Shown: piece after piece, positions 1 to 64,000 of the stretch
Layout: each line of letters opens with the position of its first letter
Position numbering within the stretch: the stretch's first letter is position 1
Assembly: GCA_965277805.1 (NCBI GenBank)
Contig: OZ255842.1
Span: 512,001-576,000, forward strand
Length of the DNA: 64,000 nucleotides
Origin: Candidatus Lustribacter sp.
GTDB lineage: Bacteria > Vulcanimicrobiota > Vulcanimicrobiia > Vulcanimicrobiales > Vulcanimicrobiaceae
Direction: 5' to 3'
Position numbers and translations under genes: made by a program
The notes under the pieces: generated by a model
Told to the model about the DNA's origin: nothing
What the model saw: the letters and a program-made list of their open reading frames with translations, nothing else
The model's database searches: none

Positions 1-840
1 GATCAGCTGGACCTCGATCTGAAGACCAAGCGCTACAACGCCTGTCAAGCGGCGGTCGCCGAAGTGGCAAAGCGCTACGCCGCCTGCGGCGCCAACGCGG
101 CGATCATCCTCGGCAACGATCAGCGCGAGGTGTTCAAGGACGACTTCACCCCGGCGTTCCTCGTGTACGCGGGCAAAGAAATCCAGAACATTCATCCGGA
201 TGAAGAAGAGACCGAGCGCCTCGGCACGATGGGTCTCGCCGTCGCGCTGCCGGGTCACGTTCCGCCGGGCGGCGCCGTCTATCCGGGTGCGCCGAAGATT
301 GCCGAAGCGATCGTCGATGCGCTGATGGACCGTGAGTTCGATGTCTCGGTTTCCTATGAGCTGCCGGAGTACAAAGGGCATGCGCACGGAATTCCGCACG
401 CCTTCGGGTTTATTTTCCGGCGCATCATGAACGACAACCCGCCGCCGACCGTGCCGATCTTCATGAACGTGGGCGAGGCCCGCAATCAGCCGCGCTTGCC
501 GCGCATGATCAAGTTCGGCCACGCGATCAAAGAAGCGATCGACGCATTGCCAGACGATCTCAACATCGCGATCTTCTCATCGGGCGGGTTCACGCACTTC
601 ACGATCGACGAAGAGTTCGATCACGCCGTGATGGCCGCGATGAAGCAAGGCGACGAGGACGCGCTGCTCAAGTTCCCCGAGTCGTGGTTCTGGGGCAACA
701 CGTGCGAGACGAAGAGCTGGTACCCGATGGTGGCGGCGATGAACGACTACGGCCGGAAGATGGACATCATCGATTACGTGCCATGCTACCGTTCCGAAGC
801 CGGTACGGGTCAGGGCATGATCTTCGCTAGCTGGAACTAA
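1..840 (+). CDS. Class III (LigB-family) extradiol ring-cleavage dioxygenase, DesZ/LigZ-like; 5' partial
   Basis: Frame is open from base 1. Motifs IILGNDQRE, GIPHAFGF, SSGGFTHFTIDEEFD, GNTCETKSW and C-terminal YVPCYRSEAGTG are typical of the DesZ/LigZ subfamily. Confidence 0.8.
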   Translation, partial: DQLDLDLKTKRYNACQAAVAEVAKRYAACGANAAIILGNDQREVFKDDFTPAFLVYAGKEIQNIHPDEEETERLGTMGLAVALPGHVPPGGAVYPGAPKIAEAIVDALMDREFDVSVSYELPEYKGHAHGIPHAFGFIFRRIMNDNPPPTVPIFMNVGEARNQPRLPRMIKFGHAIKEAIDALPDDLNIAIFSSGGFTHFTIDEEFDHAVMAAMKQGDEDALLKFPESWFWGNTCETKSWYPMVAAMNDYGRKMDIIDYVPCYRSEAGTGQGMIFASWN

Positions 841-2147
841 TGCTCACCGAGGAACGCAACCGGCTCTTGGGCCAGACCAGCGCGGGGACGCCGATGGGCG
901 ACCTGCTGCGCCGGTACTGGATGCCGATCGCCGGCGTGAGCGAGCTCGAGAAGAATCCGATCAAGCAAGTGCGCTTGATGGGCGAAGACCTCGTGCTCTA
1001 TCGCGATCTCGGCGGGAAATTCGGCTTGGTCGACCGCCACTGTCCGCACCGCCGCGCCGACCTCTCGTACGGCTTCGTCGAGGAGTGCGGGCTGCGCTGC
1101 AATTACCACGGCTGGCTCTTCGACAACGACGGACGCACGCTCGAGCAGCCGTTCGAAGACGTCGCGAATCCCGATGCGCACTATCGCGACAAGGTGCGCG
1201 TCAAAGCGTATCCGGTCGAAGCGAAGGCCGGTCTGTTGTGGGCCTATCTCGGGCCGCTCCCCGCACCGCTCGTGCCGAACTACGAGCCGTTCTTGTGGGA
1301 GAACGGGTTCGCGCAGATCGTCATCTCCGAAGTTCCGTGTAACTGGTTCCAAGGTCAAGAGAACTCGATCGATCCGGTGCACTTCGAGTGGATGCACCGC
1401 AACTGGAGCATCCGGCTGCGCGGCGAGACCGGGCCGTACGCGCCGCGCCATCTCAAGATCGCGTTCGATGAGTTCGAGTGGGGCCACACCTACCGGCGCG
1501 TCACCGAAGACGCCGGCGAAGACGATCCGTTGTGGACCGTCGGCCGCGTGTGCCTGTGGCCGAACGCGCTCTTCACCGGCAGCCACTTCGAGTGGCGCGT
1601 GCCGATCGACGACGAGAACATGCTCAGCGTGACGTGGCATTTCAGCCGCGTGCCGAACGAACGCGAACCGTACGTGCAAGGCACGATTCCGACGTGGCAC
1701 GGCCCGGTCAAGGATGCCCTCACCGGTAAGTGGATCACGAGCCACGTCATGAACCAGGACTTCGTTGCCTGGCTGGGTCAGGGCGCGCTCGCCGACCGCA
1801 CCAAAGAGCATCTCGGAACGAGCGACCGCGGCGTGATCATGATCCGCAAGCGCTACCTGGACGACATCGAGGCCATCGCGCGCGGCGAGGATCCGAAAGC
1901 GATCGTGCGCGATCCCGCGGTCAATCGCCGCATCGATCTTCCGATCGTCAACAAAGACGTCTTCATCAACGGGCTGCCGGCGAGCCAGTACGCGAACAAG
2001 GTCAACAGCGTCGTCGCGCGCAGCTACATCTTCCAGGTCGGTCAACCCGACGAGGTGCGGCACGCGTGGGAAGACGCGATGGGCTTCGAACGCGAAGAAC
2101 CCAAGGGCGGCGTGCTCGAACTGCTATCGGCTACCCGTAGAGCCTAA
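840..2147 (+). CDS. Rieske non-heme iron oxygenase alpha subunit (LigXa / phthalate 4,5-dioxygenase-like)
   Basis: Rieske CPHR...CNYH; mononuclear Fe ENSIDPVHFEWMH and MNQD; N-terminal GTPMGDLLRRYW; TAATG overlap with the upstream gene. Confidence 0.9.
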   Translation: MLTEERNRLLGQTSAGTPMGDLLRRYWMPIAGVSELEKNPIKQVRLMGEDLVLYRDLGGKFGLVDRHCPHRRADLSYGFVEECGLRCNYHGWLFDNDGRTLEQPFEDVANPDAHYRDKVRVKAYPVEAKAGLLWAYLGPLPAPLVPNYEPFLWENGFAQIVISEVPCNWFQGQENSIDPVHFEWMHRNWSIRLRGETGPYAPRHLKIAFDEFEWGHTYRRVTEDAGEDDPLWTVGRVCLWPNALFTGSHFEWRVPIDDENMLSVTWHFSRVPNEREPYVQGTIPTWHGPVKDALTGKWITSHVMNQDFVAWLGQGALADRTKEHLGTSDRGVIMIRKRYLDDIEAIARGEDPKAIVRDPAVNRRIDLPIVNKDVFINGLPASQYANKVNSVVARSYIFQVGQPDEVRHAWEDAMGFEREEPKGGVLELLSATRRA

Positions 2148-4157
2148 CCCCGCGTAGTCGACGACGCTGCCGGGCCCGCGCTTCTTGGCGGTCACCAGCG
2201 CGTCGTGCGCCAGCGAGAAGATCGCGTCCAGATCGGGCGCATCGTCGGGCGCAACCGCCATGCCGATGCTGGTGGTGAGCCCGATGAACTCCTTGCCGTG
2301 GCGGTCGCCGGTCGAGAACGGTTGCGAGAACGCCGTGAGAAATTCGTGCGCGCGCAGCTCGGCGGCCGCGCGGGTCTTCGGGTTGGGCACGAAGATCGCG
2401 AAGACGTCGCCGCCGATGCGTCCGGCGAACTCTTTGCCGCGCGTTCGCGCCCGCAGCGAGGCGGCGACCTCGACCAGCAGCGCATCGCCGATCATGTGAC
2501 CGTACGTCGCATTGATCGTGCGGAAACCGTTGATGTCGACGAGCACGAGAGCGTAGCGATCGCTCTTCGTCTCCAGGTTGGTCATCCGCGCCTGCGAGCG
2601 AAACTGCGAACGGTTGAGCAGCCCGGTGAGCACGTCGTGGCTTTGCTGATACTGGATGCGGTCGAACTGCCAATTTTGCTGCAAGTGATTGGCGAAAAAC
2701 GACGCCAGGACGTCGACATACGCCAGGTCTTGGTTGCCGAAGGGCTTCGAAGGTGGATGATTCGATGCAAAGGCCAGCGCGTGCGTCGTCCCGCCGGCGG
2801 CGAATGTGGTGGCGATGTAGGAGCGCCAGCGCGCGGATTTCCCGAGCGCCCCGGCGAGAGCGTCGAGTTCGCGCTCGTCCCAGCACCGCGCGGAGCCTTC
2901 GTTGCCGATCAATCGGCCGACGATCGTGTCGGCGAGCGGAATCGTGCTCCCGAGACTCCATCGATCGCGCGAAGCCGCGTCGACGAACGGCGCGTTGATG
3001 ATCGCTTCGACCACCAGCTCGTCACCGTCGATCCGCAGAAGCGCACCGAAGTATTCTTGGCCGCGCCGGATCGAAGCCGAGCCTTGGCGCAGCATCGCGA
3101 GGAGCAGCTCCTGCTCTTTCAAGCGCGGGTTGTTCACGATACCTGAAAGCGCTTCGAGCCGCTCGGCGTGCTCGCGCGAACGTTCCTCGGCATCGCGCAG
3201 CACCGCTTCGAGCGCGTCGACTTGGAGCTGATGCGCGAAGAACGCGCCGATCAACTCGACGTAGGCGAAATCTTCGCTCGCGAACGGCTCGGCGGTAACC
3301 TTGGATGACGCGAACGTGAGCGAGTACGTTTTATCGCCGACAAAAAATTGTGTGGCCAGCACGCTCCGCCACCCCAACCTGTGGGAACGCTGCGCGCCGG
3401 GGTCCTCGAGGAGGAGGTCGCTCCAGGCGCGCGTGCGGCCGGCCTGCAACTGGTTGACCGTGCCCGCCGCCGCCACCGGCCGGCGACTGCCGACCTCGGG
3501 TGTGAGCGTCGCCGTGCTCGTGCTTGCGACCGCAACCGCAACGACCTCGTTGGATTCGATCCGGCCCAGCAGCGCGCAGAACGGTTCGCCCGGACGAATC
3601 GCTTCGGCGGACTGCTGCAGCATCGCGGCGATCACTTCCTCGGCGTTCAAGGACGGATTGTTCGCGATCGTCCACAACGTCTCGAGCCGGCGCGCTTGCC
3701 GGCGTGCACGTTCCTCCGATTCGACCAGCGACTGCTCGAGTTCTTCGACGTGCAGGGCCAGCAGTTTGTGTGCGTCGCGCAATGCCAGCATCGTCGTGAG
3801 GCGCGCTTTGAGCTCGTCCCGGAAGATCGGCTTGCCAACGAAGTCGTTCGCTCCCGCGATCAGCACCTCGGTGCGCATACCCGCGTCGGAATCGCCCGTT
3901 ACGATGATGATCGGGACGTCGTGATGGCGCGGATCGGCGCGCAACAGGCGCGTCATCTCGAGGCCGTTGGGAGCAATCATGTGAAGGTCGAGCACGAAGC
4001 AGTCGGCATCGTGGTCCGCGCACCACGCGAGACATTCCAGCGACGAGCTGAATGGGTGCACGATCGCGCCGGGCAGCCCTTCGATTGCGTCGCGCAGCAC
4101 GAACAGCGATGTGGCGCTATCGTCAACTACGACTACGTTGTGAACCAATCGCGGCAT
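2124..4157 (-). CDS. Response-regulator receiver + tandem GAF-like repeats + GGDEF-domain protein (GGDVF variant)
   Basis: REC motifs VVVDD, VLDLHM, GANDFVGKP; two internal repeats (RLETLW/RLEALS); HDVLTGLLNR, DINGFRTINATYGHMIGD, RIGGDVF. Start placed at ATG 4157. Confidence 0.85.
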   Translation of the reverse strand: MPRLVHNVVVVDDSATSLFVLRDAIEGLPGAIVHPFSSSLECLAWCADHDADCFVLDLHMIAPNGLEMTRLLRADPRHHDVPIIIVTGDSDAGMRTEVLIAGANDFVGKPIFRDELKARLTTMLALRDAHKLLALHVEELEQSLVESEERARRQARRLETLWTIANNPSLNAEEVIAAMLQQSAEAIRPGEPFCALLGRIESNEVVAVAVASTSTATLTPEVGSRRPVAAAGTVNQLQAGRTRAWSDLLLEDPGAQRSHRLGWRSVLATQFFVGDKTYSLTFASSKVTAEPFASEDFAYVELIGAFFAHQLQVDALEAVLRDAEERSREHAERLEALSGIVNNPRLKEQELLLAMLRQGSASIRRGQEYFGALLRIDGDELVVEAIINAPFVDAASRDRWSLGSTIPLADTIVGRLIGNEGSARCWDERELDALAGALGKSARWRSYIATTFAAGGTTHALAFASNHPPSKPFGNQDLAYVDVLASFFANHLQQNWQFDRIQYQQSHDVLTGLLNRSQFRSQARMTNLETKSDRYALVLVDINGFRTINATYGHMIGDALLVEVAASLRARTRGKEFAGRIGGDVFAIFVPNPKTRAAAELRAHEFLTAFSQPFSTGDRHGKEFIGLTTSIGMAVAPDDAPDLDAIFSLAHDALVTAKKRGPGSVVDYAGLGSTGSR

Positions 4158-4260
4158 CAGCGCACCCTTTCGCTGCCGTTCGCTCTCTACAAGGTTCGAA
4201 ACAAGCGCGGGAAATCCGCTCGCGGGCGGGTTTCGCAGCCGCGTCCGGAAATCCAGCGGA

Positions 4261-5694
4261 ATGCCCGCGGCCTCCCTTCGCACGAAGACGTTTCTCCCAT
4301 GGCTCGTTGCGGTTGCCTTTTTCATGCAAGCGCTCGACACGACAATTCTGAATACCGCGGTGCCGGTCGTGTCGAAGGCGCTGGACGTATCCCCGTTGGC
4401 GATGCGCGCCGTATTAGCCAGCTACGCGTTGAGTTTGGCCGTCTTCATTCCGATCAGCGGCTGGATGGCCGATCGTTTCGGAACGCGAGCGGTTTTCGCG
4501 TGGGCGATCGGCTTGTTCACGCTGGCGTCGGTGCTGTGCGGTTTCTGCAGCAATATCCATCTGCTCGTTGCTTGCCGCGTGCTGCAAGGCTGCGGCGGCG
4601 CGATGATGGTTCCCGTTGGGCGACTCACGCTCGTGCGGACGTTCGCAAAATCCGAACTCGTCGGGGCAATGAGTTTCGTTGCGATTCCTTCGCTGATCGG
4701 GCCGATGCTCGGACCGGTGGCCGGCGGTCTGATCGTGGCCTATCTCAGTTGGCGGTTTATCTTTTTTTTGAATCTGCCGATCGGCATCATCGGGTTGATT
4801 TTCGTCTTCATGTATCTGCCCGACTATCGTGAGAAGAAGACGCATCCGCTCGATTTTGTGGGGCTGATTCTGTTCGGCTCCGGGATTTCGCTGCTCTCGT
4901 ACGTGCTGGAAGTCTTTGACGATCACACGCTGGCGATGGGCGATATTCTGTGGCTCTCGGCGCTGTCGATCCTGTTGATCGTCGGCTACGGTCTGTATTC
5001 CGCCCGCGCGGCATACCCGTTGCTCGATTTGACGCTCTTTCGCATCCGCACGTTCACCGCGGCCGTGAGCGGCGGCTTTTTCACGCGGCTGGGTATGGGC
5101 GGCGTGCCGTTCTTATTGCCGCTGTTGTATCAGGTTGGCCTCGGGTTCACGCCGGTGCAATCGGGCCTGATGATCATGCCGCAATCCATTGCGTCGCTCG
5201 CGACGAAGTTCGTTCTGCCGCGCATTTTGAATACGGTCGGCTACCGCGCGGTGCTGATCTCCAACACGGTGATCACGGGCGGCATGATCATGCTGTTCGC
5301 AACGATCGTTCCCGGTACGCCCGTATGGATGATCGTGGGGATCGCCCTTTGTTACGGCGCTTTCCAGTCGCTGCAACTGACGAGCATGAACACGCTGGTC
5401 TACGCCGACATCCCCTCGGCCAAAGCCAGCAACGCCAGTTCGATCGCGAGCACGCTGCAGCAGCTCTCGATCAGCTTCGGCGTTGCGGCGGCCGGCCTGA
5501 CCACGGCATTTTTCATCCCGGCCGACGTGCGTTCGAACCCGCTCCTGTTCATCAACGGCGTGCACAAGGCGTTCCTCGTGCTCGGCGCCTTCACCGTGCT
5601 ATCGACGGTCGTGTTCCGGCGCTTACGCAAGGGCGACGGCGACGCCATCGGCCATAGCAGCAGCGAGACCAGCGAGGTCGCGGTCGCGTCTTAG
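4261..5694 (+). CDS. MFS DHA2 (EmrB/QacA-family) efflux transporter
   Basis: FMQALDTTILNTA, GWMADRFG, RVLQGCGGA, GPVAGG, WRFIFFLNLPIG; about 14 hydrophobic segments. Confidence 0.9.
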   Translation: MPAASLRTKTFLPWLVAVAFFMQALDTTILNTAVPVVSKALDVSPLAMRAVLASYALSLAVFIPISGWMADRFGTRAVFAWAIGLFTLASVLCGFCSNIHLLVACRVLQGCGGAMMVPVGRLTLVRTFAKSELVGAMSFVAIPSLIGPMLGPVAGGLIVAYLSWRFIFFLNLPIGIIGLIFVFMYLPDYREKKTHPLDFVGLILFGSGISLLSYVLEVFDDHTLAMGDILWLSALSILLIVGYGLYSARAAYPLLDLTLFRIRTFTAAVSGGFFTRLGMGGVPFLLPLLYQVGLGFTPVQSGLMIMPQSIASLATKFVLPRILNTVGYRAVLISNTVITGGMIMLFATIVPGTPVWMIVGIALCYGAFQSLQLTSMNTLVYADIPSAKASNASSIASTLQQLSISFGVAAAGLTTAFFIPADVRSNPLLFINGVHKAFLVLGAFTVLSTVVFRRLRKGDGDAIGHSSSETSEVAVAS

Positions 5695-7550
5695 GGGTAC
5701 TGCTCGACGCCGATGTCGCTGTCGCCGCTGAGCGTGCCGGCGACAAGGATGGAGCCGGAATATCCGGGCGAGAGGAAGATCGGTCGCGTCGCATCGAGCG
5801 AGCTGACGTCGATCGCCGGATCGATCACCGAGTTCGAGACCGGATCGTAGGCGATGACGCGCGACGTCGGTCCGTTCTTGACCACGATGTAGCAGCGTCC
5901 GTCGGTGCCGACGGCAACATCGTAGGCATCGGTTTGCGCTCCGCCTGCGCCGATGGTGCCGAACGCGAGCTGATCGGACAACGACGCGAGCGTCGCGACC
6001 TTGGTCGCCGTGACCGCGTATAACGAGTAGATCTCGAGTGCTTTACCGGCACCATACGCAACCGCGTACGCGCCGGCGGCGTTGCCGGCGACGACCGAGC
6101 CGGTGTAGCCGGGATCGACCGATGCCTGCGCAATGGGCCCGGAGAGGATATGATTGCTTACGACGTTGGAGTTCATCACGCCGATGCCGCCCGAATTGGA
6201 ATATCCGGCATACACGTAGGGTGAGATTCCGACGGCGACGCTATGCGGGAAGTACGGCAGCGTCAGGACCTGGGTCCTCACCGACGGCTGACCCGTGAGC
6301 CAAATTATTTGGTCGACGTTCCCGGTCGTTGAATCATCGGTTTCTGCGGCGTACACCTGGCCTGGAATGACCGTCTGATCGGTGGAGGTGAACGCAACGA
6401 CGTTGTGCGTAATCGGGCTGCCGGTGTTGTACTCGCTGTTCAGATAGGCGGTCGGGCTGAAGGCCCATTGCCCGGGACCGTTGCCTTGGTCGATCCACGA
6501 TGCCATAATGTAGCCCGAACCCGGGGTCTGGTACGCCGGATAGAGATTGAAACTCGAGTAGCCCACCTCAGGCCAAGCCGTCGCGTTGTTGTACGATGCC
6601 TCGGCGATGTTATCTTGACCGAAGGAGATGCTACAGCAATAGCCGACCGCGTAAACGGTGTCGAAATCGTTGCCGGAGATGCTGGTGACGCTGCTCGCGG
6701 AGAGCGAGCCGTTCGAGTGCCATGTTGAGAACACGGACGGTGCGTACGAACGCTGCGCATAGATCGGCGCGTCCGTGGCATTTGAAAGCCTCGCGTACGT
6801 TGACGTGCCGATGGTCGCGGCCCCGTTCGGGCAGAAGTACAGGGGTGACGCTGCGGTCCAGTTCGGGAACGATGTCGCCGTCGGCGAGCACGAGGGTGAG
6901 CTGGAGAACGCGCCGTTGACCGTGCCGACCGCGGTCAGGGTAAGGGTGATCGGGTTGCCGCTTTGATCGACGAGCGGCTCGCTGCCGGTAATCGCGGCCC
7001 CGCCGTTATCACTGTAGCTCTGCGTCAGTTGCACGGCAGTGGTCGAGCCCGCGGGAATGAGTGGGACCGTAAAGCTCATCGATGCCGGCACCGGGTCGAG
7101 GACGATCAACGGTACCGCATTCGTCTGGCCTTCGGTGATCGTCGCGGGTGTGGGGTTCGAGCCGATGGCGAGCGTATCGGCGTTCGCGTCCTCGAGCGTA
7201 ATCGTGAACGTGACGCTGCCGGCAGGCGAGCCTACCGGAACCGTGCATGCACGGCTGTTGTCCGGTTCGGTGACGCAGTCCGCTGCGAGCTGCGGGTTGC
7301 TCGTGACGCTTTGCGACATCGTGTTGACCGCCATGACGCTGAGCTGCGTTGCGGCCGGCGAGATGAACGCCGGTTTGCGTTTGATCGCCGACGCCTTGCG
7401 CGCCGGGATCGTGAACTTCAACGTTGCCGTTGCCTGCGGCGCGATTGCCGTCGTCTGGGAACTCGGCGCGGGCAACGGGGCGTGGGAGCCTGAGCCGCCG
7501 CAAGCGCAGAGCGCACAAGCCAAGAACAGCGCCGCACAAGAGGCTCTCAT
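5691..7550 (-). CDS. Hypothetical secreted lipoprotein, Ser/Thr/Gly-rich and beta-rich
   Basis: Signal peptide with lipobox-like ALCA-CGG; coding-like codon usage; start at ATG 7550 with TAATTT 7 nt upstream. Confidence 0.7.
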   Translation of the reverse strand: MRASCAALFLACALCACGGSGSHAPLPAPSSQTTAIAPQATATLKFTIPARKASAIKRKPAFISPAATQLSVMAVNTMSQSVTSNPQLAADCVTEPDNSRACTVPVGSPAGSVTFTITLEDANADTLAIGSNPTPATITEGQTNAVPLIVLDPVPASMSFTVPLIPAGSTTAVQLTQSYSDNGGAAITGSEPLVDQSGNPITLTLTAVGTVNGAFSSSPSCSPTATSFPNWTAASPLYFCPNGAATIGTSTYARLSNATDAPIYAQRSYAPSVFSTWHSNGSLSASSVTSISGNDFDTVYAVGYCCSISFGQDNIAEASYNNATAWPEVGYSSFNLYPAYQTPGSGYIMASWIDQGNGPGQWAFSPTAYLNSEYNTGSPITHNVVAFTSTDQTVIPGQVYAAETDDSTTGNVDQIIWLTGQPSVRTQVLTLPYFPHSVAVGISPYVYAGYSNSGGIGVMNSNVVSNHILSGPIAQASVDPGYTGSVVAGNAAGAYAVAYGAGKALEIYSLYAVTATKVATLASLSDQLAFGTIGAGGAQTDAYDVAVGTDGRCYIVVKNGPTSRVIAYDPVSNSVIDPAIDVSSLDATRPIFLSPGYSGSILVAGTLSGDSDIGVEQYP

Positions 7551-7612
7551 AGGCGGCAAATTAGGCAACTTCGGCGCCGCTTCCCTCGAAGTCCGGCCAG
7601 GTGTGCGCCAAG

Positions 7613-8785
7613 CTATTTTTCCAGCGGATCCCTCACGTGCGGATAGGTGGCGATGGGCGTATTCTGGAGCGTGCCGTTGACCTTCTCGACGCGCCGGATG
7701 TCGATGTTTTGGATGAGATCCCGCGTTTGCGGGTCGATCTCAATCGGACCCCGCGGACTTTCGAATTTCAATGCCTTCACGAGCGCCATCGTCTTATCGG
7801 GATCGAGGATTCCGTTTTGGGCGGCGGTGACTTTGTAGATGGCCTGCAGTGCATCGTAGGTGGCAACGTCGTAAAAATCGGGCGCCGGGATGGCCGGATC
7901 GGCGTCGTGCATGCCGCGTTTGAAATCGGAGTTAAGCTTCGAGTTATGCACGACCGTGTAGTTGGCCGCGCTGTAGATGCCGAGCGCATCATCGCCCAGC
8001 GCCGGTAACGCCAACTCGTTGGTCTCGATGCCGGCGAGCAGCTTTATGCCGGTCTGAGCGCCCCCCGAAGCATGCCATTGTTTGATGAACGGGGTGCCCT
8101 GCGAGATGAGGAAGATGAAGACGGCCTGCGGTTTCGCTTCGCGGATATGCTGGATCGACGCCGAGAAATCCGTCGTGTCGACCGGTACGCCTTCATCGCC
8201 GGCGATCTTGCCGCCGCCGGCCGTGAACGCCGTTTTGAAACTCGTCGCCGAGTCGATGCCCGGGCCGAAGTTGAGGTAGAGCATGTAGACGTTCTTGAGG
8301 TTGTTCTTGAGCGCCCAGTCGGCGAGCGGATAAATCAGCTGTCCTTGAGCGAAGGCGTAACGCGACGTGTATGGGTTGCCTTCGAGAATGCCGTAGCCGC
8401 CGTTGACGAAGAACGTCGGTTTCTTAGCCGCCGTCGACACCGCACCCAGCGCCTTTTCGTTCGGTGCATAAATCGAGCCCATGAGGAAGTCGACGTGGTC
8501 GCTGACGATCAGCTCTTGGGCGAGACGTTGTGCGTTCTCGGGCGAGAGGCCGCCGTCATCGCGAATGATGACGTCGAGCTTCCGGCCGGCTACCGAGTCG
8601 CCGTGTGCTTTGATGAAGGCCGCGATGGCCGCTTTTGCGGCTTCGCCTTGCTCCGTGAACGGGCGCGAGAACGTCGAGACGAACCCGACGCGCAGCGGTG
8701 GCTGGTCGGCTCCGGCACCGTGCGGTACGTTGAGTGCGGCAAATACGCCGATGGATAGTGCGGTTGCTGCTAGGAGGCGATTCAT
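7613..8785 (-). CDS. ABC transporter solute-binding protein, Liv/aromatic-compound type
   Basis: Signal peptide; IIRDDGG..PENAQRLAQELIV; FESPRGPIEIDPQTRD. Confidence 0.85.
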   Translation of the reverse strand: MNRLLAATALSIGVFAALNVPHGAGADQPPLRVGFVSTFSRPFTEQGEAAKAAIAAFIKAHGDSVAGRKLDVIIRDDGGLSPENAQRLAQELIVSDHVDFLMGSIYAPNEKALGAVSTAAKKPTFFVNGGYGILEGNPYTSRYAFAQGQLIYPLADWALKNNLKNVYMLYLNFGPGIDSATSFKTAFTAGGGKIAGDEGVPVDTTDFSASIQHIREAKPQAVFIFLISQGTPFIKQWHASGGAQTGIKLLAGIETNELALPALGDDALGIYSAANYTVVHNSKLNSDFKRGMHDADPAIPAPDFYDVATYDALQAIYKVTAAQNGILDPDKTMALVKALKFESPRGPIEIDPQTRDLIQNIDIRRVEKVNGTLQNTPIATYPHVRDPLEK

Positions 8786-8828
8786 CGTGGAGGTCGCCGT
8801 TCGCCGCACCGTTGAACCGTACATTGCA

Positions 8829-9947
8829 ATGATTTCGAGTTGGCGTGACGACCCGCGTCAAGCAACGCATCCGCTCTTCAACGAGAACGCACTCAAATTG
8901 GGATTGTTCGGACTGAACGCGGGCACCCAGGCGATGACTGTCGCGCCCGGCCAGTACGTTGCCGATTGGGATCGCTGTTCCGAGATCGTCGGAATCGCCG
9001 GTGGGCTCGGTCTGGAAGCGATGGTCTCGCTGGTCAGCTGGGGTGCAAAACCCGAACTCGAACCGTTCGCGTGGGCGACCGGCCTCGGCGCGCTGCACCC
9101 CGGCCCGGCGTTCGTTTCGACGATGCACGTGCAGCTGAACCATCCGACGTTCGTAGCGAAAGCGTCGGCGACCGTGCAGGCCGTGACGCACGGCCGCTTC
9201 GCGCTCAACATCGTCGCCGGCACAAATCCGGATACGTTTCGGGCGTTCGGCGCGGCGATGGAAGATCACGAAACGCGCTACGCGCACGCCGCGGAGTTCA
9301 TGGATTTGCTGAAACGTCTTTGGACGGAAGAGGCACCGTTCGATTTTAGCGGCCGTTTCTACCAGATCCCCAAGGCGGTATCGTTGCCCCGGCCGAGCTT
9401 TGGCTTGCCGCCGATCATGAATGCCGGCACATCCGATCGCGGGCAGCACTTCGCCGCGAAATATGCCGACTTGGTGTTTACGCACGTCGAAACGGACATG
9501 GACGATGCGCGCGTCCAACTCGCGGCGATCAAGGGACTCGCGCGCCGCGAATACGGCCGCGAGGTGCAAGTCTGGACGCACGGCTACGTGGTGGTTCGCG
9601 ACACGCAAGCCGAGGCCGATGCCTTTCTGCAGTACTACGCGGTCGACCACGCGGATACCGAACGGGTCGCGCGCTGGGTGAAGACGCTCGGCGAGAACGC
9701 GCAATCACAATCCGCGGCCGAAAAGTGGAAAGTCGCGCGCAATTGGGCCGCCGGGGGCGGGGTCGACCTCGTCGGAACACCCGAAAGTATCACGGAAAAA
9801 TTGCAGGCGCTCTCGCGCGCCGGGCTCGACGGCATCTTGCTCAAGTCGATCGAACCGGAGTTCATGCTCGAACGGTTCGGCCGCGACGTTTTGCCTCGCC
9901 TCGAGCAGGCCGGTCTGCGAAAACCGAGTAAGGCGCTACCCAGCTAG
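8829..9947 (+). CDS. Luciferase-like (LLM) flavin-dependent monooxygenase
   Basis: LKLGLFGLN, HPTFVAK, GRFALNIVAG, PPIMNAGTS..GQHFAAKYAD, LVGTPE. Start ATG 8829. Confidence 0.88.
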   Translation: MISSWRDDPRQATHPLFNENALKLGLFGLNAGTQAMTVAPGQYVADWDRCSEIVGIAGGLGLEAMVSLVSWGAKPELEPFAWATGLGALHPGPAFVSTMHVQLNHPTFVAKASATVQAVTHGRFALNIVAGTNPDTFRAFGAAMEDHETRYAHAAEFMDLLKRLWTEEAPFDFSGRFYQIPKAVSLPRPSFGLPPIMNAGTSDRGQHFAAKYADLVFTHVETDMDDARVQLAAIKGLARREYGREVQVWTHGYVVVRDTQAEADAFLQYYAVDHADTERVARWVKTLGENAQSQSAAEKWKVARNWAAGGGVDLVGTPESITEKLQALSRAGLDGILLKSIEPEFMLERFGRDVLPRLEQAGLRKPSKALPS

Positions 9948-9950
9948 CAG

Positions 9951-11570
9951 ATGCTTCGCGAGGTGACATCCATGCGGTCATTCCGTTCTGCCGCCAAAGT
10001 CGTGTTCGCCGCCGCGCTCTTTGCGCTGCCGGTGCTGGGAGTGGCGCCGAGTCAGCCGACCGTGGTGACGACCGACGGTCCCATCGCGGGCTTTCACCGT
10101 GACGGCGTGGTCCAGTTTCGCGGCATCCCGTATGCCGCGCCGCCGGTGGGCAATCTGCGCTGGCGTCCGCCGCAGCCGCATGCGAAGTGGACCGAGACCT
10201 TGGATGCCGTTTCATTCGGTGATACGTGCGTGCAGAATCAGCCCGGGCTCTTCGCGAAGCCGAGCCTCACCGAGAACTGCCTCTTCCTCAACATCTATAC
10301 GCCCGCGAACTACGCGACGAAGCCCGATCACCGCGGCGTGCTCGTGTGGTTCTACGGCGGCGCGATGACGGCCGGCGAGAGCAACGACTACGACGGCACC
10401 AAACTCGCCAAGATGGGCAACACCGTCGTCGTCACGGTCAACTTTCGCGTCGGCTTCTTAGGGTTTTTTGCGCAGCCGGCGCTGGATGCTGAAGGTCACG
10501 ACTTCGGCAACTACGGAACGATGGATCAGCAGTTCGCGCTGCGCTGGATCCAGCGCAACATCGCGAAGTTCGGCGGCGATCCCAAACGCGTGACGATCTT
10601 CGGTCAATCCGGCGGCGCGACGGCGGTCATGACCGATCTCGTTTCTCCGACCGCGGCCGGGCTCTTCCAACGGCTGATCAACGAAAGCGGAACGCACATC
10701 ACCGCCACGCCGCTCCCGGCGGCCGAAGCGCGCGGCGCGGCACTCGTCACCAAAGCGGGCTGCGCGCAGGCGCCGGACGTGATGCAGTGCATGCGCGCGC
10801 TGACGCCGTTGCAAATCCTCTCGCTCGGATTGCCGACGCCGAACTTCTTCGTGCTCGACGGCCACATCATCACCGGCGACCCCTACGAGCAGTACAAGAC
10901 CGGCAAGTTCAACCACGTGCCGATCATCACCGGTCTCGTTGCAGACGAACAGGCGTTCTTCTTGCCCGAGATCTCGGGCGGGCCGCCGGTTCCGCTGACG
11001 GTGTCCGACTTGAGCGACTTCGTCAATTCGTTCGGTGTGGACAACGCGGCTGGGATCAACAAGGTCTATCCGCTGGAGTCGTACCCGAGTCCGAGCGAAG
11101 CCGACATCGCGATTGCCGAAGGCTCGAAGGCCTGCATCGCGCGCACGTTCGATCGCGAGTGGTCGCAGTACGTGCCCGTGTATGCGTACCGCTTCGACGA
11201 CGAAACGGCGCCGTCGTACTTTCCGCCCGTCAGTTATCCGACGCGCGCGTTCCACACCTCGGAGCTGGAGTATCTGTTCGTGCTCTTCCACGGCGGCCAG
11301 GGCACGCCGCATCCGCTGAACGCGGCGCAAACGCATCTCTCCGACCAAATGGTCGCGTACTGGTCGACATTTGCGCGTACCGGCAATCCCAACAACCCGA
11401 TGGACCCGGTCTGGCAGCCGTATTCGGCGGCAGCGGACAACGTGCTCTCGCTGCGTCAGCCGAAGCCGCAGATGATGACCGGTTACGGATCGCAGAATAA
11501 CCTGCCCCACCACATGCACAACGCGTGTTCGTTCTGGGATCAGATCCCGTTGAGTGGCGCCCGTGGTTAA
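9951..11570 (+). CDS. Secreted type-B carboxylesterase
   Basis: FRGIPYAAPPVGNLRWRPP, ENCLFLNIY, GQSGG nucleophile, AFHTSELEY; signal peptide. Confidence 0.9.
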   Translation: MLREVTSMRSFRSAAKVVFAAALFALPVLGVAPSQPTVVTTDGPIAGFHRDGVVQFRGIPYAAPPVGNLRWRPPQPHAKWTETLDAVSFGDTCVQNQPGLFAKPSLTENCLFLNIYTPANYATKPDHRGVLVWFYGGAMTAGESNDYDGTKLAKMGNTVVVTVNFRVGFLGFFAQPALDAEGHDFGNYGTMDQQFALRWIQRNIAKFGGDPKRVTIFGQSGGATAVMTDLVSPTAAGLFQRLINESGTHITATPLPAAEARGAALVTKAGCAQAPDVMQCMRALTPLQILSLGLPTPNFFVLDGHIITGDPYEQYKTGKFNHVPIITGLVADEQAFFLPEISGGPPVPLTVSDLSDFVNSFGVDNAAGINKVYPLESYPSPSEADIAIAEGSKACIARTFDREWSQYVPVYAYRFDDETAPSYFPPVSYPTRAFHTSELEYLFVLFHGGQGTPHPLNAAQTHLSDQMVAYWSTFARTGNPNNPMDPVWQPYSAAADNVLSLRQPKPQMMTGYGSQNNLPHHMHNACSFWDQIPLSGARG

Positions 11571-12522
11571 TGATTTGTTTCACACGCTGTTTGCGGCAAG
11601 CGCGTTGCTCGCCGTGCCGTTCTCGATGACACCACGGATGACGGCCGCAGACACTCCGGCCGTCATCCGCATCGAAACCTCCGACTACGATCTCTCGGCG
11701 GAGCCATACTACGGCGTCGCTGCCGGAATTTTCGCCCGGCACGGCATCACCCTGCGGTTTCTTCCGGCCGTCGAGGGCGGGGCGAACATGATTCGCGATG
11801 TCGCGGGAAACAAAGCGGACATCGGATTTTCCAACTTGATCTCGATCGCGCGTGCGGTCCAATCCGGAGCGGCGATCGTCCTGATCGCGCCGGCCGGTCT
11901 CTACCGGCGGAAAGATCCGGTGAACGCGATCGTGGTTTCGCCCAACTCATCGATCCGCTCGGCCAAAGACCTCAACGGGAAGAACATCTCGAGTCCCTCG
12001 GGCGCGGGCAGCGCCGGCGCGCTCGCGCCGGCCGCGTGGATCGATCTAAACGGCGGCGATTCGACGTCGGTGCATTTCGTCACAGGTATCGCACCGATGG
12101 ATTTGCCGGCGGCGCTCAACGCCGGCACCGTGGCGGCCGGTGAGGTCGGCGATCCGCAACTGACGCTCTTGCGTCAGCGCGGCGACGTGCGTGTGCTCGC
12201 TGCCCCGTTCGACGCCGAAGGCGACAATTATCTGCTCGCAGGCTTCGTCGCTTCGAAGGCCTGGGTGGCGGCGAATCCCGCTGCCGCGCGTGGCTTCGTT
12301 GCGGCGATGAAGGAGACGGCGCGTTGGGCGAACGCGCATCGCACTCAAACGGGCCGGCTTCTTGCCGCGCGCCTCAAACTTACGCCGGCGGTTACTGAAG
12401 CGATGTCACGGACGAAATACGCCATAACGTTGACTGCCGAAACGATTCAGCCGCCGCTCGATATCGCCGCGAAGTACGGCATCATCAAGCCGATGAAAGC
12501 GAACGAATTGCTGCATCCATGA
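11554..12522 (+). CDS. ABC solute-binding protein, NitT/TauT/SsuA type
   Basis: Signal peptide; GIFARHGI, IRSAKDLNGKNI, FVAAMKETARWANAH. Confidence 0.82.
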   Translation: MAPVVNDLFHTLFAASALLAVPFSMTPRMTAADTPAVIRIETSDYDLSAEPYYGVAAGIFARHGITLRFLPAVEGGANMIRDVAGNKADIGFSNLISIARAVQSGAAIVLIAPAGLYRRKDPVNAIVVSPNSSIRSAKDLNGKNISSPSGAGSAGALAPAAWIDLNGGDSTSVHFVTGIAPMDLPAALNAGTVAAGEVGDPQLTLLRQRGDVRVLAAPFDAEGDNYLLAGFVASKAWVAANPAAARGFVAAMKETARWANAHRTQTGRLLAARLKLTPAVTEAMSRTKYAITLTAETIQPPLDIAAKYGIIKPMKANELLHP

Positions 12523-13286
12523 ACGCGGTGGGGCTCGTGGCCGTCGCTGCCGCCGGCGGCATTGCAGCGGCGATCAATTCGGCCGCCGGCGGCGGCAGCT
12601 TCATCTCGTTTCCGACGCTGGTGTTCCTCGGCGTGCCGCCGATCACGGCCAATGCGACGAACACGACCGCGATGTGGATCGGGCAAGCCGGCAGCATTCA
12701 CGGCTTCCGCGAGAACATGCTACGGCCGACGCCGCGTTTCATCGCGGCCATGGCCGTGTCGGTGATCGGCGGAATTCTCGGCGCGGTGATCTTGCTGCAC
12801 ACGCCGCAGCGCGCGTTCGATATCATCATTCCGTGGCTGCTGCTCTTCGCGACCATCATGTTCGCGATCAGCCCGTGGGTGCTCAAGCTCGCCAATCACC
12901 CGGGCGGCGTGACCGACGTCTCGTGGGCAAGCACGGTGCCGCTGTTCATCGTCGCGTTGTACGGCGGCTTCTTCGGCGGCGGCCAGGGCATCGTGCTGCT
13001 GGCGTACTTCGCTCTGATCGGCATGACCGACTTGCCGAAAATGAACGGCTTGAAGTCCGTGCTCGCGTTTATCAACAACGGCGTGCCCGTGATTCCCTTC
13101 GTGTTCGCCCGGGCGATCGCGTGGGACGTGGCGGCCGCGATGTGCCTGGGCGCGATCGCCGGCGGCTATTACGGCGCTCGCTTGACGCGCACGCTGCCGC
13201 CCCAGGTGATGCGGCGCGCGATCGTCGTGCTCGGGTTTATCGCGAGCGCCGCATTCTTCTGGCGCGCGCTCGCAGGCCCGCGCTGA
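12519..13286 (+). CDS. TauE/SafE (TSUP) family membrane transporter
   Basis: INSAAGGGSFISFPTL, PPITANATN, YGGFFGGGQG. Confidence 0.88.
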   Translation: MNAVGLVAVAAAGGIAAAINSAAGGGSFISFPTLVFLGVPPITANATNTTAMWIGQAGSIHGFRENMLRPTPRFIAAMAVSVIGGILGAVILLHTPQRAFDIIIPWLLLFATIMFAISPWVLKLANHPGGVTDVSWASTVPLFIVALYGGFFGGGQGIVLLAYFALIGMTDLPKMNGLKSVLAFINNGVPVIPFVFARAIAWDVAAAMCLGAIAGGYYGARLTRTLPPQVMRRAIVVLGFIASAAFFWRALAGPR

Positions 13287-13308
13287 GCACCGCGCGTAAC
13301 GGATAGTC

Positions 13309-14265
13309 ATGAAACGTTCGGCCGCACTCTTGGCGCTGGGCGGCGCCGTCGCACTTCCCCATCGGGCCCGCGCTCAGAGCCTGACGAAGATCCGGTGTGC
13401 TCAACCGCCGGGTACGGCTTCCGCGATCATCGTTTACGCGCAGAACTCGGGGATTTTCAAGAAATACGGCTTGGACGTCGAGATCGTGAAGATGAACAGC
13501 GGCGCGGCAATCATCGCGGCGCTCGCCGGCGGTTCGGTCGACGTCGGCAACGGCAGCACGTTTTCGGTGGTCACGGCGTACGCGCACGGCATCCCGATGC
13601 AAATCGTTGCGGGCGGTCCCGTGTACCAGCCGTCGGCAACGGTGCCGTACGGCATGATCTTGGTAGGCAAGAATTCGCCGCTGAAGACCGCGGCGGATTT
13701 GAACGGCAAGACGTTCGGCCTCTCCGTTGCGAAAGGCGATCTTAACTCGGTGACGTCGCAAGCGTGGGTCGAGCAGCACGGCGGTGATTGGTCGACCGTC
13801 AAGGTGCTCGAGCTGCCGCAGGATACGATGGTTGCGGCGATCGACGCCGGCCGGATCGATGCGTTCACGATCCAGAGCCCCGGCACCGCAATCGCGCTCT
13901 CGAGCGGAAAACTCCGCACGTTCGGCCGGCCGTACGACGCGGTCGGACGCCAATTCAGCATTGCCGCCTGGTATGCGCTGAGCAAGTGGTCGACGGATAA
14001 TCCGCAAACGGCGCGAGCCTTCGCGCAAGCCGTCGGCGAGTCATCACGCTACGCCAACAGCCACGGCCCGCAGATCATGCCCGTCATGGCGCAGTTTGCG
14101 GGCGTCGATACGTCGGTGCTCGAAGCGGCGGCGCGCGCGCCGTTTACCGATCGCGCCGATCCGCCCGATTTTCAGGCGATCATCGATCTCGAAGTGAAGT
14201 ATAAGGTGATCGATCACGGCTTCGACGCCAAAGACTTCATCTCGCCCATCGCGATGAGGCGCTAA
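13309..14265 (+). CDS. ABC solute-binding protein, NitT/TauT type
   Basis: GIFKKYGLDVEI, SGAAIIAALAGGSVDVG, LKTAADLNGKT. Confidence 0.85.
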   Translation: MKRSAALLALGGAVALPHRARAQSLTKIRCAQPPGTASAIIVYAQNSGIFKKYGLDVEIVKMNSGAAIIAALAGGSVDVGNGSTFSVVTAYAHGIPMQIVAGGPVYQPSATVPYGMILVGKNSPLKTAADLNGKTFGLSVAKGDLNSVTSQAWVEQHGGDWSTVKVLELPQDTMVAAIDAGRIDAFTIQSPGTAIALSSGKLRTFGRPYDAVGRQFSIAAWYALSKWSTDNPQTARAFAQAVGESSRYANSHGPQIMPVMAQFAGVDTSVLEAAARAPFTDRADPPDFQAIIDLEVKYKVIDHGFDAKDFISPIAMRR

Positions 14266-14279
14266 GGCACGTTCCCGTA

Positions 14280-15143
14280 ATGGAACACGGGCGTTTCGCG
14301 TACAGCGCGATCGCCGATCGTCCGCGCCGGCGCTGGCCAAACGGTGCGCGGCTGGCGCTCTGGGTGATACCGAACATCGAGTACCTCCGCTTCGATCAAC
14401 TCTTGCGGTCATCGTCGCCGCGTGCCGTTGCGCCGGACATGATCACGTATGCGTCGTACGACTACGGCAACCGGGCCGGCATCTGGCGCATCATGGCGCT
14501 GCTCGACCAGTTCAACATTCAGGCCACGGTCGCGCTCAACGGCGACGTATGCGACGTGTATCCGGCCATCATCCGCGAAGGCAGCCGCCGCTGGTGGGAA
14601 TGGATGGGACACGGTGCTACCATCAGCCGGGGACTGAGCGGCCTCGCTGATTCCGAGGAACGTTCGCTGATCGCGCAGACGCTGGCGAAGATCGAAGCGG
14701 CGACCGGGATCCGTCCGCGCGGCTGGCTCGGACCGGCGCTCGCCGAGAACGCACGAACGCCCGATCTCCTCAAGGAGGCGGGTATCGACTACGTCGCCGA
14801 TTGGGTCAACGACGATCAGCCGTACGCGCTGCAGACCACGCACGGCGAACTGCATTCCGTGCCGTACTCGACGGCAATCAACGATATGGCGGCGTTTCCC
14901 GTGCATTCGCCGGTGGAGTTTTTACGCATGATCAAAGATCAGTTCGACACCCTCTACGGCGAGGCGGCCGAGACGGCCAAGGTGATGGCGATTTCGTTGC
15001 ATCCCGGGAAGATCGGCGTTCCGCACCGCATCCGCTATCTCGCCGAAGCGTTGGGTTACATCGACGGCCACGAGAGCATCTGGTGGGCGACCGGCAGCGA
15101 GATACTCGATGCCTACCGGCAAGCCGGCGGGGAGCGTTCCTGA
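14280..15143 (+). CDS. Polysaccharide deacetylase family protein (PuuE/allantoinase-like)
   Basis: WPNGARLALWVIPNIE, DYGNRAGIWR, EWMGHG, PRGWLGP, NDDQPY, ISLHP. Confidence 0.88.
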   Translation: MEHGRFAYSAIADRPRRRWPNGARLALWVIPNIEYLRFDQLLRSSSPRAVAPDMITYASYDYGNRAGIWRIMALLDQFNIQATVALNGDVCDVYPAIIREGSRRWWEWMGHGATISRGLSGLADSEERSLIAQTLAKIEAATGIRPRGWLGPALAENARTPDLLKEAGIDYVADWVNDDQPYALQTTHGELHSVPYSTAINDMAAFPVHSPVEFLRMIKDQFDTLYGEAAETAKVMAISLHPGKIGVPHRIRYLAEALGYIDGHESIWWATGSEILDAYRQAGGERS

Positions 15144-15838
15144 TGCCGCGCGTTTGGGATGCGTTTCTCACACCGCAAGATCGGCTCGTCGATGTAGGAC
15201 GCTCGCGCGGACGGTTCGGTTTCGGCGAACGCCCGGCGCTGCTGCTCGTCGATCTCTATCGCGCGGTCTTCGGCGATGCGCCGGTGGCCTTGCCCGACGC
15301 GATGCGCGAGTGGCCGAGTTCGTGTGGGCTCGCTGCGTGGGAAGCCATCCCGCATATTCAGCGCCTCCTCGCGGCGGCGCGCGGTGCCAAGATTCCGGTG
15401 TTCTATTCCACCGACATGAACATGCACGACACGCCGCTCGCGCCGTGGTCACGCTCGCGGCTGCGCGGTGCGGTTGCGCCGGAGGGCCCGGAGATGGCCG
15501 CCCGCCGCTTGCGGATGAACGAGATCATCGATGAGGTCGCGCCGCTGCCGGGCGAGCTCGTCATCGCGAAGGCTGCGCCGAGCGTGTTTTCGGGCACGCC
15601 GCTGTTGGGGCAGCTGGTTGCGCGCCGGGTCGACACGCTCGTCGTTTGCGGCGAGAGCACCAGCGGTTGCGTTCGCGCGACCGTGGTCGACGGCTGCACG
15701 CAGCGCTTCAACATGATCGTCGCCGAAGAGTGCACCTTCGACCGCACGCAGGCCTCGCACGCCGTCAACTTGTTCGATATGAACCAAAAGTACGCCGACG
15801 TCGTACCGCTCGACGAGATCATCGCACACCTGAAATGA
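15143..15838 (+). CDS. Isochorismatase-family cysteine hydrolase (NicF / N-carbamoylsarcosine amidase-like)
   Basis: RPALLLVD, K in IAKAAPS, GESTSGCVRATVVD, FDMNQKYADV; TGATG overlap gives start 15143. Confidence 0.88.
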   Translation: MPRVWDAFLTPQDRLVDVGRSRGRFGFGERPALLLVDLYRAVFGDAPVALPDAMREWPSSCGLAAWEAIPHIQRLLAAARGAKIPVFYSTDMNMHDTPLAPWSRSRLRGAVAPEGPEMAARRLRMNEIIDEVAPLPGELVIAKAAPSVFSGTPLLGQLVARRVDTLVVCGESTSGCVRATVVDGCTQRFNMIVAEECTFDRTQASHAVNLFDMNQKYADVVPLDEIIAHLK

Positions 15839-16755
15839 AAATTGACGTTCACCACCACGTGGCCCCGGATTTCTGGCTCGCGCTCCCCGGCGGAACGCCG
15901 GACGAGGCGCGCGTGTTTCGCGACTGGACCGTTGCGCGCGCGATCGAGGAGATGGACCGCGACGGCGTCGCCACCGTATACGCATCGTTGCCCCTTTCGG
16001 GGAGCCGCTTCGACGATCGCGCGGCCGCGCGCAAGCTGACGCGCCGCTGCAACGAGTACATGGCGCAGCTGCGCCGCGAGCATCCGGGGCGCTTCGGGAT
16101 GTTCGCGCTGCTGCCGATGCCGGACATCGAAGGAACGCTGGCCGAGATCGCCTACGCCTACGATGAGCTCAACGCCGACGGGATCGGCTTGCTGACGAGT
16201 TACGGCGACGGGTGGCTCGGTGACCCGCGCTTCGATCCGGTGTTCGACGAACTGAATCGCCGCAAGGCCGTGGTCTTCACGCATCCGGTCAGCAACGCGG
16301 CGTGCACGCACCGTCAGGATTGGCTGGGCCCGGCGCCGATCGACTACGCGACCGATACGACGCGCGCGATCGCCGAGTACGTCTTCAAGGGCGCTTCTCA
16401 ACGTTTTCCAAACGTGCGCATGATTTTCTCGCACGCCGGCGGGACGATGCCCTACCTCGTGCAGCGCTTCATCAACGGCGGCAACGGCAAGTTCAAAGAG
16501 ATCACGCCCCACGGCTTTCTCGCCGAGGCGGAAAAGATGTACTACGATACCGCCCAAGTGGCGAGTCGCGGCACGATGCTGGCGTTGCAAACCGTCATCC
16601 CCGATTCAAACATCCTCTTCGGTTCCGACTACCCGTACCGCACCTGCGGCTGGACCGCCGACCTGCTTACGGCCGGCAACGCCTTCGATGCCCAAGGCTT
16701 GCAGGCAGTCTTCCACGACAACGCCGCCCGATTGCTGGGGTCGCCGAAGTCGTAG
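15835..16755 (+). CDS. Amidohydrolase_2 family protein (decarboxylase/hydratase-like)
   Basis: IDVHHH, VFTHP, SHAGGTMP, LFGSDYP; ATGA overlap at 15835. Confidence 0.88.
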   Translation: MKIDVHHHVAPDFWLALPGGTPDEARVFRDWTVARAIEEMDRDGVATVYASLPLSGSRFDDRAAARKLTRRCNEYMAQLRREHPGRFGMFALLPMPDIEGTLAEIAYAYDELNADGIGLLTSYGDGWLGDPRFDPVFDELNRRKAVVFTHPVSNAACTHRQDWLGPAPIDYATDTTRAIAEYVFKGASQRFPNVRMIFSHAGGTMPYLVQRFINGGNGKFKEITPHGFLAEAEKMYYDTAQVASRGTMLALQTVIPDSNILFGSDYPYRTCGWTADLLTAGNAFDAQGLQAVFHDNAARLLGSPKS

Positions 16756-17886
16756 ATGACGCGACTGGCGCTCGGCACGCAGAATCGGCTCAAGCTGGGC
16801 ATCTTCTCGGCAAATCTGTCCTCCGGAATGAACGCCACGCTCGTTCCGGAGCGGTGGCAGGCAACGTGGGATGAGAACCGGCGTCTCGCGCAACTCGCGG
16901 ACGAACGCGGCTTGGAATTCATCATCCCGCTGGCACGGTGGCGCGGTCTCGGCGGCGCGACGAACTACCAGGACTGGGGCTTCGAAACGTTGACCTGGGC
17001 GTCGGCGCTGCTCGCGTGCACGAAACGGGTCCACGTCTTCGGCACGGTGCACGTGATGCTGTTTCATCCGGTCGTCGCCGCGAAGATGATGATCACGGCC
17101 GACCATGTCGGGCACGGGCGCTTCGGCGTCAACCTCGTCGTCGGCCCGGGCAAAGCGCAGATGCCGATGTTCGGTATCGCCGTACCGGAACACGACGACC
17201 GCTACGTGCTCGCCCAGGAGTGGCTCGATATCGTCCGCGGCTTATGGCGCAATCCCGACGACTTCGACTTCGACGGTACCTACTTTCAACTCAAGGAACT
17301 GCACGCGTCGCCCGGGCCGTACGGTTCGGCCGAACCGCTGTTTCTCAACGCCGGCGCGTCGGGCGTGGGCCAAGACTTCGCGGTGCGGAATTCGGATGCG
17401 TTTTTCACCTCGGTGAAGAACTCTTCGTTCGACGAAGCCACCGGGATCGTGACGCCCGATATTCCGGTTGTCGCCGGCATCGTTCGCAGCGTGCGGGCGC
17501 GCGCGGCGGCGATCGGCCGCGACATCGGCGTGTATACGAACGTTAACGTTATTTGCCGGCCGACGCACAAAGAAGCAATCGACTACTATCGCTACGCGCT
17601 GGAAGAGAACGGCGATTGGCCGGCGATCGACAACGAGATACACGGGCGAACCGGAATCACCGCCGATCCATCGTCGCCGGAATATCTCGACCGGCGCCGG
17701 CGCCAGATCCGGCAATTTCCGGTGATCGGCGATCCCGACCGCGTTGCTCAGTTGCTCGCCACGCTCAACGAGATCGGTTTCGACGGCCTCGGCTTAACGA
17801 TGGTCAACTACCTCGACGAACTCCCCTATATCTGCGACGAAATACTCCCCCGCCTCGAACGCGCCGGTCTCCGCAGGCCGTTATAG
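16756..17886 (+). CDS. Luciferase-like (LLM) flavin-dependent monooxygenase
   Basis: LKLGIFSAN, PLARWRG.GG, ETLTWA, HPVVAAK, GRFGVNLV, NAGAS..G. Confidence 0.9.
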   Translation: MTRLALGTQNRLKLGIFSANLSSGMNATLVPERWQATWDENRRLAQLADERGLEFIIPLARWRGLGGATNYQDWGFETLTWASALLACTKRVHVFGTVHVMLFHPVVAAKMMITADHVGHGRFGVNLVVGPGKAQMPMFGIAVPEHDDRYVLAQEWLDIVRGLWRNPDDFDFDGTYFQLKELHASPGPYGSAEPLFLNAGASGVGQDFAVRNSDAFFTSVKNSSFDEATGIVTPDIPVVAGIVRSVRARAAAIGRDIGVYTNVNVICRPTHKEAIDYYRYALEENGDWPAIDNEIHGRTGITADPSSPEYLDRRRRQIRQFPVIGDPDRVAQLLATLNEIGFDGLGLTMVNYLDELPYICDEILPRLERAGLRRPL

Positions 17887-19065
17887 CGGCGAGCCGCCGA
17901 ATTTGCTGATCGCTACCCAGGTGTCTTTGGGGACGTCCCAGCGGACCATGACGAGGTTTTGCGAGGCGGTAAGGCCGCGCTGATCGCCGCTGCGGAAATC
18001 GTACATGCCGCAGGCGCCGGCATAGCCGTGCAGGTTGCTCATGTAGTCTTTGAGCTGCCCGGCGGTTGCGTTGGGCCCGAGTTTCTTCAAGCCGTTGATG
18101 ATGATCTGGGCGGGATCCCAGCCGTTCGCTTCGGAGATGTCGGCGCGAATGCCGGCGGCCTTGAAGGCGTCGACGAATTGCCGCACGGCATTTTTCACCT
18201 GACCGTTGGGCAACGTATCCAAAACGATGTTGGGCGGCGCGGCCGAGATCAGCTCGCGCGGGAGGATGGCGGCGAACTGCTTCATCTCGGGATAGATGTC
18301 GTTGCCCGCCGATACCGCGACCGGAATGTCGAGTCCGGCATCGCGAATGGAGCGGAAGACCGTGCCGATCGGCGTCCCCGTCCCCCACGCGATCATGACT
18401 TGCGCGCCCGAAGCTTTGATCCGCGCGATCTGTGCCGCGACGCTCAGGTCGGTGACGTTGTAATGCTCGCGTGCGACGAGGCTGAGGTCCTTGTTGTCGG
18501 GCTGCGCCAAGGTCGCGTCGATCGCCGCTTCGCCGACCTGTCCGCTCGAATCGGTCGACGTCAGCATCGCGATGCGCCTGAGGCCGTGCGCGCGAAAATA
18601 ACGCGCGTCGACGCCGATCGAATCGGCGCTCGAGACTTGATACGTAAACATGTACGATCCGCGCTCGGGCTGCATGCCGGCCGAGAAGCAGTATACCAGC
18701 GGTCCGTTGCGGACCAGCGGCGCGAGCGCGCTGCAACCGGCCGAGAGGGTGGGTCCAAAAATGACTTGGACCTTGTTCGCGATGAGGCCGTTGGCTAACG
18801 TGAGCGCCGTTTGCGCGTTGGATCCGTCGTCCTGGATGATGACCTTCACGGGCCGGCCCGCGATGCCGCCGGTTTTGTTGACCGCATCCGCCGCTTGAAG
18901 CATCCCGCTCTGTTCCGCGGTGCCGAGGAACGCGCCGGAACCGGTCAACGATAAGATCGCGTTGAGCTCGATCGGCTCGCCGGCGGCGATGGAGCGCTCC
19001 GGCAGCCACGATGCGGCGAGAAGAACGGCGAGGACGATTGCGAGCAGCAGCTTAGCGGGTTTCAT
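17881..19065 (-). CDS. ABC solute-binding protein, Liv (branched-chain) type
   Basis: Signal peptide; LSLTGSGAFLG, VNKTGGIAGRPV...DD; SD AAGGAG upstream of ATG 19065. Confidence 0.87.
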   Translation of the reverse strand: MKPAKLLLAIVLAVLLAASWLPERSIAAGEPIELNAILSLTGSGAFLGTAEQSGMLQAADAVNKTGGIAGRPVKVIIQDDGSNAQTALTLANGLIANKVQVIFGPTLSAGCSALAPLVRNGPLVYCFSAGMQPERGSYMFTYQVSSADSIGVDARYFRAHGLRRIAMLTSTDSSGQVGEAAIDATLAQPDNKDLSLVAREHYNVTDLSVAAQIARIKASGAQVMIAWGTGTPIGTVFRSIRDAGLDIPVAVSAGNDIYPEMKQFAAILPRELISAAPPNIVLDTLPNGQVKNAVRQFVDAFKAAGIRADISEANGWDPAQIIINGLKKLGPNATAGQLKDYMSNLHGYAGACGMYDFRSGDQRGLTASQNLVMVRWDVPKDTWVAISKFGGSPL

Positions 19066-19074
19066 GCGCACTCC

Positions 19075-19281
19075 TTAGTTCGGTGGGCCCGACATTTGCG
19101 CGAAGTGGAAGAAGTAGTTGAACGACCAGCCGAGGACGGCGCCGCTCACGAGCGCGCCGGCGATCGTAGCCGGCACGACGATGCGTTTGGGATGATCGGC
19201 CATCAGCGAGCCGCCCAGCATGATGATGCACCCGGCTCCGACGATGAAGCCGGTGACGAACAGGACGGGGTCGATCGGCAT
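19075..19281 (-). CDS. Small two-TM membrane protein (68 aa), unknown function
   Basis: Two hydrophobic helices; fills the gap between SDR and SBP exactly; stop overlaps the SD of the next gene. Confidence 0.6.
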   Translation of the reverse strand: MPIDPVLFVTGFIVGAGCIIMLGGSLMADHPKRIVVPATIAGALVSGAVLGWSFNYFFHFAQMSGPPN

Positions 19282-19297
19282 AGGGCCTTGATGCGCC

Positions 19298-20047
19298 CTA
19301 CTGCATCACCATTCCGCCGTCGACGACGATCGTTTGGCCCGTGATGTACGTTGCGTCGGGCGAGCAGAGAAAGGCGACGGCGCCGGCGATGTCGTTCGGG
19401 GTTTGGTCGTACTTGAGGGCGCGGCGCGAACGGTAGTCGTTCCAGCGCGCTTCGGGCACGCCGCCGGTGGCCTCGACTTCGATCAGTCCCGGTGCGATTG
19501 CGTTCACCGTCACGCGATCCGGCCCGAGTTCGTTTGCGATCGAGCGCGTCATCGCGATGATCGCGCCCTTCGTGGCGACGTAGTGCAGCAGGCGCGAGGC
19601 TCCCCAGAGCGCCGTATCGGAGGCCATGTTCACGATCGCGCCGCCGCCGGCCGCGACCAGCAGCGGACCAAATTGTTTGCACGCGAGCCACGTGCCCTTG
19701 ACGTTCACGCGAAAGAGCCGCTCCCACTCTGCTTCCGGAATTTCGTCGTACGCTTTTCCGCCGACCGAGTTTGCAATGGCAGCATTGTTCACGAGCGCAT
19801 CGATGCGGCCGCACTCGGCGACGTGTTTCGCTAATGCGGCCAGCGACGCGGCATCGGCGATATCGGTTTGCACGAACGATGCCGACAAACCGCTGCCTTC
19901 GATCGCGGCTGCGGCTCCGGCACCGAGGGCGGGGTCGAGTTCGGCGATCACGACGTGCCGGCCGCCGGCGGCTAGCCGCTCGGCAATCGCGCGCCCGAGG
20001 CCGCGTCCGGCACCGGTGACGACGGCGATGCGGCGTTCATCCATCAC
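19298..20047 (-). CDS. Short-chain dehydrogenase/reductase
   Basis: [25 protein letters not shown]. Confidence 0.92.
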
Positions 20048-20946
20048 ACCGTTGCCGCTTCGTGCCCGGCATCCGGCACGCCGGCCATGGCCGCGCGGAT
20101 TTCAGCGCTCGGCGGACCGGCGGTACCCCACAGGTCCATCGCTGCGGGCGTGCGTTGCCAAACTTGCGGCTCCCAAGTTGCTTCGTCGGCGATCTCGATG
20201 CCGTCGGCAATGAGTTCGACGACATAGCCCGATGGTTCGACGAAGTAGTTGAACACTTGCGAGCCGGGACCGTGGCGCCCGGTTCCCCACATCAACGGAG
20301 CACCGAACGTGCGCACGCGCCCCTGAGCGCGAAAGAGCTCGTCGATCGAGCCCATCGTCCACGACGTATGATTGTACGCCGCGTGCGGTGCGGCGTTGAA
20401 CGCGATCGAGTGATGCTCGGGATTGCAGCGCAGGAACGACATCTGATGTTCGCTCCAGTCGGAGATCTTGAACCCCAGCACGTCGTGGTAGAATGCCGTC
20501 ACGCGGTCGATGTCCGGGGTGTTGACCACGATGTGCGCGAGCTTCTGCGGCACGGGACCGCGCGCGGCCGACGGCCCCGTGGCGACGCCGGCGGAGACTT
20601 CGATGCAGCGGTTGTCCGGGTCGAGGAATTGAAAGCCATAGCCGCCGCCGGGCGTGGAAAGATGGTGCGGGGAGGCGATCGTCGGGATGCCGTCGCGATC
20701 GAGATCCCGCGCGGCGGCGTCGACGTCGTGTTCGGTGGCGAGACCGAACGCAATGCGATCGATGCGGCGCTCGGGTCCGGGAACCAGCGTCAACTGGAAG
20801 GGTTCGTCGAGCTGCGTCTGCAGATACGCGCGCCCGTGATGATCGGCACCGGTGTCGCGCAGACCCCAGGCTTCGGTGAAGAATGCCTTCGAACGTTCGA
20901 ACTCCGGCGTTGCGATCGCGACGTAACGCAGGTGGGTGATGTTCAT
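20044..20946 (-). CDS. VOC-family two-domain extradiol dioxygenase (catechol 2,3-dioxygenase-like)
   Basis: [31 protein letters not shown]...[11 protein letters not shown]. Confidence 0.88.
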
Positions 20947-21749
20947 GTGGACTGATCTCCCGGCGCCGTATCGGAACGCCAGCCGTAGGCTTGAGAAAGT
21001 TCGAGCGCCGTTTCGCGCACGGCCGGGACGACGACATCGTCGACGTTCGCCGTGGTGAGCGATTCCGCTGCCGCTGACACGTTGATGGCGGCGATCGTCT
21101 CGCCCGCGCTGTTGCGAATCGGCGCCGCGACGGACCGGATGCCGAACTCAAATTCTTGATTGGAGGTTGCGTAACCGCGATGCCGGATCTGCGCGATCTC
21201 GGCGAGGAACGCGCGCTTGTCGGCCAGGGTGTGGTCGGTGTAGCTTTCGAGCGGGTTGGCGATCAGCCATTCGGTGATCCAGGCATCGCTCTTGGCGGCG
21301 AGCAGCGTCTTGCCCATCGCAGTCGCGTGCGCGGGCAAGCGCGAACCGACGTGGATCGCGCTCGACAGCAGCGCCCGCGACGCGGCCCGGCCGACGTACA
21401 CCACATCTCTGCCGTCGAGTATTCCGACGTGTGCCGAGCCGTTGGTGCGATCGCGCAGACGTTCCAAATACGGCTGCGCAAGTTCGGGCAGTTGCAGGTT
21501 GGCGAGCGCCGAGAAGCCGATCTCCAGCACCTTCGGCGTGAGCTCGTACCGCTTGGTCACCGCATCGCGGCGCAGATAGCCGAGCGATTCAAGCGTGTGC
21601 AGAAAGCGGAACGGTTCGGTGCGGCGCCAGCCGAGTTGCCGCGCCACGTCGCCGAGCGAGAGCGTCGGGTGTTCGCGATCGAAGCAGCGCAGCACGTCGA
21701 GCCCGCGCATCAAACCGCCGACGAGATAGCGGTCGTCGCCGGCCACCAT
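20943..21749 (-). CDS. IclR-family transcriptional regulator (PcaR/PobR-like)
   Basis: RGLDVLRCF HTH, VGSRLPAHATAMGK, GIRSVAAPI; TGATG overlap gives start 21749. Confidence 0.92.
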   Translation of the reverse strand: MVAGDDRYLVGGLMRGLDVLRCFDREHPTLSLGDVARQLGWRRTEPFRFLHTLESLGYLRRDAVTKRYELTPKVLEIGFSALANLQLPELAQPYLERLRDRTNGSAHVGILDGRDVVYVGRAASRALLSSAIHVGSRLPAHATAMGKTLLAAKSDAWITEWLIANPLESYTDHTLADKRAFLAEIAQIRHRGYATSNQEFEFGIRSVAAPIRNSAGETIAAINVSAAAESLTTANVDDVVVPAVRETALELSQAYGWRSDTAPGDQST

Positions 21750-23311
21750 CACGCGCCCACCCATAGGCTTTGCGTGAGACGGCGCAGCATCGCGAGGGCG
21801 CTGAGCGGCGCCAACGCGCTCGTCTTCGGGTTTTCCGGACTCGGCAAGTTGTCGAGCCGCACGGTGAAGGTGCCGAAGTCGCCGTTCGCTTCGATCTCGT
21901 GTGTGTTGGTCGTCGACGCCGGATCGGCGACGACGCTCACGCTCACCGCAACGCCGTCGCCGGCCAGTGCGAGTACGGCGGCAACGTTGACGTTGCTCGG
22001 GAAACCGCGCACTGCATCGGCGACGCTGCCCTCGAAAATCGTGGTGGCCGCGGTCAACGCATCGAGGTCGATGCCGTGCTCGACGACGTGCGGCGCACCG
22101 GCCAGACCGCGCGGCGGTTTGGTCGTGCGCAGACGCAGGCTGCGCAAGCCGCCGAGCGCGCCCGCGCGAATGCCGTCGATGCCCGCAATCGCACCCGACG
22201 GGACGAGGATGCGCCGTCCGTGCGCGCGTGCAACGGCGCGCAACTCGGCCACGAACGCCGCATCGACGAGCGCGCCGGCGCTCAGCACCATGACGTCGGC
22301 ACCGCTCGCGAGCCAGCCGGCGGCGTAACGTCGCACGACGGCCGGACCGGCTGCTTCGATCACGAGTGCGGCGTGCTCGGGCAACCGTTCCAAATCGGCG
22401 AAGGCGAGCGCGGATTGACGACGCGCATACACGTCGACGCGCTCGGCTTCGGCGTCGAGCCGGCCGATCGCGGTGACGCGGGCCATGCCGCCGCTGCCGC
22501 GCGCGATGCCGTCGATCAGCACCGTTGCAATAGCGCCCGCGCCGGCGACGGCGACGCGCACGACGCGCGCGGGAAGTTCCACCGCATCGATGAACGTGCG
22601 GACGGCCGCGGCGAACTCATCAGGACGTTCGATGTTCGGTGCGTGACCGGCGTCCGCGATCGTGGCGAGCCGCGCATCGGGGATACGTTCGGCGATCGTT
22701 TGCGAGAGCGAGAGGCCGACGACGCTGTCGTGTTCGCCACACACGATCAGCGCCGGTACGGCGATCGCGTCGAGCCACGGCAGCGCGTCGGTGGCGGCGA
22801 TGATATCGGTGACGTAACGGTAGCCCGCCGGGCGCGCGCGGCGCATGTTGCGTGCGATTTCTTCCAGCACGTCGGCGGCTGCATTCGGCCCGGCGATCTC
22901 GCCCGCGCGTTCGCCGGCGCGCGCTTGCAGCTCGGCCGCCAGCGCATAACGCCCCTCGACCCAGCGCGCGCGTTCGTCCGGCGCCAGCGTGTTGCGGCCG
23001 AGGGTGGTGTCGGAGAGCACGAGGGAGCGGACGAGGTGCGGATGGCGGCGTGCCAGCGCGAGCGCGGCGAGGGCGCCGAAGGAGACGCCCACCACGTGGG
23101 CCGGTTCGCGATCGAGCAGCGTCGCGAGATCGTCGGCCACCGCGTCGAGCGAGGGCGGCCCGGCCGGGTCGGGCGAGTCGCCATAACCGCGCAGGTCGGG
23201 GGCGATCAGCGCGTAGTCGCCGGCGAGGCGGTCGATTTGGCGCTGCCATGACGTGGCGGAGGAGCCGATCCCGTGGAGGAGCAGAACCGTGGGCCCGGTG
23301 CCGGCCCGCAC
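21749..23311 (-). CDS. Fusion: alpha/beta hydrolase (N-terminal) + L-aspartate dehydrogenase NadX-like domain (C-terminal)
   Basis: LLHGIG, DLRGYGDS, GVSFG, GEHD, AGHAPN, then GAGAIA, PSGAIAGIDG, TTKPP, FPSNVNVAA, NTHEI, NPKTSAL in one frame. True start may lie further upstream (see findings). Confidence 0.88.
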   Translation of the reverse strand: MRAGTGPTVLLLHGIGSSATSWQRQIDRLAGDYALIAPDLRGYGDSPDPAGPPSLDAVADDLATLLDREPAHVVGVSFGALAALALARRHPHLVRSLVLSDTTLGRNTLAPDERARWVEGRYALAAELQARAGERAGEIAGPNAAADVLEEIARNMRRARPAGYRYVTDIIAATDALPWLDAIAVPALIVCGEHDSVVGLSLSQTIAERIPDARLATIADAGHAPNIERPDEFAAAVRTFIDAVELPARVVRVAVAGAGAIATVLIDGIARGSGGMARVTAIGRLDAEAERVDVYARRQSALAFADLERLPEHAALVIEAAGPAVVRRYAAGWLASGADVMVLSAGALVDAAFVAELRAVARAHGRRILVPSGAIAGIDGIRAGALGGLRSLRLRTTKPPRGLAGAPHVVEHGIDLDALTAATTIFEGSVADAVRGFPSNVNVAAVLALAGDGVAVSVSVVADPASTTNTHEIEANGDFGTFTVRLDNLPSPENPKTSALAPLSALAMLRRLTQSLWVGA

Positions 23312-23350
23312 CGCGTTGAGCGCTTCCAGCGTTGGCGTGACGTGTCTCCT

Positions 23351-23391
23351 ATACGAAACAGGTTTTCAAATACGAACTACTCTGTTATACT
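23351..23391 (+). promoter_or_regulatory. Extended -10 promoter (TGnTATACT) for the cupin gene with overlapping IclR/PcaR-type operator repeats
   Basis: TG-T-TATACT at 23383-23391; ATACGAAAC 23351-23359 and ATACGAAC 23370-23377; imperfect palindrome GTTTTCAAATACGAAC 23362-23377. Confidence 0.55.
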
Positions 23392-23425
23392 CTGGGCGAG
23401 TTCGCTACGTCAAGGGAGATCCGCC

Positions 23426-24349
23426 GTGCCCAACGCCGACCACGCCCGCATCGGACGCTACCTCGAAAAGTCTTGGGATTGGGACGCCTTTCCGGCCAAT
23501 TCCGGCTACCCGGAACTAGAGCGCGCGCAGATGCGCTACATCGGGGCCGGCGGCTCGCCGAAGACCGACGACCGCAGCACGCTGCCGCCCGGCGCGTTCA
23601 CGTGCAGCCTGATCTTCCAAGAGCCGGGCCGCAAAGCGTCGACGCACCATCACAAGATCGAAGAGCTGTTCTTCGTGCACCGCGGCAACCTCACGATGTC
23701 GTGGCAGTTCGGTGATGAGGTCGTCGATTTCGTTGTCGGTCCCGGCGATGCGGTGCTCAACCCGACGAGCCGGCCGCACGGTTTTCGCAATGACGGCACC
23801 GAGGACTGCATCATGCAGATCATGGTCGCCACCGCCGCGCCGATGAACCCGACGTACACCGATCATCCGGCCGAACACGCGGTGAGTCCGCTGCGTCCGG
23901 CCGCGCCGGAGAAACGCGCCGAGTATCTACAAGAAGTGGAACGTTATCTCTCGCGCGCATCGGCGGTGACGCCGCAGATCGCCACGGTGGAAGGCGGCAC
24001 GTTCACGGCATCGCCGTACGTGATGTCGGCGGCGGCGGGCGGTCTCGTTACGCCGACGCACTTCACCTACGCCGTCGACACGCTCACGCGCGGCGCGGCG
24101 ACCCCGGCGTACTCGCTGGCGGTCGAAGAAGCGTTCATGATGCTCGACGGCGTGCTCGACGTGGAGACGTTCGACGCGGCCGGTAACGCGACGGTCGCGC
24201 GCATCGGTCCGCGCGATCTCGCGCTGATCCCGGCGGGGACGAAACATCGGTTGGTCAACCGCGACGCCGCGACCGCGCGTTTCGGTGCGATCGCGGGTTC
24301 GAAAGACGCCGTGCCGATCGCATGGCGCGAGGCGGTCGCGGCGCGCTGA
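23426..24349 (+). CDS. Bicupin protein
   Basis: SD GGGAG then GTG 23426; N-cupin STHHHKIEELFFV...PHGFRN; second cupin VEEAFMMLDG...PAGTKHRLVN. Confidence 0.82.
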   Translation: MPNADHARIGRYLEKSWDWDAFPANSGYPELERAQMRYIGAGGSPKTDDRSTLPPGAFTCSLIFQEPGRKASTHHHKIEELFFVHRGNLTMSWQFGDEVVDFVVGPGDAVLNPTSRPHGFRNDGTEDCIMQIMVATAAPMNPTYTDHPAEHAVSPLRPAAPEKRAEYLQEVERYLSRASAVTPQIATVEGGTFTASPYVMSAAAGGLVTPTHFTYAVDTLTRGAATPAYSLAVEEAFMMLDGVLDVETFDAAGNATVARIGPRDLALIPAGTKHRLVNRDAATARFGAIAGSKDAVPIAWREAVAAR

Positions 24350-24387
24350 GACAGGTTCCCGGCGCCGCCGCGCGCTAAGAGGCCGCG

Positions 24388-25554
24388 GTGGACGTGCATG
24401 CCGGTGTTCTGACCGCCATCGCAATACTCGGCGTGGCGCTGCTCGTCGGCGTGGCTGCCGAACGGCTGCGCATTCCGTATATCGTTGCGCTGCTCGTCGT
24501 GACGCTGCCGTTACCGCCGTTGCAGTCGGACGAACACTTCGCGGAGGCGTTTCTGGTCGTGCTGCTGCCGACGCTGGTCTTCGATGCGGCCTGGAATCTC
24601 AACGTCGCTGAGTTGCTGATCGCCTGGCGGGCGATCGCGTGGATGGCCGTGCCGGGCGTGCTCATCACGATCGGCGCGGTCGGCGGCGGCCTCGCGCTGC
24701 TCGGCATCTTGCCGATCGTCCCCGCGCTGCTGCTCGGCGCGATCGTTGCCCCAACCGATCCGATCGCCGTGATCGCAACGTTCAAACGTTTGCAGGTGCC
24801 GGCGGAACTGGCCGTCACCGTCGAGGGCGAATCGCTCTTCAACGACGGCGTTGCGGTGGTGATGTACACGGCGTTCGCGCTGGCACTCGAGCACGGCACG
24901 CCGGTCGCGCCGCTCACGCTCGCCTGGAACGTCGTGGCGGTCTCAATCGGCGGCGGGGCGATCGGGGTCGCCGTCGCCGGCATCGCGTACCTCATCGTGC
25001 GCTGGACGCTCGATCGCGATCTGCACGTGATCGGCAGCCTGCTGGTGGCGTACGGTGCGTACATGGGCGCAGAAGAGCTGCACGTCTCGGGTATATTCGC
25101 CGCGCTCTGCGGCGGCATCGCGTATCGCTGGTTCGAACACCGGACCAACGACGACGCGATCGTCGAACACGTCCATACGTTCTGGACCATCGCGGCGTTC
25201 TTCGCCAACACGATCGTCTTCATGCTGGTCGGTGCGCGCATCGAAATCGGGCGCGTGCTCGCGCATCCGTCGATCGTGTTCGGGACGCTCGTGCTGGTGC
25301 TCGTGTCGCGACTGGCCGTCGTATACGGCGGCCTGCCGTTCCTCGGCGTGCCGCAGCGGGCGTGGCAGCACGTGATCGCGCTCTCGGGGATTCGCGGCGG
25401 CATCTCGCTTGCGCTCGCGCTCTCGCTCCCGGCCGCGCTGCCGTTTCGCGACGACATCGTCGATGCGGTCTACGGCGTGGTCGCGGTAACGATCCTCGTG
25501 CAGGGTTTGGCGCTCGCACCGATCATGCGCCGTCTGCAGTTGGAGCCGGCGTGA
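24388..25554 (+). CDS. CPA1-family Na+/H+ antiporter (NhaP-like)
   Basis: LLPTLVFDAA, APTDPIAV, VEGESLFNDG, GIRGGIS. Confidence 0.92.
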   Translation: MDVHAGVLTAIAILGVALLVGVAAERLRIPYIVALLVVTLPLPPLQSDEHFAEAFLVVLLPTLVFDAAWNLNVAELLIAWRAIAWMAVPGVLITIGAVGGGLALLGILPIVPALLLGAIVAPTDPIAVIATFKRLQVPAELAVTVEGESLFNDGVAVVMYTAFALALEHGTPVAPLTLAWNVVAVSIGGGAIGVAVAGIAYLIVRWTLDRDLHVIGSLLVAYGAYMGAEELHVSGIFAALCGGIAYRWFEHRTNDDAIVEHVHTFWTIAAFFANTIVFMLVGARIEIGRVLAHPSIVFGTLVLVLVSRLAVVYGGLPFLGVPQRAWQHVIALSGIRGGISLALALSLPAALPFRDDIVDAVYGVVAVTILVQGLALAPIMRRLQLEPA

Positions 25555-26564
25555 GCGAGCTGCACGTCGCCGTCGATGCCCGCTTTGCCGTGCTCGACCA
25601 GCGCGGCATCGGACGTTATACGCGCGCGCTGATCGCGCAGTTCGTTGCGCGGCCCGGCGTGCGCTTGTCGTTCGTCGCACCCGGCTTATTCGCGCCGCGG
25701 CGGCGGATTGCCGCGATACTCGGCGTTGAACGCAGCCGCGTCGTTTCGGCGGTGCCGGCGGATGCGGACGTGCTGTGGAGCCCGTCGAACGGTACCGACC
25801 TCGTCACCAGCGTGCCGTGCGTGACGACCGTGCACGACGTCGTTCCGTTCATGTTTCCGGCCGAAGGCTTCAAGGTGCGCGAAGCGGAGCAAGGGCCGTT
25901 GCGGCGGACGGCGCAGCGCGCGCGCACGATCATCGCCGATTCACGCTACATCGCGGGCGAGATCGCGCTGCGCATGAAGGTCGAGCCCGAACGCATCGCG
26001 GTCGCGCCGCTCGGCGTGACCGAACCGTTCGTTGCCGCGGGTGAACGCGGCACGCTCGACGACGGCCGGCAGTACGTGCTGCACGTCGGCGCGCACGACA
26101 TGCGCAAGAACGTGCGCACGCTCGTGGCGGCGTGGCAAGCGGCGTTTCCAACCGCCGACGTTGCGCTCGCCTTCACGCGCAAGCCCGAGATTCTGCCGCC
26201 CGGTGCGGTGGTGGTCGACGCACCGTCGGACGAGCGGCTGGCGGCGTTTTATCGCGGCGCGTTGTTCGTCGCGGTGCCGTCGCTCGATGAAGGCTTCGGC
26301 TTGCCGCTGCTCGAGGCAATGGCGTGCGGCGCGCCGGCCGTTGCCTCGAAGGTTGCCGCGCTGCCGGAAGTCGGCGGCGATGCGCCGGCGTGGGTCGACG
26401 ATCCCGACGATGTCGACAAGTGGGCGTTCACGTTTCGCGGGCTGACGCGGCAGCCCGAACTCTTGGCGACGCTGGCGGAACGCGGTCCGGCGCAAGCGGC
26501 GAAGTTCACCTGGGCGCGTTGCGCCGATCTCACGCTCGCCGCGCTGCAGCGGCTGCCCGCATGA
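25551..26564 (+). CDS. Glycosyltransferase family 4 (GT-B)
   Basis: GIGRYT, TVHD, RKNV, PSLDEGFGLPLLEAMACG; GTGA overlap at 25551. Confidence 0.9.
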   Translation: MSELHVAVDARFAVLDQRGIGRYTRALIAQFVARPGVRLSFVAPGLFAPRRRIAAILGVERSRVVSAVPADADVLWSPSNGTDLVTSVPCVTTVHDVVPFMFPAEGFKVREAEQGPLRRTAQRARTIIADSRYIAGEIALRMKVEPERIAVAPLGVTEPFVAAGERGTLDDGRQYVLHVGAHDMRKNVRTLVAAWQAAFPTADVALAFTRKPEILPPGAVVVDAPSDERLAAFYRGALFVAVPSLDEGFGLPLLEAMACGAPAVASKVAALPEVGGDAPAWVDDPDDVDKWAFTFRGLTRQPELLATLAERGPAQAAKFTWARCADLTLAALQRLPA

Positions 26565-27532
26565 CGGCGCGCCTGCACGTCGCGGTCGACATGACGAATC
26601 TCAAGGGCGACTGGCGCGGCATCACGCGCTACGTGCGCGCGGTGTTCCCGCGCCTGTCCGCCCGCGATGACGTGCGCCTGACCAAGGTCAACCCCCGCTG
26701 GTTCGGTTACCACGTTCCGCGCAGCGCCGACGTGGTGTGGCATCCGGCCAACGGCACGTTCTTCGATTCGCGCGCGCCGTCGGTCGTGACGATTCACGAC
26801 GCGGTCCCGTTCCGCTTTGCCGCGGACGATGACAAGAAGCGCGCGAACGAGCAGGGCCCGTTCTTGCGCTCGGCCGCAACCGCTGCGGCGATCATCGTCG
26901 ACTCGCAGTTCACCTCGCGCGAAGTCGGCACATTTTTGGGAGTAACGGCGGAGCGGCTCAACGTCGTTTCGCTGGGCGTCACGGCGCCGTTCACCGCCGG
27001 CGGCACGCGCGGCAGGCTGCCCGACGGACGGCCCTACGTGCTGCACGTCGGCGCGCACGACCCGCGCAAGAACGTGCCCACGCTGATCGCTGCCTGGCAA
27101 GCGGCATTTCCCGCAGCTGAGGTGGCGCTCGCCTTTACGCGTAAGCCCGGCGTGCTGCCGCACGGCGCGGTCGTGCTGGATGCGCCGTCGGACGAACGGC
27201 TGGCGGAATTTTACCGCGGCGCGTTGGTCGTCGCGGTACCCTCACTCGATGAGGGTTTCGGCTTGCCGCTGCTCGAGGCGCTGGGCTGCGGGTGCGCGGT
27301 CGTTGCATCGCGCGTCGCCGCGTTGCCGGAAGTCGGCGGTCAAGCGTGCGCGTGGGTCGACGATCCGCGCGACGTTGCGGCGTGGGCCGAGGCGCTGCGC
27401 GTGCTAGCCCAAGACGAACCGGTGCGCCGTCAGCTCGCGAGCTTGGCGTTCGAACGCGCCGCGCTGTTCTCGTGGGACCGCTGTGCGGCAAAGACGTACA
27501 ACGTGCTAGCCGCGGCTGCGCTCCAGCGCTAA
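26561..27532 (+). CDS. Glycosyltransferase family 4 (tandem paralog)
   Basis: GITRYV, TIHD, PRKNV, PSLDEGFGLPLLEALGCG; ATGA overlap at 26561. Confidence 0.9.
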   Translation: MTARLHVAVDMTNLKGDWRGITRYVRAVFPRLSARDDVRLTKVNPRWFGYHVPRSADVVWHPANGTFFDSRAPSVVTIHDAVPFRFAADDDKKRANEQGPFLRSAATAAAIIVDSQFTSREVGTFLGVTAERLNVVSLGVTAPFTAGGTRGRLPDGRPYVLHVGAHDPRKNVPTLIAAWQAAFPAAEVALAFTRKPGVLPHGAVVLDAPSDERLAEFYRGALVVAVPSLDEGFGLPLLEALGCGCAVVASRVAALPEVGGQACAWVDDPRDVAAWAEALRVLAQDEPVRRQLASLAFERAALFSWDRCAAKTYNVLAAAALQR

Positions 27533-28480
27533 TCTGATGCGCGGATGGGCCGCGACGACGTCGGGATAGTCGCCCAGCGCGCGCGCGATGTACGTGCGCT
27601 CGTGCGGGTTGTCGCTCTGGATCGTGCGCAAGACGTCGCGTTCGAGTTGCGCGCTGTCAGGCGGTGCGGCGGAAATGCGTGCACCCTGCGCGCGAAACGC
27701 CGCCACGTCTTTGACGCAGAAATAGTTCACGCAGACGCGTCCCTGCAGCGCTTGCGGATCGATCGGGTAGAAGCTCGTCGGCCGCAGCGGCCGCTTCGAG
27801 CGCACGCCGAAGAGATGATAGCCCAGCCGCGTGAGCGCAGTCGCGAGCGACGTGGGTGTTTCGCCGAACCAGTGCAGACAGTGGCCGTTCGACTCGATGA
27901 ACAGCGCCGGAGCATCGGGCCCGGAGAGCAATCGCTGCGCGCCCGCGATGGCTTGGAGTTCGGCACCCTCGATGTCCATCTTGATGAAGCCGACCGGCTG
28001 CGCTTCGGGCGTGCGCAGGAGCCACGTATCCAGGTCGATCGCTTCAACGCTCGTCACCGTGCCGTTTGAGATGGGGTCGCCGCCGGCGACAATGTGACCC
28101 TCGGGTCCGGCCGAGATGAATTGCAGCGTTCCCGCGCGATCGCTGACGGCGGCCTCGACGATCGTCCAGCGATCGAAGCCGTTGGCGTCGCGTGCCGCGC
28201 GCAGCAGCGCCGCATTGGCCGGCGACGCCTCGAAGCTGACCACGCGATGACCGCGGCTGCGAAAATACGCCGACGCGAGGCCGACGTGCGCTCCGACGTC
28301 CAGCACGCTTGTCCCCGGCGGAACGAACGGCGCCACGTCGCGAAATTCGAGGAAGACCGATGGATCGCGCTGCCTGATTGAATTGCTGATCGAGTCGGTC
28401 GCGTCGTCGGCGGCGAGCACGACGACGTTCCGGCCTTCGATGCTATACCGTTGGAGGATCGTGCCGGGGAAACGCGTCAT
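27506..28480 (-). CDS. FkbM-family SAM-dependent methyltransferase
   Basis: VLDVGAHVG, SFEAS, FIKMDIEGAE. Confidence 0.88.
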   Translation of the reverse strand: MTRFPGTILQRYSIEGRNVVVLAADDATDSISNSIRQRDPSVFLEFRDVAPFVPPGTSVLDVGAHVGLASAYFRSRGHRVVSFEASPANAALLRAARDANGFDRWTIVEAAVSDRAGTLQFISAGPEGHIVAGGDPISNGTVTSVEAIDLDTWLLRTPEAQPVGFIKMDIEGAELQAIAGAQRLLSGPDAPALFIESNGHCLHWFGETPTSLATALTRLGYHLFGVRSKRPLRPTSFYPIDPQALQGRVCVNYFCVKDVAAFRAQGARISAAPPDSAQLERDVLRTIQSDNPHERTYIARALGDYPDVVAAHPRIRLALERSRG

Positions 28481-28500
28481 ACCGGGGTACTTCTACAACA

Positions 28501-29835
28501 ATGAAACCGATCCACTGCGTCGCCCTCTTCGCGCTCTGCGCAATGGTCGCGGGTTCCGGCGGCCGCCTGGCGGCGCAAACGTCCGATATCAGTCTGCTCG
28601 ATCTGGTGGAAACCGAGTTCGGCTATACGACGATCAGCGACCAGTATCAACAGCCGGTTGCGCCGCAACGATTGCTCGACGGCGCGCGCGTAGGCCTCGT
28701 TGCCTATCTGCGTTCGCGCGGGATCGCGCAGCCGAACGTCGGCGTCATGCATGCGCACCCCGATGGTCGCGGCGCCGTGCCCGCCATCGAGCAGCAGATC
28801 GGTCTCGCGATCCAACGTTACGGCACGCGTGTCAGCGCGCTCGCGCTCGTCTACGCCGCGATTCGCGGCGAGGTCGCGGCGCTGAACGATCCGTACTCGG
28901 TGTTCTTCACGGCCAAAGACGTGAAGGGCTTCAGCGCGGCGATCGACGGCACGGCATTCGGCGGCATCGGCGTGCAGCTGGCATACGACGATGCGACCAA
29001 GCAATGGCGCGCGGATACCGTCTTCGACGGAAGTCCGGCGGCCAAGGCGGGCCTGCTGGCGGGCGACGTGCTCGCCTCCGTCGACGGCACGAGCCTCAGC
29101 GGTCTCGACAACGCGCACATCGAGGCGCTCTTGCGCGGTGCGATCGGGTCGACCGTGCACCTCGCGATCGTTCGTAACGGTGCCCCGCTGGCTGCGCCGC
29201 TGACGATCGTGCGCGCTGCGGTCACGCCGCCCGACGTGACGCAGCGGCTCTTGCCCGGCGGCGTGGGCTACGTGGCACTGCGTTCGTTTTCGCAAGACGC
29301 GGGCACGAAAGTGCGCGACGCGCTGCTGGCGCTCGCGAAGCTAGGTGCGCGCGCGTACGTCTTCGATTTGCGCGGCAATGGCGGCGGCTATGAGAGCGCG
29401 GCCGTGCACGTGGCGTCGGCGTTCATTGCCGACGGGCCGATCGTGGCCAACGCGGGGCGCGACGGCAAACGGCGCGTGTCGGATGCCGACGGCAATGCCG
29501 TGCCCAAGCTGCCGCTCGCGGTGCTGGCCGATCACGATTCGGCCTCGGGAGCGGAGCTCGTGGCGGGCGCGATTCAGGATCGGCACGCCGGCACGCTGAT
29601 CGGAACGCGCACGTTCGGCAAAGGCCTCGCGCAGACGATGTTTCAGTTGCCCGACGGATCGGCCATCAAGTTGACGACGGCGCGCTACTATACCGCCGGC
29701 GGACGGTTCATCGACAAGATCGGATTGCAGCCCGATATTCCCGTCGATGAGCCGGCCGGCTCGCAGCCGGGCGTCCCGGGAGCGGATCCGCAGCTCGACC
29801 GCGCGCTGGAATTGCTCCTGCGGCCTGGTGTATGA
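28501..29835 (+). CDS. ctpA: S41 carboxy-terminal processing protease with PDZ domain
   Basis: LNDPYS, FGGIGV, SPAAKAGL, DLRGNGGG, SASGAE, TFGKG, TTARYYT. Confidence 0.92.
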   Translation: MKPIHCVALFALCAMVAGSGGRLAAQTSDISLLDLVETEFGYTTISDQYQQPVAPQRLLDGARVGLVAYLRSRGIAQPNVGVMHAHPDGRGAVPAIEQQIGLAIQRYGTRVSALALVYAAIRGEVAALNDPYSVFFTAKDVKGFSAAIDGTAFGGIGVQLAYDDATKQWRADTVFDGSPAAKAGLLAGDVLASVDGTSLSGLDNAHIEALLRGAIGSTVHLAIVRNGAPLAAPLTIVRAAVTPPDVTQRLLPGGVGYVALRSFSQDAGTKVRDALLALAKLGARAYVFDLRGNGGGYESAAVHVASAFIADGPIVANAGRDGKRRVSDADGNAVPKLPLAVLADHDSASGAELVAGAIQDRHAGTLIGTRTFGKGLAQTMFQLPDGSAIKLTTARYYTAGGRFIDKIGLQPDIPVDEPAGSQPGVPGADPQLDRALELLLRPGV

Positions 29836-29842
29836 TAGGCGG

Positions 29843-30712
29843 ATGACCACGCCAGCCGCGTCTCGAGGCGCAGACTTCGTCCTCACGCTTTCGTGCGCCG
29901 ACATCGTCGGCATCGTGCACGCCGTTTCGGGCTTCCTCGTCGAACACGGCTGCAACATCGTCGACAGCGCGCAGTTCGGCGATCCGGATACGCAGCGGTT
30001 CTTCATGCGGGTGGCGTTCGCGTCCGGCGACGCGCTGGTGGGCGAGCTGCAAACGGCATTCGCGCCGGTCGGGCAACGCTTCGATATGGCCTACGAGATC
30101 CGCGACTTGAGCGTGAAGCCGCGCGTCGCGATTATGGTCTCGCGGTACGGACACTGCCTGAACGATCTGCTCTTCCGCTACGGCTCGGGCGATCTGCAGG
30201 TCGAGATCCCTGCCATCATTTCGAATCACCAAGATTTCGCCGGCCTCGCCGCGTCCTACGAGATCCCGTTCCACTACATTCCGGTATCGGCGGAAACCGC
30301 GCCGGCTGCTGAAGCGCAGCTACTCGAAATTCTCGAGCGCGAACGAGTGGATCTGCTCGTGCTCGCGCGCTACATGCGTATTCTCTCCGACGCCACGTGC
30401 CGGCGTTTGACCGGACGCGCGATCAATATCCACCATTCGTTTTTGCCGAGCTTCAAGGGTGCGAACCCCTACGCGCAGGCCTATGCGCGGGGCGTGAAGC
30501 TGATCGGTGCCACTGCCCACTACGTCACGAGCGACCTCGACGAAGGCCCGATCATCGAGCAGGACGTCGAGCGCGTCGATCACGCCTCGTCGGTGGCCGA
30601 TTTCGTCGCGATCGGGCGTGATATCGAGAGCCGCGTGCTGGCGCGTGCGGTGAAGTTCCACGTCGCCCAGCGCGTGCTGCCGAACGGCCCGCGGACCGTC
30701 GTCTTCCGCTAG
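29843..30712 (+). CDS. purU: Formyltetrahydrofolate deformylase
   Basis: ACT domain SCADIVGIV, HCLNDLL, VLARYM, INIHHSFLPSFKGANPY, GVKLIGATAHYVT, DEGPIIEQ. Confidence 0.96.
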   Translation: MTTPAASRGADFVLTLSCADIVGIVHAVSGFLVEHGCNIVDSAQFGDPDTQRFFMRVAFASGDALVGELQTAFAPVGQRFDMAYEIRDLSVKPRVAIMVSRYGHCLNDLLFRYGSGDLQVEIPAIISNHQDFAGLAASYEIPFHYIPVSAETAPAAEAQLLEILERERVDLLVLARYMRILSDATCRRLTGRAINIHHSFLPSFKGANPYAQAYARGVKLIGATAHYVTSDLDEGPIIEQDVERVDHASSVADFVAIGRDIESRVLARAVKFHVAQRVLPNGPRTVVFR

Positions 30713-30731
30713 AATGGGTAAAAGCACCGGT

Positions 30732-31078
30732 ATGAAGCGCTGCGCACTGGTCCTCTCGATTCTCATCGCCGCTGCGACGGCCGTCCCAGCCGTTGCTCAG
30801 ACGGCCCGCCCGACGCCGACGTCGCCGGCCAACTATGCCAAGGTTCACCACGTCTCGACCCTCACGAATCCGGGCAGTCAGCGGAACAAGGTGCTCCCGA
30901 TGAACGGCGCCGGCTGCACGAGCGGGGTGATGGCGAACCGCGCCCAGTTGGCGGTCAACCCGATCAACGGTCAGGCGCAGGCCGCGCCGATCGTCTCGAT
31001 CCCGCTCACCAAAGGCGGCGGCAGCATAGCCGACGCCACGACGCGGGAGCAGCAAGCACACGCCTGCGCCCATACGCG

Positions 31079-31082
<4 letters not shown>
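30732..31082 (+). CDS. Hypothetical secreted protein with two Cys in the mature part
   Basis: Signal peptide MKRCALVLSILIAAATAVPAVA-Q; fills the gap; good codon usage. Confidence 0.65.
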
Positions 31083-32320
<1,238 letters not shown>

Positions 32321-32358
32321 GGGGGAGATTCCGCGCGCGCCTGGCAAGATTTCCTACC

Positions 32359-33729
32359 ATGGCAAGCGTCGATAGCGGAAGAATTCTTGATCCCACCTCG
32401 GTGTTGGCGCGCCTCGCGCGCATCCCGGGTTCTCCCTGGCACGTTCGCGCTCGGCTGATCCTCGGCATCGCGACGTTCTTCGACGGCTTCGACTTGCTGA
32501 CGATCAGCTTTGCGCTGCCGGCATTCGCGGAATCGTGGCATATGACGCCGGGCCAGATCGGTCTCGTCATCTCCTCGGCGTTCTTCGGTCAACTGATCGG
32601 CGCGCTGTGCGCCGGCTGGGCGGCTGAACGCTTCGGCCGCCTGCCGGTCGTGGCGGTTGCGGTCGGGTCGTACGCGCTGATGGCGATCGGATGCGCGCTG
32701 GCGTGGAGTCCACTGGCGCTGACCGTTTTCCGCTTCGTGCAGGGCCTGGGTCTGGGTGCGGAAGTGCCGATTGCGACGACCTACGTCAACGAGATCGCGC
32801 CGGCGCAGTCGCGCGGGCAATTCTACGTGTTTTACGAGCTGATCTTCGTCATCGGTTTGATCGCGGCCGGCGTCGGCGGCGCGGCGATCGTACCGCACTT
32901 CGGCTGGCAAGTGATGTTCTACATCGGCGCGCTGCCGCTGCTGCTCGCGTTCGTCTTGACGCACCTGCTGCCGGAATCACCGCGCTGGCTCGTCTCGCGC
33001 GGGCGGATCGCCGAAGCCGACGCCGTGGTCACGCAGATCGAGACGGCCGTCACCGCTTCCGGCCGCGAACTGCCGCCGCCCGAACTGCACGTGACCGTTC
33101 CGGCGCGCGAGAAGGCGCAGGTTGCGGAACTCTTTCGCGGCATCTACCGGCGCCGCACGTTCTGCGTGTGGGCGTTGTGGTTCTGCTGTTTCTCGACGAC
33201 ATACGGCCTCGCCACCTGGCTGCCGACGCTCTACAAGACCGTGCTCCACTTGAGCCTGCAGCAGTCGCTGAACTTCGGCTTGATCACGCAACTGGTGGGC
33301 ATCTGCGGTTCGGTCTTGTTGGCGATCCTCGTCGATCGGGTCGGACGCAAGCCGCTGCTCGCGCTCGGCTTCTTGGGCGGCGGCGTGGCGCTGATCGCGC
33401 TGTTCCTCACCGGCGTCACGACCGCGACGTCGATGCTGATCTTCGTATCGATCGGCACGTTCTTCATGGCCGCGGTCTCGATCGGTCTGAACCTCTACAC
33501 GCCCGAACTCTATCCGACGCGCATCCGCGCGCTCGGCAACAGCATCGGCGGCGCATGGCAGCGTGTCGCCGCCGGCATCGGTCCGAACGTCGTCGCCGGC
33601 CTACTCGGCGCCTACGGCCTGCGTTCCGTCTTCGTGTACTTCGGCATCCTCGCACTCGCCGGCGCCGCCCTCACCTGGGCCTTCGCCACCGAAACCAAAG
33701 GCCAAACCCTCGAAGAGTTGTCACCCTAA
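32359..33729 (+). CDS. MFS transporter, aromatic acid / SV2-like metabolite:H+ symporter
   Basis: FFDGFD, AERFGR, RFVQGLGLGAE, LPESPRWL, ELYPTRIRA, ETKGQTLE. Confidence 0.9.
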   Translation: MASVDSGRILDPTSVLARLARIPGSPWHVRARLILGIATFFDGFDLLTISFALPAFAESWHMTPGQIGLVISSAFFGQLIGALCAGWAAERFGRLPVVAVAVGSYALMAIGCALAWSPLALTVFRFVQGLGLGAEVPIATTYVNEIAPAQSRGQFYVFYELIFVIGLIAAGVGGAAIVPHFGWQVMFYIGALPLLLAFVLTHLLPESPRWLVSRGRIAEADAVVTQIETAVTASGRELPPPELHVTVPAREKAQVAELFRGIYRRRTFCVWALWFCCFSTTYGLATWLPTLYKTVLHLSLQQSLNFGLITQLVGICGSVLLAILVDRVGRKPLLALGFLGGGVALIALFLTGVTTATSMLIFVSIGTFFMAAVSIGLNLYTPELYPTRIRALGNSIGGAWQRVAAGIGPNVVAGLLGAYGLRSVFVYFGILALAGAALTWAFATETKGQTLEELSP

Positions 33730-33738
33730 CTCCCGGAC

Positions 33739-33813
33739 GCGACCGCGAAGGTGGGAGCAGTGGTTACTAAATGTGGACTCGCGTTACTCCACTGCTCGCG
33801 CCTTCGCGCTCGC
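33739..33813. other. Long imperfect inverted repeat / structured element between convergent genes
   Basis: GCGA-C-CGCGAAGG-TG-G-GAGCAGTGG ... CCACTGCTC-G-CG-CCTTCGCG-C-TCGC. Confidence 0.75.
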
Positions 33814-33825
33814 ACTCAGTAGGAG

Positions 33826-33878
33826 AGATCGCGGCGCGTTCCTCGTCTGCGCACCTCCGGTGCTTCGCTCGGAATGAC
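33826..33878 (-). repeat. REP-like palindromic element (GTCATTCCGAGCG...CGAGGAA type)
   Basis: Minus strand reads GTCATTCCGAGCGAAGCACCGGAGGTGCGCAGACGAGGAAC with inner hairpin GCACC-GGA-GGTGC. Only one copy in the window. Confidence 0.5.
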
Positions 33879-33886
33879 CAATAGTG

Positions 33887-35014
33887 TTAGGGCCAGATTT
33901 CTTTGGCGGTGTCGACGACGAGTTTTAGTTTGGCCCATTGGTCTTCGGGGGTGATGATGTTGCCTTCGACGACGCTGGCGAAGCCGCACTGCGGGCTGAT
34001 GCCGAGGTTGTCGAGCGGAACGTATTGCGTTGCTTCCTCGACGCGGCGCAGGAGGGTGTCGCGTTTTTCGAGTTCGCCACGCTTCGACGTAACGAGGCCG
34101 AGCACGACGCGTTTATCTTTGGGCATGAAACGGAGCGGCGCGAAATCACCGGAACGGTCGTCGTCGTATTCGAGCAAGAAGTGGTCGCACCGGAGGCCGC
34201 CAAAGAGCGCCTCGGCGATGCGTTCGTAACCGCCTTCGGCGATCCACGCCGAGCGCGCGTTACCGCGGCAGACGTGAATGCCGATTGCGGTTCCGGCGCC
34301 GCGTTCGGCGATGCATTCGTTGATGAGCTTCACGTATCGGCTTAGGCGCTCTTCGGGCACGTCGCCGTTGGCGATCACCTCGGCCCGCATGCGTTCGGAG
34401 ATGAAGTAGGAGAAGAGCGGATCGTCGATCTGGATGTAGCGGCAGCCGGCCGCCTCGAGGTCGGCGATCTCGGCGCGATATGCGCGCACGACGTCGGCGA
34501 AGAACTCTTCGATGTCGGGATAGGCGGTGTCGGAGACGACGCGCCGGCCGCCGTGAAAGTGCAGCCGCGAGGGCGAGGGGATCGTGATCTTCGCCGTGCG
34601 TTCGGTGACGCTCGCGAGAAAGGTGAAGTCGCGTACGAGGATTGGTTCCGGCCGCCGCAACGGCCCGACGGTCACGACGTTCTTCGGCACGTAGTGGACG
34701 GTGCTCGCCGGATCGTGCGCGAAAGCCGGGTTCTGTTCGGCCGCGCGAATCTCGACGCCGCCGAGCCGGCCGATGAAGTCCGCATACCAGTTCTCGCGGC
34801 GGAACTCGCCGTCGGTGATGATCTCGAGACCGACTCGCTCCTGGCCGACCACGACGTCGTGGATCGCCGCGTCCTCGACCGCGCGTAAACGGGCAGCGTC
34901 GATCTCGCCGCGCTCGAACGACTCGCGGGCCGCGAAGACCTCGGCCGGCCGGAGCAAACTGCCGACGTGGTCGGCGCGAAAAAACGGCTTTGTGCGGGTC
35001 GCGGTACTCGTCAT
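33887..35014 (-). CDS. Cobalamin-independent methionine synthase II family protein (single catalytic domain)
   Basis: FRADHVGSLLRP, TDGEFRR, IQIDD, HVCRGN, LLEYD, SPQCGFAS. Start ATG 35014. Confidence 0.9.
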   Translation of the reverse strand: MTSTATRTKPFFRADHVGSLLRPAEVFAARESFERGEIDAARLRAVEDAAIHDVVVGQERVGLEIITDGEFRRENWYADFIGRLGGVEIRAAEQNPAFAHDPASTVHYVPKNVVTVGPLRRPEPILVRDFTFLASVTERTAKITIPSPSRLHFHGGRRVVSDTAYPDIEEFFADVVRAYRAEIADLEAAGCRYIQIDDPLFSYFISERMRAEVIANGDVPEERLSRYVKLINECIAERGAGTAIGIHVCRGNARSAWIAEGGYERIAEALFGGLRCDHFLLEYDDDRSGDFAPLRFMPKDKRVVLGLVTSKRGELEKRDTLLRRVEEATQYVPLDNLGISPQCGFASVVEGNIITPEDQWAKLKLVVDTAKEIWP

Positions 35015-35066
35015 CCGACGCCGCTTTGCCGGGCATGGTAGGACCGGCCTGCCTCGTGCCCAACGA

Positions 35067-35540
35067 ATGGGGGCTGTGCGCGAGTTGTCTGCGTCCGTCC
35101 CGGTCAAGGCGCCAAGCGGTTTCGCGCTCGCCTTTTTGAATACGTACGTGCGCGATCGCGCCGGCGTCGACGGCGATGCCTGCCTGCCGCTACGGTACAC
35201 CATCACCCAACTCGCCGGACTCACCCTCGAGCGCGACGTCGCCGTTCGCGTTCAGTACGTGCTGCAAGGGCAAGACGTTCCTGCAACGCTGGACATCGCG
35301 TGGGAACCCGACGCGAGTATCTTCCCGAGTTTCAAGGGCACGCTGCACGCCGATCCGACGGGGAAAGCCGAGTGTGTGCTCGGCATCGACGGGGAGTACG
35401 ATGCCCCGGGCGGCGTGGCCGGCCAGCTTTTTGACGCCGTCATCGGCGTCCGGATCGCGCAAGGTACGCTGGTCCAGTTGCTCGAGCAGTTCCGCGATGC
35501 GATCGAAGACGATTACAAGAAACGGATGGAATTTGCGTAA
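35067..35540 (+). CDS. Hypothetical protein, possibly SRPBCC/START-like fold
   Basis: IAWEP..FPSFKGTL...GEYDAPGGVAGQLFDAVIGVRIA pattern; fills the gap. Fold call is tentative. Confidence 0.6.
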   Translation: MGAVRELSASVPVKAPSGFALAFLNTYVRDRAGVDGDACLPLRYTITQLAGLTLERDVAVRVQYVLQGQDVPATLDIAWEPDASIFPSFKGTLHADPTGKAECVLGIDGEYDAPGGVAGQLFDAVIGVRIAQGTLVQLLEQFRDAIEDDYKKRMEFA

Positions 35541-36531
35541 CCTGGTCTGCCTCATCACGCTGCTCGGCTCGATCGCGCTGCTCGCTCCGGCTGCGCGCGC
35601 GGCCGACGACGTCAGCATCGGAATGGTCCGCCTGCCGACCGCGATCTTCATTGCCATCGACAAAGGCTTCTTTGCCGCCGAAGGCCTGAACGTCACGCCG
35701 CAGTATTCTCAAAACGGCGCCGAGATCGTGCCCGAGCTTGCCACCGGCAAGATCGACGTCGGGTTTGCATCGCCCGGTGCGTCGCTGTTCAACGCGCTCG
35801 CGATCGGGGTCGATGCGAAGATCGTCGCCGATCCATGGGTCGCACCGCGCACCGCGGGAACGAACGACTACGCCTTCATCGATGTGCGTAAGGATCTCGA
35901 CGCCGGCGGCGCATTCAAGCCGCGGGATGCGAAGGGCCTCACGTTCGCGATTACCGCGCACGGACAGATGACCGAGCTGTTTGCGGCCGCCTATCTGCAG
36001 AGCGGCGGACTCTCGCTCGCCGACGTGCACGTGGTCGAGTTGCCGTTTCCGGCCATGGAGGCGGCGATGCAAAATCATGCGATCGATCTCGCCGCGTCGA
36101 TCGAGCCATATCCGACGCTCGGCGCGCGCAGCGGCGCGAGCGTCAAGGCGGCCGGGATCACCACGCTGATGCCGGGCTACGTGCAGGCCGTGCTGATGTA
36201 CGGCAGCCGGCTGGGGAAGAGCCGGCGCGACATCGGCGTGCGCTTCATGCGCGCGTACGAACGCGCCAACGCGTTTTTGCTGCACAACCTCGCGACCCGC
36301 GTAGGGCGCGCCGAACTCGCGCGTATCTATCAGAAGTACATCCCGCTCGACGATCCGTCGGTCTACCTCGAGACCGGGCTGCCGGCCGGACCGGCCGATC
36401 TGTCGGTCGACATCGACGGTCCGTTTGCGCTGCGCTGGCAGATGCAGCAATACGTGACGCAAGGTTTGGTGAAGACGGTGTCCGATCTCAAGAGCGCCGT
36501 CGACAACAGCTTCGTGCGAGCGGCCAAATGA
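35533..36531 (+). CDS. ABC solute-binding protein, NitT/TauT type
   Basis: Signal peptide from TTG 35533; IAIDKGFFAAEGL, LATGKIDV, IEPY. Confidence 0.82.
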   Translation: MRNLVCLITLLGSIALLAPAARAADDVSIGMVRLPTAIFIAIDKGFFAAEGLNVTPQYSQNGAEIVPELATGKIDVGFASPGASLFNALAIGVDAKIVADPWVAPRTAGTNDYAFIDVRKDLDAGGAFKPRDAKGLTFAITAHGQMTELFAAAYLQSGGLSLADVHVVELPFPAMEAAMQNHAIDLAASIEPYPTLGARSGASVKAAGITTLMPGYVQAVLMYGSRLGKSRRDIGVRFMRAYERANAFLLHNLATRVGRAELARIYQKYIPLDDPSVYLETGLPAGPADLSVDIDGPFALRWQMQQYVTQGLVKTVSDLKSAVDNSFVRAAK

Positions 36532-37556
36532 GACGCAACCGCTTTATCGGGCAGAGCGCGCTTGCGCTCGCGGGGGCCGCGCTCGCGCCGCAGGCGGTGC
36601 TGGCGGCCGATGAAGTCAAGGTCGGGATGCTGCGGCTGCCGACCGCCTTGCTCACCGGCATCGATCAGGGATATTTCAGCGCCGAGAACATCGACGTCAA
36701 GCCGGTGTTCTTCAACACCGATGCCGAAATCGTGCCGGCGCTCTCGAGCGGGCAGGTCGACGTCGCGGGCACCGCGCCCACGGCCGACCTTTTCAATGCA
36801 CTGACGCTGGGCGTGAATGCAACGATCGTTGCCGATTACTGGACGACGCCGAAGGATCTGCCGACGGGCGATTCCGCCTTCATCATGGTGCGCAAGGATC
36901 TCGCGCCGTACGGCACCTTCAAGCCGCAGGACGTGAAGAGCCTCACGCTCGCCGTCACCGGGCACGGCCAGATGGGCGAGCTGTTTGCAACCGAGTATCT
37001 GCAGACGCAGCATCTGCCGACCAGCAACGTAAACTTGGTCGATATGCCGCTTGCCGACATGAACGCGGCGTTTGTGAACCACGCCATCGACATGGCCTCG
37101 AGTATCGATCCGTACGCCACGCTGCTCGTGCAGCAAGGCACGGCGGTGAAGGCAGCTGCGCTCTCGACGCTGATGCCGGGCTACGTCCGGGGTGTGATCT
37201 TGTACGGCCAGCGCATCGGGAAGGCCGATAAGCCGCTCGGGGTGCGCTTTCTGCGCGCATTGTCCAAAGCCAACACCTCGCTCCGCGCACAACTGGCGAC
37301 GCCGGCCGGACGCACCACCGTCGCCGCGATCTATCAGAAGTACATCCCGCTCACCGACCCCACGCTCTATGCGCGCATCGGCCTAGCGACCGGTCCCGAC
37401 GACCCGAAAGTCGACGTTGAGAGCAAGTACGCCCTGCGCTGGCAGATGGAACGTTACGTGTCGGAGGGTCTGGTCACGCAGCGGCCCGATCTCAACAAGT
37501 CGATCGACCACACGTTCGCCGCGCCGCTCGCGCCCGTTCCCGTCCCCAAGAAGTAG
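36528..37556 (+). CDS. ABC solute-binding protein, NitT/TauT type (tandem paralog, Tat-like signal)
   Basis: Shares GMxRLPTA, GQMxELFA, TLMPGYV, IYQKYIPL, ALRWQM with the preceding gene; N-terminus MRRNRFI. Confidence 0.85.
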   Translation: MRRNRFIGQSALALAGAALAPQAVLAADEVKVGMLRLPTALLTGIDQGYFSAENIDVKPVFFNTDAEIVPALSSGQVDVAGTAPTADLFNALTLGVNATIVADYWTTPKDLPTGDSAFIMVRKDLAPYGTFKPQDVKSLTLAVTGHGQMGELFATEYLQTQHLPTSNVNLVDMPLADMNAAFVNHAIDMASSIDPYATLLVQQGTAVKAAALSTLMPGYVRGVILYGQRIGKADKPLGVRFLRALSKANTSLRAQLATPAGRTTVAAIYQKYIPLTDPTLYARIGLATGPDDPKVDVESKYALRWQMERYVSEGLVTQRPDLNKSIDHTFAAPLAPVPVPKK

Positions 37557-38744
37557 TCAGTGCTCGTCCGGATCGTGGACGGCCGGATAGGTTGCGATCT
37601 CGCGGTTGCGCAACTCGTTCCCGTGCCGCTCGACGCGGAGCACGTAGACGTCTTGGACGATGTCGCGCGTCTGTGGATCGATTGCGATCGGACCGCGCGG
37701 GCTATCGAATTTCGTTGACTTGAGCACGGCCATCGTGCGGTCGAGCGAGAGCGGGCCGGCGGGCGTCGTTTGCGAGACGTTATAGATGGCATGCATGGCG
37801 TCATAGATCCCCACCGCCGCTTGACTCGGGGGCTGCGCGTCCGCGCCGTAGACGTCCTTGAAAACCTTGACGAACTCCGTGTTGAGGCGCGAAGGATGGT
37901 CCTGATCGTACATGTTCGAGCTGATCACACCCAGCGCGGCTTCACCCGTGCCGGGGAGACGCTCGTCACTGACCATATCGCCGTTGGCGAGGATCGTGAT
38001 GCCGGCTTTCTGCACGCCGCCCTGATACGCGGTGCGGATGAATGCCGGGCCGGAGTCGCCGACCATAAAGACATAAACCGCATCCGGCTTCGTATCGCGA
38101 ATGCGCTGGACGTATGCGGAGAACTCGCGGGCCGTGAACGGCACCGCGATCTTGCCGAGCACCTTGCCGCCACCAGCGGTGAATCCATGCTCGAACGTTG
38201 CGGCGGCGTCGAGTCCGGGCCCGAAGTCGGCATAGACGATCATCGCCGTTTTGATGTTCTGCTTCAGCGCCCAGGTTACGAGCGGCGCCGTCAGTTGCCC
38301 GTTCGTGAAGCTGAATCGCGTGGTGTACGGATTCGCGGCGAGGATGCCGGCCGTCGACGCGTTTGAGATCAGGAGCGGCACTTTCGCGGCGGTCGATATC
38401 GCACTGACCGCGATGGCGTTCGGCGTGAAGAGCAACCCGGCAAGCAGATCGACGTGCTCTTGGACGATCAGCTCCTGTGCAAGCCGCTTAGCCACGTCGG
38501 GATTCGCGCCGCCGTCGTCGCGCCGGATCAGCACGATCTTTCGTCCGCCGGCGACTTCGCCGTGCTGCTTCACCCAAGCAGCGACGCCCGCGTCGAGCTG
38601 TTTGTCGGCCGGCGCTCCCGTTCCGGTAAACGAGTAGATGACGCCGACCTTGAGAACCGGCATCTCTTGCGCAGTGCCGCGCGTGCTGCAAACGACTGCG
38701 GCAAAGAACACGGCGAGAGCGGCGAGACGGCTGCGATCGATCAC
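37557..38744 (-). CDS. ABC solute-binding protein, Liv/aromatic-compound type
   Basis: IRRDDGG.NPDVAKRLAQELIV, FDSPRGPIAIDPQTRDIVQ. Confidence 0.88.
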   Translation of the reverse strand: MIDRSRLAALAVFFAAVVCSTRGTAQEMPVLKVGVIYSFTGTGAPADKQLDAGVAAWVKQHGEVAGGRKIVLIRRDDGGANPDVAKRLAQELIVQEHVDLLAGLLFTPNAIAVSAISTAAKVPLLISNASTAGILAANPYTTRFSFTNGQLTAPLVTWALKQNIKTAMIVYADFGPGLDAAATFEHGFTAGGGKVLGKIAVPFTAREFSAYVQRIRDTKPDAVYVFMVGDSGPAFIRTAYQGGVQKAGITILANGDMVSDERLPGTGEAALGVISSNMYDQDHPSRLNTEFVKVFKDVYGADAQPPSQAAVGIYDAMHAIYNVSQTTPAGPLSLDRTMAVLKSTKFDSPRGPIAIDPQTRDIVQDVYVLRVERHGNELRNREIATYPAVHDPDEH

Positions 38745-38843
38745 GTAACAACGTCCTTCCTGAAGGGTGCGTGCGCCTCGTGGAGGACTTCAGGTGGTTC
38801 ATTCTAAGCCCTTTCGTGCGGTTTCCGCTTTGGAGGCGATGCG

Positions 38844-40115
38844 ATGCTCAGTCGAGCCGATAACGAACTGATCACGGCGGTGGGGCCGGGCACGCCGATG
38901 GGCAACGCAATGCGCGAGTACTGGCTGCCGGCCGTGCGTTCGGACGAAGTCGATGCCGACGGCGCACCGCTGCGCGTTCGCATGCTCGGCGAAGATCTGA
39001 TCGCGTTCCGTGACTCGACGGGCCGGGTGGGGCTCGTGGAGGCGTTTTGCCCGCACCGCCGCGCGCCGATGTTCTTCGGACGCAACGAAGAAGACGGCAT
39101 TCGCTGCGTCTATCACGGCTGGAAATTCGATGTCGGCGGACGCTGTACCGATATGCCGAGCGAGCCGCCGGACTCACTGTTCAAAGACAAGGTTCGCATC
39201 GGCGCATATCCGTGCCGGGAACGTAACGGCGTCGTTTGGACCTATATGGGCACGCGCACCCAGTTGCCCGAACTGCCGGCCCTGGAATGGAACCTCGTTC
39301 CCGAGCCTCAGCGATACATGACGAAGCGCGTTCAGAACTGCAATTACGTGCAGGCGATGGAAGGCGGTATCGATCCCAGTCACGTGTCGTTTCTGCACGG
39401 AACGCTCCAGCACGATCCGGGCAACATCTTCCAGCTCGACCGCAGCCCGCGCTTCGAGTTGCTCGAGACCGCGTACGGTTTGCGCATCGGCACGTGCCGG
39501 CGCATCGGAGCGGAACGCGTGCACTGGAACATCACGCACTTCATGATGCCGTTTTACAATGCGTTTGCCGTTCCCAACGGTGCAGCCGAACCGTCGATCG
39601 GCGGCTTTGCGTGGGTGCCGATGGACGATACGACGACCATGGCGTGGTGCTTCACTTGGAATCCGGCACGACCGCTCACGGCGGATGAAATCGACGAACG
39701 CACCGCCGTGGAAAGGCTTGGCGGAGGCGTGCACTTACGTCCGCAAGATCTGCTGCCGCCGACCTCGGAGCCGGGCGGCGCGTGGCGGCCGATCGGCAAC
39801 AAGTCGAACGACTATCTACTCGACCGCGAGGCGCAGCGCACGCAGCGGTTCGCGGGCGTCCCCGGCCTTTCGCTGCAAGACGTGTCGCTGCAAGAAGGGA
39901 TGGGCGCGATTTCCGATCGCTCGCGCGAGCATCTCGGTACGAGCGATGCGGCGATCATCAACGCGCGCCGTCTGCTGTTGCGCGCGGCACGCGGCACACT
40001 GCAGGGGCGTGATGAGCCGCAAGCCTATCACGTGCGCGCGTTGGGACTCGCGCTGGTCCCGGAAGAAGACTGGACGGCGGCCGCGGCCTCGTTCGTTACC
40101 CCAGCGGGGGCTTAG
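38844..40115 (+). CDS. Rieske oxygenase alpha subunit (phthalate 4,5-dioxygenase / CbaA-like)
   Basis: GPGTPMG, CPHR...CVYHGW, EGGIDPSHVSFLH, QD..LQEGMG, EHLGTSD. Confidence 0.92.
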   Translation: MLSRADNELITAVGPGTPMGNAMREYWLPAVRSDEVDADGAPLRVRMLGEDLIAFRDSTGRVGLVEAFCPHRRAPMFFGRNEEDGIRCVYHGWKFDVGGRCTDMPSEPPDSLFKDKVRIGAYPCRERNGVVWTYMGTRTQLPELPALEWNLVPEPQRYMTKRVQNCNYVQAMEGGIDPSHVSFLHGTLQHDPGNIFQLDRSPRFELLETAYGLRIGTCRRIGAERVHWNITHFMMPFYNAFAVPNGAAEPSIGGFAWVPMDDTTTMAWCFTWNPARPLTADEIDERTAVERLGGGVHLRPQDLLPPTSEPGGAWRPIGNKSNDYLLDREAQRTQRFAGVPGLSLQDVSLQEGMGAISDRSREHLGTSDAAIINARRLLLRAARGTLQGRDEPQAYHVRALGLALVPEEDWTAAAASFVTPAGA

Positions 40116-42286
40116 CTGCCGTCCCCGGCGTGCAATAGGTTCAGCACGCGCTCGGCCGTAATCGGCAGTTGCTTGAGGCGCACGCCGCACGCATCGAAGA
40201 CCGCGTTGGAGATGGCAGGACCCAGGCCGCCGGTGTTCAGTTCGCCCGCGCTCTTGCCGCCGAACGGGCCCGGTCCTTTTTCGTCGTCCATGAGCACGGC
40301 GCGAAACGGCGGGATGTCGCGCATGCTCGGAAGTTTGTAGTCGGCGAGCGAGAGGTTGACGATGCGGCCGTCCTCGACGATTAGTTCTTCGGTCATCGCG
40401 TGGCCGAAGCCGAACATGAAACCGCCGTCCACCTGGCCGCGAAACGCGACCGGATTGATCATCGTGCCGGTGTCGGCCACGAACGTGATCTGCTGGATGT
40501 CGACAACGCCCGTTTCGCGGTCGACGGCAACTTCAACGGCATAGGCGGCGTAGTTGTTGGCATCGCCGGCGCCGGGAACTTTGCTCGAGTCATAGCTGCC
40601 GACGAATTCGGGCGGCGTCGCCGACGCGCGCGCGAACGCATCGACGGCATCAGGCCACGTCGCGGCCGTGCCGTTCCAGCCGCGCGCGCGCAGCGCTTCG
40701 CTCAACTGTTCGACCGCGTTGAGCGCGGAGTTGCCGACGATGTGCGTGCCGCGGCTGCCGCCGGCGCCCGGATCCTCGCCGGCTTCATCGGTGCCCTTAT
40801 GGACCATGTGAATGCGTTCGAGCTCGATGCCGAGCTGCGCGCTCACGACGCGCTGCACCGCGGTGAGGTTGCCGCCGCCTTGATCGACGATGCCCGTCTG
40901 GATCTCGATCGTGCCGCCGGGACGCGCGATCAGCTTGACGCTGGTTTTGCCGGCGCCCACGTGACGCTTGAAACCGGAGATCCCGCGGCCGCGGCCGGAT
41001 TCGGGCGGCCGGTTCCAATCGGTCTCAACGCGCAAGCGTTCGAGCACGTCGGTCATGCGTTTCTCGGCGGTGTTGGCGATGCGGAACGCAATCGGATCGG
41101 CGCCGATCTCGCGGATGATGATGTCGAGGTGGGATTCAACGGCGAAGAGGATTTGCGTTTCACCAGGCGCGCGGACATGCCCGCCCGGCACGGTGTGGGT
41201 GTACACGCTCATCGCTTCCCAATTCGCATTCGGGATGTGATAGGGGAGCGCGGGCATCGCGTGGACGGCCGGCAGTACGGTCGGAATCGGTTTGCCCGCG
41301 CCGAAAGCGCCGCCGTTGAAGATGATGCGTCCGTTCATCGCCGCGATTTTGCCGTCGGGCGTGATCGCGGTCTTCAGCGTGATCTTGGAGGCGTGCCGGA
41401 CGTTGGTCGAGCGCATGTCGTCGAGGTAGCTGCGCACGGATTTGATCGGGCGTTTCGTCGCGCGCGCCAGAAAGTAGCAGGCGAACTCATCGACCGAGAG
41501 TCCCTTCGCGCCGAAATCGCCGCCGATGTACGCCTGTTCGACGACGATCGATTCGACCGGCAGGCCGGTCGCGATCGAGAGCTGCTTGCGCAGCGCGAAC
41601 GGCGACTTGTTGGTCGAGTAGACGTGCACGATGTCACGCTCGTCGATCCAGACCATCGTCGCGCGCGGTTCGATCGCGGCGCCGAAGTAGCGCGGCGTCG
41701 AGAAGGTATGCTCGAACACGCGATGCGCGCCGGCGAATGCCGCATCGGGATCGCCGTGCGTCTCGCTCAGGTAGCCTTGCATGTTGGGATGCGGCACGGG
41801 CGACCGTTTGCCCGGGATGATGAACGGATACCGTTCGGGATGGGGGTGAATGACCGGGGCGTCCGCGGCGATCGCTTCTTCGGGATCGAAGATCGCCGGC
41901 AGTTCGTCGTACTGCACGTCGACGGCCTGCGCGGCAGCTTGCGCCGCATCGCGCGTTTCGGCCGCCACCGCGACCACGTACTGACCGATGAAGCGTACGA
42001 CGTCCGTCGCGAGCACGGGCCAGTCGAAGAGCGCGCGGCCGAGGTAGTGTTCGCCGATGTCCGTGCCGGTGAGTACCGCGTGCACGCCGGGCATCTCGCG
42101 CGCCGCCTTCGTGTCGATCGCAACGATCCGCGCGTGCGCGACCGGGCTCGAGACGAACGCAGCCCATAGCATGCCGGGCCGGGCGGCATCGGCCGCGTAC
42201 GCCGCAGCGCCCGAGACTTTCGCGCGGCCTTCGACGCGTATCTCGTTGGTGGCAAACGGCGAACGCGCCGGAGCAATCACGGTCAT
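40112..42286 (-). CDS. Xanthine dehydrogenase family molybdopterin-binding large subunit (CoxL-like)
   Basis: KVSGAAAYAAD, SPVAHARI, IGGDFGAKG, RAPG, INP...GQVDGG, ADYKLP, GPFGGKSAGE. Confidence 0.92.
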   Translation of the reverse strand: MTVIAPARSPFATNEIRVEGRAKVSGAAAYAADAARPGMLWAAFVSSPVAHARIVAIDTKAAREMPGVHAVLTGTDIGEHYLGRALFDWPVLATDVVRFIGQYVVAVAAETRDAAQAAAQAVDVQYDELPAIFDPEEAIAADAPVIHPHPERYPFIIPGKRSPVPHPNMQGYLSETHGDPDAAFAGAHRVFEHTFSTPRYFGAAIEPRATMVWIDERDIVHVYSTNKSPFALRKQLSIATGLPVESIVVEQAYIGGDFGAKGLSVDEFACYFLARATKRPIKSVRSYLDDMRSTNVRHASKITLKTAITPDGKIAAMNGRIIFNGGAFGAGKPIPTVLPAVHAMPALPYHIPNANWEAMSVYTHTVPGGHVRAPGETQILFAVESHLDIIIREIGADPIAFRIANTAEKRMTDVLERLRVETDWNRPPESGRGRGISGFKRHVGAGKTSVKLIARPGGTIEIQTGIVDQGGGNLTAVQRVVSAQLGIELERIHMVHKGTDEAGEDPGAGGSRGTHIVGNSALNAVEQLSEALRARGWNGTAATWPDAVDAFARASATPPEFVGSYDSSKVPGAGDANNYAAYAVEVAVDRETGVVDIQQITFVADTGTMINPVAFRGQVDGGFMFGFGHAMTEELIVEDGRIVNLSLADYKLPSMRDIPPFRAVLMDDEKGPGPFGGKSAGELNTGGLGPAISNAVFDACGVRLKQLPITAERVLNLLHAGDGS

Positions 42287-43467
42287 TCTAAGGGATCCTT
42301 GACCATCGGGGTCGTTTGGAACTCGTAGTTCCCGAGCAGCCCATTGCGCCGCTCGGCGCGCATGAAGTAGGCGTTGAGGATGATGTCGCGCGTCGCGGGG
42401 TCGATGGCGATCGGGCCGCGCGGGCTCTCGAACTTCAACATCTTGACGATCTCCATCGTCTTGTCCGGGTCGATCGACCCGTGCTGCGCCTCGATGACTT
42501 TGTAGGCGGCGGCCATCGCGTCGTAGGCGGCGACGGCGATGAAGCTCGGATATTGATTGCCGCCGTATGCGGCGCGGAAGTCCTTCACGAACTGCCGGTT
42601 GAGCGCCGAGTCGTGCGTCGAGGTGTAGTCCGACGTGCTGATAATCCCGACCGCGGCGTCGCCCTCGGCCGGAAGGATCGCTTCGTTGACGAGCGCGCCG
42701 TTCACGAGCACTTTGGTGCCGGCCGCTTCGATGCCGCTCGCCTTGATCGCGCGCAAGAATTCGATGCCGCCGCCGGTGGCGTTGATGAAGGCGTAGAGCA
42801 CCTTCGGTTTGGCGTCTTTGGCGCGCTGCACATAGGCGGTGAAATCTTTGTTGTCAACCGGGATGCGCTCTTCGCCGAGTACGGTGCCGCCGCCGGCGGT
42901 GAAGGCCTTCTCGAACGTCGTGCCCGCGTCGATGCCGGGACCGTAATCCTGGAAGAGCGCGAACATCGTGTTGCCTTGCGTCTTTGCGGCCCAGCGTCCG
43001 AAGGCGTCGGTGATCTGCGCTTGGGTGAAGCCTAGGCGCGCGGTGTACGGCGCTTTGGCCATGATCCCCGACGTCGCCGCGTTGACGATGAAGAACGGGA
43101 CCTTCGCTTGCGTCGAGACCTGCGCCATCGCGATCGCGTTGGGCGTGTACGAGGTGCCGACCAGCAGGTCGACTTTGTCTTGCACGATCTCTTCCTGCGT
43201 CAGCCGGCGCGCGATCTCGGGTGCGATGCCGGTGTCGTCGCGTTTGACGAGCACGATCTTGCGCCCGCCGGCGGTGTCGCCGTGTTCTTTCTGATACGCG
43301 GCGATCGCCGCATCGAATTCCTTGCCTTGTTCGACGTTGTCGCCGCCCGAGAACGAGAACACGATGCCGATCTTGAGCGGCGCCTGCTGCGCGTACGCGG
43401 TGCCGGCGGTGACGAGGGATCCGAGCGCGGTCACAACGAGCGCGAGACGGACGAGACGCTGTCTCAT
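42283..43467 (-). CDS. ABC solute-binding protein, Liv/aromatic-compound type
   Basis: KRDDTGIAPEIARRL, DYGPGID, FESPRGPIAIDPATRD. Confidence 0.88.
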   Translation of the reverse strand: MRQRLVRLALVVTALGSLVTAGTAYAQQAPLKIGIVFSFSGGDNVEQGKEFDAAIAAYQKEHGDTAGGRKIVLVKRDDTGIAPEIARRLTQEEIVQDKVDLLVGTSYTPNAIAMAQVSTQAKVPFFIVNAATSGIMAKAPYTARLGFTQAQITDAFGRWAAKTQGNTMFALFQDYGPGIDAGTTFEKAFTAGGGTVLGEERIPVDNKDFTAYVQRAKDAKPKVLYAFINATGGGIEFLRAIKASGIEAAGTKVLVNGALVNEAILPAEGDAAVGIISTSDYTSTHDSALNRQFVKDFRAAYGGNQYPSFIAVAAYDAMAAAYKVIEAQHGSIDPDKTMEIVKMLKFESPRGPIAIDPATRDIILNAYFMRAERRNGLLGNYEFQTTPMVKDPLE

Positions 43468-43533
43468 GCAAGCCTCCAAGCCAACGCGCCGTTCGACGCG
43501 CGCACTTGCGGTCTTGCCGTGCGAAGCTCGGGT

Positions 43534-44064
43534 TTAGGCGGCGTCGTCGATGCGCGAAACGCGCGGCGTGGCGATCACGGGCGCAACGGCCGGCACGGCG
43601 GGGGCGGCCGGCAACCCGTACACCGAGCTGAAGGCCACCGGGCCGCCGATGAGCGCGACGGCGCCATAGGCTTGGACGAGTTCGCCGCCGTCGCCGTGCA
43701 GAACGGAGTCGGTGGCCGAGGGCTGCGGCGGCGCCACCGTGTTCGGGTTGACGCTCTCCGTCGCCGGGAGCGCCGTCGGACGCGCATCCGTGGTCGTGAT
43801 GCTGGTGGTCGCGGCCGTGGCGGCGGCGATCGCCGGAATGGCGGGGTTCAGGAAGGGCGGGGCGGCCGTGATCGCGGTCGCGGCGTTCCCGCGGGCGGCA
43901 ATGGCGGCTTCCGTTGCAGCGGCGCTCTTGCCGGCGGCCGCGGCCTGCGCTTCGGCGGCCGCGGCGGCGTTCGAGGCGCGCCGTACTCCGTTGAGGTACG
44001 GGCTCAACGCCGCATAGACCGGCGCCGCTCCGCTCCCGATAGGACCAATAGCCCCGACGTTCAT
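43534..44064 (-). CDS. Hypothetical Ala/Pro/Thr-rich low-complexity protein
   Basis: Fills the gap; GC3-biased; TATATT-N6-ATG upstream of 44064. Confidence 0.55.
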   Translation of the reverse strand: MNVGAIGPIGSGAAPVYAALSPYLNGVRRASNAAAAAEAQAAAAGKSAAATEAAIAARGNAATAITAAPPFLNPAIPAIAAATAATTSITTTDARPTALPATESVNPNTVAPPQPSATDSVLHGDGGELVQAYGAVALIGGPVAFSSVYGLPAAPAVPAVAPVIATPRVSRIDDAA

Positions 44065-44118
44065 AGCCTTAATATACCCACGACGGGAGCTCACCAACCA
44101 AACGCGTGGTACGAAGGG

Positions 44119-44304
44119 CTACTTGGGCGCGACCGGGCTCTTGTCGCTGTCGTGCATACCCGGCGGGAGGCCGGTCGGTTCGCTCCGGTTGGGATCGCCG
44201 GTCGCGGGCGCGATGCGCGCGCCGTTGCGGTAGCGCTCGGCCATCTCGTCGGTTGCCGTGCGCTCGGTCTCTGGTGACGGGTCGCGTTTCTTGTCATCCA
44301 TCAT
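44119..44304 (-). CDS. Small hydrophilic hypothetical protein (61 aa)
   Basis: ATG start, coding-like codon usage, fills the gap. Confidence 0.5.
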   Translation of the reverse strand: MMDDKKRDPSPETERTATDEMAERYRNGARIAPATGDPNRSEPTGLPPGMHDSDKSPVAPK

Positions 44305-44351
44305 GCCTAGCGCTTACCCAGGTTTCCGCCATCCCTCGCGAACCACGGCGC

Positions 44352-45359
44352 ATGGACAAGCAACCGGAACCATTGCGCATCGTCGCGCTCGAAGAGCACG
44401 TTTCGTTCAAGCGCTTCAACGCGGAGATCGATCCGCAAGCGATGCGAGCGCGCGGCTTTCTCGGCAACGTCGACAATTGGGCCGGTCCGCGTGTGGCCGC
44501 GCTCGACGACGGTGACGGCGAGCGCCTGCGCTCGATGGACGAAGCCGGCATCACCGTGCAAGTGCTCTCGGTCGTCGGACCGGGCGCCGATATCGTTCCA
44601 CCGGATGCTTCGCCTGATTTTGCGCGCCGGTACAACGATGAGGTGGCGCGGCTCTCGCATTCGCGGCCGGATCGCTTCGCAGCGTTTGCTCACTTGCCCT
44701 TAACGGCGCCCTCCGCGGCCGCGGATGAACTCGAACGCACGGTCCGCGAGCACGGATTCGCCGGCGCGTTGATCAACGGCGTCACCGACGGTAAGTTTCT
44801 CGACGATCCGATTTTCGAACCGGTGCTCGCGCGTGCCGAAGCGCTCGACGTGCCGCTCTACATTCATCCCGGCATTCCGCCCGAGAGCGTGCGCAAAGCC
44901 TATTACGACGGCTTCGAACCACGCATGTCGTCGGTGTTTGCGACGGCCGGCTGGGGCTGGCATGCGGAAACGGCGGTGCACGTGCTGCGCATGGTGCTCT
45001 CGGGCGCGCTCGACCGTCATCCCGGTTTGCGGCTGATCATCGGCCACATGGGGGAGGGGTTACCGACGATGCTGCAGCGCTGCGACGACACGCTCAACCA
45101 ATTCGTCAAAGACCGCAAGCGCGGCATCAGCGAAACGATCCTCGATCAGGTGACGATCACGACCAGCGGTTTCTTCGCACTGGCGCCGTTCATCGCGGGG
45201 CTGCTCACGTTCGGTGCCGACCGCATCATGTTCTCGGTCGACTACCCGTTCGCGTCGAACGCCGACGCGCGCGCCTATCTCGACATGCTTCCGGTTACGC
45301 CGAGCGACAAGATCAAGATCGCGCACGCGAACGCCGATCGCATTCTCAAACTCACCTAA
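44352..45359 (+). CDS. Amidohydrolase_2 family aromatic acid decarboxylase-like protein (gamma-resorcylate / LigW type)
   Basis: IVALEEH, YIHP, GWGWHAET, IGHMGE, MFSVDYPF. Confidence 0.88.
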   Translation: MDKQPEPLRIVALEEHVSFKRFNAEIDPQAMRARGFLGNVDNWAGPRVAALDDGDGERLRSMDEAGITVQVLSVVGPGADIVPPDASPDFARRYNDEVARLSHSRPDRFAAFAHLPLTAPSAAADELERTVREHGFAGALINGVTDGKFLDDPIFEPVLARAEALDVPLYIHPGIPPESVRKAYYDGFEPRMSSVFATAGWGWHAETAVHVLRMVLSGALDRHPGLRLIIGHMGEGLPTMLQRCDDTLNQFVKDRKRGISETILDQVTITTSGFFALAPFIAGLLTFGADRIMFSVDYPFASNADARAYLDMLPVTPSDKIKIAHANADRILKLT

Positions 45360-46621
45360 GCCGGAACGGCGGCGGCGGGCACCGGTGCCGTGCGGCCGAT
45401 GAACAGCACCATCACCGCTGCGATGATGCACAGGATGCCCGACGAGATGAAGGCCGCATCGTAGCTGCCGGTGCCCGTGCGAATCAGGCCCGCGATGAAG
45501 GCGATGCTGCTCGCGCCGAGCTGGTGGCCGGTGAAGATCCAGCCGAACATCATCGGTGCGCGCAAGCGGCCGAAGCGGTTCGTCGTGAGCTTCAGTGTCG
45601 GCGGAACCGTGGCGATCCAATCGAGACCGTAGAACACGGCGAAAATCGGCAAGCCGATGCTCGCGATGCCGAAGGCTTGCGGCAAATAGATCAGCGAGAA
45701 CCCGCGCAAGCCGTAGTACCAGAAGAGCAGCCAGCGCGCGCTGTAGCGATCGGAGAGCCAGCCCGATGCGGTCGTTCCGATCAGATCGAACACGCCCATC
45801 GCCGCGAGCAATCCGGCCGCTTGCACTTCGGGAATGCCGTGATCGCCGCAGGCCGGCACCAGATGCGTGCCGATCAAGCCGTTCGTGCTCGCGCCGCAGA
45901 TGAAGAAGCTGCCGCCGAGCAGCCAAAAATCGCGCGTGCGCAATCCGTCGCGCAGCGCGACGATCGTGTTGACGAAGGGATTGCCGGTCGAACGCTGCGG
46001 CTGCACGACCGCGGTCGCGCCGAGCATCGCGAGGTTCATGTCCGAGGGGTATTCGCGCAAGATCAAGAGCGCGAGCGGCGCCAAGATCGCGCAGACCGCT
46101 GCGATGAAGAGCACTTCGGCGCGCCAGCCGGCCCGGGTGATCAGTAGTCCGAACAACGGCAGAAAGATGAGTTGGCCCGTGGCGTTGCTCGCCGTGAGAA
46201 TGCCCATCACGGTGCCGCGATTCGTTTCGAACCAGCGGTTGACGATCGTTGCCCCGGCGACGAGGCTGATGCTGCCCGCACCGACGCCGACCATGCCGCC
46301 CCACAGCAGCAAGAACTCCCACGATTGCGTCATGAAGATCGACGCGGCCGCGGCCACGGCCATCAGCGCGAGCGCGCCCGCGATCGTGCGGCGTAAGCCG
46401 AAGCGCTCGAACACGCCGGCCGCGAACGGCCCGATCAATCCGAACAAGAGCAGGTTGAGCGCAATCGCGGCCGAGATCGTCGCCGTCGTCCAATGGAATT
46501 CGCTCTGCAGCGGTTGGATGAGCATCGTCGGCGAGGAACGCACGCCGGCGGCGGCGATCAGCAATACGAAGGCGAGCGCCGCAACGATGTAGGCGTAGTG
46601 GAGGCGGGGTCTCGGGGTCAT
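45356..46621 (-). CDS. MFS transporter
   Basis: AAGVRSSP, FFICGAST.GLIGTH, GWLSDR, WYYGLRG, FYGLDWIATVPPT, HQLGA. Confidence 0.9.
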   Translation of the reverse strand: MTPRPRLHYAYIVAALAFVLLIAAAGVRSSPTMLIQPLQSEFHWTTATISAAIALNLLLFGLIGPFAAGVFERFGLRRTIAGALALMAVAAAASIFMTQSWEFLLLWGGMVGVGAGSISLVAGATIVNRWFETNRGTVMGILTASNATGQLIFLPLFGLLITRAGWRAEVLFIAAVCAILAPLALLILREYPSDMNLAMLGATAVVQPQRSTGNPFVNTIVALRDGLRTRDFWLLGGSFFICGASTNGLIGTHLVPACGDHGIPEVQAAGLLAAMGVFDLIGTTASGWLSDRYSARWLLFWYYGLRGFSLIYLPQAFGIASIGLPIFAVFYGLDWIATVPPTLKLTTNRFGRLRAPMMFGWIFTGHQLGASSIAFIAGLIRTGTGSYDAAFISSGILCIIAAVMVLFIGRTAPVPAAAVPA

Positions 46622-46622
46622 C

Positions 46623-47537
46623 TTACGTGTGTGCGGGTCGTTTCGGGGCGACGTAGGAGAGTGCTTCGCGATCCCATCCCGCAACAGACACGCATAGCGC
46701 ATAGATCGCATCGAGGAACGCGCCGAGCTCGGCAGCCGGATCGGCGGCGGTGCGAACCGCGTCGTACGGCAGCACCCACTCCTTAATGGTGTCCGACCAT
46801 GCGGCGGTTGCAGGAGCTATCGGAAGCTCCGGTGCCTCGTCCGGTTGCGGATAGATATAGCCGTAGAAGAACGGCGCGTTCGTTTCGTCGCCGGGCCAGA
46901 AGCCGGCGTTCATCAGCTCGGCGTCGAGATCGTAGCGCAGCAAATAGCCGCGGTCGGCCGGTGCCTGCGCGTGCTTGCCGTTGAAGAGCATTAGCGAGAC
47001 GTCGAGTGCGCCCCACCAGAGCTGGATGCCGTTACGGCCGAAGAAGCGCGCGCGCCACGCATCGAAGACGCCGGCGGTCGCGGTGGCGACGCGGAACCAG
47101 CGTTCTACCGCCGCCGGATCGTACGCCGCCGGCCGGCGATCGGCGTCGAACGGCGTGACGTCGGCGACTTCTTGCGGGACCGGTGAGAGCGTCACGTCGA
47201 CGCCGAGGGCCTTCAGCGCCGCGAGGAGATCGGCATAAACGTCGGCGATCGTGGGCGCCGGAACGAGTGCGATGCGCCGGCTGCGTCCATCGCTCAACGC
47301 GAGAACGAGTTCCGAGGAGAAGACGTCGAGCGAGCCCTCGAGCGATCGTCCGTGCCAGGGCATCGGGCCGGTCGTGATGCCGTGCGCCGTCAGATACAGT
47401 GCGGTGAACATCCAGTTCGGCTGCGGCGGCGACAAAGCGACGCGCAACTTGCCGAGCATCTGCGTGTAGAGATGCAGGCTCTTCTTCGTCGGCGCCCACG
47501 CCTTCGGATCGAGTTCGGGCCAGACGACGTCGCTCAC
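46623..47537 (-). CDS. DUF5996-family protein
   Basis: WPEL...W..T...LHLYTQMLGK, GITTGP, LWWGALD, AGFWPG, FYGYIYPQP, LPYDAVR. Confidence 0.8.
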   Translation of the reverse strand: MSDVVWPELDPKAWAPTKKSLHLYTQMLGKLRVALSPPQPNWMFTALYLTAHGITTGPMPWHGRSLEGSLDVFSSELVLALSDGRSRRIALVPAPTIADVYADLLAALKALGVDVTLSPVPQEVADVTPFDADRRPAAYDPAAVERWFRVATATAGVFDAWRARFFGRNGIQLWWGALDVSLMLFNGKHAQAPADRGYLLRYDLDAELMNAGFWPGDETNAPFFYGYIYPQPDEAPELPIAPATAAWSDTIKEWVLPYDAVRTAADPAAELGAFLDAIYALCVSVAGWDREALSYVAPKRPAHT

Positions 47538-47545
47538 GTGCAGCG

Positions 47546-48493
47546 TCAGGGTTTCACGGCGGCCGGGCTGATGATGTCGGCGGCGGGAAAGGAGTGCTCG
47601 ATCAACGCGTACTTGGCAGCGATGTCGATCAGCGGTTGCAGCGCACGCGGGTCGAGGTACGCGGCGCTCAGGGCGCGATGGCTTTGACGGATCGAATCCG
47701 GCGTTGCGCCCGTGAAGCCGGCAACGATGTCGACGGTCTGGTCCGGATGCGTATTCGTGAAGACCGTCGCCTCGTGCATCGCGCGCGCGAAGCGTTCGTA
47801 GACGTCGCGATTGGCATCGACCGTGGGCGCGAGAACGGCGAAGCCCGCGGTGTCGACCGGCGTGCCGAGGACGCTGTAGGGATGGGCGAGTTCGCGCACC
47901 TGGCCCGATGAGAGCGCCTGACTCGCGAGCGGATCGGTGAGCATCACGACATCGGCACGATGCTGCTCGAGTAAGCCGAGCCCGGCCGACGCCGGCGTCT
48001 CGATCTGCTGGATCGTTTTCGAATCGCCGCCGGTCTTATCGACCCAGTACATGAAGATCGCCGAATTGATGTCGTGGAGCGCCGGCGAGGCAAAGGTCTT
48101 GCCGGTGAGATCGCGAGCGTTCGCGATCGGGGAGTCTTTCAAGACGAGAACTTTGGACAGCGAGTTCTTCGCGGTCGTATAGCCGCCCGGCGTGAGATAT
48201 TGGATCGGGATGCTGTGCGCGCGCGCCTGAATGACGATCGCGGTGTTGGTAAATGCAACCTCCGCTCCGCCCCCGCTCAACGCGGCGGCGGCAGCAGCTC
48301 CGTTGGCGACGAGCGAGGTCTGCACGTCGAGCCCGTACTTGCGGAAGATGCCGGATTTGACGCCGTAGAACACGCTCGTGAACCCGTCGTTGGCCGGCCC
48401 GATCACGCGCACCGTGGCGAGCGTCTGGCCGTCGAGCGGTGCCGTGCTTCCGAGCAGGATCAGACCCAATACGAGCGCGAGCAAACGCAGCAT
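47546..48493 (-). CDS. ABC solute-binding protein, NitT/TauT type
   Basis: GIFRKYGLDV, NGAAAAAALSGG, ARDLTGKT, QPLIDIAAKY. Confidence 0.85.
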   Translation of the reverse strand: MLRLLALVLGLILLGSTAPLDGQTLATVRVIGPANDGFTSVFYGVKSGIFRKYGLDVQTSLVANGAAAAAALSGGGAEVAFTNTAIVIQARAHSIPIQYLTPGGYTTAKNSLSKVLVLKDSPIANARDLTGKTFASPALHDINSAIFMYWVDKTGGDSKTIQQIETPASAGLGLLEQHRADVVMLTDPLASQALSSGQVRELAHPYSVLGTPVDTAGFAVLAPTVDANRDVYERFARAMHEATVFTNTHPDQTVDIVAGFTGATPDSIRQSHRALSAAYLDPRALQPLIDIAAKYALIEHSFPAADIISPAAVKP

Positions 48494-49618
48494 CTACGCC
48501 GTCCCCCAGATCTCGCGCGCCACGTCGGCGACGAGGGTCAGCTTGCGTCGCTGACGCTCGTACGACGCCTCGTCGAACGCACGCGCTGCGGTCGAGAAGC
48601 CGCATTGCGGTGAAAGCGCGAGTTGTTCGAGCGGCGCGTACTGCGCGGCTTCCTCGATGCGCCGCTTGATCTCATCGGCCGTTTCCACGTGCGGTGATTT
48701 CGAGGAGACGAGGCCGAGCACGACGCGTTTGCCGGGCGGGAGATGACGCAGCGGCTCGAACGAGCCGGCGCGCGGTCCGTCCCACTCGAGCAGATACGCG
48801 CCGATCTCGCAGTGGTTGAAGAGGGCGTCTGCGATCGGCTCGTAGCTGGTGTCGGCTTGCCAACTCGGGTCTTGGCTGCGGCAGACGTGCATGGCGATGC
48901 GCATGCCGGCCGGGGCATCGCGCACCACGCGGTTGATCGCGTCGATGTAGACGCGCAAGAGGTCCTGCCAATCGTCGCCGCGCGCGGTCAGCAATGCCTG
49001 CGCGCGCGGATCGCCGAGTTTGACGAGCGAGGTTTCGTCCAGCTGGACGTACCTGCAGCCGGCCGCCGCGAGCGTGGTCAGTTCGTGGCGGTACGCCGCG
49101 ACGATATCCGACCAGAAGTCGTCGAGGTTGGGATAGATCTCGCGGCTGATATTCGCGGGACCGGCGCGGTAATGAATGAACGCCGGACCGGGCAGCGTGA
49201 CCTTCACGGTGCGGTCCGTCACGGACCGGGTGAACGCAAAGTCGGTTGCATTCGCGTTCCCGTGCGCTTCGATCCGGGCTTCGACGGCCGGAATGCGGCG
49301 CGCCGTGCGATGCCCGTGGTCAGCCGACGGGGTCCAGCCCGCGTCTTCGGTCATGACCATCCGAACGCCGGAGAAGCCGTCGCCGATCAGGAAATCGGAG
49401 TACGAATTGCGGCGGTATTCACCGTCGGTAACGACGCCGAGGCCGGCGTCTTCTTGCAAGCGGACGATCGTGCGAATCGATTCGTCCTCGATCGCCCGCA
49501 GCGCCGCCGCGTCGATGCGGCCGGCGTCGAAATCAGCGCGTGCGCGCAGCAGCTCGGGCGGACGCAGGAGGCTGCCGACGTGATCGGCACGGAACGCCGG
49601 CGCAGCCGCGGTTATCAT
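48494..49618 (-). CDS. Cobalamin-independent methionine synthase II family protein (second paralog)
   Basis: FRADHVGSLLRP, TDGEYRR, VQLDE, MHVCRSQ, LLEWD, SPQCGFST. Start ATG 49618. Confidence 0.88.
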   Translation of the reverse strand: MITAAAPAFRADHVGSLLRPPELLRARADFDAGRIDAAALRAIEDESIRTIVRLQEDAGLGVVTDGEYRRNSYSDFLIGDGFSGVRMVMTEDAGWTPSADHGHRTARRIPAVEARIEAHGNANATDFAFTRSVTDRTVKVTLPGPAFIHYRAGPANISREIYPNLDDFWSDIVAAYRHELTTLAAAGCRYVQLDETSLVKLGDPRAQALLTARGDDWQDLLRVYIDAINRVVRDAPAGMRIAMHVCRSQDPSWQADTSYEPIADALFNHCEIGAYLLEWDGPRAGSFEPLRHLPPGKRVVLGLVSSKSPHVETADEIKRRIEEAAQYAPLEQLALSPQCGFSTAARAFDEASYERQRRKLTLVADVAREIWGTA

Positions 49619-49705
49619 TTCCGCAACATAGCTCAAATTCCGGACGTCGTCTAGGCTTGGTGCGATGATTCGCACCGCGGCGGCGCGGGGAAAGAGACGG
49701 GCACA

Positions 49706-50731
49706 ATGGAGAATCGCGCAACACGGATCTTTACGCCCGAATTCCGGTTCGGTCTCGGCGGCGTGCCCCTCGGCAACGAGTTCAACAAGCATACGGATGC
49801 GGAAGCGCAAGCCACGCTCGAGACGGCATGGGAACTCGGCGTTCGCTACTTTGACGTCGCGCCGTGGTACGGCTTCGGCCTCGCCGAACGGCGATTCGGG
49901 CATTTTCTCCACGCAAAAAAGCGCGATGAGTACGTGCTCTCATCGAAGGTCGGCAAGTTATTTCGCGCGTCGAAAAACAACCGGCACGCGGAGATCTATC
50001 CGTTCTCGGATTCGCCGAACGATCTGGTCATCGACTATTCGGCGGACGGCGTCCGCCGCTCGATCGAGGATAGCCTTCAACGGCTCGGCATCTCGCATCT
50101 CGACGTGGTGTTCGTTCACGATCTGTCGCCCGATTTCGCGTGGTTCCCGACCGGCTGGGAAGAACAGTATGAGATCGCGCGCCGGGGCGCGTTTCCTGCC
50201 CTCTCGAAGCTGCGTGACGAAGGAGTGATCGGCGCCTGGGGCGTCGGCGTCAACACGCCGATGGCGATTCTCAAGGTGATCGAAGACGCCGATCCCGACG
50301 TGTGTTTGTGCGCGCGTCAATATTCGCTGATCGATCACGCCGGTGCGCTGCACGACGTCTTTCCGGCGGTCCGCGCACGGAACGTCTCGCTGGTCATCGG
50401 ATCCTCGCTCAACGCCGGTTTCATTTCCGGTAGCCCGCGTTTCAACTACGGCCAGAAGAACTTCGAGATTCCGGCGGAGGCGATCGCGAAGCGCGACCGG
50501 CTCCGCGCCGTCGCGGCAGGTTTCGGTATCGATCTGCGCACTGCCGCGCTGCAATTCTCCGCCGCCGCATCCGAAGCGGTCGCGCTCGTCGTGGGCGCCC
50601 GCAGCGGACAGCAAATCTCGGAAGACTACAATTCCATGCAAGCGAAGATTCCGGCCGCTTTTTGGGCAGAGCTCAAGGCGCAGCGGCTCATCGAGCCGGA
50701 TGCCGGGTTGCCCCCGGCGCCTACGTCCTAA
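49706..50731 (+). CDS. Aldo/keto reductase (D-threo-aldose 1-dehydrogenase-like)
   Basis: GLGGVPLGN, RYFDVAPWYG, LSSKVG, DYSADG..RSIEDSLQRLG, FVHD. Confidence 0.9.
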   Translation: MENRATRIFTPEFRFGLGGVPLGNEFNKHTDAEAQATLETAWELGVRYFDVAPWYGFGLAERRFGHFLHAKKRDEYVLSSKVGKLFRASKNNRHAEIYPFSDSPNDLVIDYSADGVRRSIEDSLQRLGISHLDVVFVHDLSPDFAWFPTGWEEQYEIARRGAFPALSKLRDEGVIGAWGVGVNTPMAILKVIEDADPDVCLCARQYSLIDHAGALHDVFPAVRARNVSLVIGSSLNAGFISGSPRFNYGQKNFEIPAEAIAKRDRLRAVAAGFGIDLRTAALQFSAAASEAVALVVGARSGQQISEDYNSMQAKIPAAFWAELKAQRLIEPDAGLPPAPTS

Positions 50732-51563
50732 CGGAAACGCGCTTCAGCAACCGCCGCTGCCCGGCATTAAAGTCGTTGCGGGCGTGCGTTACGCAACGGT
50801 TATCCCAAATGACCGTGTCGCCCGGCCGCCACGCGTGCACGTACACATCCGCACAGCGTTCGATAAAGCCGAAGAGTTCTTCGAGAATCGCGTCGCTCTC
50901 GGCTTCCGGCAACTCGAGGATCCGTTCGGTCATCAAACGGCAAATGAACAAGGCATCCTCGCCGGTAACTTCATGCCGGCGCACGACCGGTTGCACCGCC
51001 CGTGGCGCCTTCTCGTCGCGAACCTTCATGCTGCGATCGGTCGCCGTATAGTCGTAGACGTTGAGCGCGGTGAGCCCCCTCAACTTTTGCTGCAGCGATT
51101 CCGGCAGCGAAGCGAAGACGCTGCACATGTTCGCAAACCGCGTCTCGCCGCCGCTCGCGGGTACCTCGATCGCGTGCAAGATCCCGCCCGTATACGGCGT
51201 GGGCTGATGCAAGCCGTCGTAGTGCCAATCCATCTCGCCGTCCGGCAAGCTGCCGAGCGCGACGCCGTCATCATCGCGAATGTTCGAGATGATCATGATC
51301 TCCGGCCGCACCCCGAGCGGCGACCGCATCGCTTTCGAAACGAGCACCGGCCCGAACGACGACGCGAAGTCTACCTGCGCATCTTCGCTCAACGGAACGT
51401 CGCGCAAGACGAGCACGTGATGCCGATGCCAAGCAGCACGTAAGGCCGCTCGATCCGCATCCGAAATCGAGGCAGGATCAAACCCGGAAATCAACCCGCC
51501 GATCCGCGGCGTCAGCGCGGCAGCATCGATCCGGCTACCGCTGCTCAGGTTCGTCTGCATCAT
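50721..51563 (-). CDS. TauD/TfdA-family 2-oxoglutarate-dependent dioxygenase
   Basis: WHYD, GGETRFA, WRPGDTVIWDNRCVTHAR, RLLKR. Confidence 0.9.
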   Translation of the reverse strand: MMQTNLSSGSRIDAAALTPRIGGLISGFDPASISDADRAALRAAWHRHHVLVLRDVPLSEDAQVDFASSFGPVLVSKAMRSPLGVRPEIMIISNIRDDDGVALGSLPDGEMDWHYDGLHQPTPYTGGILHAIEVPASGGETRFANMCSVFASLPESLQQKLRGLTALNVYDYTATDRSMKVRDEKAPRAVQPVVRRHEVTGEDALFICRLMTERILELPEAESDAILEELFGFIERCADVYVHAWRPGDTVIWDNRCVTHARNDFNAGQRRLLKRVSVRT

Positions 51564-51565
51564 CG

Positions 51566-53512
51566 TTAGCGACGCCTCCGCCGGGGTCCGAAGTCGCGCG
51601 GCCGCGGAGCGCGGCGCACGGGGTTGGGCACGTGGCGCCGTTTCGTCGGGCCGGTGCCGCGTTCGAGCAGGGCCGAATGGATGTCGTCATCGAGGCTCTC
51701 TCGGATCATTGCCACTTCGGCGCGATTCGCGTACACCTCGGGAAAACGCTGCGAAAGCCATAGGTAGAGCATCGCCAGGCGCGAGCGATCTTCGTAGAGC
51801 AGCAGCCGGTCGCGTGCTCGGCCGCCGTTCATCAGTTCGCGGCCCGCGACGGTGCCGTGGGCCGCATGCTGCGCGCCCCAGTCGGCCAGTACGACGAGGC
51901 TGTTGCCGCGCGTCGTGACGGGCGCGCGGCTGTACGTGCAGCGCGTCTTGAACGGCAGCGAGAGAAAACCGTCGGCCAGCTCGAGCGCGACCGACACCTC
52001 GATCGAGTCGGAGAGATCGGCGATGCGTAGATCTTCCTCGCCGTCGCGCAACACGCGCGTCTGGAAGAATTGCAGCAGCCGGCTGATGCGCGTCGTGCCG
52101 ATGATCGCTGAGAGACGTTCGAGATGATCGTCGGTCGGCGAGATCCAGATCGGGCCGTTGGGGGCGGCGGGCGCGTGGCCTTCGAGGCTGCGGCGCAACA
52201 ATGGGATGTGGCGCGCGTTTAGCGCGCTGACCTCGCCGTCTTCGTGAATGCCGAAGCGGCCGGCGCGGCCCGCGATCTGGCGGATCTCGTAGGGCGTCAA
52301 TAAGCGGTCCGCAACGCCGTCGAACTTTTCGATGGCGGAGAAGATGAGGCGCCGGATCGGCAGGTTGAGGCCCAGGCCGATCGCGTCGGTGGCGACCAGC
52401 ACGTCGGCGCTGCCGTCGCGGAAACGTTCTGCTTCGCGCCGCCGCACCGCGGGCGAGAGCGAGCCGTAAATCGCGGCCGACGTGAAGCCGAGTTTGGAAA
52501 CGGCGCCTTGCATTTCGACGACGGCTTTGCGCGAGAAGCCGACGATCGCATCGCCGCGCCGCAGTTGCGGCAGCGCGATCGCGCCGACGACGCGCAGCGG
52601 GTTCTTGCGTTCGAACGAACGCACGGTCATCGGTACGCCGAGCCGGTCGGCGAGCCGGCGCGCGGCGGCGAGGCCCTCGGCGGAGCCGCACATCACGACG
52701 CGTTTCGCGCGCACGCCGGCGATCGCCAGCGTCCAGGCCCAGCCGCGTTGCGGATCCTCGAGCATCTGCGCCTCGTCGATAACGGCCACGTCAAGTTCGC
52801 GCCGCAGTTCGACCATCTCGACCGTGGAACTCGTGAACCGCGCGAGCGGGTTGAGGACGCGCTCTTCACCGGTGACGAGCGATGCGGGCGCGCCGAGTTC
52901 GTTGAGGCGTTCGTACACTTCGAGCGCGAGCAAGCGCAGCGGCGCGAGATAGATGCCGCTCTCCGCCGCGCGCAAGATCTCGATCGCCGCGTGCGTCTTG
53001 CCCGAATTCGTGGGCCCGACGAAGTACTCGAACGTGCGCAGTTCGGTCGTGAAGCCTTCGAGGTAGAACCGCAAGCCGAGCGCGGCGTCGACGCGCCGGT
53101 CGACGCGCTGGTTTTCGAGCAGCTGATAGGAAGCGACGAGACCGCGGCGCGCATCTTCGAGTGCCGTGAAGAACGACGAACGCTCGAACACGTGCGTGTG
53201 GACGACGTCGTCGGGTTCGGCCAAGATCTTCACCGCCGCGCGTTCCATCGCGAGGCGAAACTGCTCGACCGACGGGTCGACGATTTCGGCCGCGGCGGCG
53301 TCGCCGGACGCTGCGGTCATGTCATCGGGTAACGGGACGGGGACGCGGCCGCGGACGATCACGGTGCGCGGGCCGAACGTGAGCGTGCGTTCGCAGCGGA
53401 CTTCGGCCGTGGTGTGGCCGATGATTTTCCAACCGAGTGCGTCGGCGGTTTTGCGGCGCTGTGCGCGTTCTGCTTTCAGTTCTGCGGTGGCGTCGGTGGC
53501 GGGTTGTTCGAT
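51566..53512 (-). CDS. Suv3-like SF2 RNA helicase
   Basis: GPTNSGKT, APLRLLALE, DEAQM, IYGSLSP, VATDAIGLGLNLPI, QIAGRAGRFG. First canonical start is GTG 53362; the extension to ATC 53512 is inferred. Confidence 0.88.
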   Translation of the reverse strand: MEQPATDATAELKAERAQRRKTADALGWKIIGHTTAEVRCERTLTFGPRTVIVRGRVPVPLPDDMTAASGDAAAAEIVDPSVEQFRLAMERAAVKILAEPDDVVHTHVFERSSFFTALEDARRGLVASYQLLENQRVDRRVDAALGLRFYLEGFTTELRTFEYFVGPTNSGKTHAAIEILRAAESGIYLAPLRLLALEVYERLNELGAPASLVTGEERVLNPLARFTSSTVEMVELRRELDVAVIDEAQMLEDPQRGWAWTLAIAGVRAKRVVMCGSAEGLAAARRLADRLGVPMTVRSFERKNPLRVVGAIALPQLRRGDAIVGFSRKAVVEMQGAVSKLGFTSAAIYGSLSPAVRRREAERFRDGSADVLVATDAIGLGLNLPIRRLIFSAIEKFDGVADRLLTPYEIRQIAGRAGRFGIHEDGEVSALNARHIPLLRRSLEGHAPAAPNGPIWISPTDDHLERLSAIIGTTRISRLLQFFQTRVLRDGEEDLRIADLSDSIEVSVALELADGFLSLPFKTRCTYSRAPVTTRGNSLVVLADWGAQHAAHGTVAGRELMNGGRARDRLLLYEDRSRLAMLYLWLSQRFPEVYANRAEVAMIRESLDDDIHSALLERGTGPTKRRHVPNPVRRAPRPRDFGPRRRRR

Positions 53513-53522
53513 GTTGGGGGTC

Positions 53523-53780
53523 CTAGTATTTCTTCCGCTCGACGATGTTGAGCGAAGCCCGTGCGGCGATGTCGTCGATCGATTCTAGCGCCGCTTTCTT
53601 GGCGTCTTTCTTCGGGCCGGCGTGGCCGTTGATCACGGCCTCCTCGATCTGCAAGGCGAGAGCCTCGTCGGCCGCGTTGCTGAACGACCCCGCTCCGGAG
53701 GACGGCGCGGCCGGCCCCGGCGCTTTGATCGGCGCCGGCGCAGCGGGAGCACTCGTCTTCCCAGCCTTCTCGATGCGCAC
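53523..53780 (-). CDS. Small hypothetical protein (85 aa)
   Basis: Fills the gap; Pro/Ala-rich N-terminus and helical C-terminus; coding-like codon usage. Confidence 0.55.
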   Translation of the reverse strand: MRIEKAGKTSAPAAPAPIKAPGPAAPSSGAGSFSNAADEALALQIEEAVINGHAGPKKDAKKAALESIDDIAARASLNIVERKKY

Positions 53781-53810
53781 GTCTGGAAAATTCGCCCTGG
53801 GGCGCCCCGG

Positions 53811-55049
53811 CTACTCCAGTGCGTGCGCGACCTCGCCGATCACCCGGGCCCATGACGGTTCGGCCGCGTGGAAGACGCGCATCGTGGGATACCAGGGCGT
53901 GCCGGCCGAGGCAGGTGACCAGCGCCAGTCCGGGCGCCATGGCAAGACGAGCCAAACCGGCACGCCCATGGCGCCGGCGAGGTGCGCGACGCTCGTGTCG
54001 GCGGAGATCACGAGATCGAGGTTGGCGACGATCGCCGCGGTATCGGCCATGTCGCGAACGGCATCGCCGAAGCGCGTGAGCGCGAGGCCTTCGGGCGCCG
54101 GGTCGCCGGCACGCGGGCCATATTGGAGCGCGAACCATTGCACGTGCGGCACGCGGGCGAATGCAGCGAACGCGTCGAGCGGGATCGAACGGCGGCGATC
54201 GTTGTCGTGCTGCGGATTGCCGGCCCACGCGATGCCGATTCGGCGCTCGCCGTTGCGCGGCGCGAAACGTGCCGCCCACGCATGCAGGCGCGCGTCCGGC
54301 GCGGCGATGTAGGGGACGCCGCTATGCCCGGGCGTGCCGTCTTCATTGCAAAGCCGGGCGAGCACCATCGTGCGCGCGTAGGCGTCGAAGCGTTCGCGCG
54401 GCGCGCTGCCGGAACTGAAGATCTCGCTGATGCCGGGAAAGCCGCGCAGCAGTTCGATCATCGCCGGATTGCACTCGAGCAGAACCTCGCCCGCGCCGCG
54501 CGCGCGCAAGCGCGAAACGTAGCGCAGCATCTGCATGAGATCGCCGAGGCCCTGATTGTTCACGAGCAGTAACCGCCGGCCGGCGAGATCCTCGCCGTCC
54601 CACTCGGTGAGTTCGGGAAAGCGCGCGCGGAAGTGGATGCGCTCGGGCAGCCAATGGCACTCGAGTTCCGGCCACGCGGCCGGATACTCGCCATGCCATG
54701 CGCGCACCGTTCCGAGCACGGCATGCGCTTCGCGATCGGCCGGATCGATCGCGATCGCGCCGTTAGCGGCGGTGAGTGCCGCGGCATGATCGCCGAGCCG
54801 TTCGCGCACGAGTGCGAGCGTGATCAGCGCGAGGACCGCTGGTTTGCCCTGCGGGTCGAGACGGATCGCAGCTTCGCAATCGGCCACCGCCTCCTCGGAG
54901 CGGCCGAACTCGTCGTACGCGGCGGCACGGTAGACGTAGAGCATCGCGTTGCCGGGATCGGCTGCGAGCCCGAGGCGGCAGGCATCGATCGTCGTTGCAT
55001 GCGCACCGTAAGCGTTGCAGAAGCGCGCGGCCTCGACGTAGTCGATCAA
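53811..55049 (-). CDS. TPR-repeat protein with C-terminal glycosyltransferase (GT9-like) domain
   Basis: TPR-like helices, then WDGEDL.GRRLL, QGLGD, IGIAWAGNP, LDLVISADTSVAHLAGAMG, DWRW, PWYPTMR; TTGA overlap gives start 55049. Confidence 0.85.
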   Translation of the reverse strand: MIDYVEAARFCNAYGAHATTIDACRLGLAADPGNAMLYVYRAAAYDEFGRSEEAVADCEAAIRLDPQGKPAVLALITLALVRERLGDHAAALTAANGAIAIDPADREAHAVLGTVRAWHGEYPAAWPELECHWLPERIHFRARFPELTEWDGEDLAGRRLLLVNNQGLGDLMQMLRYVSRLRARGAGEVLLECNPAMIELLRGFPGISEIFSSGSAPRERFDAYARTMVLARLCNEDGTPGHSGVPYIAAPDARLHAWAARFAPRNGERRIGIAWAGNPQHDNDRRRSIPLDAFAAFARVPHVQWFALQYGPRAGDPAPEGLALTRFGDAVRDMADTAAIVANLDLVISADTSVAHLAGAMGVPVWLVLPWRPDWRWSPASAGTPWYPTMRVFHAAEPSWARVIGEVAHALE

Positions 55050-56533
55050 GCGGGGAGCGCTCGGTGAAAGCGCCGGCCGGCGAGATCGTCGACCGCCCCG
55101 ACGATGCGGTCGAAGCGCATCGTCGTCCGGTGTTCCGTATCGTAGTGGGGCCACACCGGCAGCGCGGCGTTATCGGGTTTGCCGCTTGTCGTGAACGCGA
55201 TCCAGGTTTGCTGGATCACGTTCGAGAGCGCTTCGATCTCGCTCGCATGCGCGTCGCCGAGCATCGGTGCGTGAGCCCACGCCGCATCGTAACCAAAGAC
55301 GAACGGAAGCTCGATGCAGTGGCATGCACCGAAGCGTTTGGGCGCGTGCCGCGGCGCCCAATCGAACTGATAGACGTACGCCGGACGGCCGGCGCCGCTG
55401 CGCCAATCCGCCAAGTCCAGCAATTGCATCAGGAACTGTTGATCCGTGAGCAGATCGGTCAGCAGCGCGAGCGCATCGGATCCCGGCCGCCGGCGGCGAT
55501 AGCCGTCCTCTTCCGCCGCGGCGCGGTCGCCGAACTCGCGCGCAAACACGCCGGCGACCTGCTCCGGCGTGGCGTTGATGATACGCGGATCGATCGCGCA
55601 GAAGGCACCGGACTCTTCGCGCGTCGTGCCCATCAGGATCTCGACGTGCGGCGCCGGCCGCTCGCGCAGCGCGGTCAACGGGTCCTGCGGGATGACGGCG
55701 CCGTCGATCACCGGCGCGAAGAGCGGTGCCGCGTCGGCGAACCGCGCGTGCACGCCGCTCAGCTCGCCTTGGACGCGCATCAGGTCCGCGACGGGGACCG
55801 CTTGCATCGCGGCTAGTTCGCTCGCGCTGCATCTCTCCGCGAATTGCGCGCCGATTGCCGCCGCATCCGCAGCCGTGCGTGTCAGGCGCGCCATCGCGGG
55901 GCTCTGCAAGATCGCGCGCGCGAACAAACCGTCCGCTTCCGGCATGGTCATCAGAATTAGCGCGGACATCGCGCCGGCGGATTGTCCGCACAGCGTCACG
56001 GCCGCCGGGTCGCCGCCGAATGCGGCGATGTTGTCGCGCACCCAACGCAGCGCGGCCAGCTGATCGAGCAGGCCGAGATTGCCGTCGCTGATTCCGGGCG
56101 CATATAAGTAGCCGAGTACGCCAAGTCGATAGTTGACGCCGACCACGACGAGATCGCCGCGCTCGGCGAGCTTTGCACCCGAATAGCAATCGAGCGAACC
56201 CGCGCCGCTCGAGAACGCGCCGCCGTGCAGCCACACGAGCACCGGCCGCTGCTTTGCATCGGTCGCGGGCGTCCAGATCGTGAGCGTCAGGCAATCCTCA
56301 TCGCTCTCCAGCGGCGTTTCGCCCATGACGTCGGCGAGTCGCGAACGCAGTTGCGGCGGCGCGGGGCCGTTCTGCGTGGCATCGCGCACGCCGCTCCACG
56401 GTTCGACCGCGGCCGGCGGCCGGAAGCGGCGCACGCCCAACGGCGGCGCCGCGTACGGGACGCCGCGGAACACGGACACGCCTCCTTCGTGCGCGCCGGA
56501 CAACGTGCCGGCGGCGGTTTTACACGTAATCAT
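55046..56533 (-). CDS. Type-B carboxylesterase (p-nitrobenzyl esterase-like), cytoplasmic
   Basis: FRGVPYAAPP, EDCLTLTIWTP, HGGAF, GQSAG, GACHCIELPFVFG. Confidence 0.92.
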   Translation of the reverse strand: MITCKTAAGTLSGAHEGGVSVFRGVPYAAPPLGVRRFRPPAAVEPWSGVRDATQNGPAPPQLRSRLADVMGETPLESDEDCLTLTIWTPATDAKQRPVLVWLHGGAFSSGAGSLDCYSGAKLAERGDLVVVGVNYRLGVLGYLYAPGISDGNLGLLDQLAALRWVRDNIAAFGGDPAAVTLCGQSAGAMSALILMTMPEADGLFARAILQSPAMARLTRTAADAAAIGAQFAERCSASELAAMQAVPVADLMRVQGELSGVHARFADAAPLFAPVIDGAVIPQDPLTALRERPAPHVEILMGTTREESGAFCAIDPRIINATPEQVAGVFAREFGDRAAAEEDGYRRRRPGSDALALLTDLLTDQQFLMQLLDLADWRSGAGRPAYVYQFDWAPRHAPKRFGACHCIELPFVFGYDAAWAHAPMLGDAHASEIEALSNVIQQTWIAFTTSGKPDNAALPVWPHYDTEHRTTMRFDRIVGAVDDLAGRRFHRALPA

Positions 56534-56571
56534 AAAGAGAGTCCCCGGGGTTTGGCGAACGGAGCGTCGTC

Positions 56572-57462
56572 GTGCATCAGATTACGGGCCTTGTGGCCGG
56601 TACCACGCGCTTTCCCAGATACGATGCGGCAACGCTGGGCTTCGAAGAGTATTGGTATCCGGTAATGTGGTCGCAAGACCTTCGCGCGAAGCCCGTTGCG
56701 CTCTCGCTGTTCGGACGGCGGTTCGTGTTTGCGCGCGTCAACGGCGTCGCCCGCGCGCTGCCGGCGTGTGCGGTCGAGGAATGTGCCGGTCTCGTGTGGG
56801 TGTACAACGGCAACGGCGAACCGCGCCCGCTGCGCGCGCAAGTGCCGGAAGAATTGCTGCACGCGGATGCCGTGATCGAGGGACGCATCACCACGCGTAA
56901 GGGCGACTGGCGCTATGCAGCCGAGAACGGCTTCGATGAAGGGCACGTCAAGTTTCTTCATCGCGATGCCTGGCTGGTAACGTTTACGCACATTCCGAGC
57001 TACTCGACGGTGGCCGTGCACGGCGAGAGCGAGAACGATCCGTGGATCACACGCAACGTGTCGGCCGTGGGCTTCGAGGCCAATTATCCGGGGCTCGGCG
57101 AGTGGCCGAAGAAGCGGTTTTGGAAGCGTAAGAAACGCGGTGTGCGCGTGTCGATTCGCATGCCGGGAATGCTGCGCGTGCACTACGGCGACTGGATTCA
57201 TTTCGAGACCTACGTCCCAACCGTTCCCGGCGAACACCGCTATCTGCAGATCGCGATGAGCCACGCGCGCGGCTGGCAGGCGGCAAAGTTCCGGGCGTTT
57301 TACCGCGGCTACTTGTCGTGGATCTTTCACCGTCAGTTCAACGATCAGGATGCGGCGATGGTGGAGCTGATGCAGACGCCGCCCGAGCAGCTCTACCGGC
57401 CCGACATCTCCTTGATCGAGTGGCGGCGCATGTGTGAAACGCAGATCGGAGTGGGTTCATGA
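56572..57462 (+). CDS. CarAa/OxoO-like aromatic oxygenase catalytic subunit lacking the Rieske [2Fe-2S] motif
   Basis: LGFEEYWYPV, DWRYAAENGFDEGHVKFLH, FNDQD, PDISLIEWRR; no CxH...CxxH anywhere; SD GGAG 7 nt before GTG. Confidence 0.75.
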   Translation: MHQITGLVAGTTRFPRYDAATLGFEEYWYPVMWSQDLRAKPVALSLFGRRFVFARVNGVARALPACAVEECAGLVWVYNGNGEPRPLRAQVPEELLHADAVIEGRITTRKGDWRYAAENGFDEGHVKFLHRDAWLVTFTHIPSYSTVAVHGESENDPWITRNVSAVGFEANYPGLGEWPKKRFWKRKKRGVRVSIRMPGMLRVHYGDWIHFETYVPTVPGEHRYLQIAMSHARGWQAAKFRAFYRGYLSWIFHRQFNDQDAAMVELMQTPPEQLYRPDISLIEWRRMCETQIGVGS

Positions 57463-58958
57463 ACACCGTGGTGCTGAAGAACGCGCACGTCATCGACCCG
57501 GCCAACGATCGCAACGGCGTGATGGACGTGGCGATCGACGACGGCACGATCTCGTCGGTCGGTGCCGCTGCGGTGCCCGCGGGCGCAGAGATCATCGATC
57601 TCGCCGGCGCGTATCTCTCGCCCGGCTGGATCGACGCGCACGTGCACGCGTACGGAACGCTCGGTTTTGCCGATCCGGACAGCATCGGGGTCTACCAGGG
57701 CGTGACGACGTTCGTCGAAGCCGGCGGACCGGGTGTCGGCACGCTCGATGAGTTCATCGCGACGATGGCGGACCGTACGCTGACGAGCCTCTACGCGGGC
57801 GTGTACATCCGGCCGCTTGGAATCATCGGGCTGACGTTCATCGAAGACGACGTGCGCAATTGGCTCGACGTACCGGTGGAGCGCTGGATCGATACGGTCG
57901 CGCAGCATCGCGATCTCATCCGGTATCTCAAGATCGGCGCGTTCGCGAAGTACGGACCGGGCCCGCTGAAGCTCGCCAAGGGGCTGGCCGAGACGCTCGA
58001 CGTCCCGCTGTACTGCCACATCGGCGAATTCGCGGCGACGACCGGCGAAGTGGGCTCGCACGACATCTTCCGCATCGCCGAGGCCGGCGACATGATCACG
58101 CATCTCTACAACCGCAACCTCGGCGGCGTGCTCGATGACGACGGCCGCGTGCGCGACGTCGTCTGGGAGGCGCACAAGCGCGGCGTGCTCTTCGACATCG
58201 GCTTCGGCGGTTACAACTTCTCGTGGGACGTTGCCGAACGCGCGTACGCCCAGGGTCTCGTGCCGCACTTGATCAGTTCCGACCTGCAGCAATTCAACGT
58301 CACGGGTCCGGTATTTTCGCTAGCTAACGTGCTCGCCGTGTTCCTGCGGCTCGGCATGCCGCTGCGCGACGTGATCGCGTGCGTGACGGCCAACCCGGCC
58401 CGCGCGTTGCGGCTGACCGATCGCGCCGGCAGCTTGCGCGCGGGAGCGCCGGCGGATATCACGGTGTTCCGGGTGGTGGACGAAGCGGTCACGCTGGCCG
58501 ATTGTCATTCGGTGACGCGCACGGGCGATCGCGTCGTTCGTCCGGTGATGACGTACAAGAACGGCGTGCGCGTGGATGCCGACCTGGAACGCTGCCAGGA
58601 TGAAGCGAATTGGTTCATGCAGGTGCTCGACGAGCGCTGGCCCGCGGCCGCACACACGTTTTCAGATCGGCAACGCGCATTTCTGCGCGCACTGGTACCC
58701 GAACTCGAAGGGATCGACTGGCACTTGGAATCTGCGAAACAGCAAGACATCCGCACGGCGACGCGCCTGCAAGCCGCCGTGCACGCGGCGAAAGACCGTA
58801 CGGGCTTGAGTTTGCGCGAGACGCTTGCGACCGTGTACGGCTCTTTCATCGAGCAGCCGTTCTCGATCCAGGTCGGGCTCTTTCTGCTCCGGATCGAGCG
58901 CGCGTTCGCGCTCGAACGCATGCGCGAGATCGGTGCGAGCTCGGTGGTGCCCGTATGA
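57459..58958 (+). CDS. Dihydroorotase/deacetylase-like metallo-amidohydrolase with an extra C-terminal helical domain
   Basis: VIDPAN, SPGWIDAHVH, GVTTFVEAG, YLK, CHIG, ITH, ISSD, VTANPA, G.PADITV; about 120 aa C-terminal extension. Confidence 0.85.
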   Translation: MNTVVLKNAHVIDPANDRNGVMDVAIDDGTISSVGAAAVPAGAEIIDLAGAYLSPGWIDAHVHAYGTLGFADPDSIGVYQGVTTFVEAGGPGVGTLDEFIATMADRTLTSLYAGVYIRPLGIIGLTFIEDDVRNWLDVPVERWIDTVAQHRDLIRYLKIGAFAKYGPGPLKLAKGLAETLDVPLYCHIGEFAATTGEVGSHDIFRIAEAGDMITHLYNRNLGGVLDDDGRVRDVVWEAHKRGVLFDIGFGGYNFSWDVAERAYAQGLVPHLISSDLQQFNVTGPVFSLANVLAVFLRLGMPLRDVIACVTANPARALRLTDRAGSLRAGAPADITVFRVVDEAVTLADCHSVTRTGDRVVRPVMTYKNGVRVDADLERCQDEANWFMQVLDERWPAAAHTFSDRQRAFLRALVPELEGIDWHLESAKQQDIRTATRLQAAVHAAKDRTGLSLRETLATVYGSFIEQPFSIQVGLFLLRIERAFALERMREIGASSVVPV

Positions 58959-59794
58959 CCGCCACGGCGACGATTCCGCCGAGCAAGTACGCCGAGATCG
59001 GCGACGGCCTTCGCATTCACTATCACGAGGTCGGAAATGGCCCGGCGCTGATCTGTCTGCACGGTGCGGGCCCCGGCGCGACGGCATGGAGCAATTTCCA
59101 GGGCAACCTCGCCGCGCTCGCGGCGAACCATCGCGTGTATCTCGTGGACATGCCGCAATTCGGCAAGTCCAGCAAGCCCGTCATCACCGGACCGCGCCTG
59201 ACCGCGTTCACCGGCATGATCGAGGCCTTCATGCGCTCCGCCGGGATCGAGCGCGCTGATTTTATCGGCAACTCGTTCGGCGGTCAGGTGTCGCTGAAGA
59301 TGGCGATCGACTTTCCGGACCGCGTGAATCGCGTCGTGATCATCGGCAGCACGCCGGTTGCGATCAGCGCGATCTCGCCGATGCCTGCCGAAGGCGTGCG
59401 CCTCATCGCCAATTACTATCGCGGCGAAGGCCCGTCGCTCGAAAAGCTGCGTTATCTACTCTCAACGCTCGTCTACGATGCGAGCAATCTCAGCGAGAGC
59501 GTGTTGAAGGAGCGCTACGAAACGAGCCTCGATCCCGAGTTGATCAAGGTGAATACGGGGCCGCGACCGGAGTACGAAGACCTGACGATGGAGTTCAAGC
59601 GCATCAAGGCGCCGACGCTGATCGTCTGGGGCGCCGAGGATCGCGCCGGCCCGATCGACGTGGCGCTCTTCATGGTCCGCGCGATTCCGAATGCCCGCAT
59701 GCACGTGTTCAATAAGTGCGGCCACTGGGCGCAAGTCGAGTGCGTCGATGAATTCAACGAGCTGGTGCTCGCGTTTTTCAACCGCCCGGCATGA
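58955..59794 (+). CDS. Meta-cleavage product C-C hydrolase (BphD/MhpC/CarC/HsaD family)
   Basis: LHGAGPGATAWSNF, GNSFGG, WGAEDR, CGHWAQVE. Confidence 0.9.
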   Translation: MTATATIPPSKYAEIGDGLRIHYHEVGNGPALICLHGAGPGATAWSNFQGNLAALAANHRVYLVDMPQFGKSSKPVITGPRLTAFTGMIEAFMRSAGIERADFIGNSFGGQVSLKMAIDFPDRVNRVVIIGSTPVAISAISPMPAEGVRLIANYYRGEGPSLEKLRYLLSTLVYDASNLSESVLKERYETSLDPELIKVNTGPRPEYEDLTMEFKRIKAPTLIVWGAEDRAGPIDVALFMVRAIPNARMHVFNKCGHWAQVECVDEFNELVLAFFNRPA

Positions 59795-60120
59795 ATGCAG
59801 CCGGATCGTGGGAACGGCTGGAGATCGATCCGAGCTCGGCCACGTTTCCGGCGCCGGCGACCGTTGCCGGCGAACCGATTTGGGTGTTTGCGGTGGGCGA
59901 CGGCTTCCGCGGCGTGCAAGAGATGTGCCCGCACGAACGGCGCAGCTTGGGTGAAGCGCGGCTGGTGGGCGACGCGAAGATGGTGCGCTGTGCATACCAC
60001 AACTACACCTTCAAGCTGAGCAACGGCGGCGGCGTGAACTGCCCCGGCTTTCGCATCGCCGTGTACGCGATCAAAGAAGAAGACGGCGCGCTGTTCGCGC
60101 AGCCCGTACCGGCTAGCTGA
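59791..60120 (+). CDS. Stand-alone Rieske [2Fe-2S] protein
   Basis: CPH-x18-CAYH; 109 aa; ATGA overlap with the hydrolase. Confidence 0.88.
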   Translation: MNAAGSWERLEIDPSSATFPAPATVAGEPIWVFAVGDGFRGVQEMCPHERRSLGEARLVGDAKMVRCAYHNYTFKLSNGGGVNCPGFRIAVYAIKEEDGALFAQPVPAS

Positions 60121-61465
60121 GAATCTCCCACACGGCGGCGGCGCGCGCGAACAACTCGGCATCGCGATCGTGAAAGCCCAGCAATTGCAGGCCGAGCGGC
60201 AGCGATTCGGTTTCCAGCAGCGGTAACGACAGTGCGGGGATGCCGAGCAGGCTGCCCGGCACGACGAACGCCGGCTCGCCGGTCCACTCGAGGCCGACCG
60301 GCGCGGGGCCGGGCGCGCTCAACGAGATCGCGCCGTCGCAGACGGCCGAGAGGCGGCCGTAGAGCGCGCGGATCTCGTCGCGCCGCGCGATGTTCGCCTG
60401 GTACTCCTCGAGCGTCGTGGATTCCGCGATCGCGAGGCGCTCTTGCATCGCCGGGCTGAGCTTCGCGTAATCCATATCGTGCGCGAACGTGTTGAGCGGC
60501 CAGCGGAATTCCCAATTGTTGATCCGCGCGGAGAGCGCCCGCGATTCGGGCAGCGCGGCCTCGAGTTTCGCGACGCGGCTGCTGTTGTGGCGGTCGACGA
60601 TCGTGATGCCGGCGTTGCGCAGCATGCCGATGGCGACGTTGAGTTTGCCTTTGGCGTCTTCGCTCGCGAGCTCCCAGCCCGGCGTCTCGAGTAACGCGAG
60701 CGTTGCGGGCTTGCGCGCCGGCGGCGGCCGCAGCGGTCCGCGCACGCCGGGAAAGCCGGGGTCGCCACCCGCGCGGGCGACGATCTCGTGCACCACGAGC
60801 CACGCATCTTCGAGCGTGGCCGCAAGCACGCCGTGCGTGCTCTGGCTCTGATAGTCTACCGCGCCGCCGCGATTGATGCCGCCGACCGTCGGCTTATAGC
60901 CGACGCAACCGCAATAGCTCGCCGGTCGCAGAATCGATCCGATGACTTGCGTGCCGAGCGCGGCGCACAACATCCCCGAACCGACCGCCGCCGCCGAACC
61001 GCTGCTCGAACCGCCGGGCGTCCGCGTGAGGTCCCACGGGTTGTGCGTTTTGCCGGCCACGATCGACGCGAGCTCGGTGGTGACCGTCTTGCCGACGATT
61101 ACTGCGCCCGCCTCACGCAGTGCCGCAACGCTCGCGGCATCGCGGCCGCTGCGATAGCCGGTGAAGAGCGGCGAGCCCATGCCGGTCGGCATGTCGGCCG
61201 TCTCGATGATGTCTTTGACGCCGAACGGGATGCCGTCGATCGACGACCTCGGCGTACCGTCGCGATAGCGCTGCGTCGCTGCATCGGCGCTCGCGCGGGC
61301 GCGGTCGAGATCGATGTACTCGAAGGCTTGCACATCGCGGTTGATCGCGTCGATGACCGCGATGCAACGCTCAAGTAACTCGCGCGGCGAGTCGGATCCC
61401 GCGGCGAAGGCCGCCGCGGCGGTGTGAAAGGGACGAACGGCCGGACGTACAGGCATCACGTCCAT
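60113..61465 (-). CDS. Amidase signature family protein
   Basis: GIPFGVKD, GKTVTTE, NPWD..RTPGGSSSGSAAAV, GSILRPASYCG, LPLGLQL. Confidence 0.92.
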   Translation of the reverse strand: MDVMPVRPAVRPFHTAAAAFAAGSDSPRELLERCIAVIDAINRDVQAFEYIDLDRARASADAATQRYRDGTPRSSIDGIPFGVKDIIETADMPTGMGSPLFTGYRSGRDAASVAALREAGAVIVGKTVTTELASIVAGKTHNPWDLTRTPGGSSSGSAAAVGSGMLCAALGTQVIGSILRPASYCGCVGYKPTVGGINRGGAVDYQSQSTHGVLAATLEDAWLVVHEIVARAGGDPGFPGVRGPLRPPPARKPATLALLETPGWELASEDAKGKLNVAIGMLRNAGITIVDRHNSSRVAKLEAALPESRALSARINNWEFRWPLNTFAHDMDYAKLSPAMQERLAIAESTTLEEYQANIARRDEIRALYGRLSAVCDGAISLSAPGPAPVGLEWTGEPAFVVPGSLLGIPALSLPLLETESLPLGLQLLGFHDRDAELFARAAAVWEILS

Positions 61466-61471
61466 CGTTCG

Positions 61472-62095
61472 TTAGTACGGCGGGGTAAGCCCGTCTTTGC
61501 CGACTTGGATCGAGCTCGTCGTGAGGTTGCCGTCGGCGCCGGGAACTGCGCCGAAGATGAGGACGTGCGCCCCCACGGTGAGCGCGGACTTATCGGCGGG
61601 CTCGAAGGTAACGACGGGTACATTTGAGGGAACGAAGACCTTCTTCTCCGTGTCCTTGTATTTCACAATCATCGTCTGACCCGAAACCTTATCTACGGTC
61701 TCCGGCGCGATGGTCGTGACCGTGGCATTGGTCATCGAACTGTTGGGAAGCGAATCCCACTTTTGGCTGCCTTCGCCGGCTCCGCGACTCGCCTCGAGGA
61801 AAATCTGCACTTCGGTTGCGCGCAGCGAACCGTCCGGTTGCGCGATTGCAACCGTTCCGACGTAGGTGTTCGGCCCGATTTTCGATAGGTCCGATTTGAC
61901 GACGTATTGGATGCGCGCGTTGTCGGGTAGCGTGACCTTGTAGGACGATGCCGCACCCTGAATGGTTACCACGCCGCCGGCGAATGACGTAATCGTGCCG
62001 CGAACGCGGACGGGTGCGGGAGCTTGTGCAAACGCAGCCGCCCCAAAGGCGACCGTGAGCATCAAGGCTGAGAGAAGTGAAGCAATGCGAGACAT
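61472..62095 (-). CDS. Secreted hypothetical protein (DUF5666/OB-fold-like)
   Basis: Signal peptide; RVRGTI, QPDGSLRATEVQIF, GEG...WD....SMTNATV, KDGLTPP. Confidence 0.75.
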   Translation of the reverse strand: MSRIASLLSALMLTVAFGAAAFAQAPAPVRVRGTITSFAGGVVTIQGAASSYKVTLPDNARIQYVVKSDLSKIGPNTYVGTVAIAQPDGSLRATEVQIFLEASRGAGEGSQKWDSLPNSSMTNATVTTIAPETVDKVSGQTMIVKYKDTEKKVFVPSNVPVVTFEPADKSALTVGAHVLIFGAVPGADGNLTTSSIQVGKDGLTPPY

Positions 62096-62175
62096 ACAAA
62101 TTTCCATTCTACGGCCGAGCGCGGAGCACTGCCGTTGACGCGATTGCTGTGAAAACCTGAGAAAAGACTGAAAGA

Positions 62176-62802
62176 TCAGCCGCGTTCCCCGAGCCACGCA
62201 GCGATATCGGCGATCTCACGGCGCGAAATGCTATGATCGATCGGGTAGGTATGCTCGCTGAGGTCGGCGCCGCTGCGATCGCGCAGATACTGTAGCGACT
62301 GCGCAATACGATCGGGCGGGATGACGCCGTCAAACGAACCGTGGGCCACGAAGACAGGCACGCCCGCAAGACGATCGGGCGTTGCCGTTCCGGTGTCGAC
62401 GGCGATCGAGCCGCTCAAGAGAACGGCGCCGGCAAGCCGTGCCGGGTCGTCGAGCAGCAGTGCAGCGGCCGTCATCATCCCTTGGCTGAAGCCGAGCACG
62501 AAGGTGCGCTTGCGGTCGTACTCGGCAGTCGCGGGGCTGTCGAGCCACGTGCGCAGCATGTCGACCGTGCTCTGTATGCTCGCGGGGACCGGGCGTCCGA
62601 TACCGCGATCTTCGAACCAGCGGTAGCCGCCTTCCGGCAGCGCGATGGGACCGCGCACGCTTGCGTAGGCAAACTCGCGCGGAAGTTCCGGCGCAAGATC
62701 GATCAGATCGTTCTCGTCCGCGCCACGCCCGTGCAGCAAAACCAGAAGCGGCGTAGAGTTGCTGCGCCTCGCGGGTCGGCGCCAGACGACGATGGGTTCC
62801 AT
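62176..62802 (-). CDS. Phospholipase/carboxylesterase (alpha/beta hydrolase)
   Basis: LLHGRGADE, GFSQG, HGSFDGVI, IDHSIS; SD AAGGAG. Confidence 0.9.
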   Translation of the reverse strand: MEPIVVWRRPARRSNSTPLLVLLHGRGADENDLIDLAPELPREFAYASVRGPIALPEGGYRWFEDRGIGRPVPASIQSTVDMLRTWLDSPATAEYDRKRTFVLGFSQGMMTAAALLLDDPARLAGAVLLSGSIAVDTGTATPDRLAGVPVFVAHGSFDGVIPPDRIAQSLQYLRDRSGADLSEHTYPIDHSISRREIADIAAWLGERG

Positions 62803-62856
62803 AGCGTCTCCTTCGCCCTCCGATCGGAAGACATCCCGTGGTAGCTGCTGGAGGCC

Positions 62857-62891
62857 TTGACACTTTGTGTCCTTGAACGATACATTGTATC
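62857..62891 (+). promoter_or_regulatory. Sigma70-type promoter overlapped by two palindromic operator boxes
   Basis: TTGACA 62857-62862, N18, TACATT 62881-62886; palindromes GACAC-TTT-GTGTC 62859-62871 and GATAC-ATT-GTATC 62879-62891. Confidence 0.65.
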
Positions 62892-62969
62892 ATCTCCACG
62901 TCTGCTCTGCCGAAGGGGAACACCTGTGATCGACCAGCTAGCCGGCAGGCTGGCCTTCGCCGAGGCCCA

Positions 62970-63536
62970 TTGAGCACGCCGGCCGCAAGCGCGCCAAGTG
63001 AGCTCGACGGCGTCGCCCGCCGCATTCATGCGATGCGCCGTCAGAGGAAATTTAGCTTGGACGATCTGGCCAAGCGCACCGGCCTGACCAAAAGCTTCCT
63101 CTCGAAGATCGAGCGCGGTGTCAGCATCCCGTCGATCGCAACCATCCTGAAGCTCGCGCAGGCGTTTGATGTCGATGTCGCTCATGTTTTCGGCCACGCC
63201 GTCGAAAGCGAGAGCATCTGCATCGAGCGAGCGCGCGCGTCGAAAAAGAGCGGCGGGCGCCTGAATCTCCTCCCGATCGCCGGTAAGCGGGCGCAGAAGA
63301 ACATGTCCCCGTTCATCATGTACCCCACCCCGGAAGGCGAGGAGCGCTTCAACGAACATGCTGGCGAGGAATTTCTCTATGTGCTGCGCGGGGAGATCGA
63401 GATGGAGTTCGCCGACCGCAAGGTGCGGCTGAAAGCCGGCGACAGTATTTATTTCGAAGGTCATCTCCTCCACCGCCAACGGTCGATCGGCGCCGACGCT
63501 GCGACCCTAATCGTTATCGAAGGGACGAATTCGTAA
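62970..63536 (+). CDS. XRE-family HTH + cupin transcriptional regulator (PuuR/SutR-like)
   Basis: SLDDLAKRTGLTKSFLSKIERG..PSI, HAGEEFLYVLRG, GDSIYF...H. Confidence 0.9.
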   Translation: MSTPAASAPSELDGVARRIHAMRRQRKFSLDDLAKRTGLTKSFLSKIERGVSIPSIATILKLAQAFDVDVAHVFGHAVESESICIERARASKKSGGRLNLLPIAGKRAQKNMSPFIMYPTPEGEERFNEHAGEEFLYVLRGEIEMEFADRKVRLKAGDSIYFEGHLLHRQRSIGADAATLIVIEGTNS

Positions 63537-63747
63537 TGGGGCATCAGCTTGCTCACGACGTACGGAGCGTCACGCTTCGTCATCGCCGATCCGTCGGGCT
63601 GTGGCTGGTCCGCGCGATTGATGCCCCTCAGCGGCTAGAGCCGATGCGACCGTTTCTGATGGAACGCTCCCCGCAGATCGAGCCTACCGAGTATGCCGAC
63701 GATCGGGCTCGCGGAACGAGCTCGCCCTTGGACCTGGCGTTCTGGTA

Positions 63748-64000
63748 ATGATAAGCGCGCCGTTCGGCGATCTGCTCAAGCGACATCGGCTCGCGTCCGG
63801 CGAATCGCAGGAGAGCCTCGCGGAACGGGCTCGGATGAGCGCGGAAGCGATCAGCGCGTTGGAACGCGGTGTCCGCCGAGCGCCCTACCGCCAAACGGTC
63901 ACCACGCTCTCGAGTGCGCTCGGCCTCGCCCCCGCACAACAAGCGGAATTCGAAGTTGCCGCAGAGCGCGCACGACGTCGCGGATCTCGCTCCGACGAGC
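63748..64000 (+). CDS. XRE-family HTH protein, 3' partial (possibly N-terminus of an HTH-ATPase-TPR regulator)
   Basis: Manual translation: MISAPFGDLLKRHRLASGESQESLAERARMSAEAISALERGVRRAPYRQTV; runs off the window. Confidence 0.8.
   Translation, partial: MISAPFGDLLKRHRLASGESQESLAERARMSAEAISALERGVRRAPYRQTVTTLSSALGLAPAQQAEFEVAAERARRRGSRSDE

Follow-up and report, generated by a model that had tools for sequence, protein, structure and literature searches.

The question raised by this locus is how an aromatic-ring oxygenase that has lost its own Rieske centre can be kept under selection, and whether another protein encoded beside it takes over the missing cofactor. The window, by which we mean the whole stretch of 64,000 nucleotides that was analysed, carries four consecutive genes on the + strand. 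They encode a CarAa/OxoO-family oxygenase alpha subunit of 296 aa (P0001, 56572..57462, assigned from PF11723, alignments, an AF2 model and Foldseek), a metal-dependent amidohydrolase of the PRK09237/EF_0837 type of 499 aa (P0002, 57459..58958, from NF006689 and PDB 8wzy), an alpha/beta hydrolase of the meta-cleavage-product (MCP; C-C bond) hydrolase type of 279 aa (P0003, 58955..59794, from its alignment with BphD 2og1) and a CarAc-like Rieske-type [2Fe-2S] ferredoxin of 109 aa (P0004, 59791..60120, from PF00355 and CarAc 1vck). The three junctions, read directly from the sequence, are ATGA overlaps at 57459, 58955 and 59791, and the four genes are one translationally coupled operon; the same 4-nt overlaps join the ORFs of the orthologous locus L009 (7001-7936, 7933-9432, 9429-10268 and 10265-10597). 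A type-B carboxylesterase gene (P0005, 55046..56533, - strand; PF00135, 357 bits) diverges from the operon across a gap of 38 bp, and the gene of an amidase-signature amidase (P0006, 60113..61465, - strand; PF01425, 228 bits) converges on it, the 3' ends of P0006 and P0004 overlapping by 8 nt. A preliminary description of this DNA had reported ATGA-linked genes for a Rieske-less oxygenase, an extended amidohydrolase, a meta-cleavage hydrolase and a Rieske protein, between a divergent esterase and a convergent amidase; the junctions, the domain scans and the positions of P0005 and P0006 all bear it out. It had also stated that neither an extradiol dioxygenase nor a reductase is included. Indeed, Pfam scans of 20 ORFs of at least 123 aa between 38.8 and 64 kb, 19 of which were at least 180 aa long, gave no match to either group of families. 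The LigB family has 19 matches genome-wide, with a single one in the window, at 280-747. Reductase_C has no match in the genome and NAD_binding_1 has two, neither of them inside the window, where FNR-type matches are likewise absent.

The oxygenase scores 77 bits against the PF11723 'homotrimeric ring hydroxylase' model over residues 78-288 (cut-off 24.4). It gives no match to the Rieske family PF00355, and a search in it for the motif of an N-terminal Rieske [2Fe-2S] site, CxH-x(14-22)-CxxH, was negative. Alignments reveal an in-frame deletion of about 55 residues that covers both the CxH and the CxxH ligand motifs and corresponds, in a profile alignment, to approximately residues 65-121 of CarAa. 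What is missing is confined to the cluster-binding loops: part of the Rieske beta-sandwich persists as a remnant at residues ~27-79, with a pLDDT of 97-98, and the AF2 model as a whole (pLDDT 89.9, pTM 0.88) has a CarAa-like overall fold, Foldseek placing CarAa first (TM 0.78, range 0.76-0.79, query-normalised; E 6e-21) and OxoO next. The iron site reads Asp-x2-His-x4-His...Asp, and every one of the 62 aligned family members, among them 12 Rieske-less sequences, has D122, H125, H130 and D260. From the alignment and the familiar motif, we take H125, H130 and D260 to be the 2-His-1-carboxylate iron ligands; the bridging Asp that precedes the first His ligand (D-x2-H, within DEGH) is D122. Of the alignment columns with a conservation of 90% or more among 50 intact relatives, 34 are altered in at least three of the 12 Rieske-less forms, 32 of them within the deleted segment and only two outside it. 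Since so few conserved columns outside the deletion have changed and since the intact sisters are ~80% identical to the Rieske-less forms, the pocket and the chemistry look unchanged.

The ferredoxin, the last gene product of the operon, scores 35.5 bits against PF00355 (cut-off 20.3), and all 25 aligned homologues share its ligands, C46-P-H48 and C67-x-x-H70. With these CxH and CxxH ligands and its length it falls among the stand-alone Rieske ferredoxins of ~105-115 aa; its best PDB match is CarAc (1vck, E 2e-6), and T4moC is also among the best. It scores far below the cut-offs of the curated ferredoxin equivalogs (29.3 against 113 and 24.2 against 150, for HcaC and AndAb) and so belongs to none of the named ferredoxin subfamilies. 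The genome encodes no second ferredoxin of this type, the next match being 30% identical. Five of seven Rieske-less loci (the window, L009, L010, L091 and L011) have a P0004-like gene at a distance of no more than 7 kb; L024 has none within that distance, and the sequence of L090 stops 1 kb past the oxygenase gene. Such a gene is found within 7 kb of only two of 135 distinct intact relatives, a contrast that sets distant intact relatives against related, non-independent loci, the count leaving aside the contigs of the nearest intact sisters (P0010, P0013, P0017, P0021, P0024). Intact oxygenases in L011 and L093 are also ferredoxin-linked, meaning that the linkage predates the loss of the Rieske centre.

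The preliminary description proposed a search for the four-gene synteny in other genomes. This search found the full arrangement in two of them and a partial one at three loci. In L091 the oxygenase, amidohydrolase, ferredoxin and amidase genes are all on the + strand, the orthologue of P0006 being the fourth operon gene, and the MCP hydrolase is absent. In L011 the Rieske-less gene lies 5 bp behind a gene for a LigB-type extradiol dioxygenase. All four genes are under purifying selection: comparison of the window with L009 gives dN/dS values of 0.05-0.20 (0.106 for P0002, 0.052 for P0003 and 0.195 for P0004), and each of the 10 pairs of Rieske-less P0001 orthologues falls at 0.105-0.204. Conservation in other genomes and purifying selection on every gene together place the arrangement beyond chance. 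The same values dispose of the possibility, raised at the outset, that the cluster is a decayed copy of a known pathway, and literature searches gave no description of the four-gene system, in agreement with its having been called undescribed. The left boundary of the deletion is common to the three closest Rieske-less forms; this boundary and the dN/dS values mean that the window and L009 genes were already Rieske-less when they diverged. Within a single clade, Rieske-less forms occur scattered among intact sisters, and the deletion remnants differ. The loss of the Rieske loops is recurrent: the tree requires five to six losses, at least three of them on well-supported branches. The intact relatives belong to a car/mhp-like cassette that comprises an M20 deacylase, the oxygenase, an MCP hydrolase and a LigB-type extradiol dioxygenase.

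The reading that we prefer, with a probability of roughly 45%, is that P0004 supplies the missing Rieske centre to P0001 in trans, in convergence with the NdmCDE system of caffeine degradation. The oxygenase is minus both cluster-binding loops and retains the folded remnant and a selected catalytic domain, with the Asp that usually connects the iron site to a Rieske centre; the ferredoxin would draw electrons from a reductase whose gene lies elsewhere and would pass them straight to the mononuclear iron of P0001. This would be the logic by which NdmC and NdmD demethylate caffeine at N7, arrived at separately within the CarAa family. It would depart from the native CarAa-CarAc complex, in which the ferredoxin reduces the Rieske centre of the oxygenase, not its iron, and would require the deletion to bring the ferredoxin within reach of that iron. 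Phe14 of P0001, invariant in 18 close relatives, aligns with Trp15 of CarAa, a residue named as a ferredoxin contact in a 2025 review (PMC12445004). In the N7-demethylase NdmCDE of Pseudomonas putida CBB5, as described in PMC4408171, the catalytic subunit is a Rieske-less non-heme-iron protein, and the Rieske cluster thought to serve it is on another polypeptide, encoded nearby. The window resembles it in encoding, within one operon, a subunit without a cluster and a Rieske protein, which presumably function together. The differences are several: the Rieske protein of the window is a free CarAc-like ferredoxin, while the Rieske domain of NdmD is fused to a reductase; Pfam scans of the neighbours found neither a GST-like NdmE nor a reductase family; P0001 retains a Rieske-fold remnant; and the loss of the centre in this family is recurrent, with intact sisters still close. 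Longer, fused relatives were searched for and none was found (weak evidence). P0001 alone gave no match to NdmA or NdmB at E <= 0.01, the sequence comparison covering these two proteins and not NdmC, and NdmB, which belongs to a different family, aligns with the P0001 model at a Foldseek TM of 0.54. The more general proposal, that of a CarAa-type oxygenase without an internal Rieske centre, whose iron is reduced directly by a free ferredoxin and whose design arose several times in one small clade, is one that we make tentatively. If it is correct, a split Rieske oxygenase would have evolved independently for a second time, after NdmCDE, and this one would be the first to use a diffusible ferredoxin; natural pairs of Rieske-plus and Rieske-less enzymes, ~80% identical, would be at hand.

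An enzyme does not normally survive losing an obligatory cofactor site, and P0001 might accordingly be viewed as an inactive relic, a binding or scaffold protein, or a gene on its way out. The remnant domain does evolve faster (omega 0.54 over 60 codons, window against L009), few genomes of the phylum have the family (4 of the 401 sampled) and the oxygenase gene of L010 has an apparent frameshift. Nevertheless, omega is 0.085 in the catalytic domain of the same pair and 0.085-0.20 for that domain in 10 of 10 pairs, all deletions in the 12 Rieske-less sequences are in frame and free of stops, the iron ligands are invariant and L009 keeps its translational coupling. The genes around the L010 oxygenase are fragmented too, which fits a sequencing error in that assembly, decay at this one locus being possible. 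The P0001 gene is not decayed, its catalytic iron site is intact and selected, and we regard an inert protein as highly improbable. A different answer is that P0001 needs no external electrons: it would cleave the ring of a catechol or aminophenol, or carry out a peroxide-driven reaction, and feed P0003 directly, which would account for the lack of an extradiol dioxygenase. Ring cleavage without external electrons was the suggestion of the preliminary description. The operon contains an MCP-type hydrolase and no extradiol dioxygenase is found in the scanned 25 kb, extradiol dioxygenases also use the 2-His-1-carboxylate motif, and repeated loss shows that the internal Rieske centre is dispensable. 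Against this, no Rieske-less-specific change is seen at conserved catalytic-domain positions, intact sisters remain ~80% identical, the bridging Asp122 is retained, a CarAc-like Rieske ferredoxin is under selection in the operon, a LigB dioxygenase stands directly upstream of the Rieske-less gene of L011, and L091 has a Rieske-less gene without an MCP hydrolase. Because the catalytic domain has stayed as it is in intact sisters and the ferredoxin has been retained, we do not favour this suggestion and consider it improbable.

Electron transfer might also involve a second oxygenase. In this genome an intact paralogue, ~55-58% identical, is encoded 556 kb away (G000:C1:12169-13269), and all four genomes with a Rieske-less gene (G000, G401, G402 and G403) have one, 55-63% identical to P0013. 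P0001 could be active only together with this paralogue, in a mixed trimer or a stacked alpha3/alpha'3 hexamer in which the Rieske centre of the paralogue would reduce the iron of P0001 and the ferredoxin would dock on the intact subunits. According to the review cited above (PMC12445004), electrons in Rieske oxygenases normally cross from the Rieske centre of one subunit to the iron of its neighbour, and alpha3/alpha'3 heterohexamers are among the known assemblies. The L011 genome (G403), moreover, has the Rieske-less gene, the intact paralogue and the ferredoxin in one supercluster. The four genomes are close kin, so that the co-occurrence is not independent evidence; the paralogue is of modest identity and distantly encoded here; and its own iron site is complete, so that there is no complementary degeneration to mark an obligate partnership. 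We consider such an assembly unlikely. The paralogue nonetheless bears on the in-trans reading: its own cluster in this genome has no ferredoxin gene, and P0004 could have been retained for a reason other than service to P0001.

The operon as a whole is best explained as a derived offshoot of an aromatic catabolic system of the CarA type, resembling that of carbazole dioxygenase. The carbazole 1,9a-dioxygenase system consists of the oxygenase CarAa, the Rieske ferredoxin CarAc and the reductase CarAd, together with the LigB-type CarBaBb and with CarC. P0001 is closest to CarAa in sequence and fold and P0004 to CarAc, P0003 is grouped with the MCP hydrolases CarC and BphD (1j1i is among its PDB matches), and the intact relatives of P0001 adjoin a LigB-type dioxygenase and an MCP hydrolase. 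On the other hand, P0001 is only ~22% identical to CarAa and has no Rieske centre, the absence of an extradiol dioxygenase and a reductase sets the operon apart from the car type, and the window has, in addition, genes for a PRK09237-type amidohydrolase, an amidase and esterases. The 2-oxoquinoline 8-monooxygenase OxoO/OxoR is likewise of the homotrimeric PF11723 family, and OxoO is the second-best structural match of P0001 (E 8e-18, TM 0.76); its identity to P0001 is ~20%, however, and it has its own Rieske centre and receives electrons straight from a reductase.

The amidohydrolase matches NF006689 end to end over residues 3-375, scoring 340 bits, just under the cut-off of 371, and PDB 8wzy over residues 20-369 (E 3e-58), with further matches to 2ogj and 2ics. 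Both this score and its length, 499 aa against ~380 aa, place it outside the curated PRK09237/EF_0837 amidohydrolase-deacetylase definition. The surplus is a helical C-terminal domain (residues 376-499, ~125 residues) that is kept in homologues down to 56% identity and has no PDB or Pfam match. P0003 scores 260 bits with the HsaD model (cut-off 400) and 205 bits with that of BphD (cut-off 462), and is thus a member of the family but neither of these named enzymes. It aligns with BphD 2og1 over its full length (residues 7-276, E 6e-58) and with MhpC 1u2e (E 1e-53). Its GNSFGG, WGAEDR and CGHW align with GNSMGG, WGRDDR and CGHW of BphD, giving the Ser-Asp-His motifs of the C-C hydrolases BphD, HsaD and MhpC, whose individual residues are presumably the catalytic Ser, Asp and His. 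The LigB-type dioxygenases adjoining the intact relatives and the L011 gene score best against models of 3-carboxyethylcatechol 2,3-dioxygenase (MhpB), yet all fall under the curated cut-offs (e.g. 131-143 against 286), and the window operon contains no such dioxygenase.

The substrate is probably an amide-bearing aromatic compound. In the proposed course of events, P0001 would hydroxylate or oxidatively dealkylate an aromatic substrate with amide or ester bonds, P0002, the neighbouring amidase and the esterases would strip acyl or amide groups, and P0003 would hydrolyse the ring-fission product of a LigB-type extradiol dioxygenase whose gene lies elsewhere in the genome; this order of steps, like the class of substrate, is an inference. 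An N-heteroaromatic substrate and the opening of a lactam, as first envisaged, would have as their sole basis the ~22% identity to the carbazole and 2-oxoquinoline oxygenases, and are neither supported nor refuted.

The flanking hydrolases are themselves conserved: P0005 has a counterpart at the corresponding position in L009 (89%) and another, broken into fragments, in L010. Upstream of the amidase gene, on the - strand, lies a conserved ORF of 241 aa (61472..62197) that has no Pfam match, only a sub-threshold match to ExtJ, and no assigned family. The first gene of this - strand trio (62176..62802) encodes an Abhydrolase_2 carboxylesterase (PF02230, 73 bits) with a weak MhqD-like match (58 bits against a cut-off of 325). 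Homologues of both are conserved in L009 and L010, the ORF at the same position. Beyond the trio, on the + strand, a gene for an XRE-type HTH and cupin protein (62970..63536; PF01381 and PF07883, with a weak PuuR-like match) is a candidate for the local regulator.

The operon consists of four plus-strand open reading frames, with an ATGA stop/start overlap at every junction. The first encodes the oxygenase P0001 (56572-57462, 296 aa), which matches PF11723, 'homotrimeric ring hydroxylase', over residues 78-288 (77 bits) and has no match to a Rieske profile. It is followed by the amidohydrolase P0002 (57459-58958, 499 aa), which aligns with the PRK09237/EF_0837 model over residues 3-375, by the meta-cleavage-product (MCP) hydrolase P0003 (58955-59794, 279 aa), which aligns over its full length with BphD, HsaD and MhpC, and by the Rieske protein P0004 (59791-60120, 109 aa), whose best solved relative is CarAc, the carbazole dioxygenase ferredoxin. 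A divergent gene for a type-B carboxylesterase lies upstream. On the other side, a minus-strand three-gene unit (Abhydrolase_2 esterase, ORF of no known family, amidase) converges with the operon, and the scan of neighbouring ORFs placed an XRE-cupin regulator beyond it. The stop codons of the ferredoxin (+) and amidase (-) genes lie inside an 8-bp tail-to-tail overlap (60113-60120), which leaves a terminator no space between the two convergent units. No extradiol dioxygenase or reductase family was found among the ORFs scanned between 38.8 and 64 kb of the window; the whole genome has 19 LigB matches, one of them in the window at 280-747, and two FNR-type matches, both outside it. The ORFs, junctions, domain content and empty neighbourhood scan thus confirm the preliminary description of an ATGA-joined four-gene cluster devoid of extradiol dioxygenase and reductase.

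The N-terminus of P0001 and the first strands of its Rieske fold align with CarAa and with intact relatives; about 55 residues are then absent, and the alignment picks up at the last strands of the Rieske domain. The gap corresponds to CarAa residues ~65-121 (strain J3) and includes both the C-x-H and the C-x-x-H motif. In the AF2 model of P0001 (pLDDT 89.9, pTM 0.88) the remnant, residues ~27-79, is beta-structure with a pLDDT of 97-98, and Foldseek retrieves CarAa first (TM 0.76-0.79), then OxoO. The iron-site motif D122-x2-H125-x4-H130 and D260 are invariant in 62/62 aligned family members. P0001 has thus lost the cluster-binding loops alone. What remains of the lost segment differs among the Rieske-less proteins, every deletion being in frame: three residues in P0001, 18 distal residues in P0009, 'RPH' and the distal part in P0012, and CPLCG...CSH in P0016, where intact forms read CPHRG...CRYH. 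In P0016, which comes from a metagenome, the first Rieske motif survives with a Leu in place of its His, and the second in shortened form, so that its sequence looks like an intermediate stage of decay. Pairing oxygenase and ferredoxin clusters by longest-contig value, an indirect linkage, yielded just P0016 with P0146 (8084) and P0020 with P0147 (14799).

A search of 5.8 billion proteins found 295 relatives of P0001. The best 120 were listed, and among 56 of these that were checked the ligand motif is present in 41 and absent in 15. P0105, with an apparently frameshifted N-terminus, and P0116, which is N-terminally truncated, were set aside, and the genuine Rieske-less proteins among the 56 number 13, the window's own counted. 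For five Rieske-less genes (those of the window and of the homologous loci L009, L011, L090 and L091), Nei-Gojobori dN/dS is 0.105-0.204 in 10/10 pairs. For the window and L009 oxygenases the catalytic domain gives 0.085 and the remnant (60 codons) 0.54; the other three operon genes have values of 0.106, 0.052 and 0.195. The left deletion boundary is common to the three closest Rieske-less forms, which means that the window and L009 oxygenases diverged when they were already Rieske-less. A pseudogene is therefore rejected on reading-frame integrity and dN/dS, and the idea that the cluster might be a decayed copy of a known pathway is at odds with the low dN/dS and the in-frame deletions. In all, 34 alignment columns with at least 90% conservation among 50 intact relatives are changed in at least 3 of 12 Rieske-less forms, and 32 of these columns lie within the deleted segment; since only two (positions 71 and 128) lie outside it, the P0001 pocket is not visibly re-tooled. 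No longer, fused P0001 relatives (519-2000 aa) were found, which is weak evidence.

The loss was recurrent. In a quick tree of 54 sequences (P0007-P0059 and P0126, P0105 and P0116 being left out), built with the deleted columns excluded, the Rieske state changes 7 times. A careful tree of 32 sequences, comprising an 18-member clade and its 14 nearest relatives, has 6 changes (bootstrap 5-95% range 5-6), at least three of which are forced by well-supported branches alone; the Rieske-less sequences form one group in 0/200 bootstrap trees. Within the 18-member clade 11 sequences are Rieske-less and 7 intact; two of the intact ones, P0010 and P0013, share 80-81% identity with P0001 across aligned columns. 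Rieske-less forms also occur outside this clade: P0025, P0126 and a gene in a Chloroflexia MAG (L024:7001-7897). The last of these is 42% identical, retains DEGH...H and NDED, and has neither CxH nor CxxH; its neighbourhood contains no partner genes of the window operon. Re-insertion by recombination, instead of repeated loss, is less parsimonious. In the CarAa family, a branch other than that of NdmC (the Rieske-less subunit of the caffeine N7-demethylase NdmCDE), a whole clade has shed the cluster-binding loops repeatedly, and the iron domain has been kept by selection.

The arrangement is found whole in two other loci, L009 (identical to L089) and L010, so that the synteny on which the preliminary description laid weight does exist elsewhere; all six genes are there, with 83-99% protein identity. 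The L010 oxygenase, esterase and amidase have apparent frameshifts: on this long contig (4331-11822) the three orthologues are each in several frames, through sequencing error or decay, and those of the amidohydrolase, hydrolase and ferredoxin are unbroken. The L090 contig ends after the oxygenase and amidohydrolase genes; L091 carries genes for oxygenase, amidohydrolase, ferredoxin and amidase, all in the same orientation, the MCP hydrolase being absent. In L011 the Rieske-less gene follows genes for a binding protein and a LigB-type dioxygenase in a row; a divergent operon encodes an amidohydrolase (58%), a ferredoxin (55%), a hydrolase and an intact oxygenase. The counts of neighbours within the flanks analysed cover 140 distinct oxygenase genes whose N-terminus is complete (L009-L168, omitting L089 as identical to L009 and L010 because its match is split). 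A P0002-like amidohydrolase is a neighbour of 4 of 5 Rieske-less and 3 of 135 intact genes, and a P0004-like ferredoxin 3 of 5 and 2 of 135; for the LigB-type dioxygenase the counts are 1 of 5 and 92 of 135, for a P0003-like hydrolase 1 of 5 and 91 of 135, and for an M20 deacylase 0 of 5 and 99 of 135. Members of the family thus usually reside in a cassette that encodes an M20/ArgE-DapE-type deacylase, the oxygenase, an MCP hydrolase and an MhpB-like LigB dioxygenase. In this genome the intact paralogue lies at G000:C1:12169-13269, and its cassette encodes LysR, oxygenase, M20-like deacylase, hydrolase, LigB, binding protein and isochorismatase-type amidase, and no ferredoxin. Wherever a genome has a Rieske-less gene (4/4), an intact paralogue is present too. 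Within the phylum sample the family is rare, occurring in 4/401 genomes, and the nearest records carry the label of Eremiobacterota/Vulcanimicrobiota MAGs.

P0002 scores 340 bits against the PRK09237/EF_0837 model (cut-off 371), and its tail, residues 376-499 (58584-58958), is outside the match. This tail is a conserved all-helical C-terminal domain, without Pfam or PDB matches, with the invariant motifs C379-Q-D, N384-W-F and G473-L-F-L. The AF2 model (6-row alignment) has a mean pLDDT of 47, insufficient for a fold search, and residues 403-493 are helical in character; language-model look-alikes, stand-alone 'Anticodon_2' proteins at 0.90, are a lead only. Speculatively, and by analogy with NdmE of NdmCDE, the tail might serve assembly. 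P0003 aligns with BphD (2og1) at E 6e-58, Ser, Asp and His motifs included, and scores under the cut-offs of the named equivalogs. The cluster ligands of P0004 are invariant in 25/25 homologues, as are Y72-T-F and G81-V-N-C84-P-G86, which adds a fifth cysteine beyond the four cluster ligands. Birth of P0004 by gene fission was rejected, because its 31% identity with the Rieske domain of P0013, an intact sister, across 62 residues is generic fold similarity.

The amidohydrolase with the extra domain is a partner of the Rieske-less gene in 6/7 loci (window and L010 included), and an amidase stands alongside in the window, L009, L010 and L091. Together with the M20 deacylase of the intact cassette and the isochorismatase-type amidase that the cassette has in this genome, these partners point to an aromatic substrate bearing amide or acyl groups. 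The N-heterocycle favoured in the preliminary description is not established by a sequence similarity of ~22% to carbazole and 2-oxoquinoline oxygenases. P0003 has all the hallmarks of a C-C hydrolase acting on ring-fission products, and its substrate is presumably made by a LigB-type dioxygenase encoded outside the operon.

What defines Rieske oxygenases is an obligatory relay in which an internal Rieske centre passes electrons to the catalytic iron on the other side of a subunit interface. Since the iron domain of P0001 is intact, selected and the same as in the intact sisters, we take P0001 to be an oxygenase that still needs two electrons per turnover. The co-transcribed P0004 would reduce its iron directly, a tentative reading with a probability of roughly 0.45. 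In support of this route, the P0004 ligands are invariant and its gene is under selection; P0004-like genes are far commoner beside Rieske-less than beside intact genes, in a comparison of related Rieske-less loci with a distant intact set; and the P0001 position that matches CarAa Trp15, which touches the ferredoxin in the solved complex according to PMC12445004, is conserved. NdmC provides an experimental precedent: it likewise has no Rieske cluster and is believed to draw on the additional one of NdmD (PMC4408171). Against direct reduction, P0004 may be retained merely to serve the intact paralogue, since the latter's cluster has no ferredoxin gene and the genome encodes no other ferredoxin of the P0004 type. 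A complex prediction with three P0001 chains and one P0004 chain scored 0.00 and was counted neither for nor against.

Electrons could also come from the Rieske centre of the intact paralogue within a mixed assembly. The co-occurrence of the two genes in all four genomes fits this, but the paralogue is just ~55-58% identical, is encoded far away in this genome and has a complete iron site of its own, and we consider such an assembly unlikely. Complementary degeneration of the paralogue was rejected, its Rieske ligands and iron site both being retained. The preliminary description had P0001 itself cleave the ring without external electrons, which would account for the absence of an extradiol dioxygenase beside an MCP hydrolase. 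However, the unchanged pocket, the retained bridging Asp and ferredoxin, the LigB gene adjoining the Rieske-less gene in L011 and the lack of an MCP hydrolase in L091 all speak against it and make it decidedly improbable. The chance that P0001 is an inactive relic is slighter still.

With direct reduction by P0004, the system would work like a CarA-type three-component oxygenase, and it resembles NdmCDE in the absent Rieske centre, but it is a member of neither. P0001 lacks the Rieske site that defines the Rieske oxygenase family; the operon contains neither the extradiol dioxygenase nor the reductase that car operons have, and of NdmCDE it lacks both the Rieske domain fused to the reductase and the GST-like NdmE. 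NdmC is described, in the available text, as the first reported oxygenase separated from its own Rieske domain. Full-text searches of the main texts open without subscription yielded no account of CarAa-type oxygenases devoid of a Rieske centre and, for Rieske-less oxygenases generally, nothing beyond NdmC; the accessible sections of a 2025 review (PMC12445004) do not mention the former. Because intact and Rieske-less sisters are ~80% identical, they offer a clean natural experiment on the route of electrons to the iron and on the true need for an internal centre, which could also inform minimal or re-wired oxygenases in biocatalysis. They are a warning for annotation too, as automatic labels call the Rieske-less proteins ordinary 'dioxygenase large subunits'.

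A second catabolic patch of the window (38844-46711) encodes a LigXa_C-type Rieske oxygenase (38844-40115), a molybdopterin hydroxylase large subunit (40112-42286), an Amidohydro_2 enzyme (44106-45359), a periplasmic binding protein and an MFS transporter. On the minus strand, at 46623-51563, genes for DUF5996, an NMT1-like binding protein, a Meth_synt_2-like protein and a TauD-family dioxygenase follow in a row; NMT1-like binding proteins recur beside intact oxygenase cassettes. The aromatic-oxidation gene load of the genome is unusually large for the lineage. Searching it with P0004 found 35 Rieske domains in open frames of 353-669 aa and 5 small Rieske frames, whereas its FNR-type matches (NAD_binding_1) are the two mentioned and Reductase_C has none. 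Given such abundant Rieske and LigB matches against few reductase matches, the oxygenases of this genome appear to share very few reductases.

Follow-up and report, generated by a model that had tools for sequence, protein, structure and literature searches.

A CarAa/OxoO-like oxygenase alpha subunit lacking its Rieske cluster subdomain, with apparently recurrent loss among its relatives

Introduction

Rieske oxygenases are generally pictured as homotrimeric rings in which every subunit carries both metal centers. We know of two systems in which these centers are split, each with a dedicated partner. In alpha-3 Rieske oxygenases, electrons are described as passing from a subunit's cluster through a bridging Asp to the iron of the next subunit (PMC7293229, PMC10380055); in SxtT this Asp is Asp161 (PMC7293229). 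Since the cluster of each subunit serves the next subunit's iron, no subunit uses its own. NdmC, part of NdmCDE in Pseudomonas putida CBB5, is reported as a cluster-less nonheme iron oxygenase whose Rieske domain lies on another polypeptide; NdmD is a Rieske-reductase fusion dedicated to NdmC, and NdmE is a GST-like scaffold (PMC4408171, PMC10380055). In the chlorophyllide a oxygenase (CAO) of Micromonas, the iron site is described on one subunit and the cluster on a paralogous one, the two having undergone complementary degeneration into mutual dependence (10.1101/2025.02.10.637544, PMC9615114). Paralogous alpha subunits are also reported to assemble in the NdmA/NdmB heterohexamer, alpha3-alpha'3 (PMC10380055).

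Here we describe P0002, an oxygenase gene in a 64,000-nucleotide stretch of DNA (the window) that lacks the cluster-binding subdomain. Its best matches in sequence and fold are CarAa (3gkq, 3gcf, 1ww9) and OxoO (1z01), with which it shares family PF11723 and the Asp/His/His/Asp site; it differs from them in its 20 to 24% identity and in the absence of that subdomain. P0002 is a descendant of the CarAa family in which the Rieske motif is missing. Like NdmC it is an oxygenase without its own Rieske cluster, but it belongs to a different subfamily, keeps the base of the Rieske domain, and has undergone a loss that recurs among its relatives. Unlike P0002, NdmA and NdmB both keep their clusters, and the account cited above does not describe them as sharing one. 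Split Rieske oxygenases have thus been published already (NdmC, Micromonas CAO); the new part is repeated loss without a dedicated partner. In the full-text literature searched, outside which most subscription journals lie, we found no report of recurrent excision of the cluster subdomain in bacterial alpha-3 oxygenases.

Results

The gene and its deletion occupy the following positions in the window.

56561..56564, + strand: Shine-Dalgarno-like GGAG, 7 nt upstream of the GTG start
56572..57462, + strand: P0002, Rieske-less CarAa/OxoO-like oxygenase alpha subunit; GTG start, 296 aa, no internal stops
56572..56760, + strand: residues 1-63, N-terminal helix and Rieske-domain base strands, which are kept
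56758..56763, + strand: deletion junction L63/P64, cut at 56760/56761; 56 codons of the cluster-binding subdomain missing

A preliminary description of this DNA had proposed that P0002 cleanly lost its [2Fe-2S] subdomain in frame, with a jump near 56760, and both points were borne out. In a phmmer search of the PDB, P0002 aligned with CarAa (3gkq_A; E 1.4e-24) in two stretches, residues 14-64 on 18-69 and residues 61-289 on 122-371, leaving about 52 CarAa residues between them without a counterpart. The spacing from YWYP to GFD is 93 residues in P0002 versus 149 in its closest intact relatives, P0005 and P0007 (85 to 86% identical over the catalytic part), which corresponds to an in-frame loss of 56 residues. 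The missing piece, CPH...CRYH...VRT, begins immediately ahead of CPH and ends at the strand that follows the second Cys/His pair. Neither PF00355 nor the Rieske motif C-x-H-x15-19-C-x2-H was found in P0002 by Pfam search and motif check. The earlier estimate of about 58 missing residues had come from a more distant gene at position 840; the loss is real, but measured against P0005 and P0007 it is 56. The absence of a frameshift, the good ribosome-binding site and the stop overlapping the next gene, all claimed before, hold as well: the reading frame is open, and the stop overlaps the following ATG (ATGA), as happens again at the next two gene joints.

Resemblance to CarAa and OxoO, also suggested at the outset, is reflected in a PF11723 score of 77.1 bits (cut-off, 24.4) and in Foldseek, where these proteins took the top ranks for the P0002 model (E 1e-17; TM 0.71 to 0.76 on the query). 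An NCBIfam search of P0002 assigned no family. When a profile of the Rieske-less proteins was run against the PDB, 12 of 14 matched sequences were oxygenases of 349 to 447 aa, and none was of about 300 aa. In the AlphaFold model of P0002 (25-row alignment; mean pLDDT, 78.5), the gap is closed over by two strands, with pLDDT of 94 to 95 across residues 61-80.

The intact catalytic iron site that had been claimed is present, at two places in the gene.

56935..56961, + strand: D122-x2-H125-x4-H130, bridging Asp and two Fe-binding His; all kept in 18/18 Rieske-less rows
57349..57351, + strand: D260 (in FNDQD), predicted carboxylate Fe ligand; aligned with FNDDD of CarAa and kept in 18/18 Rieske-less rows

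We take the Asp of FNDDD to be an iron ligand in CarAa. Judged from sequence alone, H125, H130 and D260 would form a 2-His-1-carboxylate triad in each of those rows. The spacing of D122, H125 and H130 equals that given for Asp161, His164 and His169 of SxtT (PMC7293229). Beyond the ligands, all 13 positions examined on the acceptor face (W113, R114, E118, N119, D122, the Fe ligands and E272-R285) are invariant in the 18 Rieske-less rows, and in intact relatives they vary little or not at all. The iron site alone may account for the retention of D122.

The deletion is not unique to this assembly. Among the best 120 of 295 homolog clusters, 13 are Rieske-less with a full N terminus and 105 have the Rieske motif; the Rieske-less count excludes P0100 and P0111, which are broken or cut, and seven loci truncated at contig ends. 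The same junction types recur among cluster members from NCBI, JGI, ENA and Logan, and proteins of other assemblies (P0125, P0122 and P0123) have an identical or near-identical junction. Logan contigs from three runs of one sample cross the P0002 junction with no differences and no gaps. This sample is possibly the window's source; the junctions in other assemblies are more telling. In run X5, from another study, two contigs flank the junction, neither with 31 letters on both sides, and these were not counted as bridging. None of the sequencing runs listed was of RNA.

We looked for relaxed selection using Nei-Gojobori dN/dS and found none in the catalytic part, which gave 0.082 against L002 and 0.095 against L003, within an all-Rieske-less clade, and 0.08 to 0.15 against L083, L084 and L004; the first two values carry the weight because more distant pairs include time before the loss. 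That P0002 is a decaying pseudogene or an assembly artifact is very improbable. Its retained N-terminal 63 residues do evolve faster (0.15 to 0.53) than the catalytic part, junctions are ragged among relatives, with a decayed remnant in P0011, and a frameshift interrupts the L003 copy around codon 50. However, catalytic-part values of 0.082 and 0.095 are close to that of the neighboring amidohydrolase (0.10, in a range of 0.10 to 0.36), every junction seen preserves the reading frame, contigs cross the P0002 junction unchanged, and several flanking genes of L003 are also frameshifted, as is typical of read errors. We conclude that P0002 is a real gene under purifying selection, neither artifact nor pseudogene.

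The junctions vary in length and sequence, from ALPACAVEE in P0002 to ALSPGRREFPVDE in P0008 and RALIGSRPPSFGEAGVRAFAVEE in P0004, and that of P0011 is a CPLCG...CSH remnant. A tree of the catalytic part (30 rows, chosen from the nearest hits and cluster members) interleaves short and intact forms, with at least seven changes of state. Grouping 12 close Rieske-less rows cost 59 log-likelihood units (p-AU 0.001), which rejects a single origin. Counts of changes alone cannot separate loss from regain, but loss is the simpler explanation because the outgroups are intact and the junctions differ. On these sequences, the loss of the cluster subdomain is convergent, with several putatively independent events among the relatives of P0002. 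More distant Rieske-less members are P0020, P0121, L017, P0167 and P0259, along with the fragments P0199, P0284 and P0309. In P0121/P0103 and in P0350/P0390, both members have longest contigs of one length (2515 and 3465, respectively), a hint of short and intact genes in tandem; agreement of this kind could be due to chance, and these pairs were not counted. When the phylum was searched with P0005, 4 of 401 genomes matched, none with a close intact orthologue. Intact members of the subfamily often occur in pairs within one cluster (L117:2480-4787, L109:8792-11122, L013 and L014); the pairs in L117 and L109 are tandem copies with near-identical N termini.

A profile search of the whole genome found 118 oxygenase-like ORFs of at least 300 aa, 113 with the Rieske motif and 5 without. 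One of the five is half of a frameshifted gene; three others, beside P0002, form the L192-L194 set of sibling genes.

G000:C1:652296-653393, - strand: Rieske-less, LigXa/phthalate-dioxygenase-like
G000:C1:3206108-3207388, + strand: Rieske-less, LigXa/phthalate-dioxygenase-like
G000:C1:3948984-3950117, - strand: Rieske-less, LigXa/phthalate-dioxygenase-like

The LigXa-type call rests on homologs for C1:3948984 and on similarity to the gene at 840 for C1:652296 and C1:3206108. All three lack the same 54 to 55 residues, and each has Rieske-less orthologues within the genus (dN/dS, 0.012 to 0.09). Intact orthologues exist for two of the three, with 86 to 96% catalytic identity; all three genes have intact paralogues, which are 54 to 59% identical. 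For the 3949-kb gene, the deletion occurs in 7 of the 120 clusters listed, with several junctions, and a quick tree of 32 rows contains five changes of state. P0410 and P0430 are Rieske-less and group with the genome's intact gene C1:1556487, and the loss can thus affect either gene of a paralogous pair. In P0425, a full-length oxygenase, the first Rieske Cys is replaced by Ser, possibly an early stage of loss. A further oxygenase gene, G000:C1:1081561-1083098 (- strand), is split by a frameshift after the Rieske motif.

P0002 heads a translationally coupled run, which faces a convergent amidase.

57459..58958, + strand: amidohydrolase/deacetylase-family metallohydrolase, EF_0837/Atu3266-like, translationally coupled
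58955..59794, + strand: HsaD/BphD-like meta-cleavage-product hydrolase, scoring below family cut-offs
59791..60120, + strand: stand-alone Rieske ferredoxin, CPH-x16..CAYH, CarAc-like by profile
60113..61465, - strand: amidase, convergent; in L002 and L003 it adjoins the cluster, and in L084 it has the cluster's orientation

A CarAc-like ferredoxin and a meta-cleavage hydrolase add to the CarAa-type likeness of this operon. From these hydrolases and the amidase nearby, the probable substrate would be an aromatic compound that is fused or contains N. All five distinct close loci (L002, L003, L004, L083 and L084) have the amidohydrolase along with the short gene, and four of them have the ferredoxin as well, L083 ending inside the amidohydrolase. 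We considered whether the amidohydrolase might be an amidohydrolase-related oxygenase served by the ferredoxin and found no support for it, its PDB matches being hydrolases of the EF_0837/Atu3266 type and 0 of 51 being such oxygenases. It also carries about 125 residues past the family models, whose matches end near residue 375 of 499; this C-terminal extension is conserved in L002, L003, L004 and L084.

Discussion

Because the subdomain has been lost repeatedly while the catalytic iron site stays under selection, the remaining subunits probably borrow electrons from another protein. Three sources had been put forward for P0002: the 59791 protein, a hetero-oligomer partner, or chemistry independent of a Rieske center. 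Circumstantially, the hetero-oligomer is the best supported, and feeding by the 59791 protein, though possible, gained no special support. We favor, at a rough probability of 0.45, a reading in which P0002 is a working catalytic subunit fed by the Rieske cluster of a paralogue in a mixed oligomer. P0002 has lost only the donor face, the cluster subdomain; its acceptor face is invariant, and purifying selection acts on it. That face would receive the cluster subdomain of an intact paralogue, most likely G000:C1:12168-13268, within a mixed ring or an open dimer, and the 59791 ferredoxin or the shared reductase of the genome would recharge the paralogue's cluster. With a compatible paralogue present in the cell, a subunit's own cluster would be redundant and could be dropped, which would explain the repeated losses. 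A Rieske-less subunit in a ring would, at a cost, leave one neighbor's iron unfed.

The candidate donor is the genome's one paralogue of the same subfamily, 58% identical to P0002 in the catalytic part, and has as neighbors an M20 deacylase, a 57% identical hydrolase and a class III extradiol dioxygenase. Members of the subfamily occur in 7 of 348 genomes of the family: four have the Rieske-less form, three have only intact copies, and none has the short form alone. All four genomes with the Rieske-less form also have a paralogue with the Rieske motif, one of these four copies containing a stop in an error-rich assembly. This co-occurrence is weak evidence alone because the genomes are kin of one genus, in which six of eight have the paralogue anyway; L002 to L004 add no further cases, as they probably derive from these genomes. 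An independent case lies in a different phylum, where G408 was the only match among 401 genomes of its class (Chloroflexia); in it, a Rieske-less copy and an intact copy are separated by 35 kb. In L004 a short and an intact copy lie 6 kb apart in one cluster that unites the gene sets of P0002 and of the paralogue, which suggests one pathway. An intact and a Rieske-less LigXa-type gene stand in direct tandem in G404 (L275:8359-10766), and their catalytic parts are 68% identical.

The lost subdomain, read from seven intact orthologues, is 70 to 79% identical to that of the genome's own paralogue, against 56 to 62% for the catalytic part; for two sibling genes the corresponding values are 76 to 91% and 54 to 68%. 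Rieske subdomains are generally more conserved than catalytic domains, and the contrast is therefore not specific. Mixed assembly would be the same mechanism as in Micromonas CAO. Unlike there, the donor candidate lies 556 kb from P0002 in its own operon and keeps both metal sites (DESHGKYLH, FNDQD), so there is no complementary degeneration. We sought a complementary partner with a cluster and no iron site, and P0002's subfamily yielded none. A Rieske-reductase fusion and a GST-like subunit were both absent from the nine neighbors scanned, and neither of the genome's two PF00175 matches is among its Rieske-domain ORFs. By analogy, P0002 would work like the acceptor half of a split Rieske oxygenase, lacking the partner features of NdmCDE or Micromonas CAO.

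A rather doubtful alternative to the paralogue is a free Rieske ferredoxin, the 59791 protein or another, that binds at the exposed Asp122 face and passes electrons straight to the iron, making the three-step chain one step shorter. The 59791 ferredoxin is co-transcribed with the Rieske-less gene here and in L002, L003 and L084 and is conserved (dN/dS, 0.19 to 0.37), and its presence before the loss could be what permitted it; NdmC, as described, offers a precedent for electrons from a Rieske domain on another polypeptide. A Tyr precedes the second His ligand in 16 of 27 ferredoxin-family rows, at the position of the bridging Tyr of oxygenases (Tyr76 in the Rieske domain of SxtT; PMC7293229), but it is absent in the other 11. 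Moreover, the best PDB profile match of the protein is the carbazole ferredoxin CarAc, with T4moC, another ordinary ferredoxin, also matched. The family occurs beside intact oxygenases as well (L086 and L117), equal lengths of contigs suggest that it adjoins the intact orthologues P0160 and P0165, and in L004 it sits in the operon of the intact copy, the short copy being divergent. Across four loci its association with the amidohydrolase is at least as close as that with the oxygenase: it adjoins the amidohydrolase in L004, L084 and L117 and lies one gene away from it in the window. No close homolog was detected in G408, which has seven other Rieske-domain matches; none of the other Rieske-less genes examined (n = 4) has such a ferredoxin adjoining, and no small Rieske gene lies within about 8 kb of the three siblings. 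A predicted complex of P0002 with the ferredoxin (alignments A3 and A2; Fe and 2Fe-2S) scored 0.00 against a mark of 0.32, a value weighed neither for nor against this reading. Given the CarAc match and the family's place beside intact oxygenases, the 59791 protein would most simply be the normal ferredoxin of a three-component system that predates the loss. All 27 family rows also contain a third invariant Cys (GVNCPG).

It is unlikely that P0002 takes no external electrons, acting either as an Fe(II) enzyme whose substrate supplies them, whether by cleaving a ring or by oxidizing an intermediate that had been reduced or hydroxylated beforehand, or as a nonredox or substrate-binding subunit. 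The loss is frequent and apparently proceeds without adaptation, the C1:3206-kb sibling having a dN of 0.021 against its intact orthologue and 0.001 against its Rieske-less one. Against the 118 oxygenase-like ORFs of the genome stands a single Fer2-plus-NAD-binding reductase (C1:2507366-2507953); PF00175 has one further match, PF14759 has none, and the small Rieske proteins number about a dozen. Nevertheless, the cluster subdomain is fully conserved in intact orthologues whose catalytic parts are 75 to 86% identical, so that in those proteins the same chemistry seems to depend on the cluster, and the unrelated LigXa-type lineages would each need the same switch of chemistry. The readings weighed here leave the remainder of the probability to other electron donors.

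What is surprising is that, with no dedicated partner, the subdomain was lost so often and so precisely and the products were kept: the same exact deletion arose many times, and a single genome has at least four lineages with it. We tentatively propose that, in bacteria with large oxygenase repertoires, the Rieske cluster might be a shared, swappable module, with unrelated subfamilies excising their own subdomain and plugging into intact paralogues or straight into a ferredoxin; such combinatorial mixed assemblies would save Fe-S clusters and require no dedicated partner. These genes provide minimal catalytic domains of natural origin, and matched pairs in which one orthologue has the subdomain and the other lacks it, such as L223 (intact) and the C1:3206-kb gene at 96% identity, on which mixing of paralogous subunits, direct reduction of the iron by ferredoxin and the need for the bridging Asp can be tested. 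They bear on the engineering of catalysts for C-H and ring oxidation, and on annotation because Rieske-less genes look like fragments.

Two further genes of the genome, G000:C1:2355268-2356410 (- strand; ENSALHFSFVH) and G000:C1:2048101-2049204 (- strand; ENLNNHAHVPFVH), keep the Rieske motif and lack the bridging Asp; from their sequences, they are possible donor-only subunits of other subfamilies.
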